Shown here in pieces: positions 1 through 64,000 of a stretch of 64,000 bases of DNA. The notes below the pieces were generated by a model, which did no database searches, was not told where the DNA came from, and saw only the letters and a program-made list of their open reading frames with translations. The stretch comes from Microgenomates group bacterium Gr01-1014_16 (GTDB lineage: Bacteria; Patescibacteriota; Microgenomatia; CAZETR01; Amesbacteraceae). The position numbers and the translations under genes are program-made. The stretch lies in NCBI GenBank assembly GCA_007376345.1, contig VMGA01000002.1, forward strand, positions 8,309-72,308, in the 5' to 3' direction. Position 1 is the first letter of the stretch, and every line of letters starts with the position of its first letter.

Positions 1-519
1 GATAATAATTGCTTCTTCCGGCACTGCATGACTTAATGCATATTTTTTAAATAAGACCGCTTCTGGATCACGATTGGATTTATAGATTGGTGACCCACCG
101 GTGATTAATATTTTGGGAGCCATTTTTGATTTCCACAGGTCGATGGCTGTTTGAATCCTCAATGTACTCTGGCTGCCAAAAACGAAAATTAAGTCTGAAG
201 TTTTTGGACTATCGTTTTCTCCCAAATAAGCATAAATGTCGTTGGCTACGGTTTCCATATCCTCTAATGCTAATGTTCTTTGAACTACGTCCGTCTCAAG
301 TTCTGTTCCTTCAACGATAACTTCTTGCCAGGTTTTATCTGCAGTAAAAAGACCAGTGTCCAACTTTAATAAATTTAACCAAACGATCACCGAATCGAAT
401 TTGGGAAAGTGGATATTTTCTTTGCCTTTTGCAGGCTGACGCCAGGCCTCTTTCTTCATGATTTCCTCTAACTCTTTGACTGCCGGAAGCTGGGTGTAAG
501 AAGTCCTTTTAGTTGCCAT
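1..519 (-). CDS. DUF218/YdcF-like protein, 3' end truncated by the window edge (start codon at 519)
   Basis: Hand translation of the reverse strand gives MATKRTSYTQLPAVKELEEIMKKEAW...DLIFVFGSQSTLRIQTAIDLWKSKMAPKILITGG. The xVFG..R...A..L...ap.I.tGG pattern is typical of DUF218. The ORF track missed it because there is no stop inside the window. Confidence 0.45.
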   Translation of the reverse strand, partial: MATKRTSYTQLPAVKELEEIMKKEAWRQPAKGKENIHFPKFDSVIVWLNLLKLDTGLFTADKTWQEVIVEGTELETDVVQRTLALEDMETVANDIYAYLGENDSPKTSDLIFVFGSQSTLRIQTAIDLWKSKMAPKILITGGSPIYKSNRDPEAVLFKKYALSHAVPEEAIII

Positions 520-1333
520 GAAACTTGAAATCTGTGGGTGGTTTAATGTAACCAAATTTGGCAAATTTTTGTTTTTTTAAATATGCTGAAAGTTGATCTC
601 CATCGCCAAAGTGCCAGAATTCACCAGGATGAGCTACAAAGTCAAATTCGGGAGCTGTCAGAAGATGGAATAAAATACGTCTCATTTTCATCCTGGCAAT
701 ATTAATTTCATTTAATTGCTGTTTTTGCTCTAACACAAACGAATTAATGATATCCCCCGGATACGAGTAAGATAACGGACAACCCGTTTGTAAAGACCAA
801 AGTTCCAGGTCGCATGCTCCTCCGGTGGAATGGGGACTGACAGAAACAGAGGCAATGGCTTTGTCTACATATTTATTGCCAAATTCTTTGGACATGAGTT
901 TTTTTGAATCCGTTTGAGTTTGGGTGTCTCTCCAACCGCTGTTTATAACCAGAAAGAGGCCGTGAAGACGCAGGAGTAAATCGACTTTTCTCAACTTAGT
1001 AGCTATTGATTTTCTTAGCCAGGCGAATGGATACAGATTTCTATTTTGCAATTGATCTAATAGCTTTTCTTTTTTGGCAGTGATTTCGTCAAGGTAAACA
1101 TTGAGATAATAGTCTTTGCTAACCAACCCGTAGTCCCCGCAATTTACTAACTCCTCACTGTTATCTTTAATAGGAAGTTTTTGATATTCCTGCCTATATG
1201 ATCCGTCATTATTTTCACCAACCTGGGTCTTTTCCCATTCACTAAATATATATGGCTTTTCCATTAGATCAGCAGCCCAGCCATCAAATTTATGATCTGA
1301 AATCCTCTGGAACTGTTTTACACTGTCGTCCAT
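509..1333 (-). CDS. Peptidase M15 family, D-Ala-D-Ala dipeptidase (VanX)-like
   Basis: A 274-aa ORF with the motifs SPHSTGGACDLELW and HPGEFWHFGDGD, which match the VanX/M15D Zn-binding signatures SxHxxGxAxD and EWWH. Confidence 0.5.
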   Translation of the reverse strand: MDDSVKQFQRISDHKFDGWAADLMEKPYIFSEWEKTQVGENNDGSYRQEYQKLPIKDNSEELVNCGDYGLVSKDYYLNVYLDEITAKKEKLLDQLQNRNLYPFAWLRKSIATKLRKVDLLLRLHGLFLVINSGWRDTQTQTDSKKLMSKEFGNKYVDKAIASVSVSPHSTGGACDLELWSLQTGCPLSYSYPGDIINSFVLEQKQQLNEINIARMKMRRILFHLLTAPEFDFVAHPGEFWHFGDGDQLSAYLKKQKFAKFGYIKPPTDFKFHGN

Positions 1334-1362
1334 GCTGCTTGAGTAATTAGTTTACTACTTTC

Positions 1363-1378
1363 AATACTATCTGGTATT
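1363..1378. promoter_or_regulatory. Operator-like near-palindrome AATACTA-tc-TGGTATT followed by TATTAGAAAtaATG (copy of 38199-38224)
   Basis: Read from the sequence. Here the ATG opens only a 12-codon ORF. The site is in the upstream region of the M15 peptidase gene. Confidence 0.45.
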
Positions 1379-1398
1379 AGAAATAATGCGACCTTTTG

Positions 1399-1426
1399 AA
1401 TTACCATACTACAGAGTATGGTAATT
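1399..1426. repeat. 12-bp-stem hairpin aattaccatact-ACAG-agtatggtaatt (copy of the element at 38162-38189)
   Basis: A perfect inverted repeat. The stop codon of the HAD gene lies in its 3' arm. Confidence 0.7.
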
Positions 1427-1976
1427 AGACGAGTGTTAAAAACAAATCCAAAAGTTTTTGGCTGGATTCTTCCGGATGGACGGGGTCGTAGAGGAAGGTT
1501 TGCCAGCCAAATGATTTTGCTGCTTCAATGTGACGCGAGGTGTTCTCGATAAAAAGAATTTCGTTGCCTTTAACTCCTGCTTTTTGTTCTGCAAGTTTGA
1601 ATATTTTGGGATCCGGTTTGGCTAAGCCGACGACACTTGAGTCGATAATCACATTCCAATCCACTTCGGGCACGAGGCCGCTTTTTTTAATAGCATCAAA
1701 CATACCGGGGTACATGTTGGTGAGGAGACCGATGCGGTTTTTTGTGTGAATTTCGTTGATATCTGAATAAATGGACGGATTGGGTTCAAACCGGCTGACA
1801 AAAGCATTGAGAAATTCAGGACTGATTTTTTCTTTTCCCGCGCAGAGCTTCGGCTCAAAATCGTCCCAGTAAGCGTCGGTTATCCCCCACTCTTTTTTGA
1901 CTACTTCCCATTTATCCGTCCCACTAAAATCTAAAATTACTACCCCGCCTACATCAAAATATACAAATGAAATCAT
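1425..1976 (-). CDS. HAD superfamily hydrolase, subfamily IA
   Basis: N-terminal FDVGGVV (motif I), AKPDPKIF (the conserved Lys region) and a FIENTSRHIEAAKSFGW tail. Confidence 0.7.
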   Translation of the reverse strand: MISFVYFDVGGVVILDFSGTDKWEVVKKEWGITDAYWDDFEPKLCAGKEKISPEFLNAFVSRFEPNPSIYSDINEIHTKNRIGLLTNMYPGMFDAIKKSGLVPEVDWNVIIDSSVVGLAKPDPKIFKLAEQKAGVKGNEILFIENTSRHIEAAKSFGWQTFLYDPVHPEESSQKLLDLFLTLV

Positions 1977-2642
1977 TTAAGTGAAAATGTCTTTTTTTAA
2001 CTCTTTGGCTTTTTGAAGAAAAAATTCTTCCATTTCCCCCCGGTGAAATGGTACGAGCATTGTGGTTAGGTCTCCAAGTTCTTTAACTTTCAAAAATTGA
2101 CTGGATAACCCAATTGGGTCGATATGCCAATCAAACTTGGCTTTGGCGTCTAGGATTACCCTGTTTAAATCGTATTTGGCGCTTTTAAAAATAAAGAATA
2201 GATCGATGAAGTCCCTGGATCTGGGTTTCATGAATATAGTGTGCATTTTGTTGGCGGCAATATCCGGTAGGCTGTCCACATCCAGAGTTTTATATTTTTT
2301 GCCTTTTGATATACGAAGAAATGGATAATAATTAAAATCTACTTTTAGTTCTTCCCTGTCACTATAAGCCAGCTTGTAACTGACCAATCCCAGCATTTGG
2401 TTCTTTTTAATCTTACTCACGCCGATTTTTGGAGATATCTTTTTCAAAAAGGCTTCGACAATAACCGGATTCACTTCTTCGTTTTCACTGAATAAATCTA
2501 TGTCTTCAGATTTGCGGTGCTGCAAATGGAACTCAGCCAGTGCCGTGCCGCCAGTAAAATAGTAGTTGGCTACTATGTTTGGCTCTTTGGCGACCAGTTC
2601 CAAAAAGTGAGATTGTTTGGGAGTGAGTAGCGTTTTTCCCAT
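1977..2642 (-). CDS. Nucleotidyltransferase of the AbiEii/AbiGii toxin family (DUF1814)
   Basis: N-terminal YYFTGGTALAEFHLQHRKSEDIDLF matches the DUF1814 GGTAL...R.SEDIDL signature. Length is 221 aa. Confidence 0.5.
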   Translation of the reverse strand: MGKTLLTPKQSHFLELVAKEPNIVANYYFTGGTALAEFHLQHRKSEDIDLFSENEEVNPVIVEAFLKKISPKIGVSKIKKNQMLGLVSYKLAYSDREELKVDFNYYPFLRISKGKKYKTLDVDSLPDIAANKMHTIFMKPRSRDFIDLFFIFKSAKYDLNRVILDAKAKFDWHIDPIGLSSQFLKVKELGDLTTMLVPFHRGEMEEFFLQKAKELKKDIFT

Positions 2643-2839
2643 AATAAATACTCCAAAGCTCTGGCCTTATATGGATCCAGGCGATCTTTTATTTGCGGCC
2701 AGGAGGACTTGACTTCCTGTTCATTAAGTTTTTCTCCTTCGTCCAGGCCATAATTTATGAGTTGGGTCAGACGCCATAAACGATACCCTTCCGGATCGCG
2801 TTTTTTAAAAGCTTTCTCATCAACCGACCAATTCCACAT
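2573..2839 (-). CDS. Small hypothetical protein upstream of the AbiEii-like gene, possible cognate partner
   Basis: An 88-aa charged ORF whose last 70 nt overlap the AbiEii start in another frame. No recognisable domain. Confidence 0.25.
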   Translation of the reverse strand: MWNWSVDEKAFKKRDPEGYRLWRLTQLINYGLDEGEKLNEQEVKSSWPQIKDRLDPYKARALEYLLWEKRYSLPNNLTFWNWSPKSQT

Positions 2840-2846
2840 GGCTAAA

Positions 2847-3326
2847 TTATACTCCAGGAGTTGGAGTGACGCTGGGGGAAGCGGTGGGAGTGATTCTGAT
2901 GGGGATGATGTGGATTAATTTGGCTAAAATACCGGTGTCCTTGAGACTCCCGACTGCGATAATCCTTTGACCAACTGCTAATGCTGCAGATGAGGTGGCA
3001 GCTGACTTGGATTTGATAACGGTATTGGAATCGAAGAAGATTGTGTATGATCTGTCCTTTTGAATCTGATGGGTGAGGGTAATGGTGTTGTCGTTGAGAG
3101 CAGAAATAACACCTATCACAGCCCGGCGCTTGAGTTGGGCAGATACTGAAGCATTGACTTCCCTGATTAAAATCTTTTTGGTTCTAAATTCGGCCTCCCG
3201 GGTAGCTGGCTTGGCAGTTTTCATTTTTAAAACCACATCCCTAATTTTTTCTGAACCCAGCCTGGCACGAATGACCTCTGGTCTGGCTGGAGATAACAGA
3301 GCCAATAATAGAAAAACGGGAATCAT
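2847..3326 (-). CDS. Hypothetical secreted protein
   Basis: A 159-aa ORF with an N-terminal hydrophobic signal-like segment MIPVFLLLALLSPA. No recognisable motif. Confidence 0.4.
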   Translation of the reverse strand: MIPVFLLLALLSPARPEVIRARLGSEKIRDVVLKMKTAKPATREAEFRTKKILIREVNASVSAQLKRRAVIGVISALNDNTITLTHQIQKDRSYTIFFDSNTVIKSKSAATSSAALAVGQRIIAVGSLKDTGILAKLIHIIPIRITPTASPSVTPTPGV

Positions 3327-3814
3327 GGGCTGTAAACTAATTCCAGACTAACACTTTTTTCTTCACCGGTATCGCTATAAGCAGTGACAACAATGGAGTT
3401 GGTACCTTCGGCCAATAGAATCGTGCCTTCAAAGTTACCTGAATCATCGCTCTCGACGGCTACTTCATCGGTTTCGGAAAGAATAACCACATTTATATTT
3501 GGGGCTGTTTGACCTTTGACCAGCACTTCTTCATTTACTGCCAACTCATCGCTTTTGGGACTGGTGAGTGTCAAGAAAAACGTTTCAACGGGTGTTGGAG
3601 AAGGTGACGGACGCACCACTGCTAAAGGCACAGGAGTTGGAGCAGGTTTTGCGGATTGAAGCGCACCTAACTGGGTATAGGCAATGACCGCACCGGATAC
3701 TACAGTGGCCACGCCCAATACAATCAGAAATGGCATTCGGACTTTGGGGCGGGATGGAGGAACTAAAACTACCGGAGGAGGAGTGGGAGCTGGTTCTGGA
3801 GGGACAGGATCCAT
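3323..3814 (-). CDS. Hypothetical membrane-anchored Pro-rich protein
   Basis: A 163-aa ORF with an N-terminal Pro-rich stretch, one TM helix (FLIVLGVATVVSGAVIAY) and an Ig-like-looking C-terminal beta segment. It has an ATGA-type overlap with the downstream gene. Confidence 0.4.
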   Translation of the reverse strand: MDPVPPEPAPTPPPVVLVPPSRPKVRMPFLIVLGVATVVSGAVIAYTQLGALQSAKPAPTPVPLAVVRPSPSPTPVETFFLTLTSPKSDELAVNEEVLVKGQTAPNINVVILSETDEVAVESDDSGNFEGTILLAEGTNSIVVTAYSDTGEEKSVSLELVYSP

Positions 3815-3838
3815 GATTGTATTAGTATAACATTGAAA

Positions 3839-4906
3839 CTACAGAAAATAATTATCAATTGCGAATTGTAATTGTTTCATATAAAGACTCTTGAAATTGT
3901 ACAAATTATTGATTTCGTAAAAGACAATCATCGCGCTCCGATATTCATTAACATCAATGCTTCGATATGATAACGGAAAATAGTCGTAAGCTAAAAGTAT
4001 CGCATTTGAAAGCATGCGAGATGTTCTTTTATTTCCGTCGGAAAACGGTTGAAGGTAAGCAATCATAATCGAAAGTATTAGTGCTTTTTCCGGAGGAAAT
4101 TCAGTTTTGTTTACGATCTCAATTAACTGCCTTAATACGCTTTCGATTTGATGTTTATCAGACAAGGGCTCATAGCGTGTTCCGGAAATTCTTACTTTTT
4201 GAGATCTAATCCCGGAAGTTACCAGACCATTCGTCAAAACCTGATGCAATTGAATAATATCGGAGAAGTCAAGTTTTTTGAATGAATCTTTTTTGTGCAA
4301 AATAACATCAAATGCTTTTTTATGGTTCAAAATCATCACAGCCTCTTCGTCAGAATGACCTTGGGCCTTGATATTTTGTTTAATCAAAGTTTCTGTTTCA
4401 ATCAAGGTGTACGTATTTCCTTCAATTTGAGACGATTTCCAAGAAAGTTCAATAATAAATCTTTCAAGTTCCCTTCTGTAAATGGAGGGGTCTAATTTAT
4501 CCCCCGCTTCCTTGAAAATATTTTTGCTTCTTTCCCATAATTTGATTTCGTCCGGAGAATATAAACTATTCAGGCGAGAAAATACGACATTATTGAAATT
4601 TTTGTTAACAACCCGACTTTCTGCTTCAGTTTTAAAATAACTGTCTAAATCGAGATAAGTAAGCAAGGGATTTGTCTCGGCCAATCCATAAGTGGTGTTC
4701 TTTCCCTTCTCCGATACCTTGACAATCTTCAGATCAATAAGACGATTTAGATCCCGTATAAAAGTGATTCTCGAAATACTTGCGTCTGGCGAGACAATGT
4801 CTGCTAAAGCAAGGCGGGAAACGCTCCCCATCTGTTTCAAAACATCGATGATTTTCTTTTGACGGCCATTGAGATTCGTATCATTCATATTCGTCAATCG
4901 TATCAT
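3839..4906 (-). CDS. Fic/Doc family protein with N-terminal HTH and a degenerate Doc-like active-site motif
   Basis: A 355-aa ORF with a DeoR-like wHTH at the N-terminus and an SSQIEGN (SxxxEG) inhibitory-helix motif. The Fic motif position reads QPFSDGNKRTSR (nt 4025-4051). The canonical form is HPFx[DE]GN[GK]RxxR, so the catalytic His is Gln and the NKR matches Doc. Confidence 0.7.
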   Translation of the reverse strand: MIRLTNMNDTNLNGRQKKIIDVLKQMGSVSRLALADIVSPDASISRITFIRDLNRLIDLKIVKVSEKGKNTTYGLAETNPLLTYLDLDSYFKTEAESRVVNKNFNNVVFSRLNSLYSPDEIKLWERSKNIFKEAGDKLDPSIYRRELERFIIELSWKSSQIEGNTYTLIETETLIKQNIKAQGHSDEEAVMILNHKKAFDVILHKKDSFKKLDFSDIIQLHQVLTNGLVTSGIRSQKVRISGTRYEPLSDKHQIESVLRQLIEIVNKTEFPPEKALILSIMIAYLQPFSDGNKRTSRMLSNAILLAYDYFPLSYRSIDVNEYRSAMIVFYEINNLYNFKSLYMKQLQFAIDNYFL

Positions 4907-4929
4907 AAATGATACGAATAAAAATTAAC

Positions 4930-5490
4930 TTATTGATTAATTTCAAAAACTTTAAATTTATAGTTTGGTAAGAGCAATGATTCAATATCAGAAGTGATGT
5001 CTCTGAAAACAGTCTCCATTCCTTTTGTATAGTGGGGTATAGTTTTTACTGTAACTAAACCAAGGCCTTGAATTACACCTCCACCAGATTTGCTGTAACA
5101 ATACGTTGACAAGCTATTTGCTCCCGCAGATTCTCCTGCTACAATTTTTCCACTGAAAAGATCACCAAGATTCTTGTATTCTTTTAACTTATCCATCAAT
5201 CGTATAGTTGTCCCTCCACCAAAATAAATAACGTCGGATTTTTTTACTTGTTCTATGAAATCAAGTTCTGTGGCAACTCTAAAAATTAACTCTTTATCCC
5301 CCGCAACTCTCTCAAATTGAGATTTATCAGTTTGATAATTGAGATCTATTTTTTCGTTTCTACCAGCAAATTCTACCAATAATATTTTAACTCTGTCCTT
5401 AGCGTCCTTCAAAATTTCAGCAAAAAACTTGTCATTCTCTGAATTTATGTGTTGCGCGTTACCTCCGTGGAGGATATATTTGGTTTTCAT
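4930..5490 (-). CDS. Peptidase S51 (dipeptidase E / cyanophycinase-like) family protein
   Basis: VIYFGGGTTIRLMDKL...GKIVAGESAGANS is the S51 GGG...G.SAG pattern. The start is placed at the internal MKTKYILHGG (5490), which avoids a 62-nt overlap with the upstream Fic gene. The longest ORF would reach 5559. Confidence 0.5.
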   Translation of the reverse strand: MKTKYILHGGNAQHINSENDKFFAEILKDAKDRVKILLVEFAGRNEKIDLNYQTDKSQFERVAGDKELIFRVATELDFIEQVKKSDVIYFGGGTTIRLMDKLKEYKNLGDLFSGKIVAGESAGANSLSTYCYSKSGGGVIQGLGLVTVKTIPHYTKGMETVFRDITSDIESLLLPNYKFKVFEINQ

Positions 5491-5497
5491 CTTTAAG

Positions 5498-6520
5498 TCA
5501 TTTGAGCGAATAATAGCTATTTTTGGTGCCACCTTTTTTTTTGACATATCCTTTATCAACTAAGCCCGCTAGCAGTTTGTGCGCTTGTTGGCGAGAAACC
5601 TTGAACTCGTTTACCAGATCTTGAGAAGTCACTTCGGCATGAGATTGGAGATATATGAGAATTTCTTGCTCTTTGGGGGTAGGTCTATCTATCACCTTTT
5701 CGCTCAACATGGTCGTTTCGATTCGTGAAAGAGCACTTTGGAGTGAATATTTCACGCCATCTGTAAAGTACGTGAGCCACTCACTTTTATCGCCTTCGTC
5801 GGCGGTACTCAATTTGTCGGAATACTCAAAACGATCCAAATCATAGTAATCATCTAAAACAAAATATTTATTGATTTGATACCCGTACTTGAGAAATATA
5901 AGGGCGGTGAGAAGACGGCAGGTACGACCGTTGCCGTCGACAAAAGGGTGAATATAGACGTATTGATGATGGAAAATACCAATTTTGAGTAAAGGAGAAG
6001 TGTCCGTATCTTGCTCAACCCAATTTAGTAACTCGGTTGATACTCTTTCAATTTCTAACTTATTGTGAAAAGGGGGTTCGTGTTTGACGCGTAATTTAGA
6101 GATACCATTCTTAGTTTCGTACCCCCCCACAACAACTCGAGTATTCCTGATCTGACCTGCGATGTCATTATCAACTGACTTAAGCAATTTAGTATGAAGA
6201 TCAGTCACCATTGAAAGAGTAAGAGGTTGGTTTACATGTTGATCTAGCGACTTGAGCAAGTCAAAATAATTTTTAACCTCCCGCTCATCACGGTTTGCAG
6301 GAATTCGATCACCTAGCAAAAGATTGGTTACTTCCGGGAAAGATAAAGGATTACCCTCGATACTATTACTGATGTAAGTGGATTTGATGAGATGGTCGCG
6401 CTGGAGATTAAGTTCGAGTTTTTTGGGGATGCGCAAACCCTCAAGTTGACCATATAGCCGCTCTATTTGGGTAAGATTGGCAATAATCCTAGGAGAAAGA
6501 GTAAATATGGGCTGGAACAT
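5498..6520 (-). CDS. Fic family protein with the canonical motif and an N-terminal inhibitory SxxxEG, plus a C-terminal wHTH
   Basis: HPFVDGNGRTCRLL (nt 5924-5950) is a perfect HPFx[DE]GNGRxxR. SNSIEGN sits near the N-terminus. A C-terminal wHTH-like tail is present. Confidence 0.8.
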   Translation of the reverse strand: MFQPIFTLSPRIIANLTQIERLYGQLEGLRIPKKLELNLQRDHLIKSTYISNSIEGNPLSFPEVTNLLLGDRIPANRDEREVKNYFDLLKSLDQHVNQPLTLSMVTDLHTKLLKSVDNDIAGQIRNTRVVVGGYETKNGISKLRVKHEPPFHNKLEIERVSTELLNWVEQDTDTSPLLKIGIFHHQYVYIHPFVDGNGRTCRLLTALIFLKYGYQINKYFVLDDYYDLDRFEYSDKLSTADEGDKSEWLTYFTDGVKYSLQSALSRIETTMLSEKVIDRPTPKEQEILIYLQSHAEVTSQDLVNEFKVSRQQAHKLLAGLVDKGYVKKKGGTKNSYYSLK

Positions 6521-6528
6521 ATGTATTC

Positions 6529-6568
6529 AGTATACAAATTTCCAATCAATTGTCAACTTATTTGTCAA
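6529..6568 (-). promoter_or_regulatory. Sigma70-like promoter for the canonical fic gene. The -10 box lies 8 nt before the ATG, so the mRNA is likely leaderless
   Basis: The minus strand reads TTGACA (6551-6556), a 16-nt spacer, TATACT (6529-6534), then gaatacat and ATG (6520). A second TTGACA lies at 6563-6568 within the direct repeats TTGTCAACTTA x2. Confidence 0.5.
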
Positions 6569-6569
6569 C

Positions 6570-9278
6570 TTAATTGTAAGCTATGCAACCGTCACCGAGC
6601 CTAATTCGGGTAGTGGCATTTTTTGTATTTCTTGCCCGAGTTGCACCAACAAGGATCGTTGCGACCGAGGGATTTGTGATCGTTTTTGATGGCGGTTTTT
6701 TGGAGACCGGGGTGGGTTGGGGGTGGTGGGTAGTGAGATTGGTAGTGGGGGTGGGGGCAAGGGGCTGGGGGCCTATTTGGATTCTAAATAAGCGCTTAGA
6801 AAATTCCGAGTCGATTTGGGCGTGAAGGCGTTCGAACATGGAAAAGGCTTCGCCTTTATACTCGACTAAGGGGTCCCTTTGGCCGTAACCCCGCAGGCCG
6901 ATGCCGGAGCGCAGATCATCGACGGCGTCAAGATGATCTATCCAGAGATTGTCGATAGATGAGAGGTAAGCGAACTTAACGATATTTTTCCAATCCGACT
7001 CTCCCACTTGGGATTTTCGTTGAGAAATAGTGTCTATGACAATTTGATTAATTAAAGTGGTAATTTCTTTGGCCGTTCCCAGGCGTTTGAACTCGGAGGC
7101 CATATTGGCTTGAGAAGCGTCGTCGAATGGGACGACTTCGACCAGAGCCATAACAATAGGAGCCACTTCAGATTCGATGATGCCGTGCGGGGCGTAAGCA
7201 TTAACAATGTTAGTTAGTCTAGTAGTTAGAAGGTTCGTTAGTTCAGAGTCAGTGATTTCGTTGTTGAGGACACGATGGCGCAGGCCATAGATAATTTCAC
7301 GCTGTTTATTCATGACGTCGTCGTAATCAACGACATGTTTTCTGGCGTCAAAGTTGAAACCCTCTACTTTGACCTGGGCCTGCTCGATAGCCTTGCTAAC
7401 CATAGAGTGTTCGATAGGTTCGTTTTCGGGAATTTTGAGAAAACCCATAATTTTGGCGACCTGGTCGCCACCAAAAATACGCATAATGTCGTCGTCTAAA
7501 GCCAGATAAAACCGGGAAGCGCCGGGATCGCCCTGGCGGCCCGAACGGCCACGCAGCTGATTGTCGATGCGGCGGGATTCGTGGCGCTCGGTGCCGATGA
7601 CATATAAGCCTCCGGAAGCGACAACTTCGTCATGGGCCTCCTGCCACTGCTTACGGGCTTTTTCGTATTGTTTGTCGGTGAGTTTGTCAATGCCTAGAAC
7701 AAATTTAGGGTTGGGGGGGGGAGTGCCGCCCAAGACAATATCCACGCCGCGACCGGCAATATTAGTAGCTATGGTCACCGCGCCACTTCGACCGGCTTCG
7801 GAGATAATAGTGGCTTCTTTTTCGTGATTTTTGGCATTTAAAATCTGGTGGGGAACGCCTTTGTGTTTAAGAAGCTCTGATACTGTTTCATTTTTTTCGA
7901 TTGAAGTGGTGCCCACCAAGACTGGCTGGCCGGCGGCGTGTAGCTTGGCAATTTCATCAGCCAACGCCGTGTACTTGGCCCGGGTGGTTTTGTAAATTAT
8001 ATCTGCATTGTCCTGCCTGATCATGGGGCGGTGGGTGGGGATAATCAGAACGTCGAGATTGTAAATTTTTCTGAATTCTTCGGCTTCAGTAGAAGCAGTT
8101 CCGGTCATACCGGCTAACTTTTCGTACATGCGGAAGTAGTTTTGGAAAGAAATGGTGGCCAGGGTCCGGGATTCCTGCTGGATCACGACGCCTTCTTTGG
8201 CCTCGACAGCCTGGTGCATACCTTCAGACCAGCGGCGGCCGGGCATAAGACGGCCGGTAAATTCATCGACAATAACCACTTCATTGCCGCGGACGATATA
8301 GTCCTTGTCCTTGTGAAACAAAGCTCTGGATTTGAGGGCGTTTTCCAGGTGATGAATGGTATCAAAATCTTTTTCGTAGAGGTTGTCAAGGCCGAGCATT
8401 TTTTCTGTTTTTTGTAACCCGTGTTCAGTGAGAGTGGCAGTCCGGTGTTTTTCATCAATAATATAGTCGGTATCCGGAGAAAGTCGGTCGACTAATTTGG
8501 CAAATTCGTAATATTTCTGAGTGGGCTCTGAGTCCGGAGCGGAAATAATCAGCGGAGTGCGGGCCTCGTCGATTAAAATTGAGTCGACCTCATCGACGAT
8601 GGCAAAGTGGTGTCCGCGCTGGACCATTTCGGAAGTATCACCGACCATATTGTCCCGCAGATAGTCAAAACCAAATTCGTTGTTGGTGCCATAAGTAATA
8701 TCGGCGGTGTAAGCCTCTTTCCTGGACACGGGACGTAAATGAGCCAAGCGGTCGTCCCCATGCACGGGATCGAAGTACTTGGGATCATACAACAATGATT
8801 GGTCGTGGATAATAACTCCCACGGACAGGCCTAAAAGGTGGAAAGTGGGACCGTTCCAGCCGGCGTCACGGCGGGCAAGATAATCGTTGACAGTGACCAA
8901 GTGAGAGCCCTGACCGGAGAGAGAATTGAGATAGAGAGCGGGGATGGCAGACAGGGTTTTGCCCTCGCCCGTCTTTTGCTCGGCAACATTGCCTTCGTGA
9001 AATGCCGTGGCTGCAATGAGCTGAACATCAAAAGGGCGCAGGCCGATAGCCTGATCAGACGCTTCGCGGACGAGAGCAAAAGCTTCCGGGAGAAGCTGGT
9101 CTAAAGTTTCGCCTGAGGAGAGACGGTTTTTAAATTCGGCCGTGGAGGCGATAAAATCTTCAGGTTTTTTTAATTTCTTATATTGATCCGTGAAAGTATT
9201 CACCTGGGCGACCTTGATTTTTATCCTGTCTACTTCTTTTTGATTTAGGTCTAAGAATTTGGAAAGAAACTTGAACAT
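6570..9278 (-). CDS. secA: Preprotein translocase ATPase SecA
   Basis: A 902-aa ORF with DEAD-like motor motifs ([20 protein letters not shown]) and SecA preprotein cross-linking and scaffold regions. The C-terminus is a Pro/Thr-rich tail without the CxCxSGx8CH zinc finger. Confidence 0.95.
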
Positions 9279-9303
9279 ATGGCTTGCGGGTTATTATATC
9301 TGT

Positions 9304-9966
9304 TTACTCGCAAATTATCATGAGATTGGCGAAGCTGCGGACGAGTTCTGTTTTGGAAAAATGATTTCCGACTAATTTTACAAACTCCTGGGCGCTGGTT
9401 TTGTTTGCAGAATTATAAAATAGCCGGTTAAAAATTACTAATTGACCTAATTGTTCTAATTGATCTAAAAATTCGGGTTGCGAAGTAAACGCCGGAATTT
9501 TGTCGCCAATATATAAATCGACCAGAATATAGTCAAAGTGATCTTTAGCGTTTAGCGTATAGCGTTTAGCGTCCAGCTGAATTATTTCTAAATTTGGGAT
9601 TTTGTCCAAATCAAAATATTTTTTTCCGATGTCGATCATGACGGGGTCGATTTCCACGCCGACCAATCGGGACGGAGTAAATTTTTGGGAAATTTGGCGA
9701 ACTACAGTTCCACCTGCCAGTCCTAAAACAAGCCAAGATTTGCCGGGGGAGGGTTTGATTTTTTTGAAAACAGGGAGCCAAAGCTTGTTGACAATGCCAC
9801 CGCTTTGGGTAACTTCGGCCACGTCGGTGTGGATATAGCGGGAACCAAAACCGTCTTTGACAATTATCCTGCCATTGAACCGGGAAGGGATTGTCGCCAA
9901 AATTTGGGGAACAAAATACTTTTTAAATTTGGCCTGAAGTTGGGATATGATTGGCACATATGGCAT
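9304..9966 (-). CDS. Spermidine-synthase-like class I SAM-dependent methyltransferase-fold protein
   Basis: WLVLGLAGGTVVRQI...VGVEIDPVMIDIGKKYF...FDYILVDLY matches the spermidine synthase fold. The start is placed at MPYVPIIS (9966). The longer ORF extending to 10161 has a low-complexity N-terminus and overlaps the divergent gene. Confidence 0.45.
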   Translation of the reverse strand: MPYVPIISQLQAKFKKYFVPQILATIPSRFNGRIIVKDGFGSRYIHTDVAEVTQSGGIVNKLWLPVFKKIKPSPGKSWLVLGLAGGTVVRQISQKFTPSRLVGVEIDPVMIDIGKKYFDLDKIPNLEIIQLDAKRYTLNAKDHFDYILVDLYIGDKIPAFTSQPEFLDQLEQLGQLVIFNRLFYNSANKTSAQEFVKLVGNHFSKTELVRSFANLMIICE

Positions 9967-10853
9967 TTTGGAGTGGATGGGGCAAACAGTCAAGCTGGCC
10001 GGATGGGTCGGCGCCGGTAAAACTGGAAATCGGGCTGGATATCCGGCATTGTCAGGAGTGGGCGGAATATACGAGAAAAATCGGATGGATCGTGGAAAAG
10101 ATTTCAGGGACTGAGTTTCAAATTTTTGTGAGAAAGTTCGGAATTTTCGGATCTGTAGCAAAGATTCAGAGAGTCCGACTGCCGTTGCCTTGGGGAGAAT
10201 TAAATAAAATGTTAAAAAAATACCGGGTGTTCTTTACGATAATTGAGCCAATGAATGGGAATTTTGACGAATTAAAGAACGCGGGTTTTAAAAAAGAAAA
10301 AGACGCGTTTCGAGCGACAAAGACTACCAGAATTGATTTAAGCGGAGATGTGTTGGCAAAATTTAAACGGGCCAGGTCTTGGATTAATAAATTGGCTGGA
10401 GAAAAGCATAAAATCGAAATCGGGAAAGCGGACAAATTCTTTGAGATTTGGAAAAAGGCGACAAAAATCCAACATCTTTGGTCGTCAAATAAAGCCCACT
10501 ATGACGCGCTGGTAAATAGTTTTGGGAAGTCAGCGTTTACAGTAACGGTCGATGACATGTGCGGGTGTCTGGTTTTGACGTACGACGGTGTGGCTTATTA
10601 CTATTACGGAGCGGCGCTACCGGATGCTAAGAGGAAAAGTTTACCGTATTTATATGTTTGGGAGGCCATGAAGGAGGCCAAAAAAAGAGGGGCAAAAATC
10701 TGGGACTGGGAAGGAGTGTATGATCCTAGATATCCGAATAGAGGCTGGAAAGGCTTTACGCAATTTAAAAAAACATTCGGGGGGGAAGAGGTATGGTTCC
10801 CGGGGACTTTCGGCAAAAGAACTATCGGTAACTTTTGGCCTGGAGGTTTTTGA
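9960..10853 (+). CDS. FemAB-family protein (peptidoglycan interpeptide-bridge aminoacyltransferase-like)
   Basis: C-terminal VAYYYYGAALPDAKRKSLPYLYVWEAMKEAKKRGAKIWDWEGV...FKKTFGG resembles the FemAB C-terminus yY.ygga...k...ylL.weai..a...G...yDfgG...FK..FG. The ATG is at 9960; the track extends to a TTG at 9951. The exact start is uncertain because it overlaps the divergent upstream gene by 7 nt. Confidence 0.45.
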   Translation: MAFWSGWGKQSSWPDGSAPVKLEIGLDIRHCQEWAEYTRKIGWIVEKISGTEFQIFVRKFGIFGSVAKIQRVRLPLPWGELNKMLKKYRVFFTIIEPMNGNFDELKNAGFKKEKDAFRATKTTRIDLSGDVLAKFKRARSWINKLAGEKHKIEIGKADKFFEIWKKATKIQHLWSSNKAHYDALVNSFGKSAFTVTVDDMCGCLVLTYDGVAYYYYGAALPDAKRKSLPYLYVWEAMKEAKKRGAKIWDWEGVYDPRYPNRGWKGFTQFKKTFGGEEVWFPGTFGKRTIGNFWPGGF

Positions 10854-11451
10854 AACTTTCTTGAAGAGCAAGGAGTATTAATTTTTCCAGCTTAGAATTA
10901 TCTCCAGAGTCCGCCTGCTGCATGGCGTGGATATATTTTCGCCGGTCATTACTTGTTCCTGCTTTAATTTCGATAGGTGGTAGGTTCATTGTTAAACAAA
11001 TGAAGGAGGTAAGCATTCTCGCTGTTCGGCCGTTGTAGTCGTTGAAGGGATGGGTATAAACGAAACGGTGTTGAAACCAGGTCAATAAATTGGTTAGTTC
11101 TTCCAGAAAACTTTCTTCGTCTAAGCTAGGTAAATGTTTTATTCTCTCCTGAAGGTCTAGACATAGGTCAGCTACCAATTGGGGAACTTGATAATGTGGC
11201 GGGGCTTCTTTGCCGGAATATTCAACCTGGATAGTCCTGAACTTCCCTGCCCATTTCGGAAATATCCAACCAAAGGCTTCTTTATGGAGAGATAAAATAA
11301 GAACTGAGGTAATTTTTGCTTTTTTTGTTTTTGAAATTGAATATAGAAACTTAATTCCCTTTTTGATTCCCTTTATTTCAAGTTTTACTAACTGGGAGCG
11401 GGGAATTATTCCAAAAGATGTTTCTTTGTATGAAGTTTCGCCAGTTTTCAT
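10822..11451 (-). CDS. Fic family protein, short form without an SxxxEG inhibitory motif
   Basis: HPFNDYNGRTARML (nt 11026-11052) matches the Fic core. The protein is 209 aa. The C-terminal LQAKSYR is encoded by a 22-nt sequence that is repeated at the ABC transporter 3' end. Confidence 0.7.
   Translation of the reverse strand: MKTGETSYKETSFGIIPRSQLVKLEIKGIKKGIKFLYSISKTKKAKITSVLILSLHKEAFGWIFPKWAGKFRTIQVEYSGKEAPPHYQVPQLVADLCLDLQERIKHLPSLDEESFLEELTNLLTWFQHRFVYTHPFNDYNGRTARMLTSFICLTMNLPPIEIKAGTSNDRRKYIHAMQQADSGDNSKLEKLILLALQESFKNLQAKSYR
10825..10846. repeat. Direct repeat copy 1, tcggtaacttttggcctggagg. Its partner is at 11610-11631
   Basis: 21 of 22 nt are identical between the copies. Copy 1 encodes the FemAB-like C-terminus (GNFWPGGF) on plus and the Fic C-terminus (LQAKSYR) on minus. 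Copy 2 encodes the ABC transporter C-terminus (LQAKSYQ) on minus. Confidence 0.8.
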
Positions 11452-11606
11452 TTAATCAGAGTTGTTACCATTTTCCTAGTCACTGGTTCGTTCTCCAACC
11501 TCATAGTCCGATAAATCATTTCCGGTAAAAAACCTTTAAAATACCCTGCTATATCTGATTTTTTAAATTTAATATTTATTTTTTTACGTTTCATAAATTT
11601 ATTATA

Positions 11607-13400
11607 TCATTGGTAACTTTTGGCCTGGAGGGTGAAGAGTTCAGAATAAGTGCCTTTTTGCTTCATCAACTGTTCGTGCGAGCCGGATTCTGAAACCGTT
11701 CCATTTTCTAATACCAAAATCCGATCGGCCTTGCGAACGGTGGAGAAACGGTGGGAGACGAGCATTAATATTTGGTCACGAGTAATTTTGAGGACGTTTT
11801 CAAATATTTCCTCTTCGGCCTTAGGGTCAACATTACTGGTGGGTTCGTCCAGTATCATTATGTTGGACTTTCTGAACATTGTCCGAGCCAACCCAATGCG
11901 TTGTTTTTGTCCCCCCGAAGGGTCAACGCCATGTTCCAGCTCTTTATTTAAAGGCGTTTCGTACTTTAAGGGCAAGGTTTCGATGTAAGCATCAATTTCA
12001 GCAAGTTTAGCTGCCTGTTTGACTTCACTTAAATTATTGACTCGAGAGAGATCTGAAAAAGCTATACTTTCGCGAGCTGAAAGGGGAAAGAGATGAAAAT
12101 CTTGTTGCAAGACTGAAATTTTGTGCCAGAGTTTTTGTAAATTATATTCGTGGACGGGGAGTCCGTTGATCAATATTTGTCCCTTTTGTGGAGAATGGAG
12201 ACCTAATAACAGTTTGAGCAGAGTGGTTTTTCCAGCGCCGTTTTCCCCGACTATAGCGACGTTGTCTGTGGGATTTATCGATAAAGAGACATCCTTCAAA
12301 ACCCAGTCGGTACTGGTGGGATATTTGAAAAATACATGATCGAAAACTATACCGGTGTGTAATTTGTCCGGGAGAATCTTTGTACCGGAGGATAATTTGG
12401 GGACGAGATCCATAAACCAGGTGAAGTCTTGGACAAACAGATAGTTTTCATAAACTACAGCTATGTTTTGGACAACCATATTGAATCCATTTGTTAAAGT
12501 GTTGGCAGCTTGATACAGCATCTGTGCACTACCTAAAGTGATCCTCCCAATTAGAGCAAGAATAAAGAAATAAGAATTAAGACCAATTACCAACAAAGTC
12601 AGAGGAACATCAGTAAATGTGCGCCACTTGACACGGCGGAAACGCAAAGCACGATTGATTTCTTCGACTTTCTCCTGAAGAGCATTCAATTTGGCGGTGA
12701 CATAATTTGCCGTATCATATAATTTGTTTTCATATATTTGCCGCGTGTCGGTGATAAGCCAACTGATCCAACCCCAAATGCGATATTCTTTATTGAGTGA
12801 ATCGCGATCACGATATTCGAGCTTGGCAAGCCGACCACTTACAAACGCCTCTGGAAGACTCGCTGCAATAATCACAAGAGTGATGAGCGGATTGAATGTA
12901 AAAAGAGGAATCGCACCAGAAATAATTGTAAAGATAGCGTTGGGGAAATCGGATAAAGGCGAGAGCATTCCCCAGACGCGCTGATTAGACTCGCGGGAAA
13001 CTTTTTTGTATTTGTCCTGAAAGACCGGTGATTCGATTGTGGGTATGTCTAGAGTGTTGAGTTTTACCCCCAACATGATTTCGATTTTGTTACTAATTTG
13101 ACTGGTCAGAAGATTGGTAACTGCATTTTGATAACGACTTAAAAAACTGCGGGCAAATTCAATTCCGGCTCGAAGGATTGCAATCCAAATGATCGTTCTG
13201 GCCACAACTTCCCAGTTTGGATGACCGATTGAAGATATAACCAAATCAAGCAGAATTTTATTGATGTATAAGATCGGCAGATTGGTAAGTCCCCAAAACG
13301 CGCTGATTATAGTAAGAAGAACCAGATATGACGGGTTGACTCGGTAAGCTAAAGCTAAAATACGGCGATATGTGAGAAAAAATCTCTTAAATGAATCCAT
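11607..13400 (-). CDS. ABC transporter, fused permease and ATP-binding protein (MsbA-like type I exporter)
   Basis: A 597-aa ORF with an N-terminal 6-TM domain, Walker A GENGAGKTTL, signature LSGGQKQRIGLAR and Walker B ILDEPTS. Confidence 0.85.
   Translation of the reverse strand: MDSFKRFFLTYRRILALAYRVNPSYLVLLTIISAFWGLTNLPILYINKILLDLVISSIGHPNWEVVARTIIWIAILRAGIEFARSFLSRYQNAVTNLLTSQISNKIEIMLGVKLNTLDIPTIESPVFQDKYKKVSRESNQRVWGMLSPLSDFPNAIFTIISGAIPLFTFNPLITLVIIAASLPEAFVSGRLAKLEYRDRDSLNKEYRIWGWISWLITDTRQIYENKLYDTANYVTAKLNALQEKVEEINRALRFRRVKWRTFTDVPLTLLVIGLNSYFFILALIGRITLGSAQMLYQAANTLTNGFNMVVQNIAVVYENYLFVQDFTWFMDLVPKLSSGTKILPDKLHTGIVFDHVFFKYPTSTDWVLKDVSLSINPTDNVAIVGENGAGKTTLLKLLLGLHSPQKGQILINGLPVHEYNLQKLWHKISVLQQDFHLFPLSARESIAFSDLSRVNNLSEVKQAAKLAEIDAYIETLPLKYETPLNKELEHGVDPSGGQKQRIGLARTMFRKSNIMILDEPTSNVDPKAEEEIFENVLKITRDQILMLVSHRFSTVRKADRILVLENGTVSESGSHEQLMKQKGTYSELFTLQAKSYQ
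11610..11631. repeat. Direct repeat copy 2, ttggtaacttttggcctggagg
   Basis: See copy 1. The two copies flank the Fic gene and its 155-bp AT-rich upstream region. Confidence 0.8.
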
Positions 13401-13402
13401 GA

Positions 13403-14584
13403 TTATATTCTAGACTCTGGGGGTGATTTTGTCTTTGCCCATGTAGGGGCGGTTCTGGAAGTGGCAACGGCGGTGCCGTTTAACATGTGTATAAACTCGA
13501 TTTCGCCGGTTTTGCGCTTGAATTTAATGTTTAAATTTCTAGCCTGATAATCGGTACAATTGGAAGTAGATGTGACCTCGCCGTAATCATCTCTCGTTGG
13601 CATCCAGGCCTCGATATCAAATTTGCGGGCGGCCATGGCGCCCAAATCCCCGGTACACATTTCCAAAACTCTGTACGGCAGGCCAAGATTTTGATAGATT
13701 TTTTCTTCCATGTCCAAAATGTGGAGATGCATTTTTTCGGACTCTTCCGGCAGGCAGTAGATAAACATTTCGGCCTTGGTAAATTCGTGGACGCGATAAA
13801 GACCTTTGGAATATTTGCCATAAGCCCCGGCTTCCTGGCGGAAACAGTGTGAATAACCGATGTATTTAATAGGAAGTTTATCTTGCGGAATTATTTCATC
13901 GGCGTGTTTGCCGGCCAGAGTCACTTCGGCTGTGGCAATTAGTCCTAAATCTTCGTCTTGAATAGTGTATGTCTGGGCTTCGCTGCCCTTGGGTGCGTAG
14001 CCGGTGCCAAGATAATATCTGGCTTTGGCAAGATCAGGAGTAATAACCGGAAGAAAGCCTTCTTTGGATAAGAGGTCAAACGCATAGCGAACCAGAGCTA
14101 ATTCTAATAAAGCCCCGTCGCCATAAAGAAAATAAAATTGCGACCCAGAAACTTTAGCGCCGGTGGGAAAATCTAATATTTTTAATTTTTCGCCCAGCTC
14201 TAAATGATCAAGTGGCTTGAAATCAAATTTTCTGGGTTCACCCCATTTACGAACTTCGACGTTATCTTTTTCAGATTTGCCCGTGGGCGCTAGGGGGGAT
14301 GGCATGTTTGGTATTTGCAAGAGGAGCGCTTGCGAAGCTAATTCGGCAGCTGATAGCTGGGGTTCTAGTTCTTTGAGCTGGATCTTTATTTTTTTGCCTT
14401 CGTCAATTTGATCTTTGGTTAGCTTGTTGCGGGCTGCATGGAGCGCTTCCACAAGACCAATTAACTCGCGGTGTTTCTTGTCCAGTACGACAACTTCATC
14501 GACTAATTTGGGATCGAGACCTTTGGCGGTAATGCCGGCTTTGACTTTGTCGGGATTGTCTCGAATGAGTTTGATGTCGATCAT
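13403..14584 (-). CDS. serS: Seryl-tRNA synthetase
   Basis: An N-terminal coiled-coil arm (MIDIKLIRDNPDKV) and a class II core (FRQEAGAYGKYSKGLYRVHEFTKAEMF, GTAVATSRT). The start is at the internal MIDIK (14584), which gives an ATGA overlap with the upstream gene. Confidence 0.9.
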   Translation of the reverse strand: MIDIKLIRDNPDKVKAGITAKGLDPKLVDEVVVLDKKHRELIGLVEALHAARNKLTKDQIDEGKKIKIQLKELEPQLSAAELASQALLLQIPNMPSPLAPTGKSEKDNVEVRKWGEPRKFDFKPLDHLELGEKLKILDFPTGAKVSGSQFYFLYGDGALLELALVRYAFDLLSKEGFLPVITPDLAKARYYLGTGYAPKGSEAQTYTIQDEDLGLIATAEVTLAGKHADEIIPQDKLPIKYIGYSHCFRQEAGAYGKYSKGLYRVHEFTKAEMFIYCLPEESEKMHLHILDMEEKIYQNLGLPYRVLEMCTGDLGAMAARKFDIEAWMPTRDDYGEVTSTSNCTDYQARNLNIKFKRKTGEIEFIHMLNGTAVATSRTAPTWAKTKSPPESRI

Positions 14585-15132
14585 AATGAATATTCTATCA
14601 CCGAACAGTTGTCTAGGCGGTGAGACCAAATGTGATCTAAATCCTGACCGGCTAAATAAGTAGCAATTATCTGAATAACGTTTTCGTGGGTAACTACGAC
14701 TGTATTTTTGGCCTTGTCTAAATCAGTCCACCATGAAATGACCCGGGGAGCAGTCTGGCCAGCAAAGTTTTCTCCATTGGGAAATTGGGTTTGAGAGGGA
14801 TGTATTTTCCAGAGAGCGTATTCTTCCGGCCAACGGGCATTTATTTCGGCGTCATTTAGACTGCTCCAATCACCATGATCGGTTTCTTTTAATCTGTCAT
14901 CTTTAGATACGGGGATATTTAATGTACCGCTTATTATTTCAGCAGTTTGGATTGCCCGTTTCAGAGGGCTGGAGAAAATGGCGGATATATTTTCAGTCAG
15001 AAAAGTGGCGGCGATTTTTTGAGCCGAAAGGCGACCCTGATTTGTTAAATCGGTGTCGTACCGTTGGCCTTGAAACTTGCCGGTTAGATTGGCAACTGAT
15101 TGGCCGTGTCTGATTAAATATATTTTTGTCAT
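14581..15132 (-). CDS. Histidine phosphatase family protein (phosphoglycerate-mutase-like)
   Basis: IYLIRHGQSVANL is the RHG motif. The start is placed at MTKIYLIRHG (15132). The longest ORF extends to 15249. Confidence 0.6.
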   Translation of the reverse strand: MTKIYLIRHGQSVANLTGKFQGQRYDTDLTNQGRLSAQKIAATFLTENISAIFSSPLKRAIQTAEIISGTLNIPVSKDDRLKETDHGDWSSLNDAEINARWPEEYALWKIHPSQTQFPNGENFAGQTAPRVISWWTDLDKAKNTVVVTHENVIQIIATYLAGQDLDHIWSHRLDNCSVIEYSL

Positions 15133-15180
15133 ACGATGGTCATACGTGGTCATTCGTGGGCATACAATTGTTTTGGATTT

Positions 15181-15207
15181 AAAAAAAACTCGCCGTTTAT
15201 TGGCGAG
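15181..15207 (-). terminator. Rho-independent terminator, read on the minus strand
   Basis: The stem ctcgcc / ggcgag (15189-15194 and 15202-15207) has a 7-nt loop. On the minus strand it is followed by T8 (A8 at 15181-15188 on plus). Confidence 0.55.
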
Positions 15208-15365
15208 TTGCGGTTTCCCCTTCGACAAGCTCAGGGTAAAAGATGCCACCTCAACTAATACTCAATTTGAAAGCTATTACGGGCTAACCCGGACTGGTTT
15301 TTGACCCCAATCGGCATTGTCCGATGGAATTCGAACTAAAGCGCTTTGGATTATTGTAACATTTC

Positions 15366-15416
15366 GGAAAAAATAAGCAAATTTACAAGTTGATGCGACC
15401 GCATAAACTTGTAAAT
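15366..15416 (-). terminator. AT-rich hairpin immediately after the CYTH gene stop, with a downstream T-run on the minus strand
   Basis: An 11-bp stem atttacaagtt / aacttgtaaat (15381-15391 and 15406-15416) with a 14-nt loop. A T6 lies 9 nt downstream on the minus strand. Confidence 0.35.
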
Positions 15417-15418
15417 GT

Positions 15419-16039
15419 TTATAGGCCTATGGATTTGGATTTAACTCTGCCTTTCTTTGGCAAGTTGGCAAAGGGGTTGTTTTCAAAGGTTAAATTCGAA
15501 GCCAAGGCTAATGTTTTCTTCACCGATAATTGGTAAGTATCAATAAGCATATCCATAGAATTGGAAATTAGATGTTGCGTCCAGTCGAACCCTAATTTTT
15601 CAGATAGTGATTTTATTTTGATTTCTGAATCTGATTCAATCTCACAATAGGTGTCTAAACCCGGCCAGGTATCAATATCTATGTGACAACTGTCAAGTTC
15701 CCAGGATTCTCTCAAGGTTTCTTGATATTTATCAGGTTCTAAATTCACTAGCTTTAATATTTCTACAGCTTTGTCGTAATTACTGATTACAATTTCTATT
15801 TCCTTTTCGTCTTCAATCTTTCCGGTTTTTGAGTGTGATTTGGTGCTCATGGTAATTTTACTACCTTCATCACGAATTCTGAGAAAGCCGCATTTGAATT
15901 CGGGATGAATTACTTGATCGTAAATTACTCTGCGCATTTTTCTTTCCGGCGAGACTAATTTTGCCCCAAGTGAGACTAATTTTCTTTGAAGAGCTAATTT
16001 ATCTACGGGGTAAAATTTGACTTCGAACTCTGTGTCCAT
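15419..16039 (-). CDS. CYTH domain protein (CyaB / thiamine-triphosphatase-like)
   Basis: The N-terminal MDTEFEVKF is the ExExK hallmark of the CYTH domain. The start is placed at the internal MDTEF, directly after the upstream stop. Confidence 0.55.
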   Translation of the reverse strand: MDTEFEVKFYPVDKLALQRKLVSLGAKLVSPERKMRRVIYDQVIHPEFKCGFLRIRDEGSKITMSTKSHSKTGKIEDEKEIEIVISNYDKAVEILKLVNLEPDKYQETLRESWELDSCHIDIDTWPGLDTYCEIESDSEIKIKSLSEKLGFDWTQHLISNSMDMLIDTYQLSVKKTLALASNLTFENNPFANLPKKGRVKSKSIGL

Positions 16040-16040
16040 G

Positions 16041-16604
16041 CTATAAACCGATATCAAGTGCAATTTGTTGCATGGCGGATAAAGAGGTTTGGACGAAGTC
16101 GGAGAGATTGATGCCTAATTCTTTTTCACAATGCATGATGTCTTCGCGCTTGGCGCCGGCGGCAAAACTCTTCTGCGGAAACTTTTTCAGAACTGATTCG
16201 ACGGATAGGTCGGATAAATGTTTGGAAGGAAGAACCAGGGCACAGGCGACGATGAGACCGGTCAGCTCGTCGCAGCAGAACAGCGACCACTGCATTTGGG
16301 TTTTTGGCAGTTTTCCTTCGTGGAACCAGCCATGAGACTCTATGCCTTCTAATAATTCTGTGTCAGTCTCCCCTAGTTCTCGAACCCAATTGGCCATCAT
16401 TTTGGCATGGTTCCTGGAATCGTCTTTGGTAAATTCGTAATCGCCGTCATGCAAAAGCCCGACTATGGCCCATTTATCTTCGTCGGCTTTAAAACATTTC
16501 GCTAAAGCTCGCATGACAACCTCGACGGACAGGCAATGACGAACTAAATTTTTGTTCGTCATCTTGGAATTGAGTAGATCAAAAGCCTGAAGTCTGGTGA
16601 TCAT
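16041..16604 (-). CDS. HD domain phosphohydrolase
   Basis: RHCLSVEVVMRALAK...IVGLLHDGDYE contains the H...HD motif. Confidence 0.6.
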   Translation of the reverse strand: MITRLQAFDLLNSKMTNKNLVRHCLSVEVVMRALAKCFKADEDKWAIVGLLHDGDYEFTKDDSRNHAKMMANWVRELGETDTELLEGIESHGWFHEGKLPKTQMQWSLFCCDELTGLIVACALVLPSKHLSDLSVESVLKKFPQKSFAAGAKREDIMHCEKELGINLSDFVQTSLSAMQQIALDIGL

Positions 16605-18049
16605 AGTCCGTAGATTTCTTTAGTCGTTTCTTCTAATTCAAAGCGGAGCTGGGGGAAAGGGACACCTTCGCGGGCGGTGACGTCTTCCAAAAACCAGAAA
16701 ACGCGCTCGGAGTGACCGTAACCAAAAGTCGGGGGCATGCCGTACTCCAGCATTTCCACATAATCAATGTCCAACCATTGGGCTTCCGCGTCACCGGCGT
16801 CGCGCATGGCTTGCTGTTTTTGGAACCGCTCCAGCTGATCCAGAGCGTCGTTGACCTCGGACCACCCGTTACCCAATTCTGAACCGGCAATAATAGGTTG
16901 GAAACGTTCTACTATATTGGGGTTATCAACGCTGGGTTTTTGTAAAGGAGACAGATATTTGGGATGGTTGATGAGAAAAGCCGGACCGGCAATATCTTTT
17001 CTTAGCTGTTTCCAGAGGGCATCGATGGCTCGGGGAAGATTGGGGACTTTTTCTTTTACTAAGGGCTGAATATCCTTGAGACTGGCCGTATAAATATCGA
17101 CATTAAATTTGTCTTTAAATAGCTTGCCGAAATCAATAATTTCCCATTCTTTGCCAAAATCGACGTCAAAACCGCGGATCTTAAAAAGAGCCTTGTCCCC
17201 ATAAACCGATTTGATGACATGAGCAAATAGATCCTTGATGATTTGCATGCCGTCCTGCCAGTCAGCATAGGCCCAGTAAAATTCCATGGCAATGTGTTCG
17301 GGTAGATGCTCGTCCGAGAGTCCTTCGTTTCTAAACCTGGGGCCGATTTCGTACACTTTTTCATAACCGCCACCAATAAGTCTTTTGAGATAAAGTTCCT
17401 GGGAAATGCGTAAATAAAAATCCTGATCAATGGCATCCATGTGAGTAACAAACGGGTTGGCATCCCCGCCTCCGGGAATGTGTTCTAAAACGGGGATATT
17501 TATTTCCACAAAACCTTTTTTCTTAAAGAATTCACGATGCGCTTCCCAAAATTTGGACCGGCGAAGAAAACGAGAGTAAACGTCAGGGTTGATATTGGTA
17601 TCTAAATAACGGCGGCGAAGCCGGGTTTCTTTGTCCTTTAGCCCGTCCCATTGATCCGGCAGGGGGCGGAGAGCTTTGGCCAGAAGGCGCAGGGAAATAG
17701 ATTCGACGGTAACTTCACCGGACTGAGTTTTCATAACATTGCCGGAAACTTCAATAAAATCACTTGAATCGATAAAACTTAGGTAGTGTTCGTCTTTTAA
17801 TAAAACCTGGATTTTTCCGGATGCGTCTTTGAGATCTAAAAAGGCGATTTGGCCATGAATTCTCATTGCCAAAACGCGTCCAGCGACAACGACCCGTTTG
17901 TTGTGATAGCCGGAATAATCTGAAAGAATGTCGCCGATTTGGGTATCGCGCAGAGATTTGGCCGGATATGGATCGATCCCTAGTTTTTTGATCTGTGCCA
18001 GTTTGGCGATCCGGTTTTGGCGAATTTCGGCGAGACGGGAAGAAGACAT
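16601..18049 (-). CDS. lysS: Lysyl-tRNA synthetase, class II
   Basis: An OB-fold anticodon-binding N-terminus and a class II core (FRNEGLSDEHLPEHIAMEFYWAYAD, GGGYEKVYEIGPRFRNE). It has an ATGA overlap with the downstream gene. Confidence 0.9.
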   Translation of the reverse strand: MSSSRLAEIRQNRIAKLAQIKKLGIDPYPAKSLRDTQIGDILSDYSGYHNKRVVVAGRVLAMRIHGQIAFLDLKDASGKIQVLLKDEHYLSFIDSSDFIEVSGNVMKTQSGEVTVESISLRLLAKALRPLPDQWDGLKDKETRLRRRYLDTNINPDVYSRFLRRSKFWEAHREFFKKKGFVEINIPVLEHIPGGGDANPFVTHMDAIDQDFYLRISQELYLKRLIGGGYEKVYEIGPRFRNEGLSDEHLPEHIAMEFYWAYADWQDGMQIIKDLFAHVIKSVYGDKALFKIRGFDVDFGKEWEIIDFGKLFKDKFNVDIYTASLKDIQPLVKEKVPNLPRAIDALWKQLRKDIAGPAFLINHPKYLSPLQKPSVDNPNIVERFQPIIAGSELGNGWSEVNDALDQLERFQKQQAMRDAGDAEAQWLDIDYVEMLEYGMPPTFGYGHSERVFWFLEDVTAREGVPFPQLRFELEETTKEIYGL

Positions 18050-18058
18050 GGGATTATT

Positions 18059-18517
18059 TTATTCTATTGCGACTATGGTGTACAGGATTTTGCCGGCGGG
18101 AGCGCTGACTTCCACTTTGTCGCCGACTTTTTTGCCCATTAAGGCTTGACCGAGAGGAGAAGAGGGGGAAATTTTCTTTTGGGCGGGGTTGGCTTCCCAC
18201 TCGCCGACGATATGAAAGATCGCCTGGGAAGTGTTGACATGAACGGTGACTTTGTGGCCGACGTCGATAGCATCACTGCCTGACGGCTGGGCTATCTGGG
18301 CGTTTTGGACCAGATTTTCCAGCTCGGAAATGCGGCCGTCGGTAAAGGCCAGCTCTTCTTTGGCGTCCTGGTAATCGTTGTTTTCCGACAAATCACCCAT
18401 GGAACGGGCGACTGACAGACGGTCGACCAAATGGGGACGTTTGACATCCACCAGCTCGGCCAGCTCTTTTTTGAGCTCTTCGAGGCCGATTGCAGTGATT
18501 AACATGGGATTATTCAT
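18059..18517 (-). CDS. greA: Transcription elongation factor GreA
   Basis: LITAIGLEELKKELAELVDVKRP...SMGDLSENNDYQDAKEE matches GreA. The start is at MNNPML (18517) or MLITAIG (18505). Confidence 0.85.
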   Translation of the reverse strand: MNNPMLITAIGLEELKKELAELVDVKRPHLVDRLSVARSMGDLSENNDYQDAKEELAFTDGRISELENLVQNAQIAQPSGSDAIDVGHKVTVHVNTSQAIFHIVGEWEANPAQKKISPSSPLGQALMGKKVGDKVEVSAPAGKILYTIVAIE

Positions 18518-18600
18518 AAGTATCCATGAACAAAAAATGCCTCGCTGGCGCGGGGCGAGAAGAAGCAAAGCTGGGGGTATTTTAGAACTCTAAACCTGGT

Positions 18601-18629
18601 TTGTCAAACGAGGCTAAAACAGGTAAAAT
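18601..18629 (+). promoter_or_regulatory. Sigma70-like promoter for tRNA-Glu
   Basis: TTGTCA (18601-18606), a 17-nt spacer, TAAAAT (18624-18629), then 12 nt to the tRNA 5' end. Confidence 0.5.
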
Positions 18630-18641
18630 GAACCCCATCAA

Positions 18642-18714
18642 GGCTCCATCGTCTAGTGGCCTAGGACATCAGATTCTCATTCTGATAACCCCGGTTCAAA
18701 TCCGGGTGGAGTCA
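18642..18714 (+). tRNA. tRNA-Glu (anticodon CTC)
   Basis: Hand-folded cloverleaf. The acceptor is GGCTCCA / TGGAGTC (one G-U pair). The D-stem is GTCT / GGAC. The anticodon stem is TCAGA / TCTGA with loop TTCTCAT. The T-stem is CCCGG / CCGGG with loop TTCAAAT. The discriminator is A. Length 73 nt; CCA is not encoded. Confidence 0.8.
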
Positions 18715-18744
18715 CATCACTTAACCATGGTATATTAGAAAGGT

Positions 18745-20421
18745 ATGGTCCTGCCCGATGAACAGCTGGCCGATTTGGTGATCAAAGCCAATCTTGCCGA
18801 CGCCAAAAAATTGGTCGAAGCCTACACCTACGTCAAGCACTCCAATGTTTCTTTGGAAGACGCCCTTCTGGAGCTTAAAATTACGACTGACGACCAGCTC
18901 GGCCAGGCAGTGGCCGCCCATCTCAAACTCCCCTTTGTCAGCCTCTCCAAAGTTTCCATCCCCGAGGAGGTCTTCGATCTTATCCCGCCTGTTGTCGCCC
19001 GCAAACAAAAAGCCGTTGCCTTCGCCCGGGATGCTACTGGCGTCAAAGTCGCCCTGGCCAATCCACAAAACGCCCAATTAATTGATCTTTTGGCCAAAAA
19101 GACTGGTCAAAAAGTCATTGTCCACTACGCTACATTCCGGGATATCCAAAACACCCTGCATCTCTTCAAAAAAGACTTGCAGGTCGAAGTGGACAATTTA
19201 CTCAAAGAAGATATAGGCCGGCCTACCGGCACGGATGACCCACCCGTTGCCAAAATTGTTGATTTATTAATTGACACTGCCTACGAAGAAAAAGCCTCCG
19301 ATATCCATATCGAACCCCAGGAAGCCACTTCTTCCATCCGCTTCCGTATCGACGGCATGCTCCAGGACGTTCTGTCCATCTCCAAGTTTTTGCACGAGCG
19401 CGTCATCACCCGTATCAAAGTCCTGTCAAACTTGCGGACAGACGAACATTTAGCCGCCCAGGACGGTAAAATGCGCGTCCCCTTAGAGGAAGAAAATCTG
19501 GATATTCGCGTTTCTATTCTTCCCATTGTCGACGGTGAGAAATCGGTCCTGCGGCTGCTATCTTCCCGTTCCCGCCAGTACACCCTGCAAAACTTGGGCA
19601 TGAACGACAAGGATCTGCAAAAAGTCTACAACGCCTATTCCAAGTCCTACGGCATGATCTTGTCTACTGGTCCCACCGGCTCCGGCAAAACTACTTCCAT
19701 TTATTCCATACTAAAGATCCTAAATACCCGCGAGAAAAATATTACTACCGTCGAAGACCCCGTCGAATACCGCATCCAGGGCGCCAACCAAATTCAGGTC
19801 AACCCCAAAACAAATCTCACCTTTGCATCCGGCCTGCGGAGTATTCTCCGCCAGGACCCCAATATAATTTTTGTGGGCGAAATCCGCGATTTCGAAACCG
19901 CCGGAATTGCCGTCAACGCTGCTCTGACCGGCCATTTGGTCGTGTCCACACTGCATACCAATGATGCGGCTACAGCAATTCCTAGGCTTACGGACATGAA
20001 AGTCGAACCGTTTTTGGTCGCTTCCACAGTCACGGTTGTCGTCGCCCAGCGTTTGGTCCGCCGCACCTGCCCCTCGTGCAAAATAGAGATGGCGCTTACC
20101 TTCGAAGAACTGGCCAAAAATTTCCCCTCCGACGTACTTAAAAGAAACGACATCAAAAAATCCGTTACCGTCTTCAAAGGCAAGGGCTGCAAAATCTGCC
20201 GCAATTCCGGCTACGCCGGCCGCGTTGGCCTGTTTGAAGTTCTGGAAATTACCCCCCAAATCCGCAAGCTGATTACCGCCAAAAGCGACGCCGACGTCAT
20301 AGCCAAAGCCGCTATCACAGAAGGCATGAAAACCATGCTCGATGACGGCATAGCCAAGATCCTTTCCGGGGAAACCACCGTTGAAGAAGTTCTTCGTGTT
20401 ACTAAGGCGGAATTTTTGTAA
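18745..20421 (+). CDS. pilB: Type IV pilus assembly ATPase PilB (GspE family)
   Basis: An N-terminal GSPII_E_N-like domain, Walker A GPTGSGKTTS, Asp and His boxes and a C-terminal CxxC...CxxC zinc motif (CPSCK...CKICRNSG). Confidence 0.9.
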   Translation: MVLPDEQLADLVIKANLADAKKLVEAYTYVKHSNVSLEDALLELKITTDDQLGQAVAAHLKLPFVSLSKVSIPEEVFDLIPPVVARKQKAVAFARDATGVKVALANPQNAQLIDLLAKKTGQKVIVHYATFRDIQNTLHLFKKDLQVEVDNLLKEDIGRPTGTDDPPVAKIVDLLIDTAYEEKASDIHIEPQEATSSIRFRIDGMLQDVLSISKFLHERVITRIKVLSNLRTDEHLAAQDGKMRVPLEEENLDIRVSILPIVDGEKSVLRLLSSRSRQYTLQNLGMNDKDLQKVYNAYSKSYGMILSTGPTGSGKTTSIYSILKILNTREKNITTVEDPVEYRIQGANQIQVNPKTNLTFASGLRSILRQDPNIIFVGEIRDFETAGIAVNAALTGHLVVSTLHTNDAATAIPRLTDMKVEPFLVASTVTVVVAQRLVRRTCPSCKIEMALTFEELAKNFPSDVLKRNDIKKSVTVFKGKGCKICRNSGYAGRVGLFEVLEITPQIRKLITAKSDADVIAKAAITEGMKTMLDDGIAKILSGETTVEEVLRVTKAEFL

Positions 20422-20422
20422 C

Positions 20423-21472
20423 ATGAACTCCCGTGTTTCCCTTTCCGCTTCCGAAAAGATCGGCCTTTTGTCCAATTTATCTACCATGCTTTCGGCCGGT
20501 ATCCCGCTTTTGGAAGCTATCAACTCTTCCCTGGAAGACACCAAAGGGCCCACCAAAAAGGTTCTCGAAACCCTCAAAGCCGACCTCATGCAGGGAAAAT
20601 CCCTTTATGACTCTTTCGGTCAATTCCCCCGTGTATTCGACAAAGTTACCCTCAATTTGATCAAAGCCGCCGAAGAAGCCGGAACCCTGGAAACCACACT
20701 ACGCGACCTGCGCGAACACATCCAAAAAGAAACGGAGTTTATCGACAAAATCAAATTTGCCATGATTTATCCCATGCTTATTCTTTGTCTTTTTGCCGGT
20801 GTCTTATTAGTCATTCTTGTGGTTGTCATCCCCAAAATCTCCACGGTTTTTTCCAGACTCAAAGTTACCCTGCCCCTGCCCACCAGAATATTAATTTTTG
20901 CCTCCGATATTCTTCTCAAGCAAACCTGGTACTTTTTGGGCGGGGCGTTCGCCGTCATGGTAATACTATTCATTTTTTTCAAAACCAACCGCCGTCTGGT
21001 TTTAGAAGTCCTTTACCGTCTCCCGCTCATTTCCCACCTCATAAAACAAATCGATTTGACCCGCTTTTCCCGGAATATGTTTCTCCTGCTTTCCTCCGGG
21101 CTGCCGATTGTCACCGCCCTGGAACTTTCCCAGGAAGTTGTCTTGCGCGCCAAAACCGCCAAAATCATCACTCTTTCCAAAAACATGATCAGTTCAGGCA
21201 AAAAGTTGTCCGAGGGCTTGCGGACCGGCAAGGGTTATATTCCTTCTCTTATGATCAAGCTTATCGAGTCCGGTGAAAAAAGCGGCTCGCTGGATAAATC
21301 CATGGGCGAAATTGCCAACTATCTGGATTACCAGGTTTCCAATTCCCTAAAAACTATTACCGCGGTCATGGAACCGGTTCTTCTTGTCGTCGTCGGGATA
21401 TCTGTCGGAGCCATGATGATTTCCATAATTTCACCCATTTACGGCCTGATCGGTCAAGTAGGTAACCGATGA
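20423..21472 (+). CDS. pilC: Type IV pilus inner-membrane platform protein PilC (GspF family)
   Basis: Two T2SSF-like repeats (LSTMLSAGIPLLEAI...; LLSSGLPIVTALEL...). The start ATG is 2 nt after the pilB stop. Confidence 0.85.
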   Translation: MNSRVSLSASEKIGLLSNLSTMLSAGIPLLEAINSSLEDTKGPTKKVLETLKADLMQGKSLYDSFGQFPRVFDKVTLNLIKAAEEAGTLETTLRDLREHIQKETEFIDKIKFAMIYPMLILCLFAGVLLVILVVVIPKISTVFSRLKVTLPLPTRILIFASDILLKQTWYFLGGAFAVMVILFIFFKTNRRLVLEVLYRLPLISHLIKQIDLTRFSRNMFLLLSSGLPIVTALELSQEVVLRAKTAKIITLSKNMISSGKKLSEGLRTGKGYIPSLMIKLIESGEKSGSLDKSMGEIANYLDYQVSNSLKTITAVMEPVLLVVVGISVGAMMISIISPIYGLIGQVGNR

Positions 21473-21933
21473 AACCACGCCGCGGATTTACTTTACCCGA
21501 ACTTATTATCGTCATGGGCATACTGGCGGTTTTGTTTGGTTTAGTCAGCCTTGGCCTCTTGGGCGGCCAACACCAGCTTTCCGTCGCCTCTTCCCTCTCC
21601 CAACTGGTTGCGGACGTCAAACTCCAGCAATCCAAAGCTATGTGGGGCGATACCGAAGGACGCGACTCCGCGGATAGTTACGGGGTTTATTTAAACTCAA
21701 ATCAATATATTCTTTTCCACGGTTCGGCTTATTCCGCCGGCAATCCTGACAACGTCGTGATCGATCTGGATTCCGGCGTCACTCTCTCACCTACCCAATC
21801 GTTCATCTTTGCCAAAGGCAGCGGTGAAATCATCGGCTACGACGCCAATACGGATACTATTACCATTTCATCTCCCTCCGACTCCAAAACCATCGAATTT
21901 AATCAATATGGAGTTATTGTTCGAAATGATTAA
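21469..21933 (+). CDS. Prepilin-type (class III signal) pseudopilin / minor pilin
   Basis: The N-terminus MKPRRG|FTLPELIIVMGILAV is a prepilin cleavage and methylation motif. It has an ATGA overlap with pilC. Confidence 0.7.
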   Translation: MKPRRGFTLPELIIVMGILAVLFGLVSLGLLGGQHQLSVASSLSQLVADVKLQQSKAMWGDTEGRDSADSYGVYLNSNQYILFHGSAYSAGNPDNVVIDLDSGVTLSPTQSFIFAKGSGEIIGYDANTDTITISSPSDSKTIEFNQYGVIVRND

Positions 21934-21951
21934 AAAAAATTCCTTATTGCA

Positions 21952-21976
21952 CCCCTCTCCTAGACTAGGAGAGGGG
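21952..21976 (+). promoter_or_regulatory. Perfect 10-bp-stem hairpin CCCCTCTCCT-agact-AGGAGAGGGG, whose 3' arm is an SD-like AGGAGA, upstream of a pilin-like gene
   Basis: Read directly from the sequence. An in-frame GTG at 21983, within GGGTGAGGT, lies 7 nt after the hairpin. Confidence 0.6.
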
Positions 21977-21982
21977 ACGGGG

Positions 21983-23926
21983 GTGAGGTATTGGGAAAAG
22001 ATGGGGTTGCATAGGGGCCAATCCCTGGTCGAAATCATCCTGGCCATGGGCCTGGCCGCCGTTCTCCTCCCGGCACTTTTGACCGGCCTGGTTACGACCC
22101 GCGAAGGCAAAGCCCAACAAAACCAAAGATTGGAAGCATCTGCCTATCTCAAAGAAGCCCAGGAGGCCGTCCGCTCCGTTCGGGAAAAAGGCTGGGCCAA
22201 CGTCGTCCCTACCGGTACTTACCATCCCGTCCTCTCCGGTTCCTCCTGGTCTCTGGCGGCCGGGACCGATTCTCCGGGCGGGTTTACCCGTTCGCTGGTC
22301 GTCTCCGATGTTTTCCGTGACGCTGCGGGAAATATTGTCTCCTCCGGCGGCAGTCCCGACCCCTCCACCCGCCAGGTAACCACAACCGTCAGTTGGGACA
22401 CCCCTACTGCCTCCTCCGTCACTTCCGCTTTTTATCTCACTCGTTATTTGGACAATTTGACTCACGTTGAAACACTCCAATCTGAATTTGACGCCGGTAC
22501 CAAAACCGGAACCTCTACTTCCAACTCCTCCGGTGGAGAAGTGCTTTTGGGTGCTGGCGGATATGGCAACTGGTGCGAACCCAACCTCAACCTTTCTTCT
22601 CTCGACTTACCTAAAAACGGTGTGGCCAATGCCATTTCGGCAATCGTTGGCCGGGCCTTTGCCGGCACCGGTGAAAACGCTTCCGGTGTCTCTTTTGCCA
22701 ACGTCCAAATTACCAATGCAGACCCTCCCGTTCCTTCGGTTTTGGGGACTTATAACGGCTTCAAAACCAACGGCATTTTCGGCGAAACCGATTACGCTTA
22801 TTTGGCCACCGACAATAACTCCAAAGAAGTCGAAATAATTAATCTCACCACCAACCCCTACTCCGAAGCCGGCTGGTTCAACACTACCATCCTCGGTTTT
22901 CCCGTTAACGCCGATGCCACTGCCGTCTACGTATCCGGCAATCGCGGCTACGTCACCGCCGGCTCCTGGCTCTATGTCTTTGACTTATCCAGCAAATCCG
23001 GTTCCCGCCCTCCGGTAGGTTTCCCCCACCTGTTAGTTGGTACTGGGACCAGCATCGTTGTTTCCGGCAACTACGCCTTCGTCTCCGTCTCCGGTTCCCC
23101 CATCGAAATGCAAATTATCGATGTTTCTAATCCCTGGAGTATTTTCCAGGCCGGCTACGCCGATGTCAACGGCCAGGACGGCAAGCACGTTTTTATCAAC
23201 TCCACCGCCACCAGGGCGTATCTTGTCACCAACGCCTCCGCCTCCCTGGCCGAGTTTTTTATTATTAATACTTCTTCCAAATCCGGCTCCCGCCCCACAA
23301 TTTCTAGCTACGACGCCAACGGCATGAACCCCAAAGACCTGGCGGTAGTCACCGGAAATAAAGCCATCATAGTTGGCTCCGGGGCAGAGGAGTACCAGGT
23401 CATAGATATTGCCGATGAAACACAACCTGTTCGCTGCGGCGGCCTGAATCTGGACACCGGTGTAAATGGGATAGCCTCCGTTTTGGAGCCCGACGGGGAC
23501 GCTTTCTCTTATATTATTACCGGGGATGCCTCTTCCGAGTTCAAGATCATCGAGGGCGGTCCGGGTGGCCAATATTCCACTTCCGGCACTTTCGAGTCAG
23601 CCACTTTTCCTGACGTCGGTTACTCGACCGCTTTTAATTACATGTCTTATACCGCAACCGTTCCGGCCAATACTACTCTCCAGTTGCAAGTCGCCGGCGC
23701 CGACCAAGTTTCCGGCAGTTGTCCCTCTTCCGGTTACGTCTTCCTGGGCCCCGATGGGACCAGTAATAAATTCTTCTCTGCTACCGGCGGTCCGATACCC
23801 CTTAACGACGACGGCACCGGCTACGAAAATCCCGCCCGCTGCCTCCGCTACAAAGCCTATCTATCCACTACCGATACCTTCGCCAGCCCCGTATTAAATG
23901 ATGTAACAGTCAATTATTCACCGTGA
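21983..23926 (+). CDS. Large pilin-like protein with a prepilin N-terminal domain (about 640 aa)
   Basis: Translation from GTG 21983 gives (M)RYWEKMGLHRG|QSLVEIILAMGLAAVLL, and the ATG alternative is at 22001. A class III signal peptide is followed by a long Ser/Thr/Gly-rich beta-rich body. The track ORF from 21809 overlaps the preceding gene. Confidence 0.55.
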   Translation: MRYWEKMGLHRGQSLVEIILAMGLAAVLLPALLTGLVTTREGKAQQNQRLEASAYLKEAQEAVRSVREKGWANVVPTGTYHPVLSGSSWSLAAGTDSPGGFTRSLVVSDVFRDAAGNIVSSGGSPDPSTRQVTTTVSWDTPTASSVTSAFYLTRYLDNLTHVETLQSEFDAGTKTGTSTSNSSGGEVLLGAGGYGNWCEPNLNLSSLDLPKNGVANAISAIVGRAFAGTGENASGVSFANVQITNADPPVPSVLGTYNGFKTNGIFGETDYAYLATDNNSKEVEIINLTTNPYSEAGWFNTTILGFPVNADATAVYVSGNRGYVTAGSWLYVFDLSSKSGSRPPVGFPHLLVGTGTSIVVSGNYAFVSVSGSPIEMQIIDVSNPWSIFQAGYADVNGQDGKHVFINSTATRAYLVTNASASLAEFFIINTSSKSGSRPTISSYDANGMNPKDLAVVTGNKAIIVGSGAEEYQVIDIADETQPVRCGGLNLDTGVNGIASVLEPDGDAFSYIITGDASSEFKIIEGGPGGQYSTSGTFESATFPDVGYSTAFNYMSYTATVPANTTLQLQVAGADQVSGSCPSSGYVFLGPDGTSNKFFSATGGPIPLNDDGTGYENPARCLRYKAYLSTTDTFASPVLNDVTVNYSP

Positions 23927-23946
23927 AAATAAATATTTTCCATTTC

Positions 23947-23969
23947 CCCTCTCCTGAATCAGGAGAGGG
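23947..23969 (+). promoter_or_regulatory. Second copy of the hairpin CCCTCTCCT-gaatc-AGGAGAGGG upstream of the next pilin-like gene
   Basis: A 9-bp stem. An in-frame GTG at 23977, within the same GGGTGAGGT context, lies 7 nt after the stem. Same architecture as 21952-21985. Confidence 0.6.
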
Positions 23970-23976
23970 ATCAAGG

Positions 23977-24456
23977 GTGAGGTTCAGGGCGGGTGAGGTA
24001 TGTCGTGGTTTTACATTAATCGAAATCCTCATCTACATGGGTCTTATGGCCGCTTTGATCACCGTTTTGACCAACGTCTTTGTCACAGTTTTGGAAACCC
24101 AGCTCGAATCCTCCTCCGTTTCGGTCGTGGAAATCGACGGCCGCTACGTTTTATCCCGACTGATCTATGACATTCACCGAGCTACCAGTATTACTACCCC
24201 TGCTGTAGCCGGCCAGACTTCGCCCGGTCTGACTTTAAACATTGGCGGCCCCAATCACACTTACACGGTTACCGACGGAGTTCTGTATTTGGACGGTTCT
24301 TCCCGTCTGACAAGTATTGATACTTCCGTTTCCAACCTGTCGTTTACCCGCGTCGGCAACAGCACAGACAACGATACCCTGCGAATTTCCTTTACCTTAA
24401 CTAGCCTCGCCCAATCACAAAATTATAATTCCACCGTTAGTCTGCGTACCAATTAA
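23977..24456 (+). CDS. Prepilin-type minor pilin / pseudopilin
   Basis: From GTG 23977 the N-terminus reads (M)RFRAGEVCRG|FTLIEILIYMGLMAALI. No in-frame ATG precedes the prepilin motif. Confidence 0.55.
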   Translation: MRFRAGEVCRGFTLIEILIYMGLMAALITVLTNVFVTVLETQLESSSVSVVEIDGRYVLSRLIYDIHRATSITTPAVAGQTSPGLTLNIGGPNHTYTVTDGVLYLDGSSRLTSIDTSVSNLSFTRVGNSTDNDTLRISFTLTSLAQSQNYNSTVSLRTN

Positions 24457-24457
24457 T

Positions 24458-24826
24458 ATGAAACCCGGTCAAACATTAATTTTTTTACTCGTCTTCATAA
24501 CCATGGCCATTACTGTTACCACGGCTGCCACCTTGATCATTATTAGTAACTCCCAGGCCGCTTCCAAATTGGAGCAGAGCCTTACGGCCTACGCCGTGGC
24601 CGAAAGCGGGGCCGAAAACGCCCTGCTTCGTTTACTGCGCGACCCCGCCTACGCCGGAGAAACATTGACAATAGGCGGGGGCATTGCCACAATTAGTGCG
24701 ACGGGGAGTAATCCCAAAGTTATTTTGTCCAAAGGGGCTTATAGAAATTTTCTGCGCCAGGTCCAGGTCACAGCCAATTACGTCAGCGGAATTCTTACAG
24801 TGACCTCCTGGCAGGAAGTCTTTTGA
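24458..24826 (+). CDS. PilX-like minor pilin / pilus assembly protein
   Basis: An N-terminal TM segment followed by SQAASKLEQSLTAYAVAESGAENALL, which is the PilX_N-like pattern. Confidence 0.4.
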   Translation: MKPGQTLIFLLVFITMAITVTTAATLIIISNSQAASKLEQSLTAYAVAESGAENALLRLLRDPAYAGETLTIGGGIATISATGSNPKVILSKGAYRNFLRQVQVTANYVSGILTVTSWQEVF

Positions 24827-24827
24827 T

Positions 24828-25850
24828 ATGACCGCCCATCCTTTTATTGCCACTCTCTATCGGAATCGGATAGCCCTCTGTTCGCCGACAATCGCCCAGC
24901 CTCTGGAACTCAAATTCTCCGATGCTTCTATCAAGGATTTAGAGATAGTCAACCAATCGGAGTTGGAAAACCAGGTCAAGGCTTTCGGGTCCGCCCGCCA
25001 GCTTCACCCCGGGGAACTGATTTTTGTTCTCACCGCCAATGTGGTTTTTGAAAAAGACCTCTCCAAAATTCCCAGATCTGACCGTTCGGCCCAAATCCAG
25101 GCCTTTCTCGACTCCATTCCCTTGTCCAGTATCAGTCACAAAATATTCCGCGTCCAAAACGCCGAAAAGCTCATCGTCCTCAACCGTAATCTTCACGATG
25201 GTCTGAAAAAAGCCTTCGAAGCCGTTGGCTTTTCCGTCTCCGCCGTAATTCCCGGAGTCATGCTGGGGGATATCGGCGTCCAGGAATCAACCACCGCCGA
25301 ATCCTGTCGCGTTATTTCCAAAAAGATCGATTTTATCCGGGCCAATAGTTTCCTGTCCGACGAGGGAAATTTTCACCAGAAAGAAACCAAGTTCCTCAAA
25401 AAATATCAGCTGGCAGTCGTAGTGTTCTTTATCCTGGCTGTTGCCGGCGCCGTCCTCGCCGCCGTTTTTACTCTCCGTCCGGCGCCCCGGTCTAAACCCA
25501 CCCCCACCCTCACTCCCAAACCCACAACCCACAACTCACAACCCACCCCGCTTCCCACTGCTCCGGCCGAAGCCTCGCCCTCTGCCCTGACAGTCCAAAT
25601 TCTCAACTCCTCCGGCACTCCCGGTTTAGCCTCCAAAATCCAAAAACAGCTTACACCATTAGGTTACACCAATATTATCGTGGGCAACTCAACCGTTTTG
25701 TCATCACCATCTTCTGTTCTTTTTTCCTCCCGGGTTTCGCCTGCCCTACGCCAGTCTCTCCTCCAACTGCTTCAGATTTCCTCCGCCCGGGATAACCCCG
25801 CGCCCCAATTCGACATCATAATTACTCTCGGCAAGCAATCTACCCCTTGA
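24828..25850 (+). CDS. Membrane protein with a C-terminal LytR_C (LytR/CpsA/Psr C-terminal) domain, in the pilus operon
   Basis: A central TM segment (LAVVVFFILAVAGAVLAAVF), a Pro/Thr linker and a C-terminal VQILNSSGTPGLASKIQKQLTPLGYTNIIVGNS that is LytR_C-like. It has an ATGA-type overlap with the upstream gene. Confidence 0.4.
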   Translation: MTAHPFIATLYRNRIALCSPTIAQPLELKFSDASIKDLEIVNQSELENQVKAFGSARQLHPGELIFVLTANVVFEKDLSKIPRSDRSAQIQAFLDSIPLSSISHKIFRVQNAEKLIVLNRNLHDGLKKAFEAVGFSVSAVIPGVMLGDIGVQESTTAESCRVISKKIDFIRANSFLSDEGNFHQKETKFLKKYQLAVVVFFILAVAGAVLAAVFTLRPAPRSKPTPTLTPKPTTHNSQPTPLPTAPAEASPSALTVQILNSSGTPGLASKIQKQLTPLGYTNIIVGNSTVLSSPSSVLFSSRVSPALRQSLLQLLQISSARDNPAPQFDIIITLGKQSTP

Positions 25851-25876
25851 CAAATATTTTACCAAGTGGGCACAAT
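25847..25876 (+). promoter_or_regulatory. Candidate promoter of the major pilin gene
   Basis: TTGACA (25847-25852), an 18-nt spacer, CACAAT (25871-25876), then 10 nt to ATG 25887. Confidence 0.35.
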
Positions 25877-25886
25877 AGATACAGAC

Positions 25887-26360
25887 ATGAGAAAAGCCTT
25901 CACGCTAATTGAACTTCTGGTCGTCATCGGAGTCCTTGCTGTTTTACTCGCCATCACTCTTATTGCCATCAACCCCGCCCGCCAATTTTCCCAATCCAAT
26001 GACACCAAACGTTCCAGCGACGTCAACGCCATCTTAAACGCCGTCCACCAGTATGCTGCGGACAATAAAGGTACTCTCCCGGCTGGCATTACAACAACAG
26101 GAAAACTTATTCGACTTAGCAACCCCGCGGATCCGGCTACGGATGCTAATATCTGCGCCGCACTTGTTCCCACCTACTTAGCCGCTCTTCCGGTCGATCC
26201 TCTTACCAATAATGGAACCCCGATTACGGATTGCACGGGCGGAGTACCGCTTACCTACACCACCAATTACACCATTGTCGCTAGTGCCACAAACAACAGA
26301 ATAACAGTCACCGCCACGGCCACCGAAGTCGCGACAACAGATATCTCCGTCACCCGCTAA
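25887..26360 (+). CDS. Type IV pilin (major pilin candidate)
   Basis: MRKA|FTLIELLVVIGVLAVLLAI is a class III signal with Ala at -1, followed by a 140-aa Thr-rich body. The track ORF starts at an upstream GTG (25866). Confidence 0.6.
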   Translation: MRKAFTLIELLVVIGVLAVLLAITLIAINPARQFSQSNDTKRSSDVNAILNAVHQYAADNKGTLPAGITTTGKLIRLSNPADPATDANICAALVPTYLAALPVDPLTNNGTPITDCTGGVPLTYTTNYTIVASATNNRITVTATATEVATTDISVTR

Positions 26361-26405
26361 ATTGCTTCTTGCTAAAGTCCAAAAACTTCTCTACATTTGT
26401 GATTG

Positions 26406-27068
26406 ATGCGCCTGGGTACTTCGCTTCTCCTTGTCATATCCGGAGTAGTAATTAGCGTTTTCATTCTACATCTGACTTTTTCTTCTTACACCCGTTCCCA
26501 GATCCCCGCAGGATGCACATCCATAACCGACTCCGGCGAATTTGATCCCACCCAAACCGTGGCCTTCTGGCAAAACCAGCTCGTTGACCCTCCGTCGAAT
26601 TTATATGCTTCTCTGACCGACACCGACCAACGTGTCCTGGGCCAGTCGACAGCCGGAAAATGGATCGAGATCGATCTTTCCGAGCAAAAAATGACCGCCC
26701 GCGACGGCGACTCGGTTTTTCTGGAAAGCCCCATCAGCTCCGGTCTGTGGAACAAGACTCCAAAAGGAGAGTACCGTATCTGGTACAAAATCCGCTCCAC
26801 CAAAATGGAGGGCGGCATTCCGGGCACCAAATCATATTATTTTCTTCCCAATGTCCCCTACGCCATGTTTTTCAATGGCGATTACGGTATCCATGGTACA
26901 TATTGGCATTCCAATTTCGGCCAACCCATGAGCCACGGCTGCGTCAACTCTCCCACCCCAATTGCCGAAAAACTTTTCTACTGGACCGATCCCCAGTTGC
27001 CCGCGGGCAAAAAAATAGTTAGGGCAACTAGTGACAACCCTGGTACACTAGTAGTAGTTCATGAATAA
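26406..27068 (+). CDS. L,D-transpeptidase (YkuD domain)
   Basis: DYGIHGTYWHSNFGQPMSHGCVN contains the catalytic His and the SHGC(V/I) Cys motif. An N-terminal TM anchor is present. Confidence 0.8.
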   Translation: MRLGTSLLLVISGVVISVFILHLTFSSYTRSQIPAGCTSITDSGEFDPTQTVAFWQNQLVDPPSNLYASLTDTDQRVLGQSTAGKWIEIDLSEQKMTARDGDSVFLESPISSGLWNKTPKGEYRIWYKIRSTKMEGGIPGTKSYYFLPNVPYAMFFNGDYGIHGTYWHSNFGQPMSHGCVNSPTPIAEKLFYWTDPQLPAGKKIVRATSDNPGTLVVVHE

Positions 27069-27507
27069 TCTATTCCTCGACTCGGGCAATTATTTACTGA
27101 TTATTATGTATACGGCTCTTACAGTCTCCTGGTGGAAAAAACGCCGTGAGGCTCTGGTTCACGCTCTTTTGTCTTCCCTTCTTGCCTGGATCATAGCCGG
27201 TTTTATCAAAGATATTTTTCCCACTCCCCGTCCTTTTATTGAAAATGGCCTCATGCCCTTTGGCCGCATCGGCTTGGATAATGGCAGCTTTCCCTCGGCT
27301 CATGCGTCGGCCGCCTTTGCCTTCGGTGTTTCCGCATTTATGCACGACGGCCCAATTGGCATAGCTATGTTAATCGGCAGTTTCTTAATCGGCTTGGCCC
27401 GGGTTGTGGGCAACGTCCATTACCCCATCGACATAATAGGCGGCGCCGTCGTAGGCACACTGGTTGCTTATTTTGTTTTTCGCTCGCATCCGCGATTCCG
27501 TTCTTGA
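27061..27507 (+). CDS. PAP2 family phosphatase (undecaprenyl-diphosphatase / PgpB-like)
   Basis: KDIFPTPRP (KxxxxxxRP), PSAH (PSGH-like) and ARVVGNVHYPIDI (SRxxxxxHxxxD). Confidence 0.8.
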   Translation: MNNLFLDSGNYLLIIMYTALTVSWWKKRREALVHALLSSLLAWIIAGFIKDIFPTPRPFIENGLMPFGRIGLDNGSFPSAHASAAFAFGVSAFMHDGPIGIAMLIGSFLIGLARVVGNVHYPIDIIGGAVVGTLVAYFVFRSHPRFRS

Positions 27508-27551
27508 CATCTTGTCACTCCCAATGATAGAGTGATAAAGCAAAAAAGATT

Positions 27552-29966
27552 ATGGCTTTTTCCATCACCCGTTCAACTTCATCCACGCCTCTTATTAAAA
27601 GTTATCCGGTCGTCGCCCTTAGAGAAGGCGTCGTCTTCCCCAATACCGAAGCCCATCTTACTTTCGGCCGCCCCCAAAGCACTACGGCTGTCGAAGCCGC
27701 TATTAAGGGCGACAAACAAGTGGTTTTTGTGGCCCAGAAAAACCCCGTCGCCAACCCCTCGATTGAGGACTTGTATCAGATCGGTACCCTTTGCGCGGTC
27801 GAGCAAATCGTTCCTTACGGCAATGAGTTTTGGGCTGTAGTTAAAGGTATAAAAAGAGTCACCATTGGTCCATACTTGTCCGTCAATCCTTATTTTTCCG
27901 CTTCTATTTCGCCGCTGTCTGACCACTTCACCCCCAGTGACCAGCTGGAAGCCCTGGCCCGCCAGGTAGTTTCCGAGTTCAAAGTCGCTTTCAATCTGGG
28001 CAAATCAGTCGAGTTTCCTGTTTTTATGCGTCTCATGTCCGGCGTGTCCTTGCCGGAGCTGGCCGACCAGATAGCCAACTGCCTGGATATTAATACTGCC
28101 GAAAAACAAGGCATCTTAGAAATGATCGATATAAACCAGAAATTAGAAAGGATCCTTTCCCATCTCGTTCACGAAATCAAGATCTTGGAGCTGGAACGTT
28201 CTATTTCCAATAAAACCCACGCCAAATTTGAGCGCAACATGAAAGAGCAGGTCTTGCGTGAACGCAAAAAAACCATTACCGAAGAGTTAAAGAAATTGGG
28301 GGCCGACTCGGAAGACGGTGAAGAAGACGCCAGTGGCCTAAGCGATCTCAAAAAACAACTCAAAGCCTCAAGCATGCCGGTTTCCGTCAAAGAAAAAGCG
28401 GACAAGGAACTCAAGCGCTTGTCTCAAATGAGCCCTTACAATCCCGAAAGCAGCTACCTGCGTTCATACCTGGACTGGCTGGCCAGCATGCCCTGGACCA
28501 AGTCCACTTCCACCCGAGTTTCATTAGACCGGGCCCAAAAAATCCTAGACCAGGATCATTTTGGGTTAAAAAAAGCCAAGGAGCGTATTATCGAACACTT
28601 GGCCGTCATGAAGCTCAAAGGCGGCGAAACCTCACCCACCATCCTATGTTTCGTCGGCCCTCCCGGCGTGGGCAAGACTTCCATCGGCAAATCCATTGCC
28701 AAGGCCCTGGGCCGCAAATTCGTCCGGGTTTCTCTGGGGGGCATTCGTGACGAGGCAGAAATCCGGGGTCACCGCCGGACTTACGTCGGTGCCCTTCCCG
28801 GCCGTATCATCCAGGGCATCAAAAATGCCGGCTCCAAAAACCCTATCTTTATGTTGGACGAAATTGACAAAATCGGCTCCGACTTTAGGGGTGATCCCAG
28901 TTCGGCTCTTTTAGAAGCCCTCGATCCCGAGCAAAACAAAGAGTTCTCTGATCATTATTTAGAAGTCCCCTTCGATTTGTCCCAGGTCATGTTTATTATG
29001 ACCGCCAATCTTATGGATCCCATCCCTCCGGCTCTGCGCGACCGCATGGAAGTCATCGAGTTCCCCGGCTATACCTTGGAAGAAAAAACCCACATCGCCC
29101 AGGGTTTTCTCTGGCCAAAGCAGCTTTCCACCACCGGCTTGCCGGGGGGCATCAAGCTGGAGGCTCCCGCTCTCAAAGAGATCATCCACCGTTACACGCG
29201 TGAGGCCGGCGTTCGTGATTTGGAGCGTAATTTAGCCAAAATTTGCCGCAAACTGGCCAAAAACATTGCCGAGAAAAAACCAAATGGCCACTCCGTTTCT
29301 CTGGTTAATATCCACAAGTTTTTAGGCCCCCAGCGTTTCCCTGAAACTCTGGCCGAGAAAAAAGATGAGGTTGGTATGTCAACCGGCCTGGCCTGGACCG
29401 AAGCAGGCGGCGACGTTTTATTTATCGAGGTGGCCCTTATGCCCGGAAAGGGTGAGCTTAAATTAACCGGCAGATTAGGAGACGTTATGAAAGAATCCGC
29501 CCAAGCCGCCCATTCTTATGTCCGCACCCGCTGGCAAAAACTGGGTCTCAAAGAAGATTTTTACAAAAAGATTGATATCCACATCCACGTTCCCGAAGGC
29601 GGAGTTCCCAAAGACGGCCCTTCTGCCGGGATTGCCATGGCCACCGCCCTGGTTTCCGCTCTCACCGGCATTCCCGTCCGCCGGGACACGGCCATGACCG
29701 GGGAAATTACTCTGCGCGGCCGGGCTCTGGAAATTGGCGGGGTCAAAGAAAAAGTCATCGCCGCCCACCAGGCCGGTATCAAACAGGTGATTTTGCCCAA
29801 GGACAACAAAAAAGATTTAGTTGAAGACGTTCCCGCTTCCGTCCGCCGCGACATGAAATTCCAATTTGTTTCCCACCTCGACGACGTCTTAAAATACGCC
29901 CTCCGCGATCCCGCCCCATCTCCCAAACCCTTCCCCGCTCCCCGCTTCCTCACCGCAACTGCCTAA
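27552..29966 (+). CDS. lon: ATP-dependent Lon protease
   Basis: A LON N-terminal domain, AAA+ Walker [10 protein letters not shown], Walker B MLDEIDK, and a protease domain with [13 protein letters not shown] (catalytic Ser) and the K dyad. Confidence 0.95.
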
Positions 29967-30372
29967 GGGTCATTAGATATTGTCCCGGGGAAAAAATTTG
30001 GATATCTTTCATCTTTCTGGCCAACACCAACAGATGCTTTTTGTCCAGGGTTACTAATATCTGACACTTTTCTCTCATAGCGCTGGCCAATACATGCGAG
30101 TCGTCGGGATCTAATACTTTACTCTGGTATTTCTTAACCGCTTCTGCCTCCGGTGCCTCTGAAATCAAAATAAATATTTCTTCTATCTTTCTTTCCATTT
30201 CGGATCTACCGAATCCCGCTTTATCCGCATGTCTAGCCACTTCGTTAACGATTAGCTCCGATATCACGCCTTTTATTTCTCCGGCCTTCACCCTTTTTAG
30301 CAACTCTCCCGAAGCCCCACTTGGAGATCTCACTCCGGCCAATATTACCGAGGCGTTGAAAAATACTTTCAT
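29950..30372 (-). CDS. vapC: PIN domain protein (VapC-like toxin)
   Basis: [13 protein letters not shown]...[12 protein letters not shown]...[10 protein letters not shown] contains the conserved acidic PIN residues. It has an ATGA overlap with the upstream antitoxin-like gene and a convergent 17-nt overlap with the lon 3' end. Confidence 0.6.
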
Positions 30373-30629
30373 TTCAGCAATCCTCTTTTTTTCAGCATGT
30401 TACTTTCCTTCTTATCCAGTTCAAAAAATTCCCCCACCTCGGCATCTGTATATCTACGAACCGAATAACCCAAAACAGTTACCGGTTCCAACATCAACCC
30501 TCTTCCCACCCTCTTCACTTTTACAAAACTGTTTGCCCCGAATTTTTCATCCCTTAACCGCCTGGGAATAGTCAACAATCCTCGTGGCTGCATCTTAACG
30601 ATCTCTTCCCAGTCCTGTATTTGTTGCAT
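30369..30629 (-). CDS. AbrB/MazE/SpoVT-type antitoxin (VapB-like)
   Basis: GLLTIPRRLRDEKFGANSFVKVKRVGRGLMLEP is a SpoVT/AbrB swapped-hairpin motif. The start is placed at the ATG 30629; the track TTG start is at 30665. Confidence 0.5.
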   Translation of the reverse strand: MQQIQDWEEIVKMQPRGLLTIPRRLRDEKFGANSFVKVKRVGRGLMLEPVTVLGYSVRRYTDAEVGEFFELDKKESNMLKKRGLLK

Positions 30630-30665
30630 ACATTCGATAATACAGTATTCCCGTATTTCCGTCAA

Positions 30666-32456
30666 TTAGTTCGACACCTTCCGGTTTTGGCGGATGCGGT
30701 CCAGTTTTGTCAAAAACTTTTTTCGAAACCTCAAGTTCTTTGGCGTAATTTCCAGCAGCTCGTCATCGTTGATAAATTCCAGCGCTTGTTCCAGAGACAT
30801 TTTGACAGCCGGTGTTAGGACAGTTTTAATGTCCGCCGAAGCCGCCCGGGTATTGGTCAAGTGTTTCCCCTTGCACACATTCAGCTCCACATCATTTTCT
30901 CGGGTTCCCATGCCCACAATCATCCCCTCATATACTTCCTCTCCAGGTTCGATAAAAGTTATTCCTCTCAGCTGGGCGTTCTCCAGCGAATAGGCCAGGG
31001 CTTTCCCCCGATCCAGTGCCACCAACGCTCCGGGCCGGATATCTTCTCCCGCCGGCTCGGTTTCTTTGTATTGGGAAAACTGCCTGTTAATCACACTGGT
31101 TCCTTTCGTCGCCGTCAGTAAAATATTTCTTACCCCGATCATATTCCGCTGTGAAATCTCATAAACAATTCTGGTGTTACCTTTGCCGTCAGCTGCCATA
31201 TCCGACATTTTCCCTCGCCTTTTTCCCATTTCCACCGTCGCCACCCCCACGTATTCGTCCGGAATATCAATTATAACTTCTTCAAAAGGCTCGGTGTTGC
31301 CTTTAAAAATTACTTGCGGCCGGGATACCTGCGTCTCAAATCCTTCCCGGCGCAATGTTTCCAAAAGTATTGCCAAATGCAGCTCTCCCCTCCCGGCCAC
31401 TTCAAATTCACCGCCCCCCAAATCATTAAACTTCATTCCCAAATTAGTCGCTATTTCTTTCTCCAACCTCTCGCCAATTTGTCTGCTGGTTACGTACTTG
31501 CCATCCCGTCCGGCAAACGGCGAAGTATTCGCCCCTATTGTCATCTTCAGGGTTGGGTCGGTTACCGTAATCGTCGGCAGCGCCGAGGGCTCTGCCGGGT
31601 CGGCAATCGTCATCCCTATTTCCAGATCCTCAATTCCGGCCACCGCCACAATATCCCCCGCTACAGCTTCTTGTACCTCAATTCTTTGTATTCCCTGGCT
31701 GGTATACAACCTTTCAATATTAAACGACCCGTGGCCTACTAAAGTTACTCTTTGCCCCACTTTCAGCGTGCCTTGACTGATCCTACCTATTCCCATCTTG
31801 CCCAGGTGACTGTCAAAGTCCAGCGTCGATACCAGCATTTTCACTGGTTTATCCAAATCTTTCACGGCATTGGGCACTTCTTTCAAAATTATTTCAAATA
31901 ATGGTTCCAGGTTACCTGCCAGTTTATCCGGGGCCATCCCCGCCCGACCATCTCTTCCGACTGCGTAAACTATCGGAAAATCCAAATGTCCGGAATGCGT
32001 CGCCAGCTTCAAAAACAGCTCCTCGGTATCTTGCAATACTTTGGCCGTATTCGCATCTTTGCGGTCAATTTTATTAATCACAAGGATTATTTTTAGTCCG
32101 GTCACCAGAGCCTTTTCCAATACAAATTTCGTTTGGGGCAGGGGACCCTCCGCCGCGTCAACTACTAAAAGGGCCGCATCCGCCATATTCAATACCCGTT
32201 CTACTTCACCACCAAAATCAGCGTGCCCCGGCGTGTCAATAATGTTAATTTTTACCCCGTGATAATTAACAGCCGTGTTTTTAGACAATATAGTTATCCC
32301 TTTCTCTCTCTCCAAATCGTTGTTATCCAAAATAGTCGTCTGACTCATCTCCGCCTGGTTATCCCGAAATGAGTGAGTCTGTTTCAACATCCCATCCACC
32401 AGGGTTGTCTTTCCATGGTCAACGTGTGCGATAATAGCAATATTGCGTATGTCCAT
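30666..32456 (-). CDS. typA: Translational GTPase TypA/BipA
   Basis: NIAIIAHVDHGKTTLVD (G1), DTPGHADF (G3) and NKID (G4), with BipA-specific C-terminal domains. The start is at MDIRNIAII (32456). Confidence 0.9.
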   Translation of the reverse strand: MDIRNIAIIAHVDHGKTTLVDGMLKQTHSFRDNQAEMSQTTILDNNDLEREKGITILSKNTAVNYHGVKINIIDTPGHADFGGEVERVLNMADAALLVVDAAEGPLPQTKFVLEKALVTGLKIILVINKIDRKDANTAKVLQDTEELFLKLATHSGHLDFPIVYAVGRDGRAGMAPDKLAGNLEPLFEIILKEVPNAVKDLDKPVKMLVSTLDFDSHLGKMGIGRISQGTLKVGQRVTLVGHGSFNIERLYTSQGIQRIEVQEAVAGDIVAVAGIEDLEIGMTIADPAEPSALPTITVTDPTLKMTIGANTSPFAGRDGKYVTSRQIGERLEKEIATNLGMKFNDLGGGEFEVAGRGELHLAILLETLRREGFETQVSRPQVIFKGNTEPFEEVIIDIPDEYVGVATVEMGKRRGKMSDMAADGKGNTRIVYEISQRNMIGVRNILLTATKGTSVINRQFSQYKETEPAGEDIRPGALVALDRGKALAYSLENAQLRGITFIEPGEEVYEGMIVGMGTRENDVELNVCKGKHLTNTRAASADIKTVLTPAVKMSLEQALEFINDDELLEITPKNLRFRKKFLTKLDRIRQNRKVSN

Positions 32457-32925
32457 AAGCAAGCAATTATACAGCAAATTACTGCTTTTTCTTCTCAAAC
32501 GCACCGGAGGTAACTTTGAAGTCGCCCAAGAAGTAGTCCAAAACACATTCTTAGCCGCTATTAAATCTTTTCATACTTTTCACAGCAAGAGTACATTTTT
32601 TACCTGGATATGTAAAATTTCCCTGAATAAGCTTGCGGATTACTATCGGGGACAGGTTAACCCCAAATTTCAACTGCCTTTGGATCTACCCGCGCCCGGC
32701 CTCACTCCCGAAGAGCAAACTTCGCTCAATGATCTGCGCACCCAGGTCAACCGCTGTTTAAACTTACTCCCCCCCCGTTATCGCCAATTACTTCATCTCA
32801 AATACTACCAGGAGCTATCAACCAAAGAAATTTGTCTCAAACTGGATCTCTCGCCCCGCTCATTGGAAGGCAAACTCTACCGGGCCAAAAAACTTCTCGC
32901 CTCCGTGTATGAAAAATCTACGTAA
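32443..32925 (+). CDS. RNA polymerase sigma factor, ECF-like minimal sigma70 with regions 2 and 4
   Basis: Region 2 is VAQEVVQNTFLAAIKSFHTFHSKSTFFTWICKISLNKLADYYR. Region 4 is LPPRYRQLLHLKYYQELSTKEICLKLDLSPRSLEGKLYRAKKLL. The apparent start is TTG; it is divergent from typA. Confidence 0.6.
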   Translation: MRMSISKQLYSKLLLFLLKRTGGNFEVAQEVVQNTFLAAIKSFHTFHSKSTFFTWICKISLNKLADYYRGQVNPKFQLPLDLPAPGLTPEEQTSLNDLRTQVNRCLNLLPPRYRQLLHLKYYQELSTKEICLKLDLSPRSLEGKLYRAKKLLASVYEKST

Positions 32926-33514
32926 AGGCCTCGTTCACCTCCGCCGCGATCCAATTTTAGCTGTCCAAATCGCCAAATTCGGGGTAATTAATTACCAGCA
33001 GCCCAAAGACAGGTTCGAAAACCTGGTCTCGACTATCATCGGCCAGCAGCTCTCCAACAAAGCCGCGGACACGATTTACGAACGGGTTCTTAGTCTTTTC
33101 CCAAATCGAAAAATTGATCCCGATTGGATCTTGAATCTTGAATCTTCAAAATTCCGCGCAGCGGGTACGTCCTGGGCCAAAATCAGATCCCTAAAAGATC
33201 TTTCCCAGAAAATATTAGACAAATCTGTCTTATTAGACCAATTAGACCTAATGACCGATGATCAAGTTATCTCACATCTTACCCAGGTCAAAGGCATCGG
33301 ACCCTGGACTGCCCAGATGAAGCTCATGTTCACTCTCCACCGCCCGGACGTCATGCCCGTAGACGACCGCGGCATCCAAAACGCCATGATAAAACTTTAC
33401 GGTCTCAAAGATGGCAAAAAGCTAACGACTAATATGCTAAAGACTAGTAACTCTTGGCGTCCTTACAGAACGCTGGCCTGCTGGTACTTGTGGAAAAGCC
33501 TGGATAATAAGTAA
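32909..33514 (+). CDS. DNA glycosylase of the HhH-GPD superfamily (AlkA/3-methyladenine glycosylase II-like)
   Basis: LVSTIIGQQLSNKAADTIYERV...LTQVKGIGPWTAQMKLMFTLHRPDVMPVDDRGIQNAM carries the HhH-GPD hallmark with the catalytic Asp. Confidence 0.65.
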   Translation: MKNLRKGLVHLRRDPILAVQIAKFGVINYQQPKDRFENLVSTIIGQQLSNKAADTIYERVLSLFPNRKIDPDWILNLESSKFRAAGTSWAKIRSLKDLSQKILDKSVLLDQLDLMTDDQVISHLTQVKGIGPWTAQMKLMFTLHRPDVMPVDDRGIQNAMIKLYGLKDGKKLTTNMLKTSNSWRPYRTLACWYLWKSLDNK

Positions 33515-33523
33515 AATGCAGTC

Positions 33524-34540
33524 ATGTCCGACCAAATTAAAAAACTCGCCCCCCTCATATGGTCAGAAATCCAAAAAGCCAGCAAAATTCTCATGCATTG
33601 CCACCGAAATCCTGATGGAGATTCAGTGGGGGGGGTCTTAGCCAGTAAATTTGCTCTGGAAAGTTTAGGAAAATCAGTCACGGTCATTTGGGGTGACTCG
33701 CCACCCCCAACCACGTTATCTTCTGTTCCAGGCTACGCTTCGATTCTTCGAAAAAATTGGTTCGAAATAAATCCTACGGATTTCGATTTATTTTTGGCCC
33801 AAGATTCTTCCTCACTAGGCCAAATTTCAAATCTTGGAGAAGTTAAATTTCCCGAAAATCTTACAGTTATAGTTATTGACCATCATGTCACCAATGATAA
33901 TTACGGAAAAATAAACTTAGTCGGGCCTTCCTATCCAGCTGTATGCCAAATACTCTACGATCTATTTAGTCTCTGGGATATCAAACTAACCCCAGATATA
34001 GCTCTTTGTTTATTTACTGGAATATACACAGACACAGGAGGATTTAAATATCCTCTCGTTACCAAAGAAACGTTTCAAATTGCCGCCAAACTGGCAGAAA
34101 CCGGTGCCGATTTCCCAAAATTAATTTTTGAAATGGAAAATAGCCAAGATCCCAAATCAATTGAATATATGGGAATGTTTTTTTCCAGCGTTGAACACTA
34201 CTTCGGAGGAAACGTGGCCGTTTGTTCAATTACCCGTCAACAATTATTAGAAAAACAAATAGACTTGGACATTGATGTTCCCGAATTAGCAAATGCTATC
34301 AAGTCGGCCGTTGGCAATGAGATCGGGATATCTTTAACCGAAAAAGATCAGGATGTGATTCGGGTTAGCATGCGGACCCGAGGAAACAAATATGACTTGT
34401 CGAAAATAGCTGTAGCTACTGGAGCGGGCGGAGGACATCCGGTAGCCGCCGGAGCAACAATAAAAAAACCAATGGCAGAAGCCAAAAAATTTCTTTTGGA
34501 AACTATCCAAAAAGTCTATCCCGACCTCGGCCGGCCGTGA
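33524..34540 (+). CDS. nrnA: DHH/DHHA1 phosphoesterase (NrnA-like oligoribonuclease / pAp phosphatase)
   Basis: HCHRNPDGDSVGG (motif I), VIDHH (motif III) and DHHA1 GGGH. Confidence 0.75.
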   Translation: MSDQIKKLAPLIWSEIQKASKILMHCHRNPDGDSVGGVLASKFALESLGKSVTVIWGDSPPPTTLSSVPGYASILRKNWFEINPTDFDLFLAQDSSSLGQISNLGEVKFPENLTVIVIDHHVTNDNYGKINLVGPSYPAVCQILYDLFSLWDIKLTPDIALCLFTGIYTDTGGFKYPLVTKETFQIAAKLAETGADFPKLIFEMENSQDPKSIEYMGMFFSSVEHYFGGNVAVCSITRQQLLEKQIDLDIDVPELANAIKSAVGNEIGISLTEKDQDVIRVSMRTRGNKYDLSKIAVATGAGGGHPVAAGATIKKPMAEAKKFLLETIQKVYPDLGRP

Positions 34541-34543
34541 TAG

Positions 34544-34572
34544 TTGACAACCGTTTTTTCTGATGTTATGGT
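34544..34572 (+). promoter_or_regulatory. Sigma70-like promoter of the RHH-PIN pair; -10 box 9 nt before the ATG
   Basis: TTGACA (34544-34549), a 17-nt spacer, TATGGT (34567-34572), then 9 nt to ATG 34582. Confidence 0.5.
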
Positions 34573-34581
34573 GTATACACC

Positions 34582-34854
34582 ATGAACGGACAAACGAACC
34601 TCTCCCGCGTCCAAATTTATATGGAACCAGATCGGTTGATGATGCTGGATCTCATTTCAAATCGAATCAAAATCAACCGTTCCCAAATTATTCGTGACTT
34701 GACCAAACCCATAGCCTTGGCATACGGAAAAGTAGTCGATTTTATGACTTCAACTCCAAAAGGGAAAAATCCTCTCTTAAAGCTATCTGGGATAGAAAAA
34801 AGCAAAACCGGTCACATCAGCGAAAACGTGGACGAAATATATCTCCATGACTAA
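34582..34854 (+). CDS. Ribbon-helix-helix (CopG-like) antitoxin candidate
   Basis: RVQIYMEPDRLMMLDLISNRIKINRSQIIRD is an RHH-like N-terminus. It overlaps the downstream PIN gene by 8 nt. Confidence 0.4.
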   Translation: MNGQTNLSRVQIYMEPDRLMMLDLISNRIKINRSQIIRDLTKPIALAYGKVVDFMTSTPKGKNPLLKLSGIEKSKTGHISENVDEIYLHD

Positions 34855-35269
34855 GACAGTTTTTATAGACACCAGCGCTTGGTTGGCTTTTCTGCTCAGC
34901 GGGGAAAAACAGCATCAAGTCATCGACAAGTACGTCAAGCGTCTTATTTCCCAAAAAGCCAGACTGTTCACCTCGGATTATATCTTGGACGAGACCTGGA
35001 CAAGGTTAGTTACTAATCAGAATTTTTCTTCAGCCAGCTCCTTGCGCCAGATTGTCAAAGAGGCTCATAAAAAAGGACATCTGTCGGTTTTCTTTACTCT
35101 GGAAACATTTTTTGAAGAAACATGGCAAATATTCGAGAAATTCTCCAACCTGAAGTTGTCCTTCACTGACGCTACAATAATTTTCTACTCGCGTAAGTTT
35201 AAGATTGACGAAGTTGTCACTTTGGACGAGGGAATAAAAAAAGCCGGACTCAAGGTCTTTCCCAACTAA
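34847..35269 (+). CDS. vapC: PIN domain protein (VapC-like toxin)
   Basis: VFIDTSAWLAFL...FTSDYILDETWTRL...SFTDATIIFYSRKFKIDEVVTLDEG has the conserved D/E/D/D positions. Confidence 0.6.
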   Translation: MTKTVFIDTSAWLAFLLSGEKQHQVIDKYVKRLISQKARLFTSDYILDETWTRLVTNQNFSSASSLRQIVKEAHKKGHLSVFFTLETFFEETWQIFEKFSNLKLSFTDATIIFYSRKFKIDEVVTLDEGIKKAGLKVFPN

Positions 35270-35284
35270 GGTATACTTATATCA

Positions 35285-35629
35285 ATGTTCGGGTTTTTGT
35301 TTAAGGTAATTATCATGGCCGCGATGTTTGCTGGTGGGGGCTACGCTTATATTAACCGGGACAAATTACCCCAACTCTCCCAATTACCCCAATTAGCCCA
35401 ATTTGCCAAATTACCTAATATAGAAATCAACGCCTCCGAAGCCGGCTCGCGCATCAGCGCCGCCCTGGATTCGATAGTTACCCACCCGGACAAAAACTCG
35501 CCCGTAGTTCTGGGCGTCAAAATCACCAACGAAAGCATCGGCAAACTGGTCGACGTCATCCAGGGTCTCCCTCCCGAACAAGTCAAGCAAATCCAGCAAG
35601 TCATTTGTGCGACACCGTCGGCCCGGTAA
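35285..35629 (+). CDS. Hypothetical membrane-anchored protein
   Basis: A 114-aa ORF with an N-terminal TM segment and the low-complexity [17 protein letters not shown]. Confidence 0.35.
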
Positions 35630-35643
35630 CGTATAATCGCTTC

Positions 35644-36711
35644 ATGATCGACGTTAAAAAGCAATTAGACGAGTTGAAGGTTCGTTTGGACCAAATCAAA
35701 GTAAAACTAGACCCAGACCAGAAGACAAAGCAGATTCGCGAACTTGAAGCCAAATCCACTAATCCGAATTTCTGGTCGGATCCGCAATCCGCTCAGGCCG
35801 CCATGAAACTTATGGCTTCGCTCCAGTCCGAAGGCAAACAAATTTCTGATTTAGAAACAGAAATCACCGATGCTTTATCCGTCTTAGAAATTCTGGAAGA
35901 AAAAGATGTTGTCAAAATAGAAAAAAAGCTAGGTAAATTAGAAATCAAGACCTTCTTAAACGGTTCTTATGATCAAAGTAACGCGGTTATTTCTATTCAT
36001 GCCGGCCAGGGCGGAGTAGAAGCCATGGACTGGGTTTCCATGCTCCTGCGCATGTATCTCAAATATTGTGAGAACCGGGGTTGGCAAACGGAAATAATCG
36101 ATCAAATGCCCGGGGAAGAGGCCGGGCTCAAAACAGTTACATTTACAGTTACAGGTTCCTACGCGTACGGTTATTTAATAGGGGAGCGTGGCACCCATCG
36201 CCTGGTCCGCCAGTCGCCCTTCAATGCCGACGCCCTCCGCCAAACCTCGTTCGCCCTCGTCGAAGTTTTGCCGGAACTTCCCGAAACCGATAGCGAAATA
36301 ATTATCCCGGAGGACGACATTTTATTTGAAGCCTCGCATGCTTCCGGCCACGGTGGTCAAAATGTTAATAAAGTTTCCACGGCTGTGAAACTTACCCACA
36401 AACCCACAGGAATTTCTGTCCAATGCCAAACCCAAAGATATCAGGAACAAAACCGCAAAATTGCCCTAAATCTTCTCAAGGCCAAACTTTGGGCCAAAAA
36501 ACAAGCAGAACATGCTTCTTTGGAAAAGAATCTCAAAGGCAAACATGTCGCCGCGTCCTGGGGTACCCAGATCCGCTCCTATGTCCTTCATCCCTACAAA
36601 TTGGTCAAAGATTTAAGGACTGGCGTCGAAACTTCCCAAGCCGAGTCGGTTTTAGACGGCGATCTGGATATGTTCATCGACGCCGAACTCCGCCAACTCC
36701 CGGGTGTATAA
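35644..36711 (+). CDS. prfB: Peptide chain release factor 2, encoded without a programmed frameshift
   Basis: SPF (RQSPFN) and GGQ ([15 protein letters not shown]) are present and the reading frame is continuous from [17 protein letters not shown] at 35631-35636 lies 7 nt upstream of the ATG. Confidence 0.9.
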
Positions 36712-36718
36712 TCGAACT

Positions 36719-37063
36719 ATGACTAACCCCCTCTCCAAACAATTTAAATTCACCCAATTAGTTTACTTTGATGCCAGAGACAAAAAATTCACCGGGGTGT
36801 GTTTGGAACTGAATCTGGTAGTCGAGTCAGACTCTCTTGAATCTACCATCACTCTTCTTAACGACGCGACCGTCTCCCATCTTCTAGCCGCAGCCGAAGT
36901 CGGTTTTCCCTCGGAACTAGTCTTCCGACCAGCCCCTGCTCACTATTGGCAAATGGCCAAATCGGTTTCAGCCAAAGTCGGCCAAGACAGGACCCTTTCG
37001 GCAGAAGAATTCGCCCTTTTCACCCAGAATATAACTCTTCCCGAACTGCATCATGCCGCATAA
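36719..37063 (+). CDS. hicB: HicB-like antitoxin
   Basis: FTGVCLELNLVVESDSLESTITLLNDATVSHL resembles the HicB N-terminal RNase-H-like fold. It is immediately upstream of the HicA-like gene, with an 11-nt overlap. Confidence 0.45.
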   Translation: MTNPLSKQFKFTQLVYFDARDKKFTGVCLELNLVVESDSLESTITLLNDATVSHLLAAAEVGFPSELVFRPAPAHYWQMAKSVSAKVGQDRTLSAEEFALFTQNITLPELHHAA

Positions 37064-37310
37064 CCCGCCGCTTTCTTACCGGGACGTCATCAAAATTCTC
37101 AAAAATCTTGGCTTTACACCTGCTCGCCACGCCAGCGGCAGCCACGAAACTTGGAAACTTCTTCGTAGTAATCGCTGGTATTCCGTCACGGTTTACTTCC
37201 ACGGCGGCCAAAACTTTCAACTTCCACCCAAAACCCTCAAATCCATGATTGAACAATCCGGCTTTTCGCCGGAAGAATTTTATTCAGCCAAAAAGAAAAA
37301 ACTCAAATGA
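37053..37310 (+). CDS. hicA: HicA family toxin (YcfA-like mRNA interferase)
   Basis: YRDVIKILKNLGFTPARHASGSHETWKL...VTVYFHGGQNFQLPPKTLKSMIEQSG is the HicA pattern (GSH...H). Confidence 0.65.
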   Translation: MPHNPPLSYRDVIKILKNLGFTPARHASGSHETWKLLRSNRWYSVTVYFHGGQNFQLPPKTLKSMIEQSGFSPEEFYSAKKKKLK

Positions 37311-38149
37311 CTTGGTTAATTCTCGCCAGTACGGCAGCAGTGCTCTTTTCGCTAAATAGCCTTTTGGGGCGGGTTTTGGCAGTAAAAAGCCAAAATCCCC
37401 GAGCCTTTGCCTTTGTTTACAATTTATTTGGAGCTCTTTTTGCGCTCGGGCTTTGGTTCCTACATCCCCAGCCCATCTCTAACGTTCCGCCACTTGCCTG
37501 GCAGCTGCTTGTTTTGTCAATCATACTTTATGGGGTCTTCAACCGTTTTGAATTCTATGCCCGGAAGCACGTTGAGTCTTCCACCCTTTCTATACTGACC
37601 AAATTTATTCCAGTTATAACTTTTACTCTTTCTATCGTTATCTGGAAGGAAACCGTAACTCTAAATAAACTCCTCGCCGCAGCATTAATTATCGGGGGAA
37701 CTATGGCCGCGGTCTACAAAAAAGGTAGAATAGAGTTTAACCAAGGCCTAAAATACGCCGCAATAATAATCGTTTCTTTAGGCCTTGCCTGGACGGTAGA
37801 TAAAAAAGCCTCGTCATACTTTCCCTTGGCTCTATATGCATTCGCCACATATCTTCCCCCCAACATTTTTTTGTTGCCATTCCCATTTCTTAAGTGGTCG
37901 CAAATCGTCACCGAAATAAAATTGGCCAACTGGAAAATTGCCTTTCTAGCCTTCGTAAACATGACTGCTTACTATACTTTGATCTCCGCCTTCCAATACG
38001 GGGAGGCCTCCAAAGTAGTCTTAATTACCTCAACTTCGACTATTCTCACGGTCATTGCTGGGATAACCTTACTTAAAGAAAGAGAAAATATTTCGCGAAA
38101 AATCGTGGCTGCACTTATAGTTGTTATTGGAGCCCTACTTTTGAAGTAG
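37307..38149 (+). CDS. EamA/DMT family transporter
   Basis: A 280-aa ORF with about 10 predicted TM helices and two EamA-like halves. It has an ATGA overlap with the upstream gene. Confidence 0.65.
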   Translation: MTWLILASTAAVLFSLNSLLGRVLAVKSQNPRAFAFVYNLFGALFALGLWFLHPQPISNVPPLAWQLLVLSIILYGVFNRFEFYARKHVESSTLSILTKFIPVITFTLSIVIWKETVTLNKLLAAALIIGGTMAAVYKKGRIEFNQGLKYAAIIIVSLGLAWTVDKKASSYFPLALYAFATYLPPNIFLLPFPFLKWSQIVTEIKLANWKIAFLAFVNMTAYYTLISAFQYGEASKVVLITSTSTILTVIAGITLLKERENISRKIVAALIVVIGALLLK

Positions 38150-38161
38150 TTACTTTTACAC

Positions 38162-38189
38162 AACTCCCATACTACAGAGTATGGGAGTT
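38162..38189. repeat. 12-bp-stem hairpin aactcccatact-ACAG-agtatgggagtt. A covarying copy lies at 1399-1426
   Basis: A perfect inverted repeat with the same ACAG loop and CCATACT core as at 1399-1426. The two stem differences between the copies are compensatory. Confidence 0.7.
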
Positions 38190-38198
38190 ATTAATTAC

Positions 38199-38214
38199 AA
38201 TACTACCTAGTATT
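38199..38214. promoter_or_regulatory. Operator-like palindrome AATACTA-cc-TAGTATT, 8 nt upstream of the ATG; it is copied at 1363-1378
   Basis: The stretch aatactacctagtattagaaaatATG is 21 of 23 nt identical to aatactatctggtattagaaataATG at 1363-1388. Confidence 0.5.
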
Positions 38215-38221
38215 AGAAAAT

Positions 38222-38731
38222 ATGCATTATGTCTCGAGGGCTGGAGAAAAGTTAGAGTTTGCCCTGGCCACCTGGCACATTAATGTCACGGGTTTAATCT
38301 GTGCCGATTTGGGCTGTAGTGCGGGAGGATTTACGGACTGCTTGTTACAGCGCGGAGCGGCCAAAGTTTATGCCGTTGACACCGGATATGGTGTTTTGGA
38401 TTGGAAATTAAGAAACAATTCGAGAGTAATTGTCATGGAGCGAACCAACGCCTTGCATGTCAAACTACCCGAATTAGTGGATTTTGTATCTATAGACGTC
38501 GGTTGGACTCCACAGCGGCTGATTTTGCCCGTCGCTAAGACATTGTTAAAGCCCGGCGGCCAAATAATTTCATTAATAAAACCCCACTACGAAGCCAAAA
38601 AAGCCCACCTAACGCCCGACGAGGCGAAAAACATAGCCGACCAATTTGCCCAATTAGGCCAATTAGTCCAATCACCCATTACCGGTCAAAAAGCCGGCAA
38701 CGTGGAGTATCTCTTGCGTATGTTATACTAG
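38222..38731 (+). CDS. tlyA: TlyA family rRNA (cytidine-2'-O)-methyltransferase, lacking the N-terminal S4 domain
   Basis: SRAGEKLEFAL...DLGCSAGGFTDCLLQRGAAKVYAVDTGYGVLDWKLRNNSRV closely matches TlyA/FtsJ-like SAM motifs. Confidence 0.75.
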   Translation: MHYVSRAGEKLEFALATWHINVTGLICADLGCSAGGFTDCLLQRGAAKVYAVDTGYGVLDWKLRNNSRVIVMERTNALHVKLPELVDFVSIDVGWTPQRLILPVAKTLLKPGGQIISLIKPHYEAKKAHLTPDEAKNIADQFAQLGQLVQSPITGQKAGNVEYLLRMLY

Positions 38732-38735
38732 CTTC

Positions 38736-39169
38736 ATGCCCGAAGATTTGGTTCAACCCATCACTCCAATATCTACTTCGCCTCCCAAGTCTCTTTTATT
38801 TGGCGGTGCGATTGCAGTGGTAATTTCCGGCGCGGTTGTCGGATTTATTCTCACCAAAATTCCCGGACTTGGTAAAAACGTCAAAGGATCTTCGGCAACC
38901 ATAGTAAATACCGCCACCGAAGTTGGTTCTACCGATACCCAAACTTTCCGTGACTCCGCCCAGGGGACCCTGGAATCCGGCGGCCTAAACGGAGAGGGGA
39001 CTCACAAGTTGATTAGAGACGGTGGTCCCAGTCAGACAGTCTACATCATCTCTTCCATAGTGGATTTGGAACAATATGCCGGCTCCAAGGTCCAGGTCTG
39101 GGGCGAGACTATCAAGGCCCAGCGCGCCCCCTGGCTCATGGACGTCGGCCGGTTAAAGATTTTGGAGTA

Positions 39170-39170
<1 letters not shown>
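38736..39170 (+). CDS. Hypothetical membrane-anchored protein
   Basis: A 144-aa ORF with an N-terminal TM segment (LLFGGAIAVVISGAVVGFIL). No recognisable motif. Confidence 0.35.
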
Positions 39171-39839
<669 letters not shown>

Positions 39840-39847
<8 letters not shown>

Positions 39848-40718
39848 CCATTTTACAACCGCCGCCAATCGTATCCGCCGTTCACCCTACCAAACCCTGG
39901 CCGCCGTTTCTATTATGACCATGACTCTGTTTCTGGCATGCGCCTTCTTTTTGATCGCCGCCGGCTCTCAAGCCGTCCTCAAATATTTCGAGACCCGCCC
40001 CCAGGTCAACGCCTTCTTTGCCACCGATTTTACCCCTTCCGCCAGCCAGGTAGAAATCATCAAGTCTGATCTCGCCGCCACAGGCACGACCGATTCAATC
40101 ACATACATCTCCAAAGAAGACGCTCTGACCATTTACAAGGAGCTCAACAAAAACGACCCCCTGCTTTTAGAAGCTGTCACCGCCCAGATGCTCCCCGCGT
40201 CCATCGAAGTCACCGCTGTTAACCCTTCGGATCTCAAGCCGTTGGCCGACCGGCTCAAAGAAGTGGAGGGCATTTCTGACGTCCGCTATGCCGAAGATGT
40301 GGTGGGTCAACTGTCCAAGTGGACCGCTTCAGTTCGGGCTATCGGAATTGCCCTCGTCGGAGCCCACGTTTTCATTACCTTTACAATTATTATGCTCATC
40401 ATTGGGGTCAAAGTAGCCAATCGTCGCGAAGAAATCTCTCTTCTGCAACTAGTTGGCGCCACACCCGGCTATGTCGCTGCTCCGTTTATCTGGGAAGGGC
40501 TTCTTTATGGTTTGTCCGGGGCCTTTATTGCCTGGGGGGTTTCCTATCTGGTCCTGCTTTATTCCACCGGGTTTTTGATCGGATTTTTGACCGGAGTCCC
40601 CATTCTCCCCGTCCCTGTCATATTTATGCTCGAAGTTCTGGCAGGTACAATCGCTTTGGGAGCGTTAGTTGGCGGCTTGGGGGGATTTTTAGCCGTCCGC
40701 CGCTACCTCAAAGCATGA
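39840..40718 (+). CDS. ftsX: Cell division permease FtsX
   Basis: An N-terminal TM helix, an extracytoplasmic domain and three C-terminal TMs in the FtsX-like arrangement. It overlaps ftsE by 8 nt. Confidence 0.85.
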
Positions 40719-41812
40719 AGAAAAAACTTTTACTCCTCCTCGTTTACACTTTTACACTTTTACACACTTACGCTTTAGTGTCCGCAGACACGTTGTCCGA
40801 CAAACAAAGTCAGATCGATGAATTAGAATCAAAGGTTGCTTCACTTCAATCCCAAGCCAAAACCCTGGCCGGTCAAATCGCCTATTACGACGGCCAGATC
40901 GCTCTGGCCAACCTCAAAATTTCCCAAAGTGAAGATTTGATAACCAGCATTTCTACCAAAATCCGCCTGTTAGAACATTCTCTCCAGACCCGTGGGCAAA
41001 TTTTAGAAAGTCAAGTCAGGGAAACTTACAAACAAGGCCACCAGGATCTTTTGTCCTTATTTTTCTCCTCCCCCAATTTTTCCGCCGCCATCAATCGTTT
41101 CAAATATCTCCAGGTTGTCCAGGACCACAACCGCAAATTTCTCCACGATACCCAGGTCGTCCAAAGCAACTATTCTTCCCAAAAAGATCTCCTAGAGCAA
41201 TCCCGCGTCCGTCTGGAAGCCCAGAAAAAGTCCCTGGCCCTTATCCGCGCCGACCGGGACAATTTACTCACCCAGACCAAAAACGACGAAGCCGTTTACC
41301 AGAAACAACTAGAGCAAGCCCGCCTAGAATATGAAGCTATCCAAAAAGCGCTTATTGCTGGAAAAAAAGAGGGTCCAGTTAAGAAAGGCGATCCGATTGC
41401 GCTAGTTGGTAATTCAGGATATTGGGCACCTGATCCACGACAGGGTTGCTCTACTGGTAAACACTTACATTTTGAAGTCCGGGTGAACAACGATTGGATC
41501 AACGCCGAAACTTACGTCAAATCCATGACTGACAAATGGGGTTTAAATATCGGTTCTGGCAACTGGGATTGGCCCCTCCAGAGCCCAATCGAGATTACTC
41601 AACGCTACGGCAAAACCAATTACTCTTACGTGTATAAATATAGTGGGGGGATTCATACCGGTATAGATATGGTTTCTAATCAAGACGTAATCTATGCCGT
41701 AGCCGACGGAACTCTATATTCTTATACTGGCAAATGTGGTCCGGCCGATCTGAACATCAAATACATCGACCACGGCTCCAATCTCAAAACCTTCTACCTG
41801 CATATCCAATAA
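40715..41812 (+). CDS. EnvC-like coiled-coil protein with a peptidase M23 (LytM) domain whose conserved segments appear in permuted order
   Basis: ATGA overlap with ftsX. It has a signal peptide and about 200 aa of coiled coil. The segment VKKGDPIALVGNSGYWAPDPRQGCSTGKHLHFEV (an HxH block, normally C-terminal) precedes WPLQSPIEITQRYG...GGIHTGIDM...IDHGSNLKTFYLHI (the HxxxD block, normally N-terminal). Confidence 0.7.
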   Translation: MKKKLLLLLVYTFTLLHTYALVSADTLSDKQSQIDELESKVASLQSQAKTLAGQIAYYDGQIALANLKISQSEDLITSISTKIRLLEHSLQTRGQILESQVRETYKQGHQDLLSLFFSSPNFSAAINRFKYLQVVQDHNRKFLHDTQVVQSNYSSQKDLLEQSRVRLEAQKKSLALIRADRDNLLTQTKNDEAVYQKQLEQARLEYEAIQKALIAGKKEGPVKKGDPIALVGNSGYWAPDPRQGCSTGKHLHFEVRVNNDWINAETYVKSMTDKWGLNIGSGNWDWPLQSPIEITQRYGKTNYSYVYKYSGGIHTGIDMVSNQDVIYAVADGTLYSYTGKCGPADLNIKYIDHGSNLKTFYLHIQ

Positions 41813-41875
41813 TAAATCTTATAGTTAGCATAATTTACATTATTACGACGACCGCATAAATATTGTAAAAGTTGT

Positions 41876-42688
41876 GTGTGGTATATTCAGTTTATGATGT
41901 GGTGGAGCCTGATTCTCCTTTTTTTCCTCTCCACCTTCCCCGCTCTTGCCGTCACGATCACCCTCTCCAATGTTCCCTCTTCAATTTCTACAGACCCGTT
42001 TACTCTAAACGTTGATATTTCCGGCCCGAATCCCGGCACAAACTACTTACGCGTAGATCTTTTTAAGGATGGGACAAGTAACTATTTTGGTGAAACTAAC
42101 AATGGCTCAGTTTATTATGGCGGATCTGATGGCCTGCAATACTTTCCGGTCACAATTAACGCCGAAGGAACAGCTTCTGCCCAGCTCACAGCCAGAATAG
42201 GCAATCCTTCTCACACGGATTATCCTGGATCGGGTCAATATAAATTGAAAATCCGACGTTATACCTCGGCTGACAGTAACTCCTCGTCCAATTCGAATGA
42301 TGTTCAAATTACCTTCGACTGGCCTACTCCTACCCCTACCTCCACTCCCCAGCCAACGAGTCCCCCTGCTCCGACCAATACACCCGCCCCCACAACTACC
42401 CCCAAGCTCTCCTCCACCCCCAAGCCGTCAGCCACACCCACGCCGAAACCAACTTCTCCGCCTATTACAGTTACTGTTACTCTTACAACTCCGCAGGTTT
42501 TGGCCGAAGCCACCGAATTCTTCACCAACTCCTCCCCGACCCCAATTCCTGTTCCAGAATCAATAACCGATAACCGAACACCGAACACCGAACACCAATC
42601 TCCCCCCTGGCCGGCCTTTCTCCTTATAGGCCTGGGCGCAGGTGGCCTGGCCGCCTCCGCCTACCTCTTTTTCCGCTCTCGGGGCTAG
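41876..42688 (+). CDS. Cell-surface protein with a signal peptide, a Pro/Thr-rich linker and a C-terminal TM plus basic tail
   Basis: An N-terminal hydrophobic signal, a PTPTPTSTPQPTSPPAPTNTPAPTTTP linker, and a C-terminal LLIGLGAGGLAASAYLFFRSRG. There is a CCGAACA x3 microsatellite at 42571-42591. Confidence 0.4.
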   Translation: MWYIQFMMWWSLILLFFLSTFPALAVTITLSNVPSSISTDPFTLNVDISGPNPGTNYLRVDLFKDGTSNYFGETNNGSVYYGGSDGLQYFPVTINAEGTASAQLTARIGNPSHTDYPGSGQYKLKIRRYTSADSNSSSNSNDVQITFDWPTPTPTSTPQPTSPPAPTNTPAPTTTPKLSSTPKPSATPTPKPTSPPITVTVTLTTPQVLAEATEFFTNSSPTPIPVPESITDNRTPNTEHQSPPWPAFLLIGLGAGGLAASAYLFFRSRG

Positions 42689-42721
42689 ACTTAGGCTCTA
42701 TCTTATAGTACAATACTTATC

Positions 42722-42746
42722 TGCCCTTTCGGGGGTATTTTTTTTG
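42722..42746 (+). terminator. Weak rho-independent terminator after the surface protein gene
   Basis: gccc-tttc-gggg stem-loop followed by T9 (42737-42745). Confidence 0.35.
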
Positions 42747-42753
42747 TATCATT

Positions 42754-45700
42754 ATGGCTCAACCAACCGTCATTTTGCCCCGCCACCGACGGACTATGTT
42801 GGGTGCGGGCGTCTCTCATAATGGCCGGGAGTATATCACCCATTCCACCCTTCCCCACCACCTCTCTGCCCATATTACTCTAGTCCTCTGGCAGAAAATA
42901 TTTCTCCTCTTACTGTTACTGTTACTGCTTACAGGTTTATTCTTTTATCCCTGGGCCACCGCCATCGGATTCATAGCTGTTTTGACCGCCGTCTACTTCG
43001 CCGACGCCGTATTTAACTTCATTTTGATCTTCAAATCCCTCCACTTCCCCCCCGAAATCACCTTCTCGGATATTGAACATCGAACATTGAACATTGGACA
43101 TTTACCCACATATTCTATCTTATGTCCCCTCTACCGCGAAGCCCGCGTCCTTCCCCAGTTCGTCGAGGCCATTTCCGCTCTCGACTGGCCCAAAGCCAAG
43201 CTGGACGTCCTGCTTCTCCTGGAGGAGGATGACACAACCACAATCGAGGTCGCCCATAGCCTTAATCTGCCCTCATATTTCCGGACAATCATCGTTCCGG
43301 TTTCACAACCCAAAACCAAACCCAAAGCCTGCAATTATGGCTTGAGCTACGTCAAAGGTGAATATGTGGTCGTTTACGACGCCGAGGACCGCCCCGAACC
43401 CGACCAGCTCAAAAAGGCCTATCTGGCCTTCCAAAAAGTTCCGGCTTCGGTCACCTGTCTTCAATCCAAGCTCAACTACTACAACCCCCGCCACAATCTG
43501 CTCACCCGCCTCTTCACCGCCGAATATTCTCTCTGGTTCGACGTAGTTTTGCCCGGCCTTCAGTCGATCAACACCACCCTCCCCCTGGGCGGTACCTCCA
43601 ACCACTTCCGCACCAAAATCCTAAAAAAGCTTCATGGCTGGGACGCCTTCAACGTCACCGAGGACTGCGATCTGGGTTCCCGTCTTTTCAAAGCCGGCTA
43701 CACCACGGCTATTATCGACTCCACCACTTACGAAGAAGCCAACAGTCAGTTGGGTAACTGGATCAGGCAGCGCTCGCGTTGGATCAAGGGCTATCTCCAG
43801 ACCTTTCTCGTCCACAACCGCCACCCCCTGAAGTTTTTGCGCGACCACGGTTGGCATGCCCTCATTTTCCAGCTGATAGTCGGCGGCAAGATCGCCTTTA
43901 TGCTCATCAACCCCTTCCTCTGGCTCATGACCTTCGCCTACTTCACTCTTTATAGCTTCGTCGGCCCGGCCATCGAATCTCTTTATCCCGCTCCCGTCTT
44001 CTACATGGCCGCCTTCTCTGCTGTTTTCGGTAACTTTCTCTATCTCTACTACTATATGATCGGCTGCGCCAAACGCGGCCATTGGGATCTCATCAAATAT
44101 GTCTTCTTTATTCCCCTCTACTGGCTTTTTATCAGCATCGCCGGCTTCAAAGCCCTGGCCCAGTTGATCCTGCGCCCCCACTACTGGGAAAAAACCCACC
44201 ACGGCTTCCATCTTGACCGGGCCGAATCTTCCTTCCTGCGCTCCCAAATCATCTCCCGTTTCGGTTGGGTTCGTCCTTTAGCCGGGCATCGCCTCACCGG
44301 CGCCACGCTTTTAGTCGCCTCGGCCGCAGCCGCCAATTTCTTCAATTTTCTCTACAATGCCTATCTGGGCCGGGTTTTGTCCGCATCCGATTTCGGTTTA
44401 GTAGCCCTCATGGGCAGCCTGATATTTATTGTCAATCTTCCGATCGGCGCCCTCTCCGGAACTGTTTCCTATCGGGCTTCCTATCTCATTGGCAAGTTCG
44501 GTAGCACAGCCCAAGCCTTTTGGTCACTCATCCGCCGTCGCTCAATCATGGTCGCTATTTTGTGTGTCCTTGTCTGGCTGGTTCTCTCGCCCTGGCTGGC
44601 CGGTTTTTTCCGCTCCCCCGACATCCTGCCTTTTTGGCTCTTCGCTCCCATTTGGACCATCGCCTTCACTGCTGCCGTCGACCGGGGTTTCTTAACCGCC
44701 AACCTCCGCTTTTTCACTTTGGCGGTGGTCATTCTGGGTGAGGCCTTGTCCAAATTTGGCCTGGCCGTGTTATTTGTTCATCTGGGCTATCCCCAGCTGG
44801 TCTACGCCGCCATTCCTTTGTCCATGGTTTTACCGTTGGGCATTGGCTGGTGGGTAGCTCGCAGAACCACCTCACCCGTCGTTTTGGACCCCTCCCATAT
44901 TACCTATTTCCCCAGGCGTTATTTTGCCACCTCGATTCTTATGGGTCTATCCGCTCTTGGGTTTTTGAGCTTGGACGTGATTTTAGCCAAGCGCTTTTTG
45001 GATCCCGTCTCCGCCGGCAACTACGCCCTGCTTTCCCTGGTTGGCAAAATGATCTATTTCTTCGGCAAGCTGGTTTCCCAATTTACTATCCCCCTGGTCA
45101 GCCGGGCCGAAGGCGAGGGCGCCGATTCCCAAAAAGTCTTTCTGCCCATCTTTCTCCTGTCCGTTTTTGCTACTACTGCCGGCTTTGTAGCCTTAGGCCC
45201 ACTGGGCCATCTCACCGTCCCCCTCTTACTGGGCGCCAAGACTATCCCGATATTGCCATATCTCACTCTCTATTCCCTGGCCCTGGCTCTCTATACCATG
45301 ACGACTACCGTCATTGATTACCACCAGGCCCGCCGCCACTATCTTTTTCCCGTCACCGGTTTCTTTTTAGCCATTGCCCAAGTCGTCGCCCTGTCCTTTT
45401 TTCACGACCACCTATCCATGTTGGTCAACGTCATCTTTGCCTTGAGCCTGTTTTATTTCCTGCTCATTACCGGCCTGCATTTCACCTATGACGCAATAAT
45501 AATTATTTTTCACAACCTCCACGATTTACTGGACCTTTTTTTCTTGAGGCTCAACGGCCGCCGCCCCCTGCCCTCCGACAAACTGCGCATTTTAGCTTTC
45601 AACTGGCGGGATACCAAACACGTCTGGGCCGGTGGGGCGGAAGTATATTTACACGAAGTAGCCAAGCGCTGGGTCACGGCCGGACACACAGTCACTCTTT

Positions 45701-46755
45701 TTTGCGGCAATGACGGCCATGATCCCAGAAATGAAATGATGGACGGAGTCAAAATAATCCGCCGCGGTGGCCTGTTCACCGTCTATATATGGGCGTTTTT
45801 ATACTACGTCCTCAAATTCCGCGGCCGCTTCGACGTTATTATCGATTCCGAAAACGGCATTCCCTTTTTCACACCACTTTTCACTAGGCTTCCGGTCTTT
45901 CTTTTAATACATCACGTCCACCAGGATCTCTTTCGTTCAAATCTTTATTTCCCCATGGACAAAATAGCCATGCTTTTAGAAGGCAAACTTATGCCCCTGG
46001 TCTACCGGAATTCCCGAATCATCACCGTTTCCGATTCCTCCCGCAAAGATATTTTGTCTCTAGGCTTTTTCAAATCCGACAATATTACAGTCGTCAATCC
46101 CGGTATCGATCCTTCTATCTTTTACACCTCTCCCAAAACCCGCTATCCTTCGTTTGTCTATCTCGGCCGCATCCGCGCCCAGAAAAATATCGACGTGGCC
46201 ATCCGGGCTTTTGCCTCTGTTGTCAAAAAATATCCCAAAGCCCGGTTCTCCATTGCTGGCTGGGGTGACAAATTAGACGAATTAGCCAAATTAGCCAAAT
46301 CACTCAGACTGGCCAAATCGGTCAAATTCCTAGGCAAAGTCAGCGATGCCGAACGGGTCAAACTTTTAGGAAAATCCTGGGCCATGCTCCAGCCCAGCTC
46401 TTTTGAAGGGTGGGGGATAACGGTTATCGAGGCCAATGCCTGCGGGACTCCGGTAATAGCTTCGAACGTCCCCGGCCTGCGCGACTCCGTCCTCCACGAT
46501 GAATCCGGTATTTTAGTTTCTCTCAAGAACGAATTTGAATTGGCCGAATGTATGAAATTGTTAATTTCCCTTCCGGACTACCGCTCCCGCCTATCCCAAA
46601 ACGCCCTCGCCTGGTCCACCAACTTCAACTGGGACGTCAAATCAGCCGAATTCATCCGCGCCGTCTCAAATCGTAACCAGAAACAGGAGTTAACTATCCC
46701 GCTCGCCAAACCCGGTTTGGCTTATTCGTATGAATCAACTGATCAACATTCTTAA
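42754..46755 (+). CDS. 1333-aa fusion protein: processive GT2-type glycosyltransferase, Wzx/MOP-flippase-like polytopic domain, GT4 (group 1) glycosyltransferase
   Basis: The GT2 part carries the D,D motif VVYDAEDRP, the Q(R/Q)xRW motif NWIRQRSRWIKG, and flanking TM helices. The middle has about 12 TM helices, with GNYALLSLVGKMIYFFGKLVSQFTIPLVSR in the Polysacc_synt/Wzx style. The C-terminus is GT4, with EGWGITVIEANACGTPVIAS (the EX7E region). The reading frame is uninterrupted. Confidence 0.75.
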   Translation: MAQPTVILPRHRRTMLGAGVSHNGREYITHSTLPHHLSAHITLVLWQKIFLLLLLLLLLTGLFFYPWATAIGFIAVLTAVYFADAVFNFILIFKSLHFPPEITFSDIEHRTLNIGHLPTYSILCPLYREARVLPQFVEAISALDWPKAKLDVLLLLEEDDTTTIEVAHSLNLPSYFRTIIVPVSQPKTKPKACNYGLSYVKGEYVVVYDAEDRPEPDQLKKAYLAFQKVPASVTCLQSKLNYYNPRHNLLTRLFTAEYSLWFDVVLPGLQSINTTLPLGGTSNHFRTKILKKLHGWDAFNVTEDCDLGSRLFKAGYTTAIIDSTTYEEANSQLGNWIRQRSRWIKGYLQTFLVHNRHPLKFLRDHGWHALIFQLIVGGKIAFMLINPFLWLMTFAYFTLYSFVGPAIESLYPAPVFYMAAFSAVFGNFLYLYYYMIGCAKRGHWDLIKYVFFIPLYWLFISIAGFKALAQLILRPHYWEKTHHGFHLDRAESSFLRSQIISRFGWVRPLAGHRLTGATLLVASAAAANFFNFLYNAYLGRVLSASDFGLVALMGSLIFIVNLPIGALSGTVSYRASYLIGKFGSTAQAFWSLIRRRSIMVAILCVLVWLVLSPWLAGFFRSPDILPFWLFAPIWTIAFTAAVDRGFLTANLRFFTLAVVILGEALSKFGLAVLFVHLGYPQLVYAAIPLSMVLPLGIGWWVARRTTSPVVLDPSHITYFPRRYFATSILMGLSALGFLSLDVILAKRFLDPVSAGNYALLSLVGKMIYFFGKLVSQFTIPLVSRAEGEGADSQKVFLPIFLLSVFATTAGFVALGPLGHLTVPLLLGAKTIPILPYLTLYSLALALYTMTTTVIDYHQARRHYLFPVTGFFLAIAQVVALSFFHDHLSMLVNVIFALSLFYFLLITGLHFTYDAIIIIFHNLHDLLDLFFLRLNGRRPLPSDKLRILAFNWRDTKHVWAGGAEVYLHEVAKRWVTAGHTVTLFCGNDGHDPRNEMMDGVKIIRRGGLFTVYIWAFLYYVLKFRGRFDVIIDSENGIPFFTPLFTRLPVFLLIHHVHQDLFRSNLYFPMDKIAMLLEGKLMPLVYRNSRIITVSDSSRKDILSLGFFKSDNITVVNPGIDPSIFYTSPKTRYPSFVYLGRIRAQKNIDVAIRAFASVVKKYPKARFSIAGWGDKLDELAKLAKSLRLAKSVKFLGKVSDAERVKLLGKSWAMLQPSSFEGWGITVIEANACGTPVIASNVPGLRDSVLHDESGILVSLKNEFELAECMKLLISLPDYRSRLSQNALAWSTNFNWDVKSAEFIRAVSNRNQKQELTIPLAKPGLAYSYESTDQHS

Positions 46756-46774
46756 AAGAATTCGCTCCATCATT

Positions 46775-47425
46775 ATGCGGCAGATAAAACCTAGCCGCAA
46801 CTATTGGCTTGCCCATCGAAGTGTCCGACCACTTAGTTCCAAGTTTGGGTTCGACCGTGGCACTCCCATTGATCGATATTGGATAGAATCGTTTCTTTCT
46901 AAGCATCATCAGGACATTCAAGGGAGATGTCTTGAAGTTACAGACAGCAAATACACTACTCAATTCGGTCAACATATCATAAAAAGTGATATCTTGGACA
47001 TTAATCCCAAAAACAAACTAGCCACTATTCACGGCGACCTGCGCCATTTACCCAAAGTCAAAAGCAATACTTATGACTGCATTATTTTAACCCAAGTTCT
47101 GGGATTAATAGATGATTATGAATCAGCCATTGGGGAATGCCGGCGTATTCTCAAGCCTGAGGGAATATTGTTAGTCACCATGGCCAGTCTTTGTCCAACT
47201 TTTTACGAGGAGGGAAGTTTCTGGCGATTAACTACAGCCTCTGCCAAATTTGTTTTCAAAAAATATTTCAAACCCCAAAACCTTCTAATTCAAGGTTACG
47301 GAAATATTTTAACCGGTCAATGTTTTTGGGTTGGCATGTGCCAGGAAGAACTAACCAAGAAAGAACTCGAATATTACGACCCCAGTTATACATGTCTGGT
47401 CTCTATAAGGGCAGTTAAAGATTAA
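46775..47425 (+). CDS. Class I SAM-dependent methyltransferase
   Basis: CLEVTDSKY...KSDILDINP...YDCIILTQVLGLIDDYESAIGECRRILKPEGILLVT contains motifs I, II and post-II. The start is at the internal MRQIKPS, just after the upstream stop. Confidence 0.6.
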   Translation: MRQIKPSRNYWLAHRSVRPLSSKFGFDRGTPIDRYWIESFLSKHHQDIQGRCLEVTDSKYTTQFGQHIIKSDILDINPKNKLATIHGDLRHLPKVKSNTYDCIILTQVLGLIDDYESAIGECRRILKPEGILLVTMASLCPTFYEEGSFWRLTTASAKFVFKKYFKPQNLLIQGYGNILTGQCFWVGMCQEELTKKELEYYDPSYTCLVSIRAVKD

Positions 47426-47426
47426 T

Positions 47427-48320
47427 ATGAAACCCACAGTCAGCATTGGTATTCCCGCCTACAATGAAGAGGCCAATCTCGGACACTTGCTCTCGGACTT
47501 GCAATCTCAAAAACAAACCGGTTTCAAACTCCAGGAAATCATTGTATCCTCTGACGCCAGCACCGACCAAACAGTAAGCATAGCCAAGAAATATTCTGGT
47601 TCTGGGGTCAAAATTTTGGACAACCAAGTTCGTCAAGGTCAAGCCGCCCGCCAGAACCAGATTATCGATCTGGCAAATTCCGACGTTCTTGTTTTGTTAA
47701 ACGCTGATATTTTAATCGAAGGTCGGGATTTTGTCTGGAGGTTAATCCAGCCCATAACAAACAATCATGCCGACCTCACTTCAAGTAATCTCCTGGCCCT
47801 TGCACCCAAGACTTTTATGGGCCAAGTCTTGTTTCATTCCCTAAAGCTTAGAAACGAAGTCTACAAAAAATATCATTTGGGACAAAATATTTATACTTGT
47901 CATGGCGCCGCCAGGGCGTTCTCCAAGAATCTGTACCAGAATTTTAGGTTCCAAAACAGCGTAGCAGAAGATGCTTACTCCTACCTTTACGCTATTTTCA
48001 AAGGATATAAATATCGTTATGTCGCAGATGCCATAGCTTACATTAGATGGCCAGAGTCGTTAATCGATCACGAGCGCCAAAGCTTGCGTTTCTTTCAATC
48101 TCAAAAAGTTCTCTCGTCCCAATTCGATCCCCAATTCGTCAGCGATCAATATAAATTACCGCCACTTGAGGTACTTAAAACCGTCGTCAAATTTTACCTT
48201 CAATATCCTATTCACGCTCTTGCCTATTCATTTATATTTTGGTTTATGTTTTGCAAATCATTTTTCAAACGGCCCATGGACACCTGGCAATCGTCTGTTA
48301 GTTCTAAGATTCTCAAGTAG
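47427..48320 (+). CDS. Glycosyltransferase family 2
   Basis: VSIGIPAYNEEANLGHLL...IIVSSDASTDQT...LLNADIL contains the GT2 DxD-type motifs. Confidence 0.8.
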   Translation: MKPTVSIGIPAYNEEANLGHLLSDLQSQKQTGFKLQEIIVSSDASTDQTVSIAKKYSGSGVKILDNQVRQGQAARQNQIIDLANSDVLVLLNADILIEGRDFVWRLIQPITNNHADLTSSNLLALAPKTFMGQVLFHSLKLRNEVYKKYHLGQNIYTCHGAARAFSKNLYQNFRFQNSVAEDAYSYLYAIFKGYKYRYVADAIAYIRWPESLIDHERQSLRFFQSQKVLSSQFDPQFVSDQYKLPPLEVLKTVVKFYLQYPIHALAYSFIFWFMFCKSFFKRPMDTWQSSVSSKILK

Positions 48321-48321
48321 T

Positions 48322-49122
48322 ATGAACAAACTTATCTTAGCCAGAAAGATTATCTATCCCGGATTGGGGATATTAGACAGCGTCCTTTTAAGACGCCCCG
48401 AAGGTATTACTATTTTTTGCTACCACAGCATCTCTTCAGACTCTTGGCGCTTTAGTGTGACTGCTCAAGAGTTTAAAAATCAGTTGGACTATCTTCTTAG
48501 CCATTTGCACCCAATTTCCCTTTCAGATGTCCATCAATATCTAAATAGAAAAAAAGAAATCTCTTCTCCTTCTTTCGTTTTAACCTTCGATGACGGATTT
48601 AAAGACTTGATGAGCGTAAAAGAACACGTCAAAAAATTAGGTATTAAGCCGACCATATTTGTTTTATCCCATCCGCAAAAAACCAACAAAACGGAATTGG
48701 GAACAAGTCAAGATTTATTAAAAGATAAAGATGTTTTTGCGCTTCATAAATCCGGTTGGGAAATTGGCTGTCACAGCGCTACCCACCCAGACTTTTTTTC
48801 CTTAACAAGTACAGATTTGAAGGAGGAAATAATTGAATCCAAAAAAACTTTGGAATCTAAATTAAATCTTCCTGTCGAGTACTTTGCTTACCCCAAAGGC
48901 CGATATTCACCCGCCGTTCTGGCCGCAGTTCAAAAAGCCGGATACCAGCTAGGTTTGACCATGGACGACGGGATTATTAGCCGAAATACAAACCCGCTCC
49001 TCTTGCCTCGGGTCGGTGTTGATGGTTCTCATTCGTTTGCCGAATTTACCTCATCTTTTTCCCCATCGGTTGTCAAATTGAGGGGAATGTTAAAAAGACG
49101 TAAAATAGGCCTTAATATATGA
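48322..49122 (+). CDS. Polysaccharide deacetylase (NodB homology domain)
   Basis: LTFDDGFKDL (the TFDDG motif) and GCHSATHPDF (the His-His metal site). The start is at MNKLILARK, just after the upstream stop. Confidence 0.75.
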   Translation: MNKLILARKIIYPGLGILDSVLLRRPEGITIFCYHSISSDSWRFSVTAQEFKNQLDYLLSHLHPISLSDVHQYLNRKKEISSPSFVLTFDDGFKDLMSVKEHVKKLGIKPTIFVLSHPQKTNKTELGTSQDLLKDKDVFALHKSGWEIGCHSATHPDFFSLTSTDLKEEIIESKKTLESKLNLPVEYFAYPKGRYSPAVLAAVQKAGYQLGLTMDDGIISRNTNPLLLPRVGVDGSHSFAEFTSSFSPSVVKLRGMLKRRKIGLNI

Positions 49123-50309
49123 CCAAATCGCATCGCGGTTCCATTGCGGTAGTCTCCAAATATTTTTACCCGGTTGCCGCCGGCATCGAAGTTAATGTTT
49201 TGGAAACTTATTCTGTACTCGCCGGTCTAGGTTGGGATGTGACCATATATACTTCTCGCGATACTCTGACCGAAAAAAGTGTCCTTCCACAAACGGATAA
49301 TATTCGGGGATTAAAAGTTATCCGTTACCCGTTTGCCAACGACTATTTTGGATACGTTCCCGAGATCAACTGGAAATCGGTGGACGTCGTATGTCTCCAT
49401 AATTTTAACGTCTTTCATTTCTGGATACTGCTCTATGTTGGTTGGTTCAAACTTCTCGGCCGCAAAAAATTTGCCCTGATTGTCACTCCACACGGCGCTT
49501 TCAACCCGGAATGGTCGATATATCCCAAATGGAGCATGGCTTTTCCCAAACAGCTCTACCACTACATTATCGGGACATTTTTTATGAACACTGTGGCAGA
49601 TAAAATGCGGGCTGTTTCCAATTGGGAAAGACAGGAGATCATCAACAAAGGAGTCCACCCTGACAAGGTCGAGGTTATCAGCAACGGCTTGGAGGATGAG
49701 GCTTATCAGGACATTGACAGTTTGGCTAGTTCACAAATTAAAGATCGAGTTAAAAAAATAGGTCGATACTTAATTCAAATTGGTCGCGTTTATCCCATAA
49801 AGAATTATGAAACCGTCATCAAGGCATTGCCAGACATACCTTCAGACGTTAAGTTTATAATAGCTGGTCCAATAGAGAGCAATTACAACGACACTTATTA
49901 CGCAGCCCTAAAAGATTTAATATCCAATCTCCATCTAGAAAATCGGGTAATTTTTTGGGGAGTAATTCGTGGGGTTGACAAATACTACCTCATTAAACAC
50001 GCCCAAATGATGGTCCACATGGCGCTGTGGGAAAGTTTTTGTAACGTCGTTCACGAAGGCATGAGCCAGGGTCTTGTTTGTATTGTGGCCAACAACACTG
50101 CTCTCCCGTATCTTGTTAAAAACGGTGTTAATGGCTATTTAATTGATACTCATGACTATGTCTCTCTAGCCAGAAAAATAAATTACACATTGGATCCAAA
50201 AAACTCTCGCGAAATTAAATTAATCCAAAGTTATAACACTAAGCACGGTCGGGACAATTCATGGCGTCAGGTGGCGCTTAAAATGGACAAGCTATACAAA
50301 AATTTATGA
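49119..50309 (+). CDS. Glycosyltransferase family 4 (group 1)
   Basis: IQIGRVYPIKNYETVIKAL...MVHMALWESFCNVVHEGMSQGLVCIVAN is the GT4 E...E region. It has an ATGA overlap with the upstream gene. Confidence 0.75.
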   Translation: MTKSHRGSIAVVSKYFYPVAAGIEVNVLETYSVLAGLGWDVTIYTSRDTLTEKSVLPQTDNIRGLKVIRYPFANDYFGYVPEINWKSVDVVCLHNFNVFHFWILLYVGWFKLLGRKKFALIVTPHGAFNPEWSIYPKWSMAFPKQLYHYIIGTFFMNTVADKMRAVSNWERQEIINKGVHPDKVEVISNGLEDEAYQDIDSLASSQIKDRVKKIGRYLIQIGRVYPIKNYETVIKALPDIPSDVKFIIAGPIESNYNDTYYAALKDLISNLHLENRVIFWGVIRGVDKYYLIKHAQMMVHMALWESFCNVVHEGMSQGLVCIVANNTALPYLVKNGVNGYLIDTHDYVSLARKINYTLDPKNSREIKLIQSYNTKHGRDNSWRQVALKMDKLYKNL

Positions 50310-50914
50310 AAAAACTCATCTATTCATTATTCCCCCTATACAGGTTTTTTTACCATCACCTTTCCATGGCCAAAATTAATGTGTACATGATGATTTTGGG
50401 GATGAAGATCAGATACCTTGGTCATCACTGTAGAATATATTTTGCCAATATGACCGAGCCCTACAATGTCTCAATCGGCCACCATGTCCATATAAACAAA
50501 AACTGCGAAATTATTACCACCGGCAGCCCTGTCGAAATCGGAAATTATGTCATGATTGGTCCAGGCGTCACTCTTGTGGCCCAAAACCACGACGTTTCAG
50601 ACTGGTCGATGCCCATGATTTTTAGCAATAAATACATTCGGGGAAAGGTTAAAATTGCTGATGACGTTTGGATAGGCGCTAATGCCACCGTCCTCTCCGG
50701 AGTCACGGTCAACAGGGGCGCAGTCATCGCGGCGGGAGCCGTCGTTACCAAAGATGTGGAGGCTTTTTCAATAGTCGGCGGCGTCCCAGCCCAAAAAATA
50801 AAAAGTCGTTTCCCTGTAGAAGTTATCAAAAAAGCTCATAAGGTAAACTTTAATAGTTTTGAAAACGCCGATATGAACTGGCGTAAATGGGGAGTGGGCA
50901 ATTATGCAAATTAA
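50306..50914 (+). CDS. Hexapeptide-repeat (left-handed beta-helix) sugar O-acetyltransferase
   Basis: Tandem [LIV]GxxxxI hexapeptides are present, for example IGNYVMIGPGVTLVAQNH and VWIGANATVLSGVTVNRGAVIAAGAVVTKDV. The pattern resembles WbbJ or maltose acetyltransferase. Confidence 0.7.
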   Translation: MKKLIYSLFPLYRFFYHHLSMAKINVYMMILGMKIRYLGHHCRIYFANMTEPYNVSIGHHVHINKNCEIITTGSPVEIGNYVMIGPGVTLVAQNHDVSDWSMPMIFSNKYIRGKVKIADDVWIGANATVLSGVTVNRGAVIAAGAVVTKDVEAFSIVGGVPAQKIKSRFPVEVIKKAHKVNFNSFENADMNWRKWGVGNYAN

Positions 50915-50926
50915 AAAAAATCAATT

Positions 50927-52456
50927 ATGAAGTATTTTCTATTGATCTTTTCTTTCATCATTCTCACGTTAAGCATCGCTGGGAGATGGGGGAATCCCTC
51001 CATTTCTATGCTAAACGATTCCGCCTCTCCATATACCAATGTCTTCGAGAACTCCTCACCACGGGCCAGATTTGCCCTAATCTATTCAATTCTTGAAAAC
51101 CGCTCTTTAGTATTTTCTTTACCTTTGGCCAAGTTCTCACTGCCTGACTTGGCAGTTCATGATGGTAATTATGTCTCTTTGTTTGCTCCGGGGACATCTT
51201 TTCTAGCACTACCGGGTTATGTAATAGGTAAAACCTTAGGGGCCTCACAGCTTGGTACTTACTCCATAGTCTCGATTTTTGCCATCCTCAATGTTTTTCT
51301 CATTTACCTTTTTCTACGAAATTTAGAGGTCAGCCCTTTAGCTTCTGCCTTAGCCGGTCTAATATTTCTTTTTGGCTCACCAGCATTTGCCTACTCTGTC
51401 ACTCTCTACCAACACCACTTTTCTACTTTTCTCCTCCTTGCAGCCTTACTCCTGGTCCAGCGCAAAACAAACTTTTTATCCTTATCTGTTGTTTGGTTTT
51501 TATCCTCTCTTTCCATTCTCATAGATTATCCCAATCTTTTTCTTATGGCTCCGGTAGCTTTATTTGCCCTGACTCGTTTGATAGACGTAAGCCATCTTAA
51601 AAGCCGATTAAAAATAAGCCTTCGCCCCTGGCATCTATTAACTTTTGTTGCAGTCATCCCTCCGCTTTTGGCGTTTCTGTGGTATAACAACTCAGCCAAT
51701 GGTGGCCTGTTTCGTCTCTCCGGCTCTTTGCGCCGCGTTGAAGCTATTGACCTCTCGGGTCAGCCCACTACCCCACGCCTTCTTGAACAGGGTCAAATTG
51801 AAAATTTTATCCAGTCTAACCCTGACAAAAAGAACACCGTAAATTTCTTCCGTACCCGCCGCCTCCTTGGTGGCTTTTACACTCATTTTATGAGTCTAGA
51901 CCGAGGTTTGATATTTTTTTCTCCAGTATTAGTTTTGTCAATTATTGGGGTCGGGATTCTAAATCAAAAAAGAAACCAACTATTAAACGTTCTTCTAGGA
52001 GTGTTGGGCGCCAATGTCATCATCTATTCCCTTTGGGGTGATCCCTGGGGGGGGTGGGCATTCGGTTCTCGGTACCTCATACCCAGCTACTCTATCCTGG
52101 CCATATTTTTGGGTATTGGTCTAGGACATTTTCATCGCCGTCTTTTAGTAATTTTACCGTTCCTGGTTCTTTCAGTCTACTCAATTGCTGTTAATACTCT
52201 TGGAGCTATAACGACAACCAACAATCCACCTCAAGTGGAAGTTCTGGCACTTGAAAAGGTCACTGGACGAGAGGAAAAGTACACCTGGGAACGAAATTGG
52301 GATTTTCTGATAACCAACGGCTCCAAGTCATTTGTCTTTCAAACTTATGCCAAAAATTATTTGACTGCCCCGCAATACTTTTACATTATCTCATGGGCGA
52401 TTGTCTCCGCGGTAATTTTACTTACCTATCGGCTTTACAGTTATGATAGTCCTTGA
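50927..52456 (+). CDS. Polytopic membrane protein, GT-C fold glycosyltransferase-like (ArnT / PMT / GT39-83-like)
   Basis: A 509-aa ORF with more than 10 TM helices and a periplasmic loop early. No catalytic motif could be assigned by eye. Confidence 0.4.
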   Translation: MKYFLLIFSFIILTLSIAGRWGNPSISMLNDSASPYTNVFENSSPRARFALIYSILENRSLVFSLPLAKFSLPDLAVHDGNYVSLFAPGTSFLALPGYVIGKTLGASQLGTYSIVSIFAILNVFLIYLFLRNLEVSPLASALAGLIFLFGSPAFAYSVTLYQHHFSTFLLLAALLLVQRKTNFLSLSVVWFLSSLSILIDYPNLFLMAPVALFALTRLIDVSHLKSRLKISLRPWHLLTFVAVIPPLLAFLWYNNSANGGLFRLSGSLRRVEAIDLSGQPTTPRLLEQGQIENFIQSNPDKKNTVNFFRTRRLLGGFYTHFMSLDRGLIFFSPVLVLSIIGVGILNQKRNQLLNVLLGVLGANVIIYSLWGDPWGGWAFGSRYLIPSYSILAIFLGIGLGHFHRRLLVILPFLVLSVYSIAVNTLGAITTTNNPPQVEVLALEKVTGREEKYTWERNWDFLITNGSKSFVFQTYAKNYLTAPQYFYIISWAIVSAVILLTYRLYSYDSP

Positions 52457-54041
52457 TATCCCCATTACTCCCATTCGAAATTTTTTCAACAAGTACGTTT
52501 TTTGGTTGATCACCATAACTCTGACGATTTTCTCGATCTTTTATTTTCTCAATTATTATTTCAACGGTCTGGGTCTGGCCTATAACGACGCCCGGTCGCA
52601 CCTCGATATTGGCAGAAGGGTTGTTGAGAGTCTCAAACCGGGACTGGCCCAACTGGGTTCCGTCTGGTTGCCCCTCACCCACTTGCTCATGGTTCCTACC
52701 GTTTGGAATGACTTTATGTGGCATTCCGGTCTGGCCGGAGCCATCCAGTCTATGGCCGGCTTTGTCGCCGCCGGCCTCCTCATTTATAAAATTCTGGAAA
52801 AACTAAGAGTTGGAACTCTTGGTCGTCTGGTTGGAGTTGCTGTCTTTGTCGCCAACCTCAACGTTTTGTATTTGCAATCTACGGCCATGACCGAACTGCC
52901 GCTTTTGGCCACTATGACCGCCGGCTGTTATTACCTCATCAAATGGCACCAAACCGACAATATTTTAGACGTCATCAAATCCGCCTTCTGGATCATGCTC
53001 TCTTCACTCATCCGTTACGACGGCTGGTTTTTATTTTTAGCCGCCGCCGGTTTGATTTTTGTCCGCCAGCTAAAGAAAAATGGCTACAAAACTGCCGAAG
53101 GCGCCATGATCCTATTCGCCACCCTGGCCGGCTTCGGCATCGCCCTCTGGTTTCTCTGGAACCAGTTAATTTTCAAAGATGCTCTCTACTTTGCCCTTGG
53201 TCCCTTTTCCGCCCGCGCCCAGCAGATCCAGTTAAGCAACGCCGGCAACCTGCCCAGCAAGTACAACCTCTTCCTGTCCACTAAAATTTATCTGTACGCC
53301 CTGTTTTACAACTCCTATACCCTGCCTGTCTTTTTGGCCCTGGCCGGCTTGGCTGTTCTCCTCTGGGACCGCCGCTTGCACTTTGACCTGCGTCTCTCTA
53401 CTTTGTCACTGCTCACGCCGCTTGTTTTCAACATTATTGCCATGTTTTTTGGTTTCTCCGTACTTTTTGTCCAGGGCATTTCCGGAGACACCTGGTTCAA
53501 CATCCGCTACGGCATCATGCTTGCCCCCGCGGTAGCGGTTTTTATAGGTATATTGATCGACCGGGTCAAATCCTTGCGTCCGGTGATTATCGGCCTTTTA
53601 GCCTTCGTTTTATTCTTCGCTTTTGCCAACCAGGACGCGGTCACAATTGACGACGCCCGTGTGGGATCCAGCCAGAAAAACGTTTCCGAAGTCGCTTCAT
53701 ATCTGGCCAAAAACGCCGCAGACCAGCCCGGCTTTATTCTCATCTCCGTCGCCTCTCATGACGCCATTATTTTCTCATCCGGTCTGCCCATATCCCGCTT
53801 TATCCACGAAGGCACCGGCGCCTACTGGACAGCGGCTACAACCGCTCCCGACCGCTGGGCCCGCTGGATCATCATGCGTACATATGACGACAACGATTTA
53901 GCCTGGAAATTCGTCTCCAAATCACCGGGCTTCAGGTTCTATTCTCTAGTGAATCATTATCCCTTTGCGGACGTCTACGAAATAGATCCGTCTCTGGTCG
54001 GCCAACTCCACACCGAACCGGTTTTCAAGAACCAGAAGTAA
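52443..54041 (+). CDS. Second polytopic GT-C-like membrane glycosyltransferase candidate
   Basis: A 532-aa ORF with more than 10 TM helices and the loop motif YNDARSHLDIGRR. The C-terminal PVFKNQK is encoded by a 20-nt stretch that is duplicated at 54729-54748. Confidence 0.4.
   Translation: MIVLDIPITPIRNFFNKYVFWLITITLTIFSIFYFLNYYFNGLGLAYNDARSHLDIGRRVVESLKPGLAQLGSVWLPLTHLLMVPTVWNDFMWHSGLAGAIQSMAGFVAAGLLIYKILEKLRVGTLGRLVGVAVFVANLNVLYLQSTAMTELPLLATMTAGCYYLIKWHQTDNILDVIKSAFWIMLSSLIRYDGWFLFLAAAGLIFVRQLKKNGYKTAEGAMILFATLAGFGIALWFLWNQLIFKDALYFALGPFSARAQQIQLSNAGNLPSKYNLFLSTKIYLYALFYNSYTLPVFLALAGLAVLLWDRRLHFDLRLSTLSLLTPLVFNIIAMFFGFSVLFVQGISGDTWFNIRYGIMLAPAVAVFIGILIDRVKSLRPVIIGLLAFVLFFAFANQDAVTIDDARVGSSQKNVSEVASYLAKNAADQPGFILISVASHDAIIFSSGLPISRFIHEGTGAYWTAATTAPDRWARWIIMRTYDDNDLAWKFVSKSPGFRFYSLVNHYPFADVYEIDPSLVGQLHTEPVFKNQK
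54021..54040. repeat. Direct repeat copy 1, gttttcaagaaccagaagta. Its partner is at 54729-54748
   Basis: 18 of 20 nt are identical between the copies. Each copy encodes a C-terminal PVFKNQK plus stop. The copies flank the HEPN/MNT cassette. Confidence 0.75.
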
Positions 54042-54063
54042 CTGACCGTGGTATACTCAACTC

Positions 54064-54447
54064 ATGAAAGACGAAGCTAAAATCTGGTTGGAGCAAGCAG
54101 AAGACAGTCTAAAAGATGCCGAATATCTTTATACAGGATCCCGCTACTCAATGGCCGTTTACTGCTGCCATCAGGCCCTCGAAAAAATCCTTAAAGCTTG
54201 CATAATCCAGTTTGCTAACCAGCTTCCTCCAAAATCGCACAATCTCGACGCTCTTGCCCGTCAAACCACGCTTGAGTTTCCTGATAGCTGGCTGGAAGAC
54301 CTAGCCGAAATCACTCACCATTTTTGGCGCGTCCGTTATCCGGACTTCCAGAAATTTGTTTACACCTCCAAAGAATCAGTCAAGCCTACCTACGATAAAA
54401 CTAAAGAGGTTTTTATATGGATAAAACAACACTTACCACAGATATAA
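54064..54447 (+). CDS. HEPN domain protein (HepT-like toxin candidate)
   Basis: MAVYCCHQALEKILKACII...PKSHNLDAL is the HEPN pattern (QA.EK.LKA....H.L). An Rx4-6H-type RVRYP...H region is also present. Confidence 0.6.
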   Translation: MKDEAKIWLEQAEDSLKDAEYLYTGSRYSMAVYCCHQALEKILKACIIQFANQLPPKSHNLDALARQTTLEFPDSWLEDLAEITHHFWRVRYPDFQKFVYTSKESVKPTYDKTKEVFIWIKQHLPQI

Positions 54448-54749
54448 AAAAATACTTGGACAAGCTGGGAAAATTTGTTTCTATTGACGAGGCTATTATG
54501 TTCGGTTCTTCGTCAACTGGTACGGCTGGAGGTGACAGCGATATTGACCTACTGATCCTTTCCCGTGATTTTTCCAAATATGACCCGGATACAAGACTTA
54601 AAATTATCTACCGGGCCAGTGTGGGATTTCCTTACGACCTACACGCCTACGGCGTAACTCCGGAGGAATATGCTTCCGCTTCTTCTCTCACAACTTTGGG
54701 GGCCATTAGATCCACAAATCCTACACCCGTCTTCAAAAACCAGAAGTAG
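54417..54749 (+). CDS. Minimal nucleotidyltransferase (MntA-like antitoxin candidate)
   Basis: IMFGSSSTGTAGGDSDIDLLIL is the GS...SDIDL NTase motif. It overlaps the HEPN gene by 31 nt. Confidence 0.6.
   Translation: MDKTTLTTDIKKYLDKLGKFVSIDEAIMFGSSSTGTAGGDSDIDLLILSRDFSKYDPDTRLKIIYRASVGFPYDLHAYGVTPEEYASASSLTTLGAIRSTNPTPVFKNQK
54729..54748. repeat. Direct repeat copy 2, gtcttcaaaaaccagaagta
   Basis: See copy 1. Confidence 0.75.
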
Positions 54750-54758
54750 GTGGAATTC

Positions 54759-56012
54759 ATGAAAAAATTTCTTTCGTCACTGATAATTCTATTTCTTGTT
54801 TCTGTTACTGTTACTGTGCCCGCCGAAGCCGCAGGCGAAGGCCGGGCTGTTTGGTGGCAGTTCCAATCCATCGACACTATGAAATATTCCCGGGACATAG
54901 CCCGTGAAAAACTCAAGGATTCCTCTTTTGACACCTCTATTGATTTGCAGGTCAAAAACATCGCCGCCACCGGCGCCACTCATGTAGCCATTGCCACTCC
55001 ATATGACGAAGAATTTATTCCTTTTTTGACCCGCTGGGTAAACGCCGCCCGCAAACACAAGCTCAACATCTGGTTCCGCGGTAATTTTTCCGGTTGGGAA
55101 AACTGGTTTGACTATCCGGAAATTTCTCGGGAAGAGCATCTGGCCAAAACCAAAACCTTTATTACCAAAAATGCCGGATTATTTCAAAACGGCGACGTTT
55201 TCACAGCCTGCCCGGAGTGTGAAAATGGCGGACCGGGCGATCCCCGCCAGACAGGAGATGTAGAAGGTCATCGTCAATTTCTTATAGACGAATTTGTGAC
55301 CACCCAGCAGCTTTTTCGTAACATGGGGAAAAATGTCCGGTCTAATTATTTCTCTATGAACGGCGACATGGCCAAAGCCATCATGGACAAAGAAACTACC
55401 ACTGCCCTCGGCGGTATCGTGACTATCGATCATTACGTCGCTTCACCCCAAAAATTGGTCAAAGATATCCAAAATCTTGCCCATCAGTCCGGAGGTAAAA
55501 TAATACTAGGTGAATTCGGTGCCCCGATTCCGGATATTCACGGCTCAATGTCCCAGGACCAGCAGGCTAAATGGCTGAATGACGCTTTCAAGCTTTTAGT
55601 TTCCACTCCGGAATTAGTCGGCATTAATTATTGGACCAACGTCGGCGGGTCCACCCAGCTCTGGACAGAAAACTATGAGCCCAAAAAAGCCGTTGATGTC
55701 GTTACTTTCTATTTCTTTCCCAAAACCGCCCGAGGCATCGTGAATGACGTTTTCGGTTCCACCATAAAAAACGCACAAGTTTCTTCATCACATAAGACTG
55801 TTTATGCCAACTCAGCCGGAAATTTTCAACTACCATATATTGACTCCTCCGATCCTCTTTCCGTGTCTGCCAAGAATTATATCTCCAAAGAATACAATAA
55901 TTACTCAAGTGATAAAAACATCGAAGTTTACTTATCTCCTATCCGAAAAGGAATACTTTTTAGACTCAAACTCTTGACTTATAGGCTTCTTGGTCGTAAA
56001 ATACATGGTTAG
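54759..56012 (+). CDS. Secreted TIM-barrel glycoside-hydrolase-like protein (GH5-like, tentative)
   Basis: A signal peptide (MKKFLSSLIILFLVSVTVTVPAEA), and IILGEFGAP (a GExG nucleophile-like region) with CPECENGGP upstream. The assignment is by pattern only. Confidence 0.35.
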   Translation: MKKFLSSLIILFLVSVTVTVPAEAAGEGRAVWWQFQSIDTMKYSRDIAREKLKDSSFDTSIDLQVKNIAATGATHVAIATPYDEEFIPFLTRWVNAARKHKLNIWFRGNFSGWENWFDYPEISREEHLAKTKTFITKNAGLFQNGDVFTACPECENGGPGDPRQTGDVEGHRQFLIDEFVTTQQLFRNMGKNVRSNYFSMNGDMAKAIMDKETTTALGGIVTIDHYVASPQKLVKDIQNLAHQSGGKIILGEFGAPIPDIHGSMSQDQQAKWLNDAFKLLVSTPELVGINYWTNVGGSTQLWTENYEPKKAVDVVTFYFFPKTARGIVNDVFGSTIKNAQVSSSHKTVYANSAGNFQLPYIDSSDPLSVSAKNYISKEYNNYSSDKNIEVYLSPIRKGILFRLKLLTYRLLGRKIHG

Positions 56013-56514
56013 TGAAGCTAAAACTTCTGTTAGCTTCTGCCCTTTTCTTTGTCGCTTCGGCGACTTCTGCTGTACTTCCCCTTCCGGATCCGTCAAAGTC
56101 AGCTACGATTCCGGCATTCATGGCGTTCCCGGCGACTTGGGTGAGTACATCGGCAGTGATATCGTCTACACCGTCTCCGATACCACCCTAGTTCAGTGCT
56201 TTTGTGCCGTTTCGGGTTCCGGTATCCAAACCAACTGGTGGAGGGACAACAGCCTTTCCCAATCTCAAATCGACCAACTAGTTAGTGACGGCTGGATCTA
56301 TATTCCCGATGGTTCTGCCTGGGGCCTGGATTCTGTTCCCTATCTGGCCAAAAACAGTAGCTATAATTGTGACGGTCCGGCAGCTGCCGGGGGCGGACAG
56401 GTGCTTGGTTTAGCTACAACCGGTAATTCAACTCTTCTCTACACCATGCTTGCCCTCGGCGGATTAACTCTTATTCTGGCCATTCTCTCCCGCCGCCGGA
56501 ATCAACGTGCTTAA
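56012..56514 (+). CDS. Sortase-substrate-like surface protein whose signal peptide and body lie in different frames (possible frameshift or pseudogene)
   Basis: A GTG at 56012 opens the frame (M)KLKLLLASALFFVASATSAVLP, a clear signal peptide, which stops at about 56192. The overlapping ORF in the 55990 frame carries the body and the C-terminal sorting signal LATTGNSTLLYTMLALGGLTLILAILSRRRNQRA (LPXTG-like, hydrophobic, basic tail). A CCCC run at 56079-56082 is a candidate slip site. Confidence 0.35.
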
Positions 56515-56959
56515 ACTCCTCTCATTATTCTTCTTTGCTTGTTCGGCCTTTCTTATCTGGCAGCGTAATGTCCCATTACCCCCAGCGCCAGTTCCAACTT
56601 CACTTTCTCAACCTGTTTCACTCTCTTTACCGGAGCTGGGCATTTCTCTTCCGGTTCTGACAGAACCCCTTACACCCAAAGGCGTCACCTACGAACCTCA
56701 CGGTAACAACCTCGTCTTCTACGGCCACAACTGGCCAAATATTTTAAAGCCCTTTCAAAAAGCCCGGGTCGGCCAAACAATCATCATTGGCTACGCCGAC
56801 GGGTCGTCTAAACACTTCGAAATCAAAACTCTCTCCGTCGTCTCCGGCACTGATATTTCTGTCTTACAACCTACAACTTACAACCAACAACTAATTTTAT
56901 ATACCTGCACCGGCTTTCTCGACCGCGACCGCCTCGTCGCCACCGCCACCCCGATTTGA
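56507..56959 (+). CDS. Sortase family transpeptidase (short form)
   Basis: An N-terminal TM anchor, VFYGHNWP (His), LILYTCTG (the TLxTC catalytic Cys) and DRDRLVATA (Arg). It overlaps the substrate-like gene by 8 nt. Confidence 0.6.
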   Translation: MLKLLSLFFFACSAFLIWQRNVPLPPAPVPTSLSQPVSLSLPELGISLPVLTEPLTPKGVTYEPHGNNLVFYGHNWPNILKPFQKARVGQTIIIGYADGSSKHFEIKTLSVVSGTDISVLQPTTYNQQLILYTCTGFLDRDRLVATATPI

Positions 56960-56982
56960 CACCGGTGCCATAATTACTTCAC

Positions 56983-57447
56983 ATGAATATTCTGGTTGTC
57001 CTGGCCCTGACCCTGTTTTTGGCTGGCGGCTTTTTTCGCCAAACAAAAGCCATTTCTTCTCCTTCCGTTCCCACATCCACACCCACACCTTTCAGCTCGC
57101 CGGCCTTGCCTGCCGGCAGGCAGGAGCCAACGGCGGAGGCGGCCACCCCCATTCCCACTACTCCAGTTACAGTTACACCCCCGTCAGTTACATCGGATTG
57201 GCAATACCCGGGCGGCAGTCAAATTTCCGCCGGCGTTTACGAAAGTTCTGACCCCTCGGACAAAATAACCGATTGGTACCAGGACAAAATTAAGCAGCTC
57301 GGGTTAAATACCAAGACTTTTGTCCGCACCAAGACCAACGATCGCGTTCTCAACAAATTAGTCGCGGCAGGCATTTCTACAGAGATCAGGGTGGAAATTT
57401 CCAAAAATCCCTCCGACTCTTTAACCCGGATCACAGTCGACTATTGA
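56983..57447 (+). CDS. Hypothetical secreted protein
   Basis: A signal peptide followed by a Pro/Thr-rich linker. No recognisable motif. Confidence 0.35.
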   Translation: MNILVVLALTLFLAGGFFRQTKAISSPSVPTSTPTPFSSPALPAGRQEPTAEAATPIPTTPVTVTPPSVTSDWQYPGGSQISAGVYESSDPSDKITDWYQDKIKQLGLNTKTFVRTKTNDRVLNKLVAAGISTEIRVEISKNPSDSLTRITVDY

Positions 57448-57498
57448 CAACCCCTGATGCCTTGGATATCATTCGAACAAATATGCTGCCCATCATAA

Positions 57499-58131
57499 AT
57501 GACTACTCGTACCCTCAAACTCACCGAATTTTTTTCCTCTCTCCGTCGGTTGCGCCGGATTCCATTTAAAAAGTATCTTCCCCAATCTATAGTAGTTATT
57601 ACTGTCGCGATAACCCTTGGCCTCGTTGTCAAACTACTTACCCGCCCATCCCGGACCTCGTCTACCTCTTCAGTTCCCGCTTCCGATTCCCGGATTTCCA
57701 TTTTGGGCGCCAGAGCCTCCTCCCAGCTAAACCAAGAATTTTCCTTTCCTCTCAACTCTTCTGCCGGTTCTAAACTCACCGATATTAAATTCATTCTCGA
57801 ATCTGCCGAGCTCCGCGACGAAATCATTGTCAAAGGCAAACGGGCCACGGCTGTCCAAGGTCGGACCTTTCTCATCCTCAATCTCAAAATCTCAAGCGCC
57901 TATTCCCGGGCCTTAAATATCAACACCCAGGATTATTTCCGCCTGACCATGAATGACAAACCCGACCAGCTCTTGGCTCCTGATATTCACAACGATCCGG
58001 TTGTTGTCCAGCCGATTTCAACTAAACTCGCCCGTTTGGGCTTCCCCGTAAACGACACCGACAAAAATCTTACCCTCTGGGTGGGCGAGGTGGCCGGCGA
58101 AAAAACCCAGATCGACCTCAACTTGCAATGA
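57499..58131 (+). CDS. Hypothetical membrane-anchored protein (DUF4352-like beta domain)
   Basis: An N-terminal TM anchor followed by GKRATAVQGRTFLILNLKISS...DYFRLTMNDKPDQLLAP, an Ig-like DUF4352-style pattern. Confidence 0.35.
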   Translation: MTTRTLKLTEFFSSLRRLRRIPFKKYLPQSIVVITVAITLGLVVKLLTRPSRTSSTSSVPASDSRISILGARASSQLNQEFSFPLNSSAGSKLTDIKFILESAELRDEIIVKGKRATAVQGRTFLILNLKISSAYSRALNINTQDYFRLTMNDKPDQLLAPDIHNDPVVVQPISTKLARLGFPVNDTDKNLTLWVGEVAGEKTQIDLNLQ

Positions 58132-58322
58132 AAAAAACCTTAACCAACGAGATCCTTGCCTCTCTGGCTTCTGTGCAGGGTTACGGCAGTGTGGAAATTT
58201 TCGTTCACGACAGCAAAGTTACCCAGATTACCGTTAGAAATATCAAAAAAACCAACTCCCCGGTCCCAACTAACGGCCATCGCGTGAAAATGACTCTTGA
58301 CAAACCTATCTCATTATATTAA
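58128..58322 (+). CDS. Small DUF2292 (YezD)-like protein
   Basis: GYGSVEIFVHDSKVTQITVRNIKK matches the DUF2292 core GfGsvei.v.dgkvv.ie. It has an ATGA overlap with the upstream gene. Confidence 0.35.
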   Translation: MKKTLTNEILASLASVQGYGSVEIFVHDSKVTQITVRNIKKTNSPVPTNGHRVKMTLDKPISLY

Positions 58323-58382
58323 ACAACTACTCAACTAGTACAAAATAAATCTTTCTCTATTGGCCCTGGAGCTGGCCGCAAA

Positions 58383-58452
58383 CGGAGGCTTCTCTGTCCA
58401 AAGCACTTATTAAATTATAGGTGTATTTGGATCGAGGAGCCTCCGCTTTTTT
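58383..58452 (+). terminator. Long-loop hairpin followed by T6 after the DUF2292 gene
   Basis: cggaggcttctc (58383-58394) pairs with gaggagcctccg (58434-58445), followed by ctttttt. Confidence 0.35.
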
Positions 58453-58475
58453 ATAAATTTGGAGGAAGAAGTGCA

Positions 58476-58491
58476 CCCCTAAGCTTAGGGG
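58476..58491. promoter_or_regulatory. Perfect 16-bp palindrome CCCCTAAGCTTAGGGG, 35 bp upstream of the repeat-protein gene
   Basis: Read from the sequence. It is followed by aaagggggtga (SD-like) 12 nt before ATG 58527. Confidence 0.4.
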
Positions 58492-58526
58492 ATATTCCTA
58501 AAAAGAAAGGGGGTGATTATAGATAA

Positions 58527-59798
58527 ATGACTACATTTAGAAAACAAATAGTAGCTGCAGTTTCCGCCTCTGTCATGTTTTTAAGCATGGCCGCCCCGGT
58601 TTTTGCAGAAACTACCATAGTAATTTCCGGCAATGGAGCCAATTCGGATAGCAAAAGTGATGTCCAGTTTACTGGCGACACGACTGTTACCCAAACCAAC
58701 CAGGCTTCCATTTCCAACAACATTGACGCAGACGCTGATACCGGCAAAAACGACGCCAACCAGAATACGGGAGGCTCGGTTTTGGTCAAAACCGGTGACG
58801 CGACAACTGGTGTCAGTGTAGAAAACGTGGTCAACAGCAACCAGGCTTCTGTAGATTGTTGCACCGCTGGCGATACGGATATCGAAATCTCCGGCAACGG
58901 AGCTGATACGAAAAACGATGTCAAGCTCAAAAACGACGCTGACGTCTCTCTGTACCAGACCAACGAGGCTGATATTTACAACCGGGTTGATGCCGACGCC
59001 GATACGGGCAAAAACGATGCCAACCAGAATACGGGTGGCGATGTTGAAGTCAGGACAGGTGACGCCTCTACTTGGGTTGGGGTATCCAATACCGCCAACG
59101 CCAACTGGGCACAAATCGGAGACGGTGGCCAGGGCTCACTTTCCGCAAGGATTTTGGGCAATGGTTTCAATTCGGACAACAAAATAGATTTGGATTTGGA
59201 CAATGACACCACTTTGGTGCAAACCAATTTGGCGGACATCACCAACTACATCTATGCGGACGCTGATACAGGCAAAAACGACGCCAACCAGAATACGGGT
59301 GGCAGCGTTCTAGTCGATACTGGTGATGCCGAAACCGGTGTAGAAGTCGACAATTTGGTCAACTTCAACTGGGCCGATGTTGATTGCGGTGGCTGCGTCT
59401 TGGACCTTTTGGCCAAGGTAGCCGGCAACGGTGCTGATACGAAAAACGAGATCAAGCTCAAGCTTGATAACGATTTGGAAGTTTATCAGACCAACGTATG
59501 CGGTGACGAGGGACGGCCCTGGTTCGAACTTTGGGATTACCAAGGTTATGAAGAGGATTGTTCAACTCGCGTTGACGCAGACGCTGATACCGGCTCTAAC
59601 GACGCCAACCAAAACACTGGCGATCCGGAAGGGGATCCTTCCGTCTTAACCGGCGATTCTGCCTCGTTCGTCGAGGTGAGTAATTCCGGCAACGTCAACT
59701 CTTATGGAGTTGGTGGAGGAGAGTGGCCCGACTTTGATTTTGAGTTCAACCTTTCGTTGAACTTAAATGACTTGTTGAGCTTGCTCGACTTGATCTAA
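58527..59798 (+). CDS. Secreted protein built from four ~70-aa Asp-rich repeats
   Basis: A signal peptide (MTTFRKQIVAAVSASVMFLSMAAPVFA), then four repeats of the form GNGA(N/D)(S/T)..N....QTN.A.I.N..DADADTGKNDANQNTGG.V.V.TGDA.T.V.V.N. Confidence 0.6.
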   Translation: MTTFRKQIVAAVSASVMFLSMAAPVFAETTIVISGNGANSDSKSDVQFTGDTTVTQTNQASISNNIDADADTGKNDANQNTGGSVLVKTGDATTGVSVENVVNSNQASVDCCTAGDTDIEISGNGADTKNDVKLKNDADVSLYQTNEADIYNRVDADADTGKNDANQNTGGDVEVRTGDASTWVGVSNTANANWAQIGDGGQGSLSARILGNGFNSDNKIDLDLDNDTTLVQTNLADITNYIYADADTGKNDANQNTGGSVLVDTGDAETGVEVDNLVNFNWADVDCGGCVLDLLAKVAGNGADTKNEIKLKLDNDLEVYQTNVCGDEGRPWFELWDYQGYEEDCSTRVDADADTGSNDANQNTGDPEGDPSVLTGDSASFVEVSNSGNVNSYGVGGGEWPDFDFEFNLSLNLNDLLSLLDLI

Positions 59799-59864
59799 GG
59801 CTATATCTTGTGGGGTGGATCCGCTAGCACTTCAGCGGGACACCCTGCAAGTATAGAAAAAAAT

Positions 59865-61988
59865 ATGAAACTAAAAAAACTATTATCAATAATTGCCCTG
59901 ACGGCACTGTTTACAGTCCAGATTCTGCCTGTCTCTGCCCAGGAGGCTCCGCCCCAACCGCCTACTGCCCCCACCGCCCCGGTTGCGCCTACAGCCCCGC
60001 CCGCTCCTACTGCTCCTACCGCTCCTACTCCACCCCCGCCGCCCCCGCCACCTTTGCCCGCCGAAGCCTTGGCGGAGGAGGGTCCTTCCCCCACCGAAGT
60101 CCCCACTGCTTCTACCCAGTCAGAAGAGCCAACGAGCCTTCCCGAGGAAACTAGTGGCCAAACCCAGGACGGAAATTCAGGAGACACCAATATTACAACC
60201 GGCGACGCTAACAACTCCGGTGTAGTAGTGAGCGAGGCCAACAATAATTTATTGGCCGACTCCGGCCCCGGCATCCTGGAAGTGGTCAATGAGGGTAACG
60301 GTGCCGAGTCCCAAAATACCGGTTCAGTCACCGTAGCCGAGACGAACACTTCGGTTCAACAAAATGAAGCCGAGGTCCAAAATAATCTCGATTTAGGCAG
60401 CGTTACCGGCCAAAATTCAGCCTCTTACACTACCGGCGGCGACGCCAATATCAAAACCGGCGACGCCAACGTTTCCGGAACTGCCATTACCGCCGTAAAC
60501 ACCAATGTGGACGCCGTTTCCGTCTCCGAATTCAATATCGCCGACAACCACGTCGGAGACTATATTTTGGATTTTGCCGCCAACTGTGTCTCGGGTTGCA
60601 GCTCGGGTGATGCCGTCGCCAAAAATTCCGGCAATGGAGCCAACTCCGTCAACGACGCCGATATTTCCCAAGACGTAAATAACCTCGACTTCCAGTCCAA
60701 CTCGGCCACCGTCGGCAACTCCATGATCCTAAATGCCGACTCCGGCGCCAACCAGGCCAACTACCAAACCGGCGGGGATTCCAATATTACAACCGGTGAC
60801 GCCAACGTTTCCGCGTCCTCGCTGACTTTGGCCAATAACAACTTGAGTGGCAACGTCATTTACGGCGTAGTCAATATTTATGGGGACTTGATAGGGGACA
60901 TTATCTTTCCCGAGGAAGCCCTGGCCGGCTGCTGCGCTTCTTCGGCTACAGCTGCCAATATAGGAAACGGAGCTGATTCGACCAACACCGCCAACATCGA
61001 TTCCACTCTCACCGACTCCACCATCCAGAGTAACGACGTGGTTATCGAAAACACCCTCGTTCTGGACGCCGATACCGGTGCCAATAAGACTTCCGGCAAT
61101 ACCGGCGGCGACTCCGCCATTTCTACGGGCGATTCCAACGTTACCGCCCAGGTCTTAAACGTCGCCAATTCCAACATTTCCGGCGGTACCTGGTGGCTGG
61201 TTTTGGTCAACGAAGCCGGCCAGTGGATAGGCCGCATTTTAGGCGCACCCGTTGGCGCCAATTATGCCGGCTCGGCTGACACCCAATTCACAGTCGGCCA
61301 GTCCGGAGAAATTACCGCCGTCAACTCCGGCAACGGTTCCGGCTCCACCAATGATGCCAATGTCTCCCAAACCACGACTAACACCACGGTCCAGACAAAT
61401 TCCGCTACCGTCCAAAACGACCTGAAATTAACTGCCAACACCGGCGGTAATTCTGCTTCTTACAATACCAACGGCGATTCCAATATCCAAACCGGCGACG
61501 CCACTATCATGGCCAATATCGTCAACTTTGTGAACAACAATGTCACCGGCGGCGGCAAATTATTTGTCACAGTCGTCAACGTCTTTGGCAGCTGGCTAGG
61601 TGACTTTGTCACTCCCGGCAGCCATAAAACACCTCCAGTCGCAGAAGTTCCCGCACCCGCCCCAGAACCAGCTGTTGGCGGGGCCGAAATTCCTGCCGTC
61701 CAATCTTCTACATCTAATCCCTCTGATTCCTCTAATTCATCTAACTCCTCTCCTTCCGTTGCTTCCGTATCAGTTCAATCCCGCGTCATCCGCCGCCGCG
61801 TCGCCGGCCTTTCCACCTCTTTCCCTTCAGTCGAATCTCCAGTCCTCGCGTCCGAATCCGTTGTTTCTCCCGACCCCGGTCCCGCCCGCAATAAAGTTCG
61901 CATCAACCTCGCCTGGCTCCTTTTAGGCCTCCCCTTACTCCTGCCCGTTTACCTCCGCTTCCGCCGTCCCCGCATCGTCCAGGTTTGA
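59865..61988 (+). CDS. Secreted paralogous repeat protein with a Pro-rich linker, four ~75-aa GNGA.S...QTN/QNN...TGG..NI.TGDANV repeats and a C-terminal hydrophobic plus basic tail
   Basis: The start is at MKLKKLLSIIALTALFTV. The linker is QEAPPQPPTAPTAPVAPTAPPAPTAPTAPTPPPPPPPP. The repeats are separated by VVN..G.W.G.I segments. The C-terminus is LAWLLLGLPLLLPVYLRFRRPRIVQV. Confidence 0.6.
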   Translation: MKLKKLLSIIALTALFTVQILPVSAQEAPPQPPTAPTAPVAPTAPPAPTAPTAPTPPPPPPPPLPAEALAEEGPSPTEVPTASTQSEEPTSLPEETSGQTQDGNSGDTNITTGDANNSGVVVSEANNNLLADSGPGILEVVNEGNGAESQNTGSVTVAETNTSVQQNEAEVQNNLDLGSVTGQNSASYTTGGDANIKTGDANVSGTAITAVNTNVDAVSVSEFNIADNHVGDYILDFAANCVSGCSSGDAVAKNSGNGANSVNDADISQDVNNLDFQSNSATVGNSMILNADSGANQANYQTGGDSNITTGDANVSASSLTLANNNLSGNVIYGVVNIYGDLIGDIIFPEEALAGCCASSATAANIGNGADSTNTANIDSTLTDSTIQSNDVVIENTLVLDADTGANKTSGNTGGDSAISTGDSNVTAQVLNVANSNISGGTWWLVLVNEAGQWIGRILGAPVGANYAGSADTQFTVGQSGEITAVNSGNGSGSTNDANVSQTTTNTTVQTNSATVQNDLKLTANTGGNSASYNTNGDSNIQTGDATIMANIVNFVNNNVTGGGKLFVTVVNVFGSWLGDFVTPGSHKTPPVAEVPAPAPEPAVGGAEIPAVQSSTSNPSDSSNSSNSSPSVASVSVQSRVIRRRVAGLSTSFPSVESPVLASESVVSPDPGPARNKVRINLAWLLLGLPLLLPVYLRFRRPRIVQV

Positions 61989-62023
61989 TACATTTTCAAC
62001 TAAAAACATCTATTAAGTGACAG

Positions 62024-62051
62024 TTGACACGTGCTATAAGCTTTCTATAAA
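62024..62051 (+). promoter_or_regulatory. Sigma70-like promoter with the -10 box 10 nt before the ATG (near-leaderless)
   Basis: TTGACA (62024-62029), a 16-nt spacer, TATAAA (62046-62051), then 10 nt to ATG 62062. Confidence 0.55.
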
Positions 62052-62061
62052 ACTATAGGCG

Positions 62062-63426
62062 ATGCGCCGTCCTGCCCTCGGTATTCTGATTATTGTCATC
62101 GGAACTGTCTCGATTCTCCGCCTGACATCGGCCTTTTTCTCCGACACCGAAACCTCCTCCGACAACACTCTCCAAGCCGGCGAACTTGATTTAAAGATCG
62201 ATAATACAAGCTATTACAACGAGGCCTCCAGTTCAGCCACCACCTGGCCATCGGACAATCTTCCCGGCCATCTTTTCTTCGATTTTAATGATCTAAAGCC
62301 CGGCGACCGGGGCGAAGACACTATTAGCCTGTCAGTCCAAAATCCCGCCTGGGCCTGCATGAAAATCAAGATCACCCAAAACACCGACGAAAGTTGTACC
62401 GAACCGGAAATCATCAACGATCCTAGTTGTCCTGACACCGGCGACCTGGCTCAACAACTCAACTTCGTCTTCTGGGCCGACGACGGCGACAACATCCATC
62501 AACTTAATGAACCCGTTATCAAAGAGGGGACTGCATCAGCAATTTTTAATGACGATACCTGGACGTTGGCTGATTCATTGTTCAGTGTCTGGCCCACCCC
62601 TGGGCCTATTCCCGCCAGCGAGACCCGTTACATAGGTAAGTACTGGTGTTTCGGCATACTATCTCCGTCAGCCAATCCTCCAGGCTTCTCTTGTGACGGC
62701 CAAAATCTAAATAACTCCGCCCAGTCGGACAAGGTTATGGCCGATGTGGAATTTACCGCCATCCAATCCCGCCACAACCCCGGTTTTTTATGCAATGGCA
62801 GTATCACTCCCACCCCTCCCATCATCTCTCCCACTATCACCCCCACTCCAACTCCCTTAGCCTGTAACCAAGCCGACGTTATGCTCGTTCTCGATCGCTC
62901 CGGCAGTATCAACTCAACTGAATTGGCTCAGCTCAAAACCGCCTCCAAAGCCTTTGTGGACGACCTCGGCCTGTCTTCGTCCGGCATCCACGCTGGCATG
63001 TCCAGTTTTGCCACCTCCGGCACTCTTAACCACATTCTCTCGTCCAACTCAATCACCATCAAAGCCGCCATCGACCTGCTTGTTTCGGGTGGGTTTACCA
63101 ATCTCAAATCAGGCATTGACATAGCAGCCGGCGAGTTAGCCGGAGTTAACGACCGCCCCGACGGTTCCTCGCCGGATAAAATGATTGTGATAACCGACGG
63201 CCACCCCAACCGTCCCCTGCCCGAATCCACCGCCGATGACGTTGCTGCTACTTCCGCCGATGCGGCCCGCGCCGCCGGCTCCGAAATCTTTGTCGTGGGC
63301 GTCGGCTCCGACGTGGACGCAACATATCTCCAAAACGAAATTGCCGACGACGCCGGCCACTACTTCCCTATTTCAAATTACAGCGACCTGCAAACCGCGT
63401 TACAAAATCTCGACCTATGCGATTAA
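62062..63426 (+). CDS. TasA/camelysin-like (SipW-cognate signal peptide) protein fused to a C-terminal von Willebrand factor A domain
   Basis: The N-terminus LRLTSAFFSDTETSSDNTLQAGELDLK is the SipW-cognate-class signal / peptidase M73-like pattern AFFSDTE...N.f.aG.LdL. The C-terminus DVMLVLDRSGSI is a VWA MIDAS DxSxS motif, with further MIDAS residues downstream (TDG...). Confidence 0.6.
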   Translation: MRRPALGILIIVIGTVSILRLTSAFFSDTETSSDNTLQAGELDLKIDNTSYYNEASSSATTWPSDNLPGHLFFDFNDLKPGDRGEDTISLSVQNPAWACMKIKITQNTDESCTEPEIINDPSCPDTGDLAQQLNFVFWADDGDNIHQLNEPVIKEGTASAIFNDDTWTLADSLFSVWPTPGPIPASETRYIGKYWCFGILSPSANPPGFSCDGQNLNNSAQSDKVMADVEFTAIQSRHNPGFLCNGSITPTPPIISPTITPTPTPLACNQADVMLVLDRSGSINSTELAQLKTASKAFVDDLGLSSSGIHAGMSSFATSGTLNHILSSNSITIKAAIDLLVSGGFTNLKSGIDIAAGELAGVNDRPDGSSPDKMIVITDGHPNRPLPESTADDVAATSADAARAAGSEIFVVGVGSDVDATYLQNEIADDAGHYFPISNYSDLQTALQNLDLCD

Positions 63427-63496
63427 TTAAATTATTAAATTATTGAACATTGATTATTGAACATTGATTATTAAAGAGAGAGGGGGTGAATAACGA

Positions 63497-64000
63497 ATGA
63501 AGAAAATATTACTAGGCTTATTAGTCACCGGAGCTGTCGGCGGAGTGGCATTTTATGCCACCAACGCCTTCTTCTCCGACACCGAAACATCAACGGGAAA
63601 CACCTTGCAAGCTGGTGCAATCGATCTCAAAGTAGATAACACTTGTTACTACAATGGGCAGGCATGTACTCAAGGCCCTGATGATAGATTCTACTGGGGA
63701 GGACTACCCAATCATCCCAGCCCAACACCAGCCACAAATCTCTGTTCATGTACCTGGAAATCTAAAAATCTTGAAGAAGGCGATCTATTTTTTGATATTG
63801 AAGATATCAAACCAGGAGACTGGGAAGAGGACACAATCAGCCTAACAGTTGAAAATAACGAGGCTTGGCTTTGTGCAGACGTTCATTTAACAAGTGATGA
63901 CGACGTAACCTGCACCGAACCCGAATCTGAGACAGGTCTTGCCGACCCCGAGTGTAGCGCTCCAACGCCTTCGCCAGGTACGGGCGAACTTGCCGATAGA
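63497..64000 (+). CDS. Second TasA/camelysin-like protein, 3' end truncated by the window edge
   Basis: Hand translation from ATG 63497 gives MKKILLGLLVTGAVGGVAFYATNAFFSDTETSTGNTLQAGAIDLKVDNTCYYNG.... The SD gagagggggtga lies 8 nt upstream. There is no stop inside the window. Confidence 0.55.
   Translation, partial: MKKILLGLLVTGAVGGVAFYATNAFFSDTETSTGNTLQAGAIDLKVDNTCYYNGQACTQGPDDRFYWGGLPNHPSPTPATNLCSCTWKSKNLEEGDLFFDIEDIKPGDWEEDTISLTVENNEAWLCADVHLTSDDDVTCTEPESETGLADPECSAPTPSPGTGELADR

Follow-up and report, generated by a model that had tools for sequence, protein, structure and literature searches.

A conserved Patescibacteria operon for a probable SipW-processed, TasA-like fibre with a von Willebrand A subunit

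Results

Two tandem genes for TasA-like proteins with SipW-type signal peptides

At the end of the window (the whole 64,000-nt stretch of Microgenomates group bacterium Gr01-1014_16 DNA analysed here) lie two tandem genes which we consider, with a probability of roughly 0.7, to form the start of a conserved Patescibacteria operon specifying a SipW-processed, donor-strand fibre with a von Willebrand A (VWA) subunit. The source sample is groundwater (SRR8863434). The operon comprises a tasA-like gene fused to VWA, a second tasA-like gene, sipW and a small tasA-like ORF.

Both open reading frames described in the initial annotation are present. Gene 1 (62062..63426, + strand) encodes a 454-residue protein composed of a SipW-type signal peptide, a TasA-like domain, a Pro/Thr linker and a VWA domain; its product matches hypothetical protein G01um101416_207 of Microgenomates group bacterium Gr01-1014_16 at 100% identity, and more than 100 homologues align with it over its full length, with identities of 44-78%. 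Gene 2 (63497..64000, + strand), which has Pfam and NCBIfam matches, starts at 63497 rather than at 63498 as given earlier, and is cut by the end of the window at residue 168; its full length of 320 codons was taken from the identical contigs L001 and L090. It encodes a TasA-like domain with no additional C-terminal domain. The peptides quoted in the initial annotation recur letter for letter, both at the N-termini (...LTSAFFSDTETSSDNTLQAGELDLK in gene 1 and ...ATNAFFSDTETSTGNTLQAGAIDLK in gene 2) and in the VWA domain of gene 1 (DVMLVLDRSGSI, residues 272-283), as does the Pro/Thr linker (ITPTPPIISPTITPTPTPLAC, residues 247-268).

The signal peptide of gene 1 occupies residues 1-24 (62062..62133, + strand; MRRPALGILIIVIGTVSILRLTSA), with a TIGR04088 match at residues 22-42 and, in the structure model, a helix at residues 3-24. 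By analogy with TasA, SipW cleavage is predicted to occur after A24, and the segment that would follow it, residues 25-45 (62134..62196, + strand; FFSDTETSSDNTLQAGELDLK), is a putative donor strand in which S27, D28, E30, S32, N35, G40 and L44 are nearly invariant (30-64 homologues). The corresponding features of gene 2 are a SipW-type signal peptide at 63497-63568 and a putative donor strand at 63569-63631 (both + strand).

In the fold model of gene 1 a TasA-like beta-sandwich domain spans residues 25-246 (62134..62799, + strand). The Pro/Thr-rich linker (62800..62865, + strand), modelled with pLDDT below 50 at residues 247-264, ends at Cys268, which is invariant in the homologue alignment together with C453. 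The remainder of the protein, residues 269-454 (62866..63423, + strand), is a VWA domain with a complete MIDAS: the Pfam profile PF00092 scores 69.4 bits against a cut-off of 23.8, and the MIDAS residues (D278-x-S280-x-S282, T346 and D379) are all invariant in 30 homologues. The best Foldseek matches of this domain are vWF A3 and TEM8 (E about 1e-12, TMt 0.8; for vWF A3, E 1.6e-12 and TMt 0.81), and the pilus adhesin Mfa5 is among its matches at rank 39.

Family membership of the N-domain

With curated cut-offs of 19 bits for TIGR04088 and 22.5 bits for Pfam PF12389 (Peptidase_M73), gene 1 scored 21.3 and 22.7 bits (the latter over residues 5-87), respectively. Gene 2 reached 29.1 bits on Peptidase_M73 (residues 9-50), and on TIGR04088 21.0 bits as the 168-residue fragment and 19.9 bits at full length. 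The cut-offs of the three profiles named in the initial annotation (TIGR04088, Peptidase_M73 and VWA) are all exceeded, and its assignment of SipW-cognate-type signal peptides to both proteins stands by a narrow margin. The scores on the TasA side lie barely above the cut-offs for both genes (E-values of 1e-4 to 1e-6), and the matches are confined to the first 40-85 residues and to the N-terminal part of the 196-position PF12389 model. These marginal scores are backed by fold similarity and by the gene neighbourhood.

As Foldseek with the full-length model of gene 1 returned VWA matches only and nothing on the N-domain, this domain was modelled alone. The AlphaFold model (pLDDT 84, pTM 0.81) has the jelly-roll/beta-sandwich fold of the TasA family, and its sole PDB match at E ≤ 0.001 is the TasA fibre 8AUR (8aur_A; E 1.7e-6, probability 1.0, TM 0.44). 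At the level of sequence profiles, full-length gene 1 homologues matched only VWA entries among PDB sequences, and a profile of 25 gene-2-type proteins gave no match at E ≤ 10, TasA included, among all PDB chain sequences.

The N-domain family numbers 1,683 representatives of 50%-identity clusters. Among the best 150 matches listed the TasA-like domain is always N-terminal, and in proteins of 208-992 residues it is joined to many kinds of C-terminal domain (VWA, beta-helix, LTD, RTX). The JGI label 'ribosomally synthesized peptide with SipW-like signal peptide' does not suit the two proteins, which are folded and 320-454 residues long.

An ER-type signal peptidase gene downstream of gene 2

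Consistent with the initial annotation, a motif scan and a phmmer search for an S26/SipW peptidase found none inside the window. The homologue that was to be sought elsewhere in the genome is P0393, whose gene shares an 82,131-bp contig with gene 1 and whose annotation reads 'signal peptidase, endoplasmic reticulum-type [Microgenomates group bacterium Gr01-1014_16]'. On TIGR02228 (archaeal/ER-type signal peptidase I; cut-off 51.85) this protein reaches 97.5 bits, and it contains the SGSMAP catalytic box. Its position was read from contig L090, which is 100% identical to window positions 54575-64000 (~9.4 kb) and extends beyond the end of the window: sipW lies 85 nt 3′ of gene 2 and 544 nt past the window end, and in window numbering it would occupy 64544-65242. 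On one strand, L090 carries the genes for the 454- and 320-residue proteins, sipW and an ORF of 193 residues with a weak, below-threshold PF12389 match; it combines a signal peptidase with at least two co-directional, putative TasA-like substrates. The peptidase itself contains a third transmembrane helix and, after it, a substrate-like YFIDRETSSGNQFVAA tail, and its gene is translationally coupled to a conserved TasA-like body lacking a canonical SipW-type signal or donor motif.

Other routes to the downstream region were less informative. In a homology search with the peptidase of locus L004, the SipW of the source genome was not among the 120 matches listed, because the source enzyme is of the type found in locus L088, which is 34% identical to the L004 peptidase; a search with the L088 enzyme recovered it. 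When JGI metagenome contigs were scanned for exact copies of the 3′ end of gene 2, there was no match. Gene 1 is also present on a short Logan contig that ends 70 nt after gene 2, and the contig of its closest full-length homologue (P0002) breaks within gene 2.

Conservation of the locus across Patescibacteria

A relative is present in 388 GTDB species genomes. A sipW gene directly 3′ of the last TasA-like gene, on the same strand, was found in 71 of 81 related Patescibacteria loci (median gap 75 nt), preceded by one to four TasA-like genes in tandem; in eight of the ten exceptions the contig ends no more than 1.2 kb from the last TasA-like gene. Two to four tandem TasA-like paralogues are present in 72 of the 81 loci. 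In 26 of the 71 sipW genes the reading frame continues into another transmembrane helix and an FFSDxExS-type motif, a gene fusion that ties the peptidase to this motif. The presence of PF12389 members, as TasA homologues, in Patescibacteria has been reported before at the level of Pfam (PMC9245690).

Signals for transcription and translation

A sigma-70-like, promoter-like element can be read directly from the sequence in front of gene 1 (62024..62051, + strand): TTGACA at 62024-62029 and TATAAA at 62046-62051, separated by 16 nt and followed after 10 nt by the ATG. The window contains a single instance of this exact pattern (0.02 expected) and five matches of at least 11/12 (1.46 +/- 1.33 in shuffles). 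The initial annotation had called this a textbook promoter. Sequence and spacing are exactly as it described; the -10 hexamer is imperfect, and no conserved promoter element was found in the upstream regions of orthologues. A promoter scanning tool did not call the element at 62024-62051, since its -10 hexamer does not end in the conserved T. We regard it as promoter-like by sequence, with a putative promoter function. There is no Shine-Dalgarno sequence between the element and the ATG only 10 nt away, which implies that the leader of gene 1 is very short or absent.

The spacer between the two genes contains a perfect 14-nt tandem repeat (ATTATTGAACATTG x2; 63439..63466, + strand) and a strong Shine-Dalgarno sequence (GAGGGGGTGA; 63480..63489, + strand), the end of which lies 7 nt 5′ of the gene 2 ATG. 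The energy of the duplex with the anti-Shine-Dalgarno sequence is -18.1 kcal/mol for gene 2 versus -1.8 kcal/mol for gene 1. Orthologous loci show the same asymmetry: the median duplex energy is -1.45 kcal/mol for the VWA-fused genes, which have no Shine-Dalgarno sequence (n=22), and -17.8 kcal/mol for the TasA-like genes that come next, whose Shine-Dalgarno sequences are strong (n=23; Mann-Whitney p=1e-4). The missing Shine-Dalgarno sequence of gene 1 could reflect leaderless translation instead of low expression.

Discussion

A model for fibre assembly

The data suggest the following scheme. Both products would be exported through Sec by their N-terminal signal peptides of the SipW-cognate class and cleaved, probably after Ala24, by the archaeal/ER-type signal peptidase I encoded downstream. 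Cleavage would expose the nearly invariant N-terminal segment FFSDTETSxxNxLxAGxxDLK, which may serve as a donor beta-strand completing the beta-sandwich of the next subunit, as in TasA, and give rise to an extracellular fibre or matrix. In TasA the mature N-terminus is residue 28 and the donor strand consists of the first 11 mature residues (PMC9674648). In the monomer model the first 14 residues of the predicted mature gene 1 protein (from residue 25) are assigned a pLDDT below 50, and family alignments show the strongest conservation in the putative donor segment; such a combination of disorder and near-invariance is consistent with a donor strand. Gene 2, on account of its strong ribosome-binding site and the lack of an extra domain, would encode the major shaft subunit. 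Gene 1, which has no ribosome-binding site and in which a flexible Pro/Thr tether carries the C-terminal VWA domain with its MIDAS, would provide a minor subunit that adheres in a metal-dependent manner, be it to a host cell, a surface or another target. The role of adhesive fibre-tip or matrix protein proposed for gene 1 in the initial annotation is plausible.

Relation to known systems

Akin to the tapA-sipW-tasA operon of Bacillus subtilis (8AUR/5OF1), the locus encodes a dedicated archaeal/ER-type signal peptidase together with putative substrates of the TIGR04088 class. Further common traits are a jelly-roll/beta-sandwich subunit, for which TasA is the only significant fold match, a conserved segment after the predicted cleavage site that corresponds to the TasA donor strand (PMC9674648), and the proposed pairing of a major with a minor accessory subunit. 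The differences are that (i) sipW follows its substrates here; (ii) the candidate minor component is a full TasA-like domain plus VWA and not TapA-like; (iii) sequence similarity to TasA is undetectable beyond about residue 85; (iv) the domain is larger and has conserved cysteines as well as TEPE, WxDDGDNV and QSRHN motifs; and (v) the host is a CPR bacterium and not a Firmicute.

In gene content, the closest characterised relative is sipW-bsaA-bsaB-bsaC of Clostridium perfringens, which combines SipW with two TasA-like matrix proteins and a VWA protein (PMC11580942). As described there, BsaA polymerises via donor-strand exchange, its TasA-like paralogue BsaB forms no long oligomers, and the VWA protein BsaC (CPE0517) is secreted. 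Whereas VWA and TasA-like domains share one polypeptide in gene 1, that description presents BsaC as a 70-kDa VWA protein, and sipW comes first in C. perfringens but third here.

CalY (camelysin) of B. cereus is the namesake of PF12389, the family matched by both window proteins. Its N-terminus, ...FAFFSDKEVSNNTFAAGTLDL, bears a striking resemblance to FFSDTETSxxNTLQAGxLDL; a fused VWA domain is absent from CalY, however, and the remainder of its sequence shows no detectable similarity. Haloarchaea also have clusters of genes for SipW-type-signal proteins with VWA domains, known from annotation alone. On a megaplasmid of Halorubrum ezzemoulense (NZ_CP034941, locus L089), for example, a tandem array of four TIGR04088-positive genes, of which two encode VWA domains, precedes a gene for signal peptidase I. 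The Halorubrum N-domain and gene 1 have the motifs FFSDxE...NTLQAG.LDLK, DxKPGDxGE, TEPE, GELA and QSRHN in common, although in Halorubrum the VWA domain interrupts the TasA-like domain as an insertion and in gene 1 it is appended after a linker. Mfa5 of type V pili (PDB 6TNJ) and RrgA of sortase pili, both pilus tip adhesins with a VWA domain, follow the same logic of a polymerisation or pilin module joined to a MIDAS-containing VWA adhesin; since polymerisation modules and assembly machineries are unrelated, we regard both as analogous and not homologous. The archaeal bundling pili AbpA/AbpB of Pyrobaculum likewise feature a TasA-like jelly-roll subunit, donor-strand complementation and a proposed adhesin-bearing minor subunit (PMC9245690), but their locus has no dedicated signal peptidase and the sequences are much more divergent.

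Alternative explanations

The two proteins might instead be non-polymerising, monomeric adhesins, secreted or membrane-proximal, that are processed by SipW and resemble TasA only in signal class and stalk, the N-terminal motif being the recognition site of the peptidase. An N-domain that occurs with C-terminal domains as varied as VWA, beta-helix, LTD and RTX also fits a generic export or stalk module. The fibre reading is further weakened by the TM-score of 0.44 to 8AUR, by the gene-2-type profile that matches no PDB chain, and by PF12389 and TIGR04088 matches that are marginal and cover only the signal peptide and first strands, and the behaviour of BsaB and BsaC (PMC11580942) implies that membership in such an operon does not guarantee incorporation into a fibre. 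Yet the conserved segment runs ~20 residues past the cleavage site, far more than a peptidase requires, and it is disordered in the monomer model, as is typical of donor strands. Moreover, the sole significant PDB fold match is to TasA in fibre form, and the tandem paralogues in 72/81 loci resemble heteropolymeric pili. We therefore hold monomeric adhesins to be unlikely.

A fortuitous N-terminal similarity, in which case a housekeeping LepB-type signal peptidase would process both proteins as ordinary Sec substrates and the VWA protein would have no relation to TasA systems, would agree with near-threshold profile scores (E-values 1e-4 to 1e-6) and with a sequence profile devoid of PDB matches. 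It is very improbable given the match of the N-domain fold to TasA, and it is already contradicted by the gene neighbourhood, with sipW directly downstream here and in 71/81 related loci and fused to the same motif in 26. The name of the matching Pfam family, 'Camelysin metallo-endopeptidase', might also suggest camelysin-type (Peptidase_M73) metalloproteases. Neither sequence contains HExxH or another zinc-binding motif, the Pfam match is limited to the signal peptide and first strands, and the family name goes back to a probable misidentification of CalY (PMC11580942); this reading is effectively refuted.

A tentative extension of the fibre reading, in our view doubtful as a whole, is that the TasA-like domain serves CPR bacteria as a universal display scaffold, a heteropolymeric surface fibre in which donor-strand exchange would join paralogous subunits with varied C-terminal heads (VWA in gene 1; beta-helix, lamin-tail or RTX elsewhere), and with which episymbionts would grip a host. 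In such a scaffold, the sipW helix with its YFIDRETSSGNQFVAA tail and the coupled TasA-like body could act as membrane-anchored nucleator and fibre cap, and the invariant N35/K79 pair might form a covalent isopeptide lock as in BsaA. BsaA locks its subunits by an intermolecular N35-E56-K74 isopeptide (PMC11580942), a triad of donor-strand Asn, catalytic Glu and acceptor Lys; N35 and K79 of gene 1 are invariant in the homologues, in which no conserved acidic residue matching E56 of BsaA was identified. K79 of gene 1 sits within an LKPGD motif. To our knowledge, TasA also has an LKPGD motif and forms no isopeptide.

Implications

Taken together, the locus is a real and largely expected relative of the Bacillus and Clostridium biofilm-fibre systems and overturns nothing known. 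Attachment to other cells is the presumed lifestyle of CPR/Patescibacteria, whose attachment structures are poorly known besides type IV pili. The locus indicates that a SipW-dependent, TasA-type system, so far characterised in Firmicutes only, is encoded in Microgenomates, that one of its subunits covalently bears a MIDAS VWA adhesin, and that the operon, with interchangeable C-terminal heads, is found again in hundreds of CPR genomes. If fibres do form, this would be a compact donor-strand system that operates without a chaperone and consists of two subunits and one peptidase, few enough components to make it testable by heterologous expression, and it would be a candidate host-attachment or matrix apparatus for the CPR radiation.

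Tandem TasA-like genes, the first fused to a VWA domain

The first gene of the pair (gene 1; 62062-63426, + strand) is a complete ORF of 454 aa whose product shows 100% identity to hypothetical protein G01um101416_207 of the metagenome-assembled genome of Microgenomates group bacterium Gr01-1014_16 (82,131-bp contig), which places the source organism in the Candidate Phyla Radiation (CPR; Patescibacteria). The next gene (gene 2) begins at 63497 (reading from 63498 falls out of frame) and is cut by the window end at 64000; its total length of 320 aa was taken from two window-identical contigs, L001 and L090. The peptides quoted for both genes in the initial annotation occur exactly in the translated sequence. 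In profile searches, gene 1 matched Pfam VWA (69.4 bits, residues 272-446), Peptidase_M73/camelysin (22.7 bits, cut-off 22.5, residues 5-87) and the SipW-dependent-type signal peptide model TIGR04088 (21.3 bits, cut-off 19), and gene 2 matched Peptidase_M73 (29.1 bits) and TIGR04088 (21.0 bits). As the TasA-side scores are marginal for both genes and span the signal peptide and first strands only, we sought independent evidence.

The N-domain, modelled separately from 64 sequences (pLDDT 84, pTM 0.81), found the cryo-EM TasA fibre 8AUR as its sole PDB match at E <= 0.001 (E 1.7e-6, probability 1.0, TM 0.44). When 25 gene-2-type proteins were condensed into a profile based on sequence alone, a PDB search returned nothing. 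Given the marginal profiles, the 8AUR fold match and this empty profile search, the case for homology to TasA is built on the N-terminal motif, on the fold and on genomic context, which together back the earlier assignment of both proteins to the TasA/camelysin group with SipW-type signals. The N-domain forms a subfamily of its own, which has several conserved cysteines and whose motifs are DxKPGDxGEDTIS, TEPE, WxDDGDNV and QSRHN; it comprises 1,683 representatives of 50%-identity clusters, and in the 150 best hits listed, proteins that range from 208 to 992 aa, the domain invariably occupies the N-terminus. The W-x-D-D-G-D-N motif is invariant at gene 1 residues 138-144 (62474-62494) and in all homologues. 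This acidic loop resembles a calcium-binding DxDxDG loop, and archaeal TasA-like filaments are reported to assemble in a calcium-dependent manner. Since in the closest relative the orthologue of gene 2 (L088:2520-4232) bears an additional C-terminal beta-helix (NosD-like) domain, and other TasA-like paralogues bear lamin-tail (LTD) or RTX domains, the N-domain behaves as a carrier of exchangeable C-terminal heads.

In gene 1 the head is a VWA domain, as the initial annotation had proposed: in addition to the Pfam score, the residues of the metal-ion-dependent adhesion site (MIDAS; D278, S280, S282, T346, D379) are invariant in an alignment of 30 full-length homologues, and in the full-length AlphaFold model (pLDDT 79) the domain matches vWF A3, TEM8 and integrin I domains, as well as the VWA domain of Mfa5, a tip protein of type V pili. 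Eight cysteines are conserved in the same alignment, of which C268 and C453 flank the VWA domain.

A sipW gene lies directly downstream

No S26-type peptidase was found within the window, in agreement with the earlier statement that no sipW gene is visible there. With the peptidase from L088, the closest relative, as query, the source genome's own enzyme was recovered: P0393 ('signal peptidase, endoplasmic reticulum-type'), on the same 82,131-bp contig as gene 1. L090, which is 100% identical to window positions 54575-64000 save for a 31-nt insertion in L090 (blastn) and continues beyond the window, places the gene 2 stop at window-equivalent position 64459 and sipW (232 aa) at L090:10001-10699 (window-equivalent 64544-65242), just past the window end; its product scores 97.5 bits with the archaeal/ER-type signal peptidase I model TIGR02228 (cut-off 51.85) and carries the SGSMAP catalytic box. 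The initial annotation had made its reading depend in part on a SipW homologue elsewhere in the genome; because one is encoded beside gene 2, that question is answered affirmatively. Two related loci, L004 and L002, likewise encode an archaeal-type signal peptidase I after the second TasA-like gene (TIGR02228 102 and 80 bits, same cut-off).

A GTDB scan (one genome per species) revealed a relative in 388 genomes; the 79 loci retained are all Patescibacteria by sequence relatedness, some record titles being labelled otherwise. When 81 distinct loci were surveyed by ORF calling and phmmer, in 71 of them a run of one to four tandem TasA-like genes led straight into a co-directional sipW-type gene (median gap 75 nt, maximum 2,403 nt). 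In eight of the ten exceptions the contig stops at most 1.2 kb past the last TasA-like gene, and L019 is the sole locus with 8 kb of downstream DNA yet without sipW. Moreover, in 26 of the 71 loci (tailed or fused forms include L004, L013, L046 and L010) sipW is fused in frame to an extra transmembrane helix, an FFSDxExS-type motif and then LTD or RTX domains, so that the peptidase is joined to an apparent substrate of its own; these gene fusions tie peptidase and motif together. The SipW of the window genome ends in a third transmembrane helix followed by ...SISYFIDRETSSGNQFVAA, a substrate-like motif, and a Pro/Thr tail.

Two stable stem-loops (L090:9917-10000, window-equivalent 64460-64543; MFE -37 kcal/mol, z = -2.9), with no T-run after them, separate gene 2 from sipW and may set subunit mRNA above the level of peptidase mRNA. 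Two independent assemblies stop nearby, L001 in the hairpin region, 70 nt past gene 2, and L085 already within gene 2. Overlapping the sipW stop codon by 4 nt (ATGA) is a 193-aa ORF (L090:10696-11277, window-equivalent 65239-65820) with 81% identity to its L088 counterpart, aromatic N-terminus included. Because its sub-threshold match to Peptidase_M73 (E 0.018) begins at model position 42, it looks like a TasA-like body that lacks both the signal peptide and the donor strand, and it may serve to cap or nucleate the fibre. The AT-rich spacer between genes 1 and 2 holds a perfect 14-nt tandem repeat at 63439-63466, ATTATTGAACATTG x2, which could be an operator or internal promoter.

Proposed assembly and expression of the subunits

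Once SipW has freed TasA of its signal peptide, the 11 residues at the mature N-terminus (28-38) serve as a donor strand and complete the beta-sandwich of the following subunit (PMC9674648). The segment FFSDTETSxxNxLxAGxxDLK, starting from the predicted cleavage site, would act in the same manner: it is the best-conserved stretch of the entire family, its conservation reaches far past the needs of a peptidase site, and its first 14 residues are unstructured in the monomer model (pLDDT below 50). Gene 2, which has no additional domain, is preceded by a strong Shine-Dalgarno sequence (-18.1 kcal/mol) and gene 1 by none (-1.8 kcal/mol), and for this reason we propose that gene 2 encodes the major shaft subunit and gene 1 a minor subunit presenting, through a flexible tether, a VWA adhesin that depends on metal, a display role that would parallel that of the VWA-bearing tip adhesins of unrelated pili. 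Orthologous loci show the same asymmetry, the VWA-fused gene usually lacking a Shine-Dalgarno sequence, with median duplex energies of -17.8 kcal/mol for the next TasA-like gene (n=23) versus -1.45 kcal/mol for the VWA-fused gene (n=22; p = 1e-4). In this scheme we infer signal cleavage, polymerisation, stoichiometry and the VWA ligand alike.

The 'textbook promoter' ascribed to gene 1 is present at 62024-62051 as described, and its exact pattern is rare (1 in the window versus 0.02 expected), but it is imperfect: the -10 hexamer ends without the canonical T, which is why a promoter scanner did not call the element, and the regions upstream of orthologues have no comparable conserved sequence. 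Matches to at least 11 of 12 sigma-70 consensus positions number five in the window versus 1.46 +/- 1.33 in shuffles, the other four, all 11/12, lying at 6529-6556 (-), 57444-57472 (+), 18579-18607 (-) and 30802-30830 (+); the one at 6556 stops 8 nt short of a start codon, a near-leaderless geometry like that of gene 1. If functional, the gene 1 element would yield a leaderless or near-leaderless mRNA, which would fit the missing Shine-Dalgarno sequence.

Other surface genes in the window

A 174-aa ORF within 55990-56959 ends in ...GLATTGNSTLLYTMLALGGLTLILAILSRRRNQRA, with an LAxTG-like sorting signal, transmembrane helix and basic tail, and is directly followed by a sortase gene (Pfam Sortase, 48.7 bits); the two constitute a pair of their own for surface anchoring, situated 5 kb before the TasA-like genes. 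Two repeat-rich secreted proteins of 423 and 726 aa (58527-59798 and 59808-61988), with ordinary Sec signals and no match in a Pfam search, may represent a co-inherited cell-surface module: in about 18 of the 81 related loci, homologues of the pair are found no more than 10 kb from the TasA/sipW cluster, whether before or after it and in both orientations. The 726-aa protein has a C-terminal transmembrane helix. A type IV pilus cluster at 18745-26360 encodes a T2SSE ATPase (418 bits), a T2SSF platform protein and two proteins with prepilin (N-terminal methylation) motifs. According to PMC11580942, type IV pilus components are needed for secretion of the VWA protein BsaC in C. perfringens; a link between the pilus cluster and the TasA-like/VWA genes would be speculative.

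A lineage-specific variant of a known system

Among characterised systems, the nearest are tapA-sipW-tasA of B. subtilis and, by gene content, sipW-bsaA-bsaB-bsaC of C. perfringens. The latter, as described in PMC11580942, comprises, besides sipW, genes for two TasA-like matrix proteins and for BsaC, a VWA protein; BsaA polymerises by donor-strand exchange, and an N35-E56-K74 isopeptide locks its subunits. As opposed to these systems, the VWA and TasA-like domains here share one polypeptide, sipW lies downstream of its substrates and bears a substrate-like tail, and the N-domain belongs to a separate subfamily with its own motifs. Homologous clusters are present on haloarchaeal megaplasmids; that of Halorubrum ezzemoulense (NZ_CP034941, 483836-498969; L089) encodes four SipW-type-signal proteins, two with VWA, and a signal peptidase I. 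In the Halorubrum VWA protein aligned (L089:6959-8455) the VWA domain lies within the TasA-like domain, whereas in gene 1 it is appended. Patescibacteria were already noted to have members of PF12389 (Peptidase_M73/camelysin; PMC9245690), and our literature search found no paper joining SipW and the CPR.

Taken together, the finding is real and the initial interpretation is upheld: the locus represents a known kind of system in an architecture specific to its lineage rather than a system of a new kind, and offers a compact, testable candidate for an attachment or matrix fibre of the CPR.
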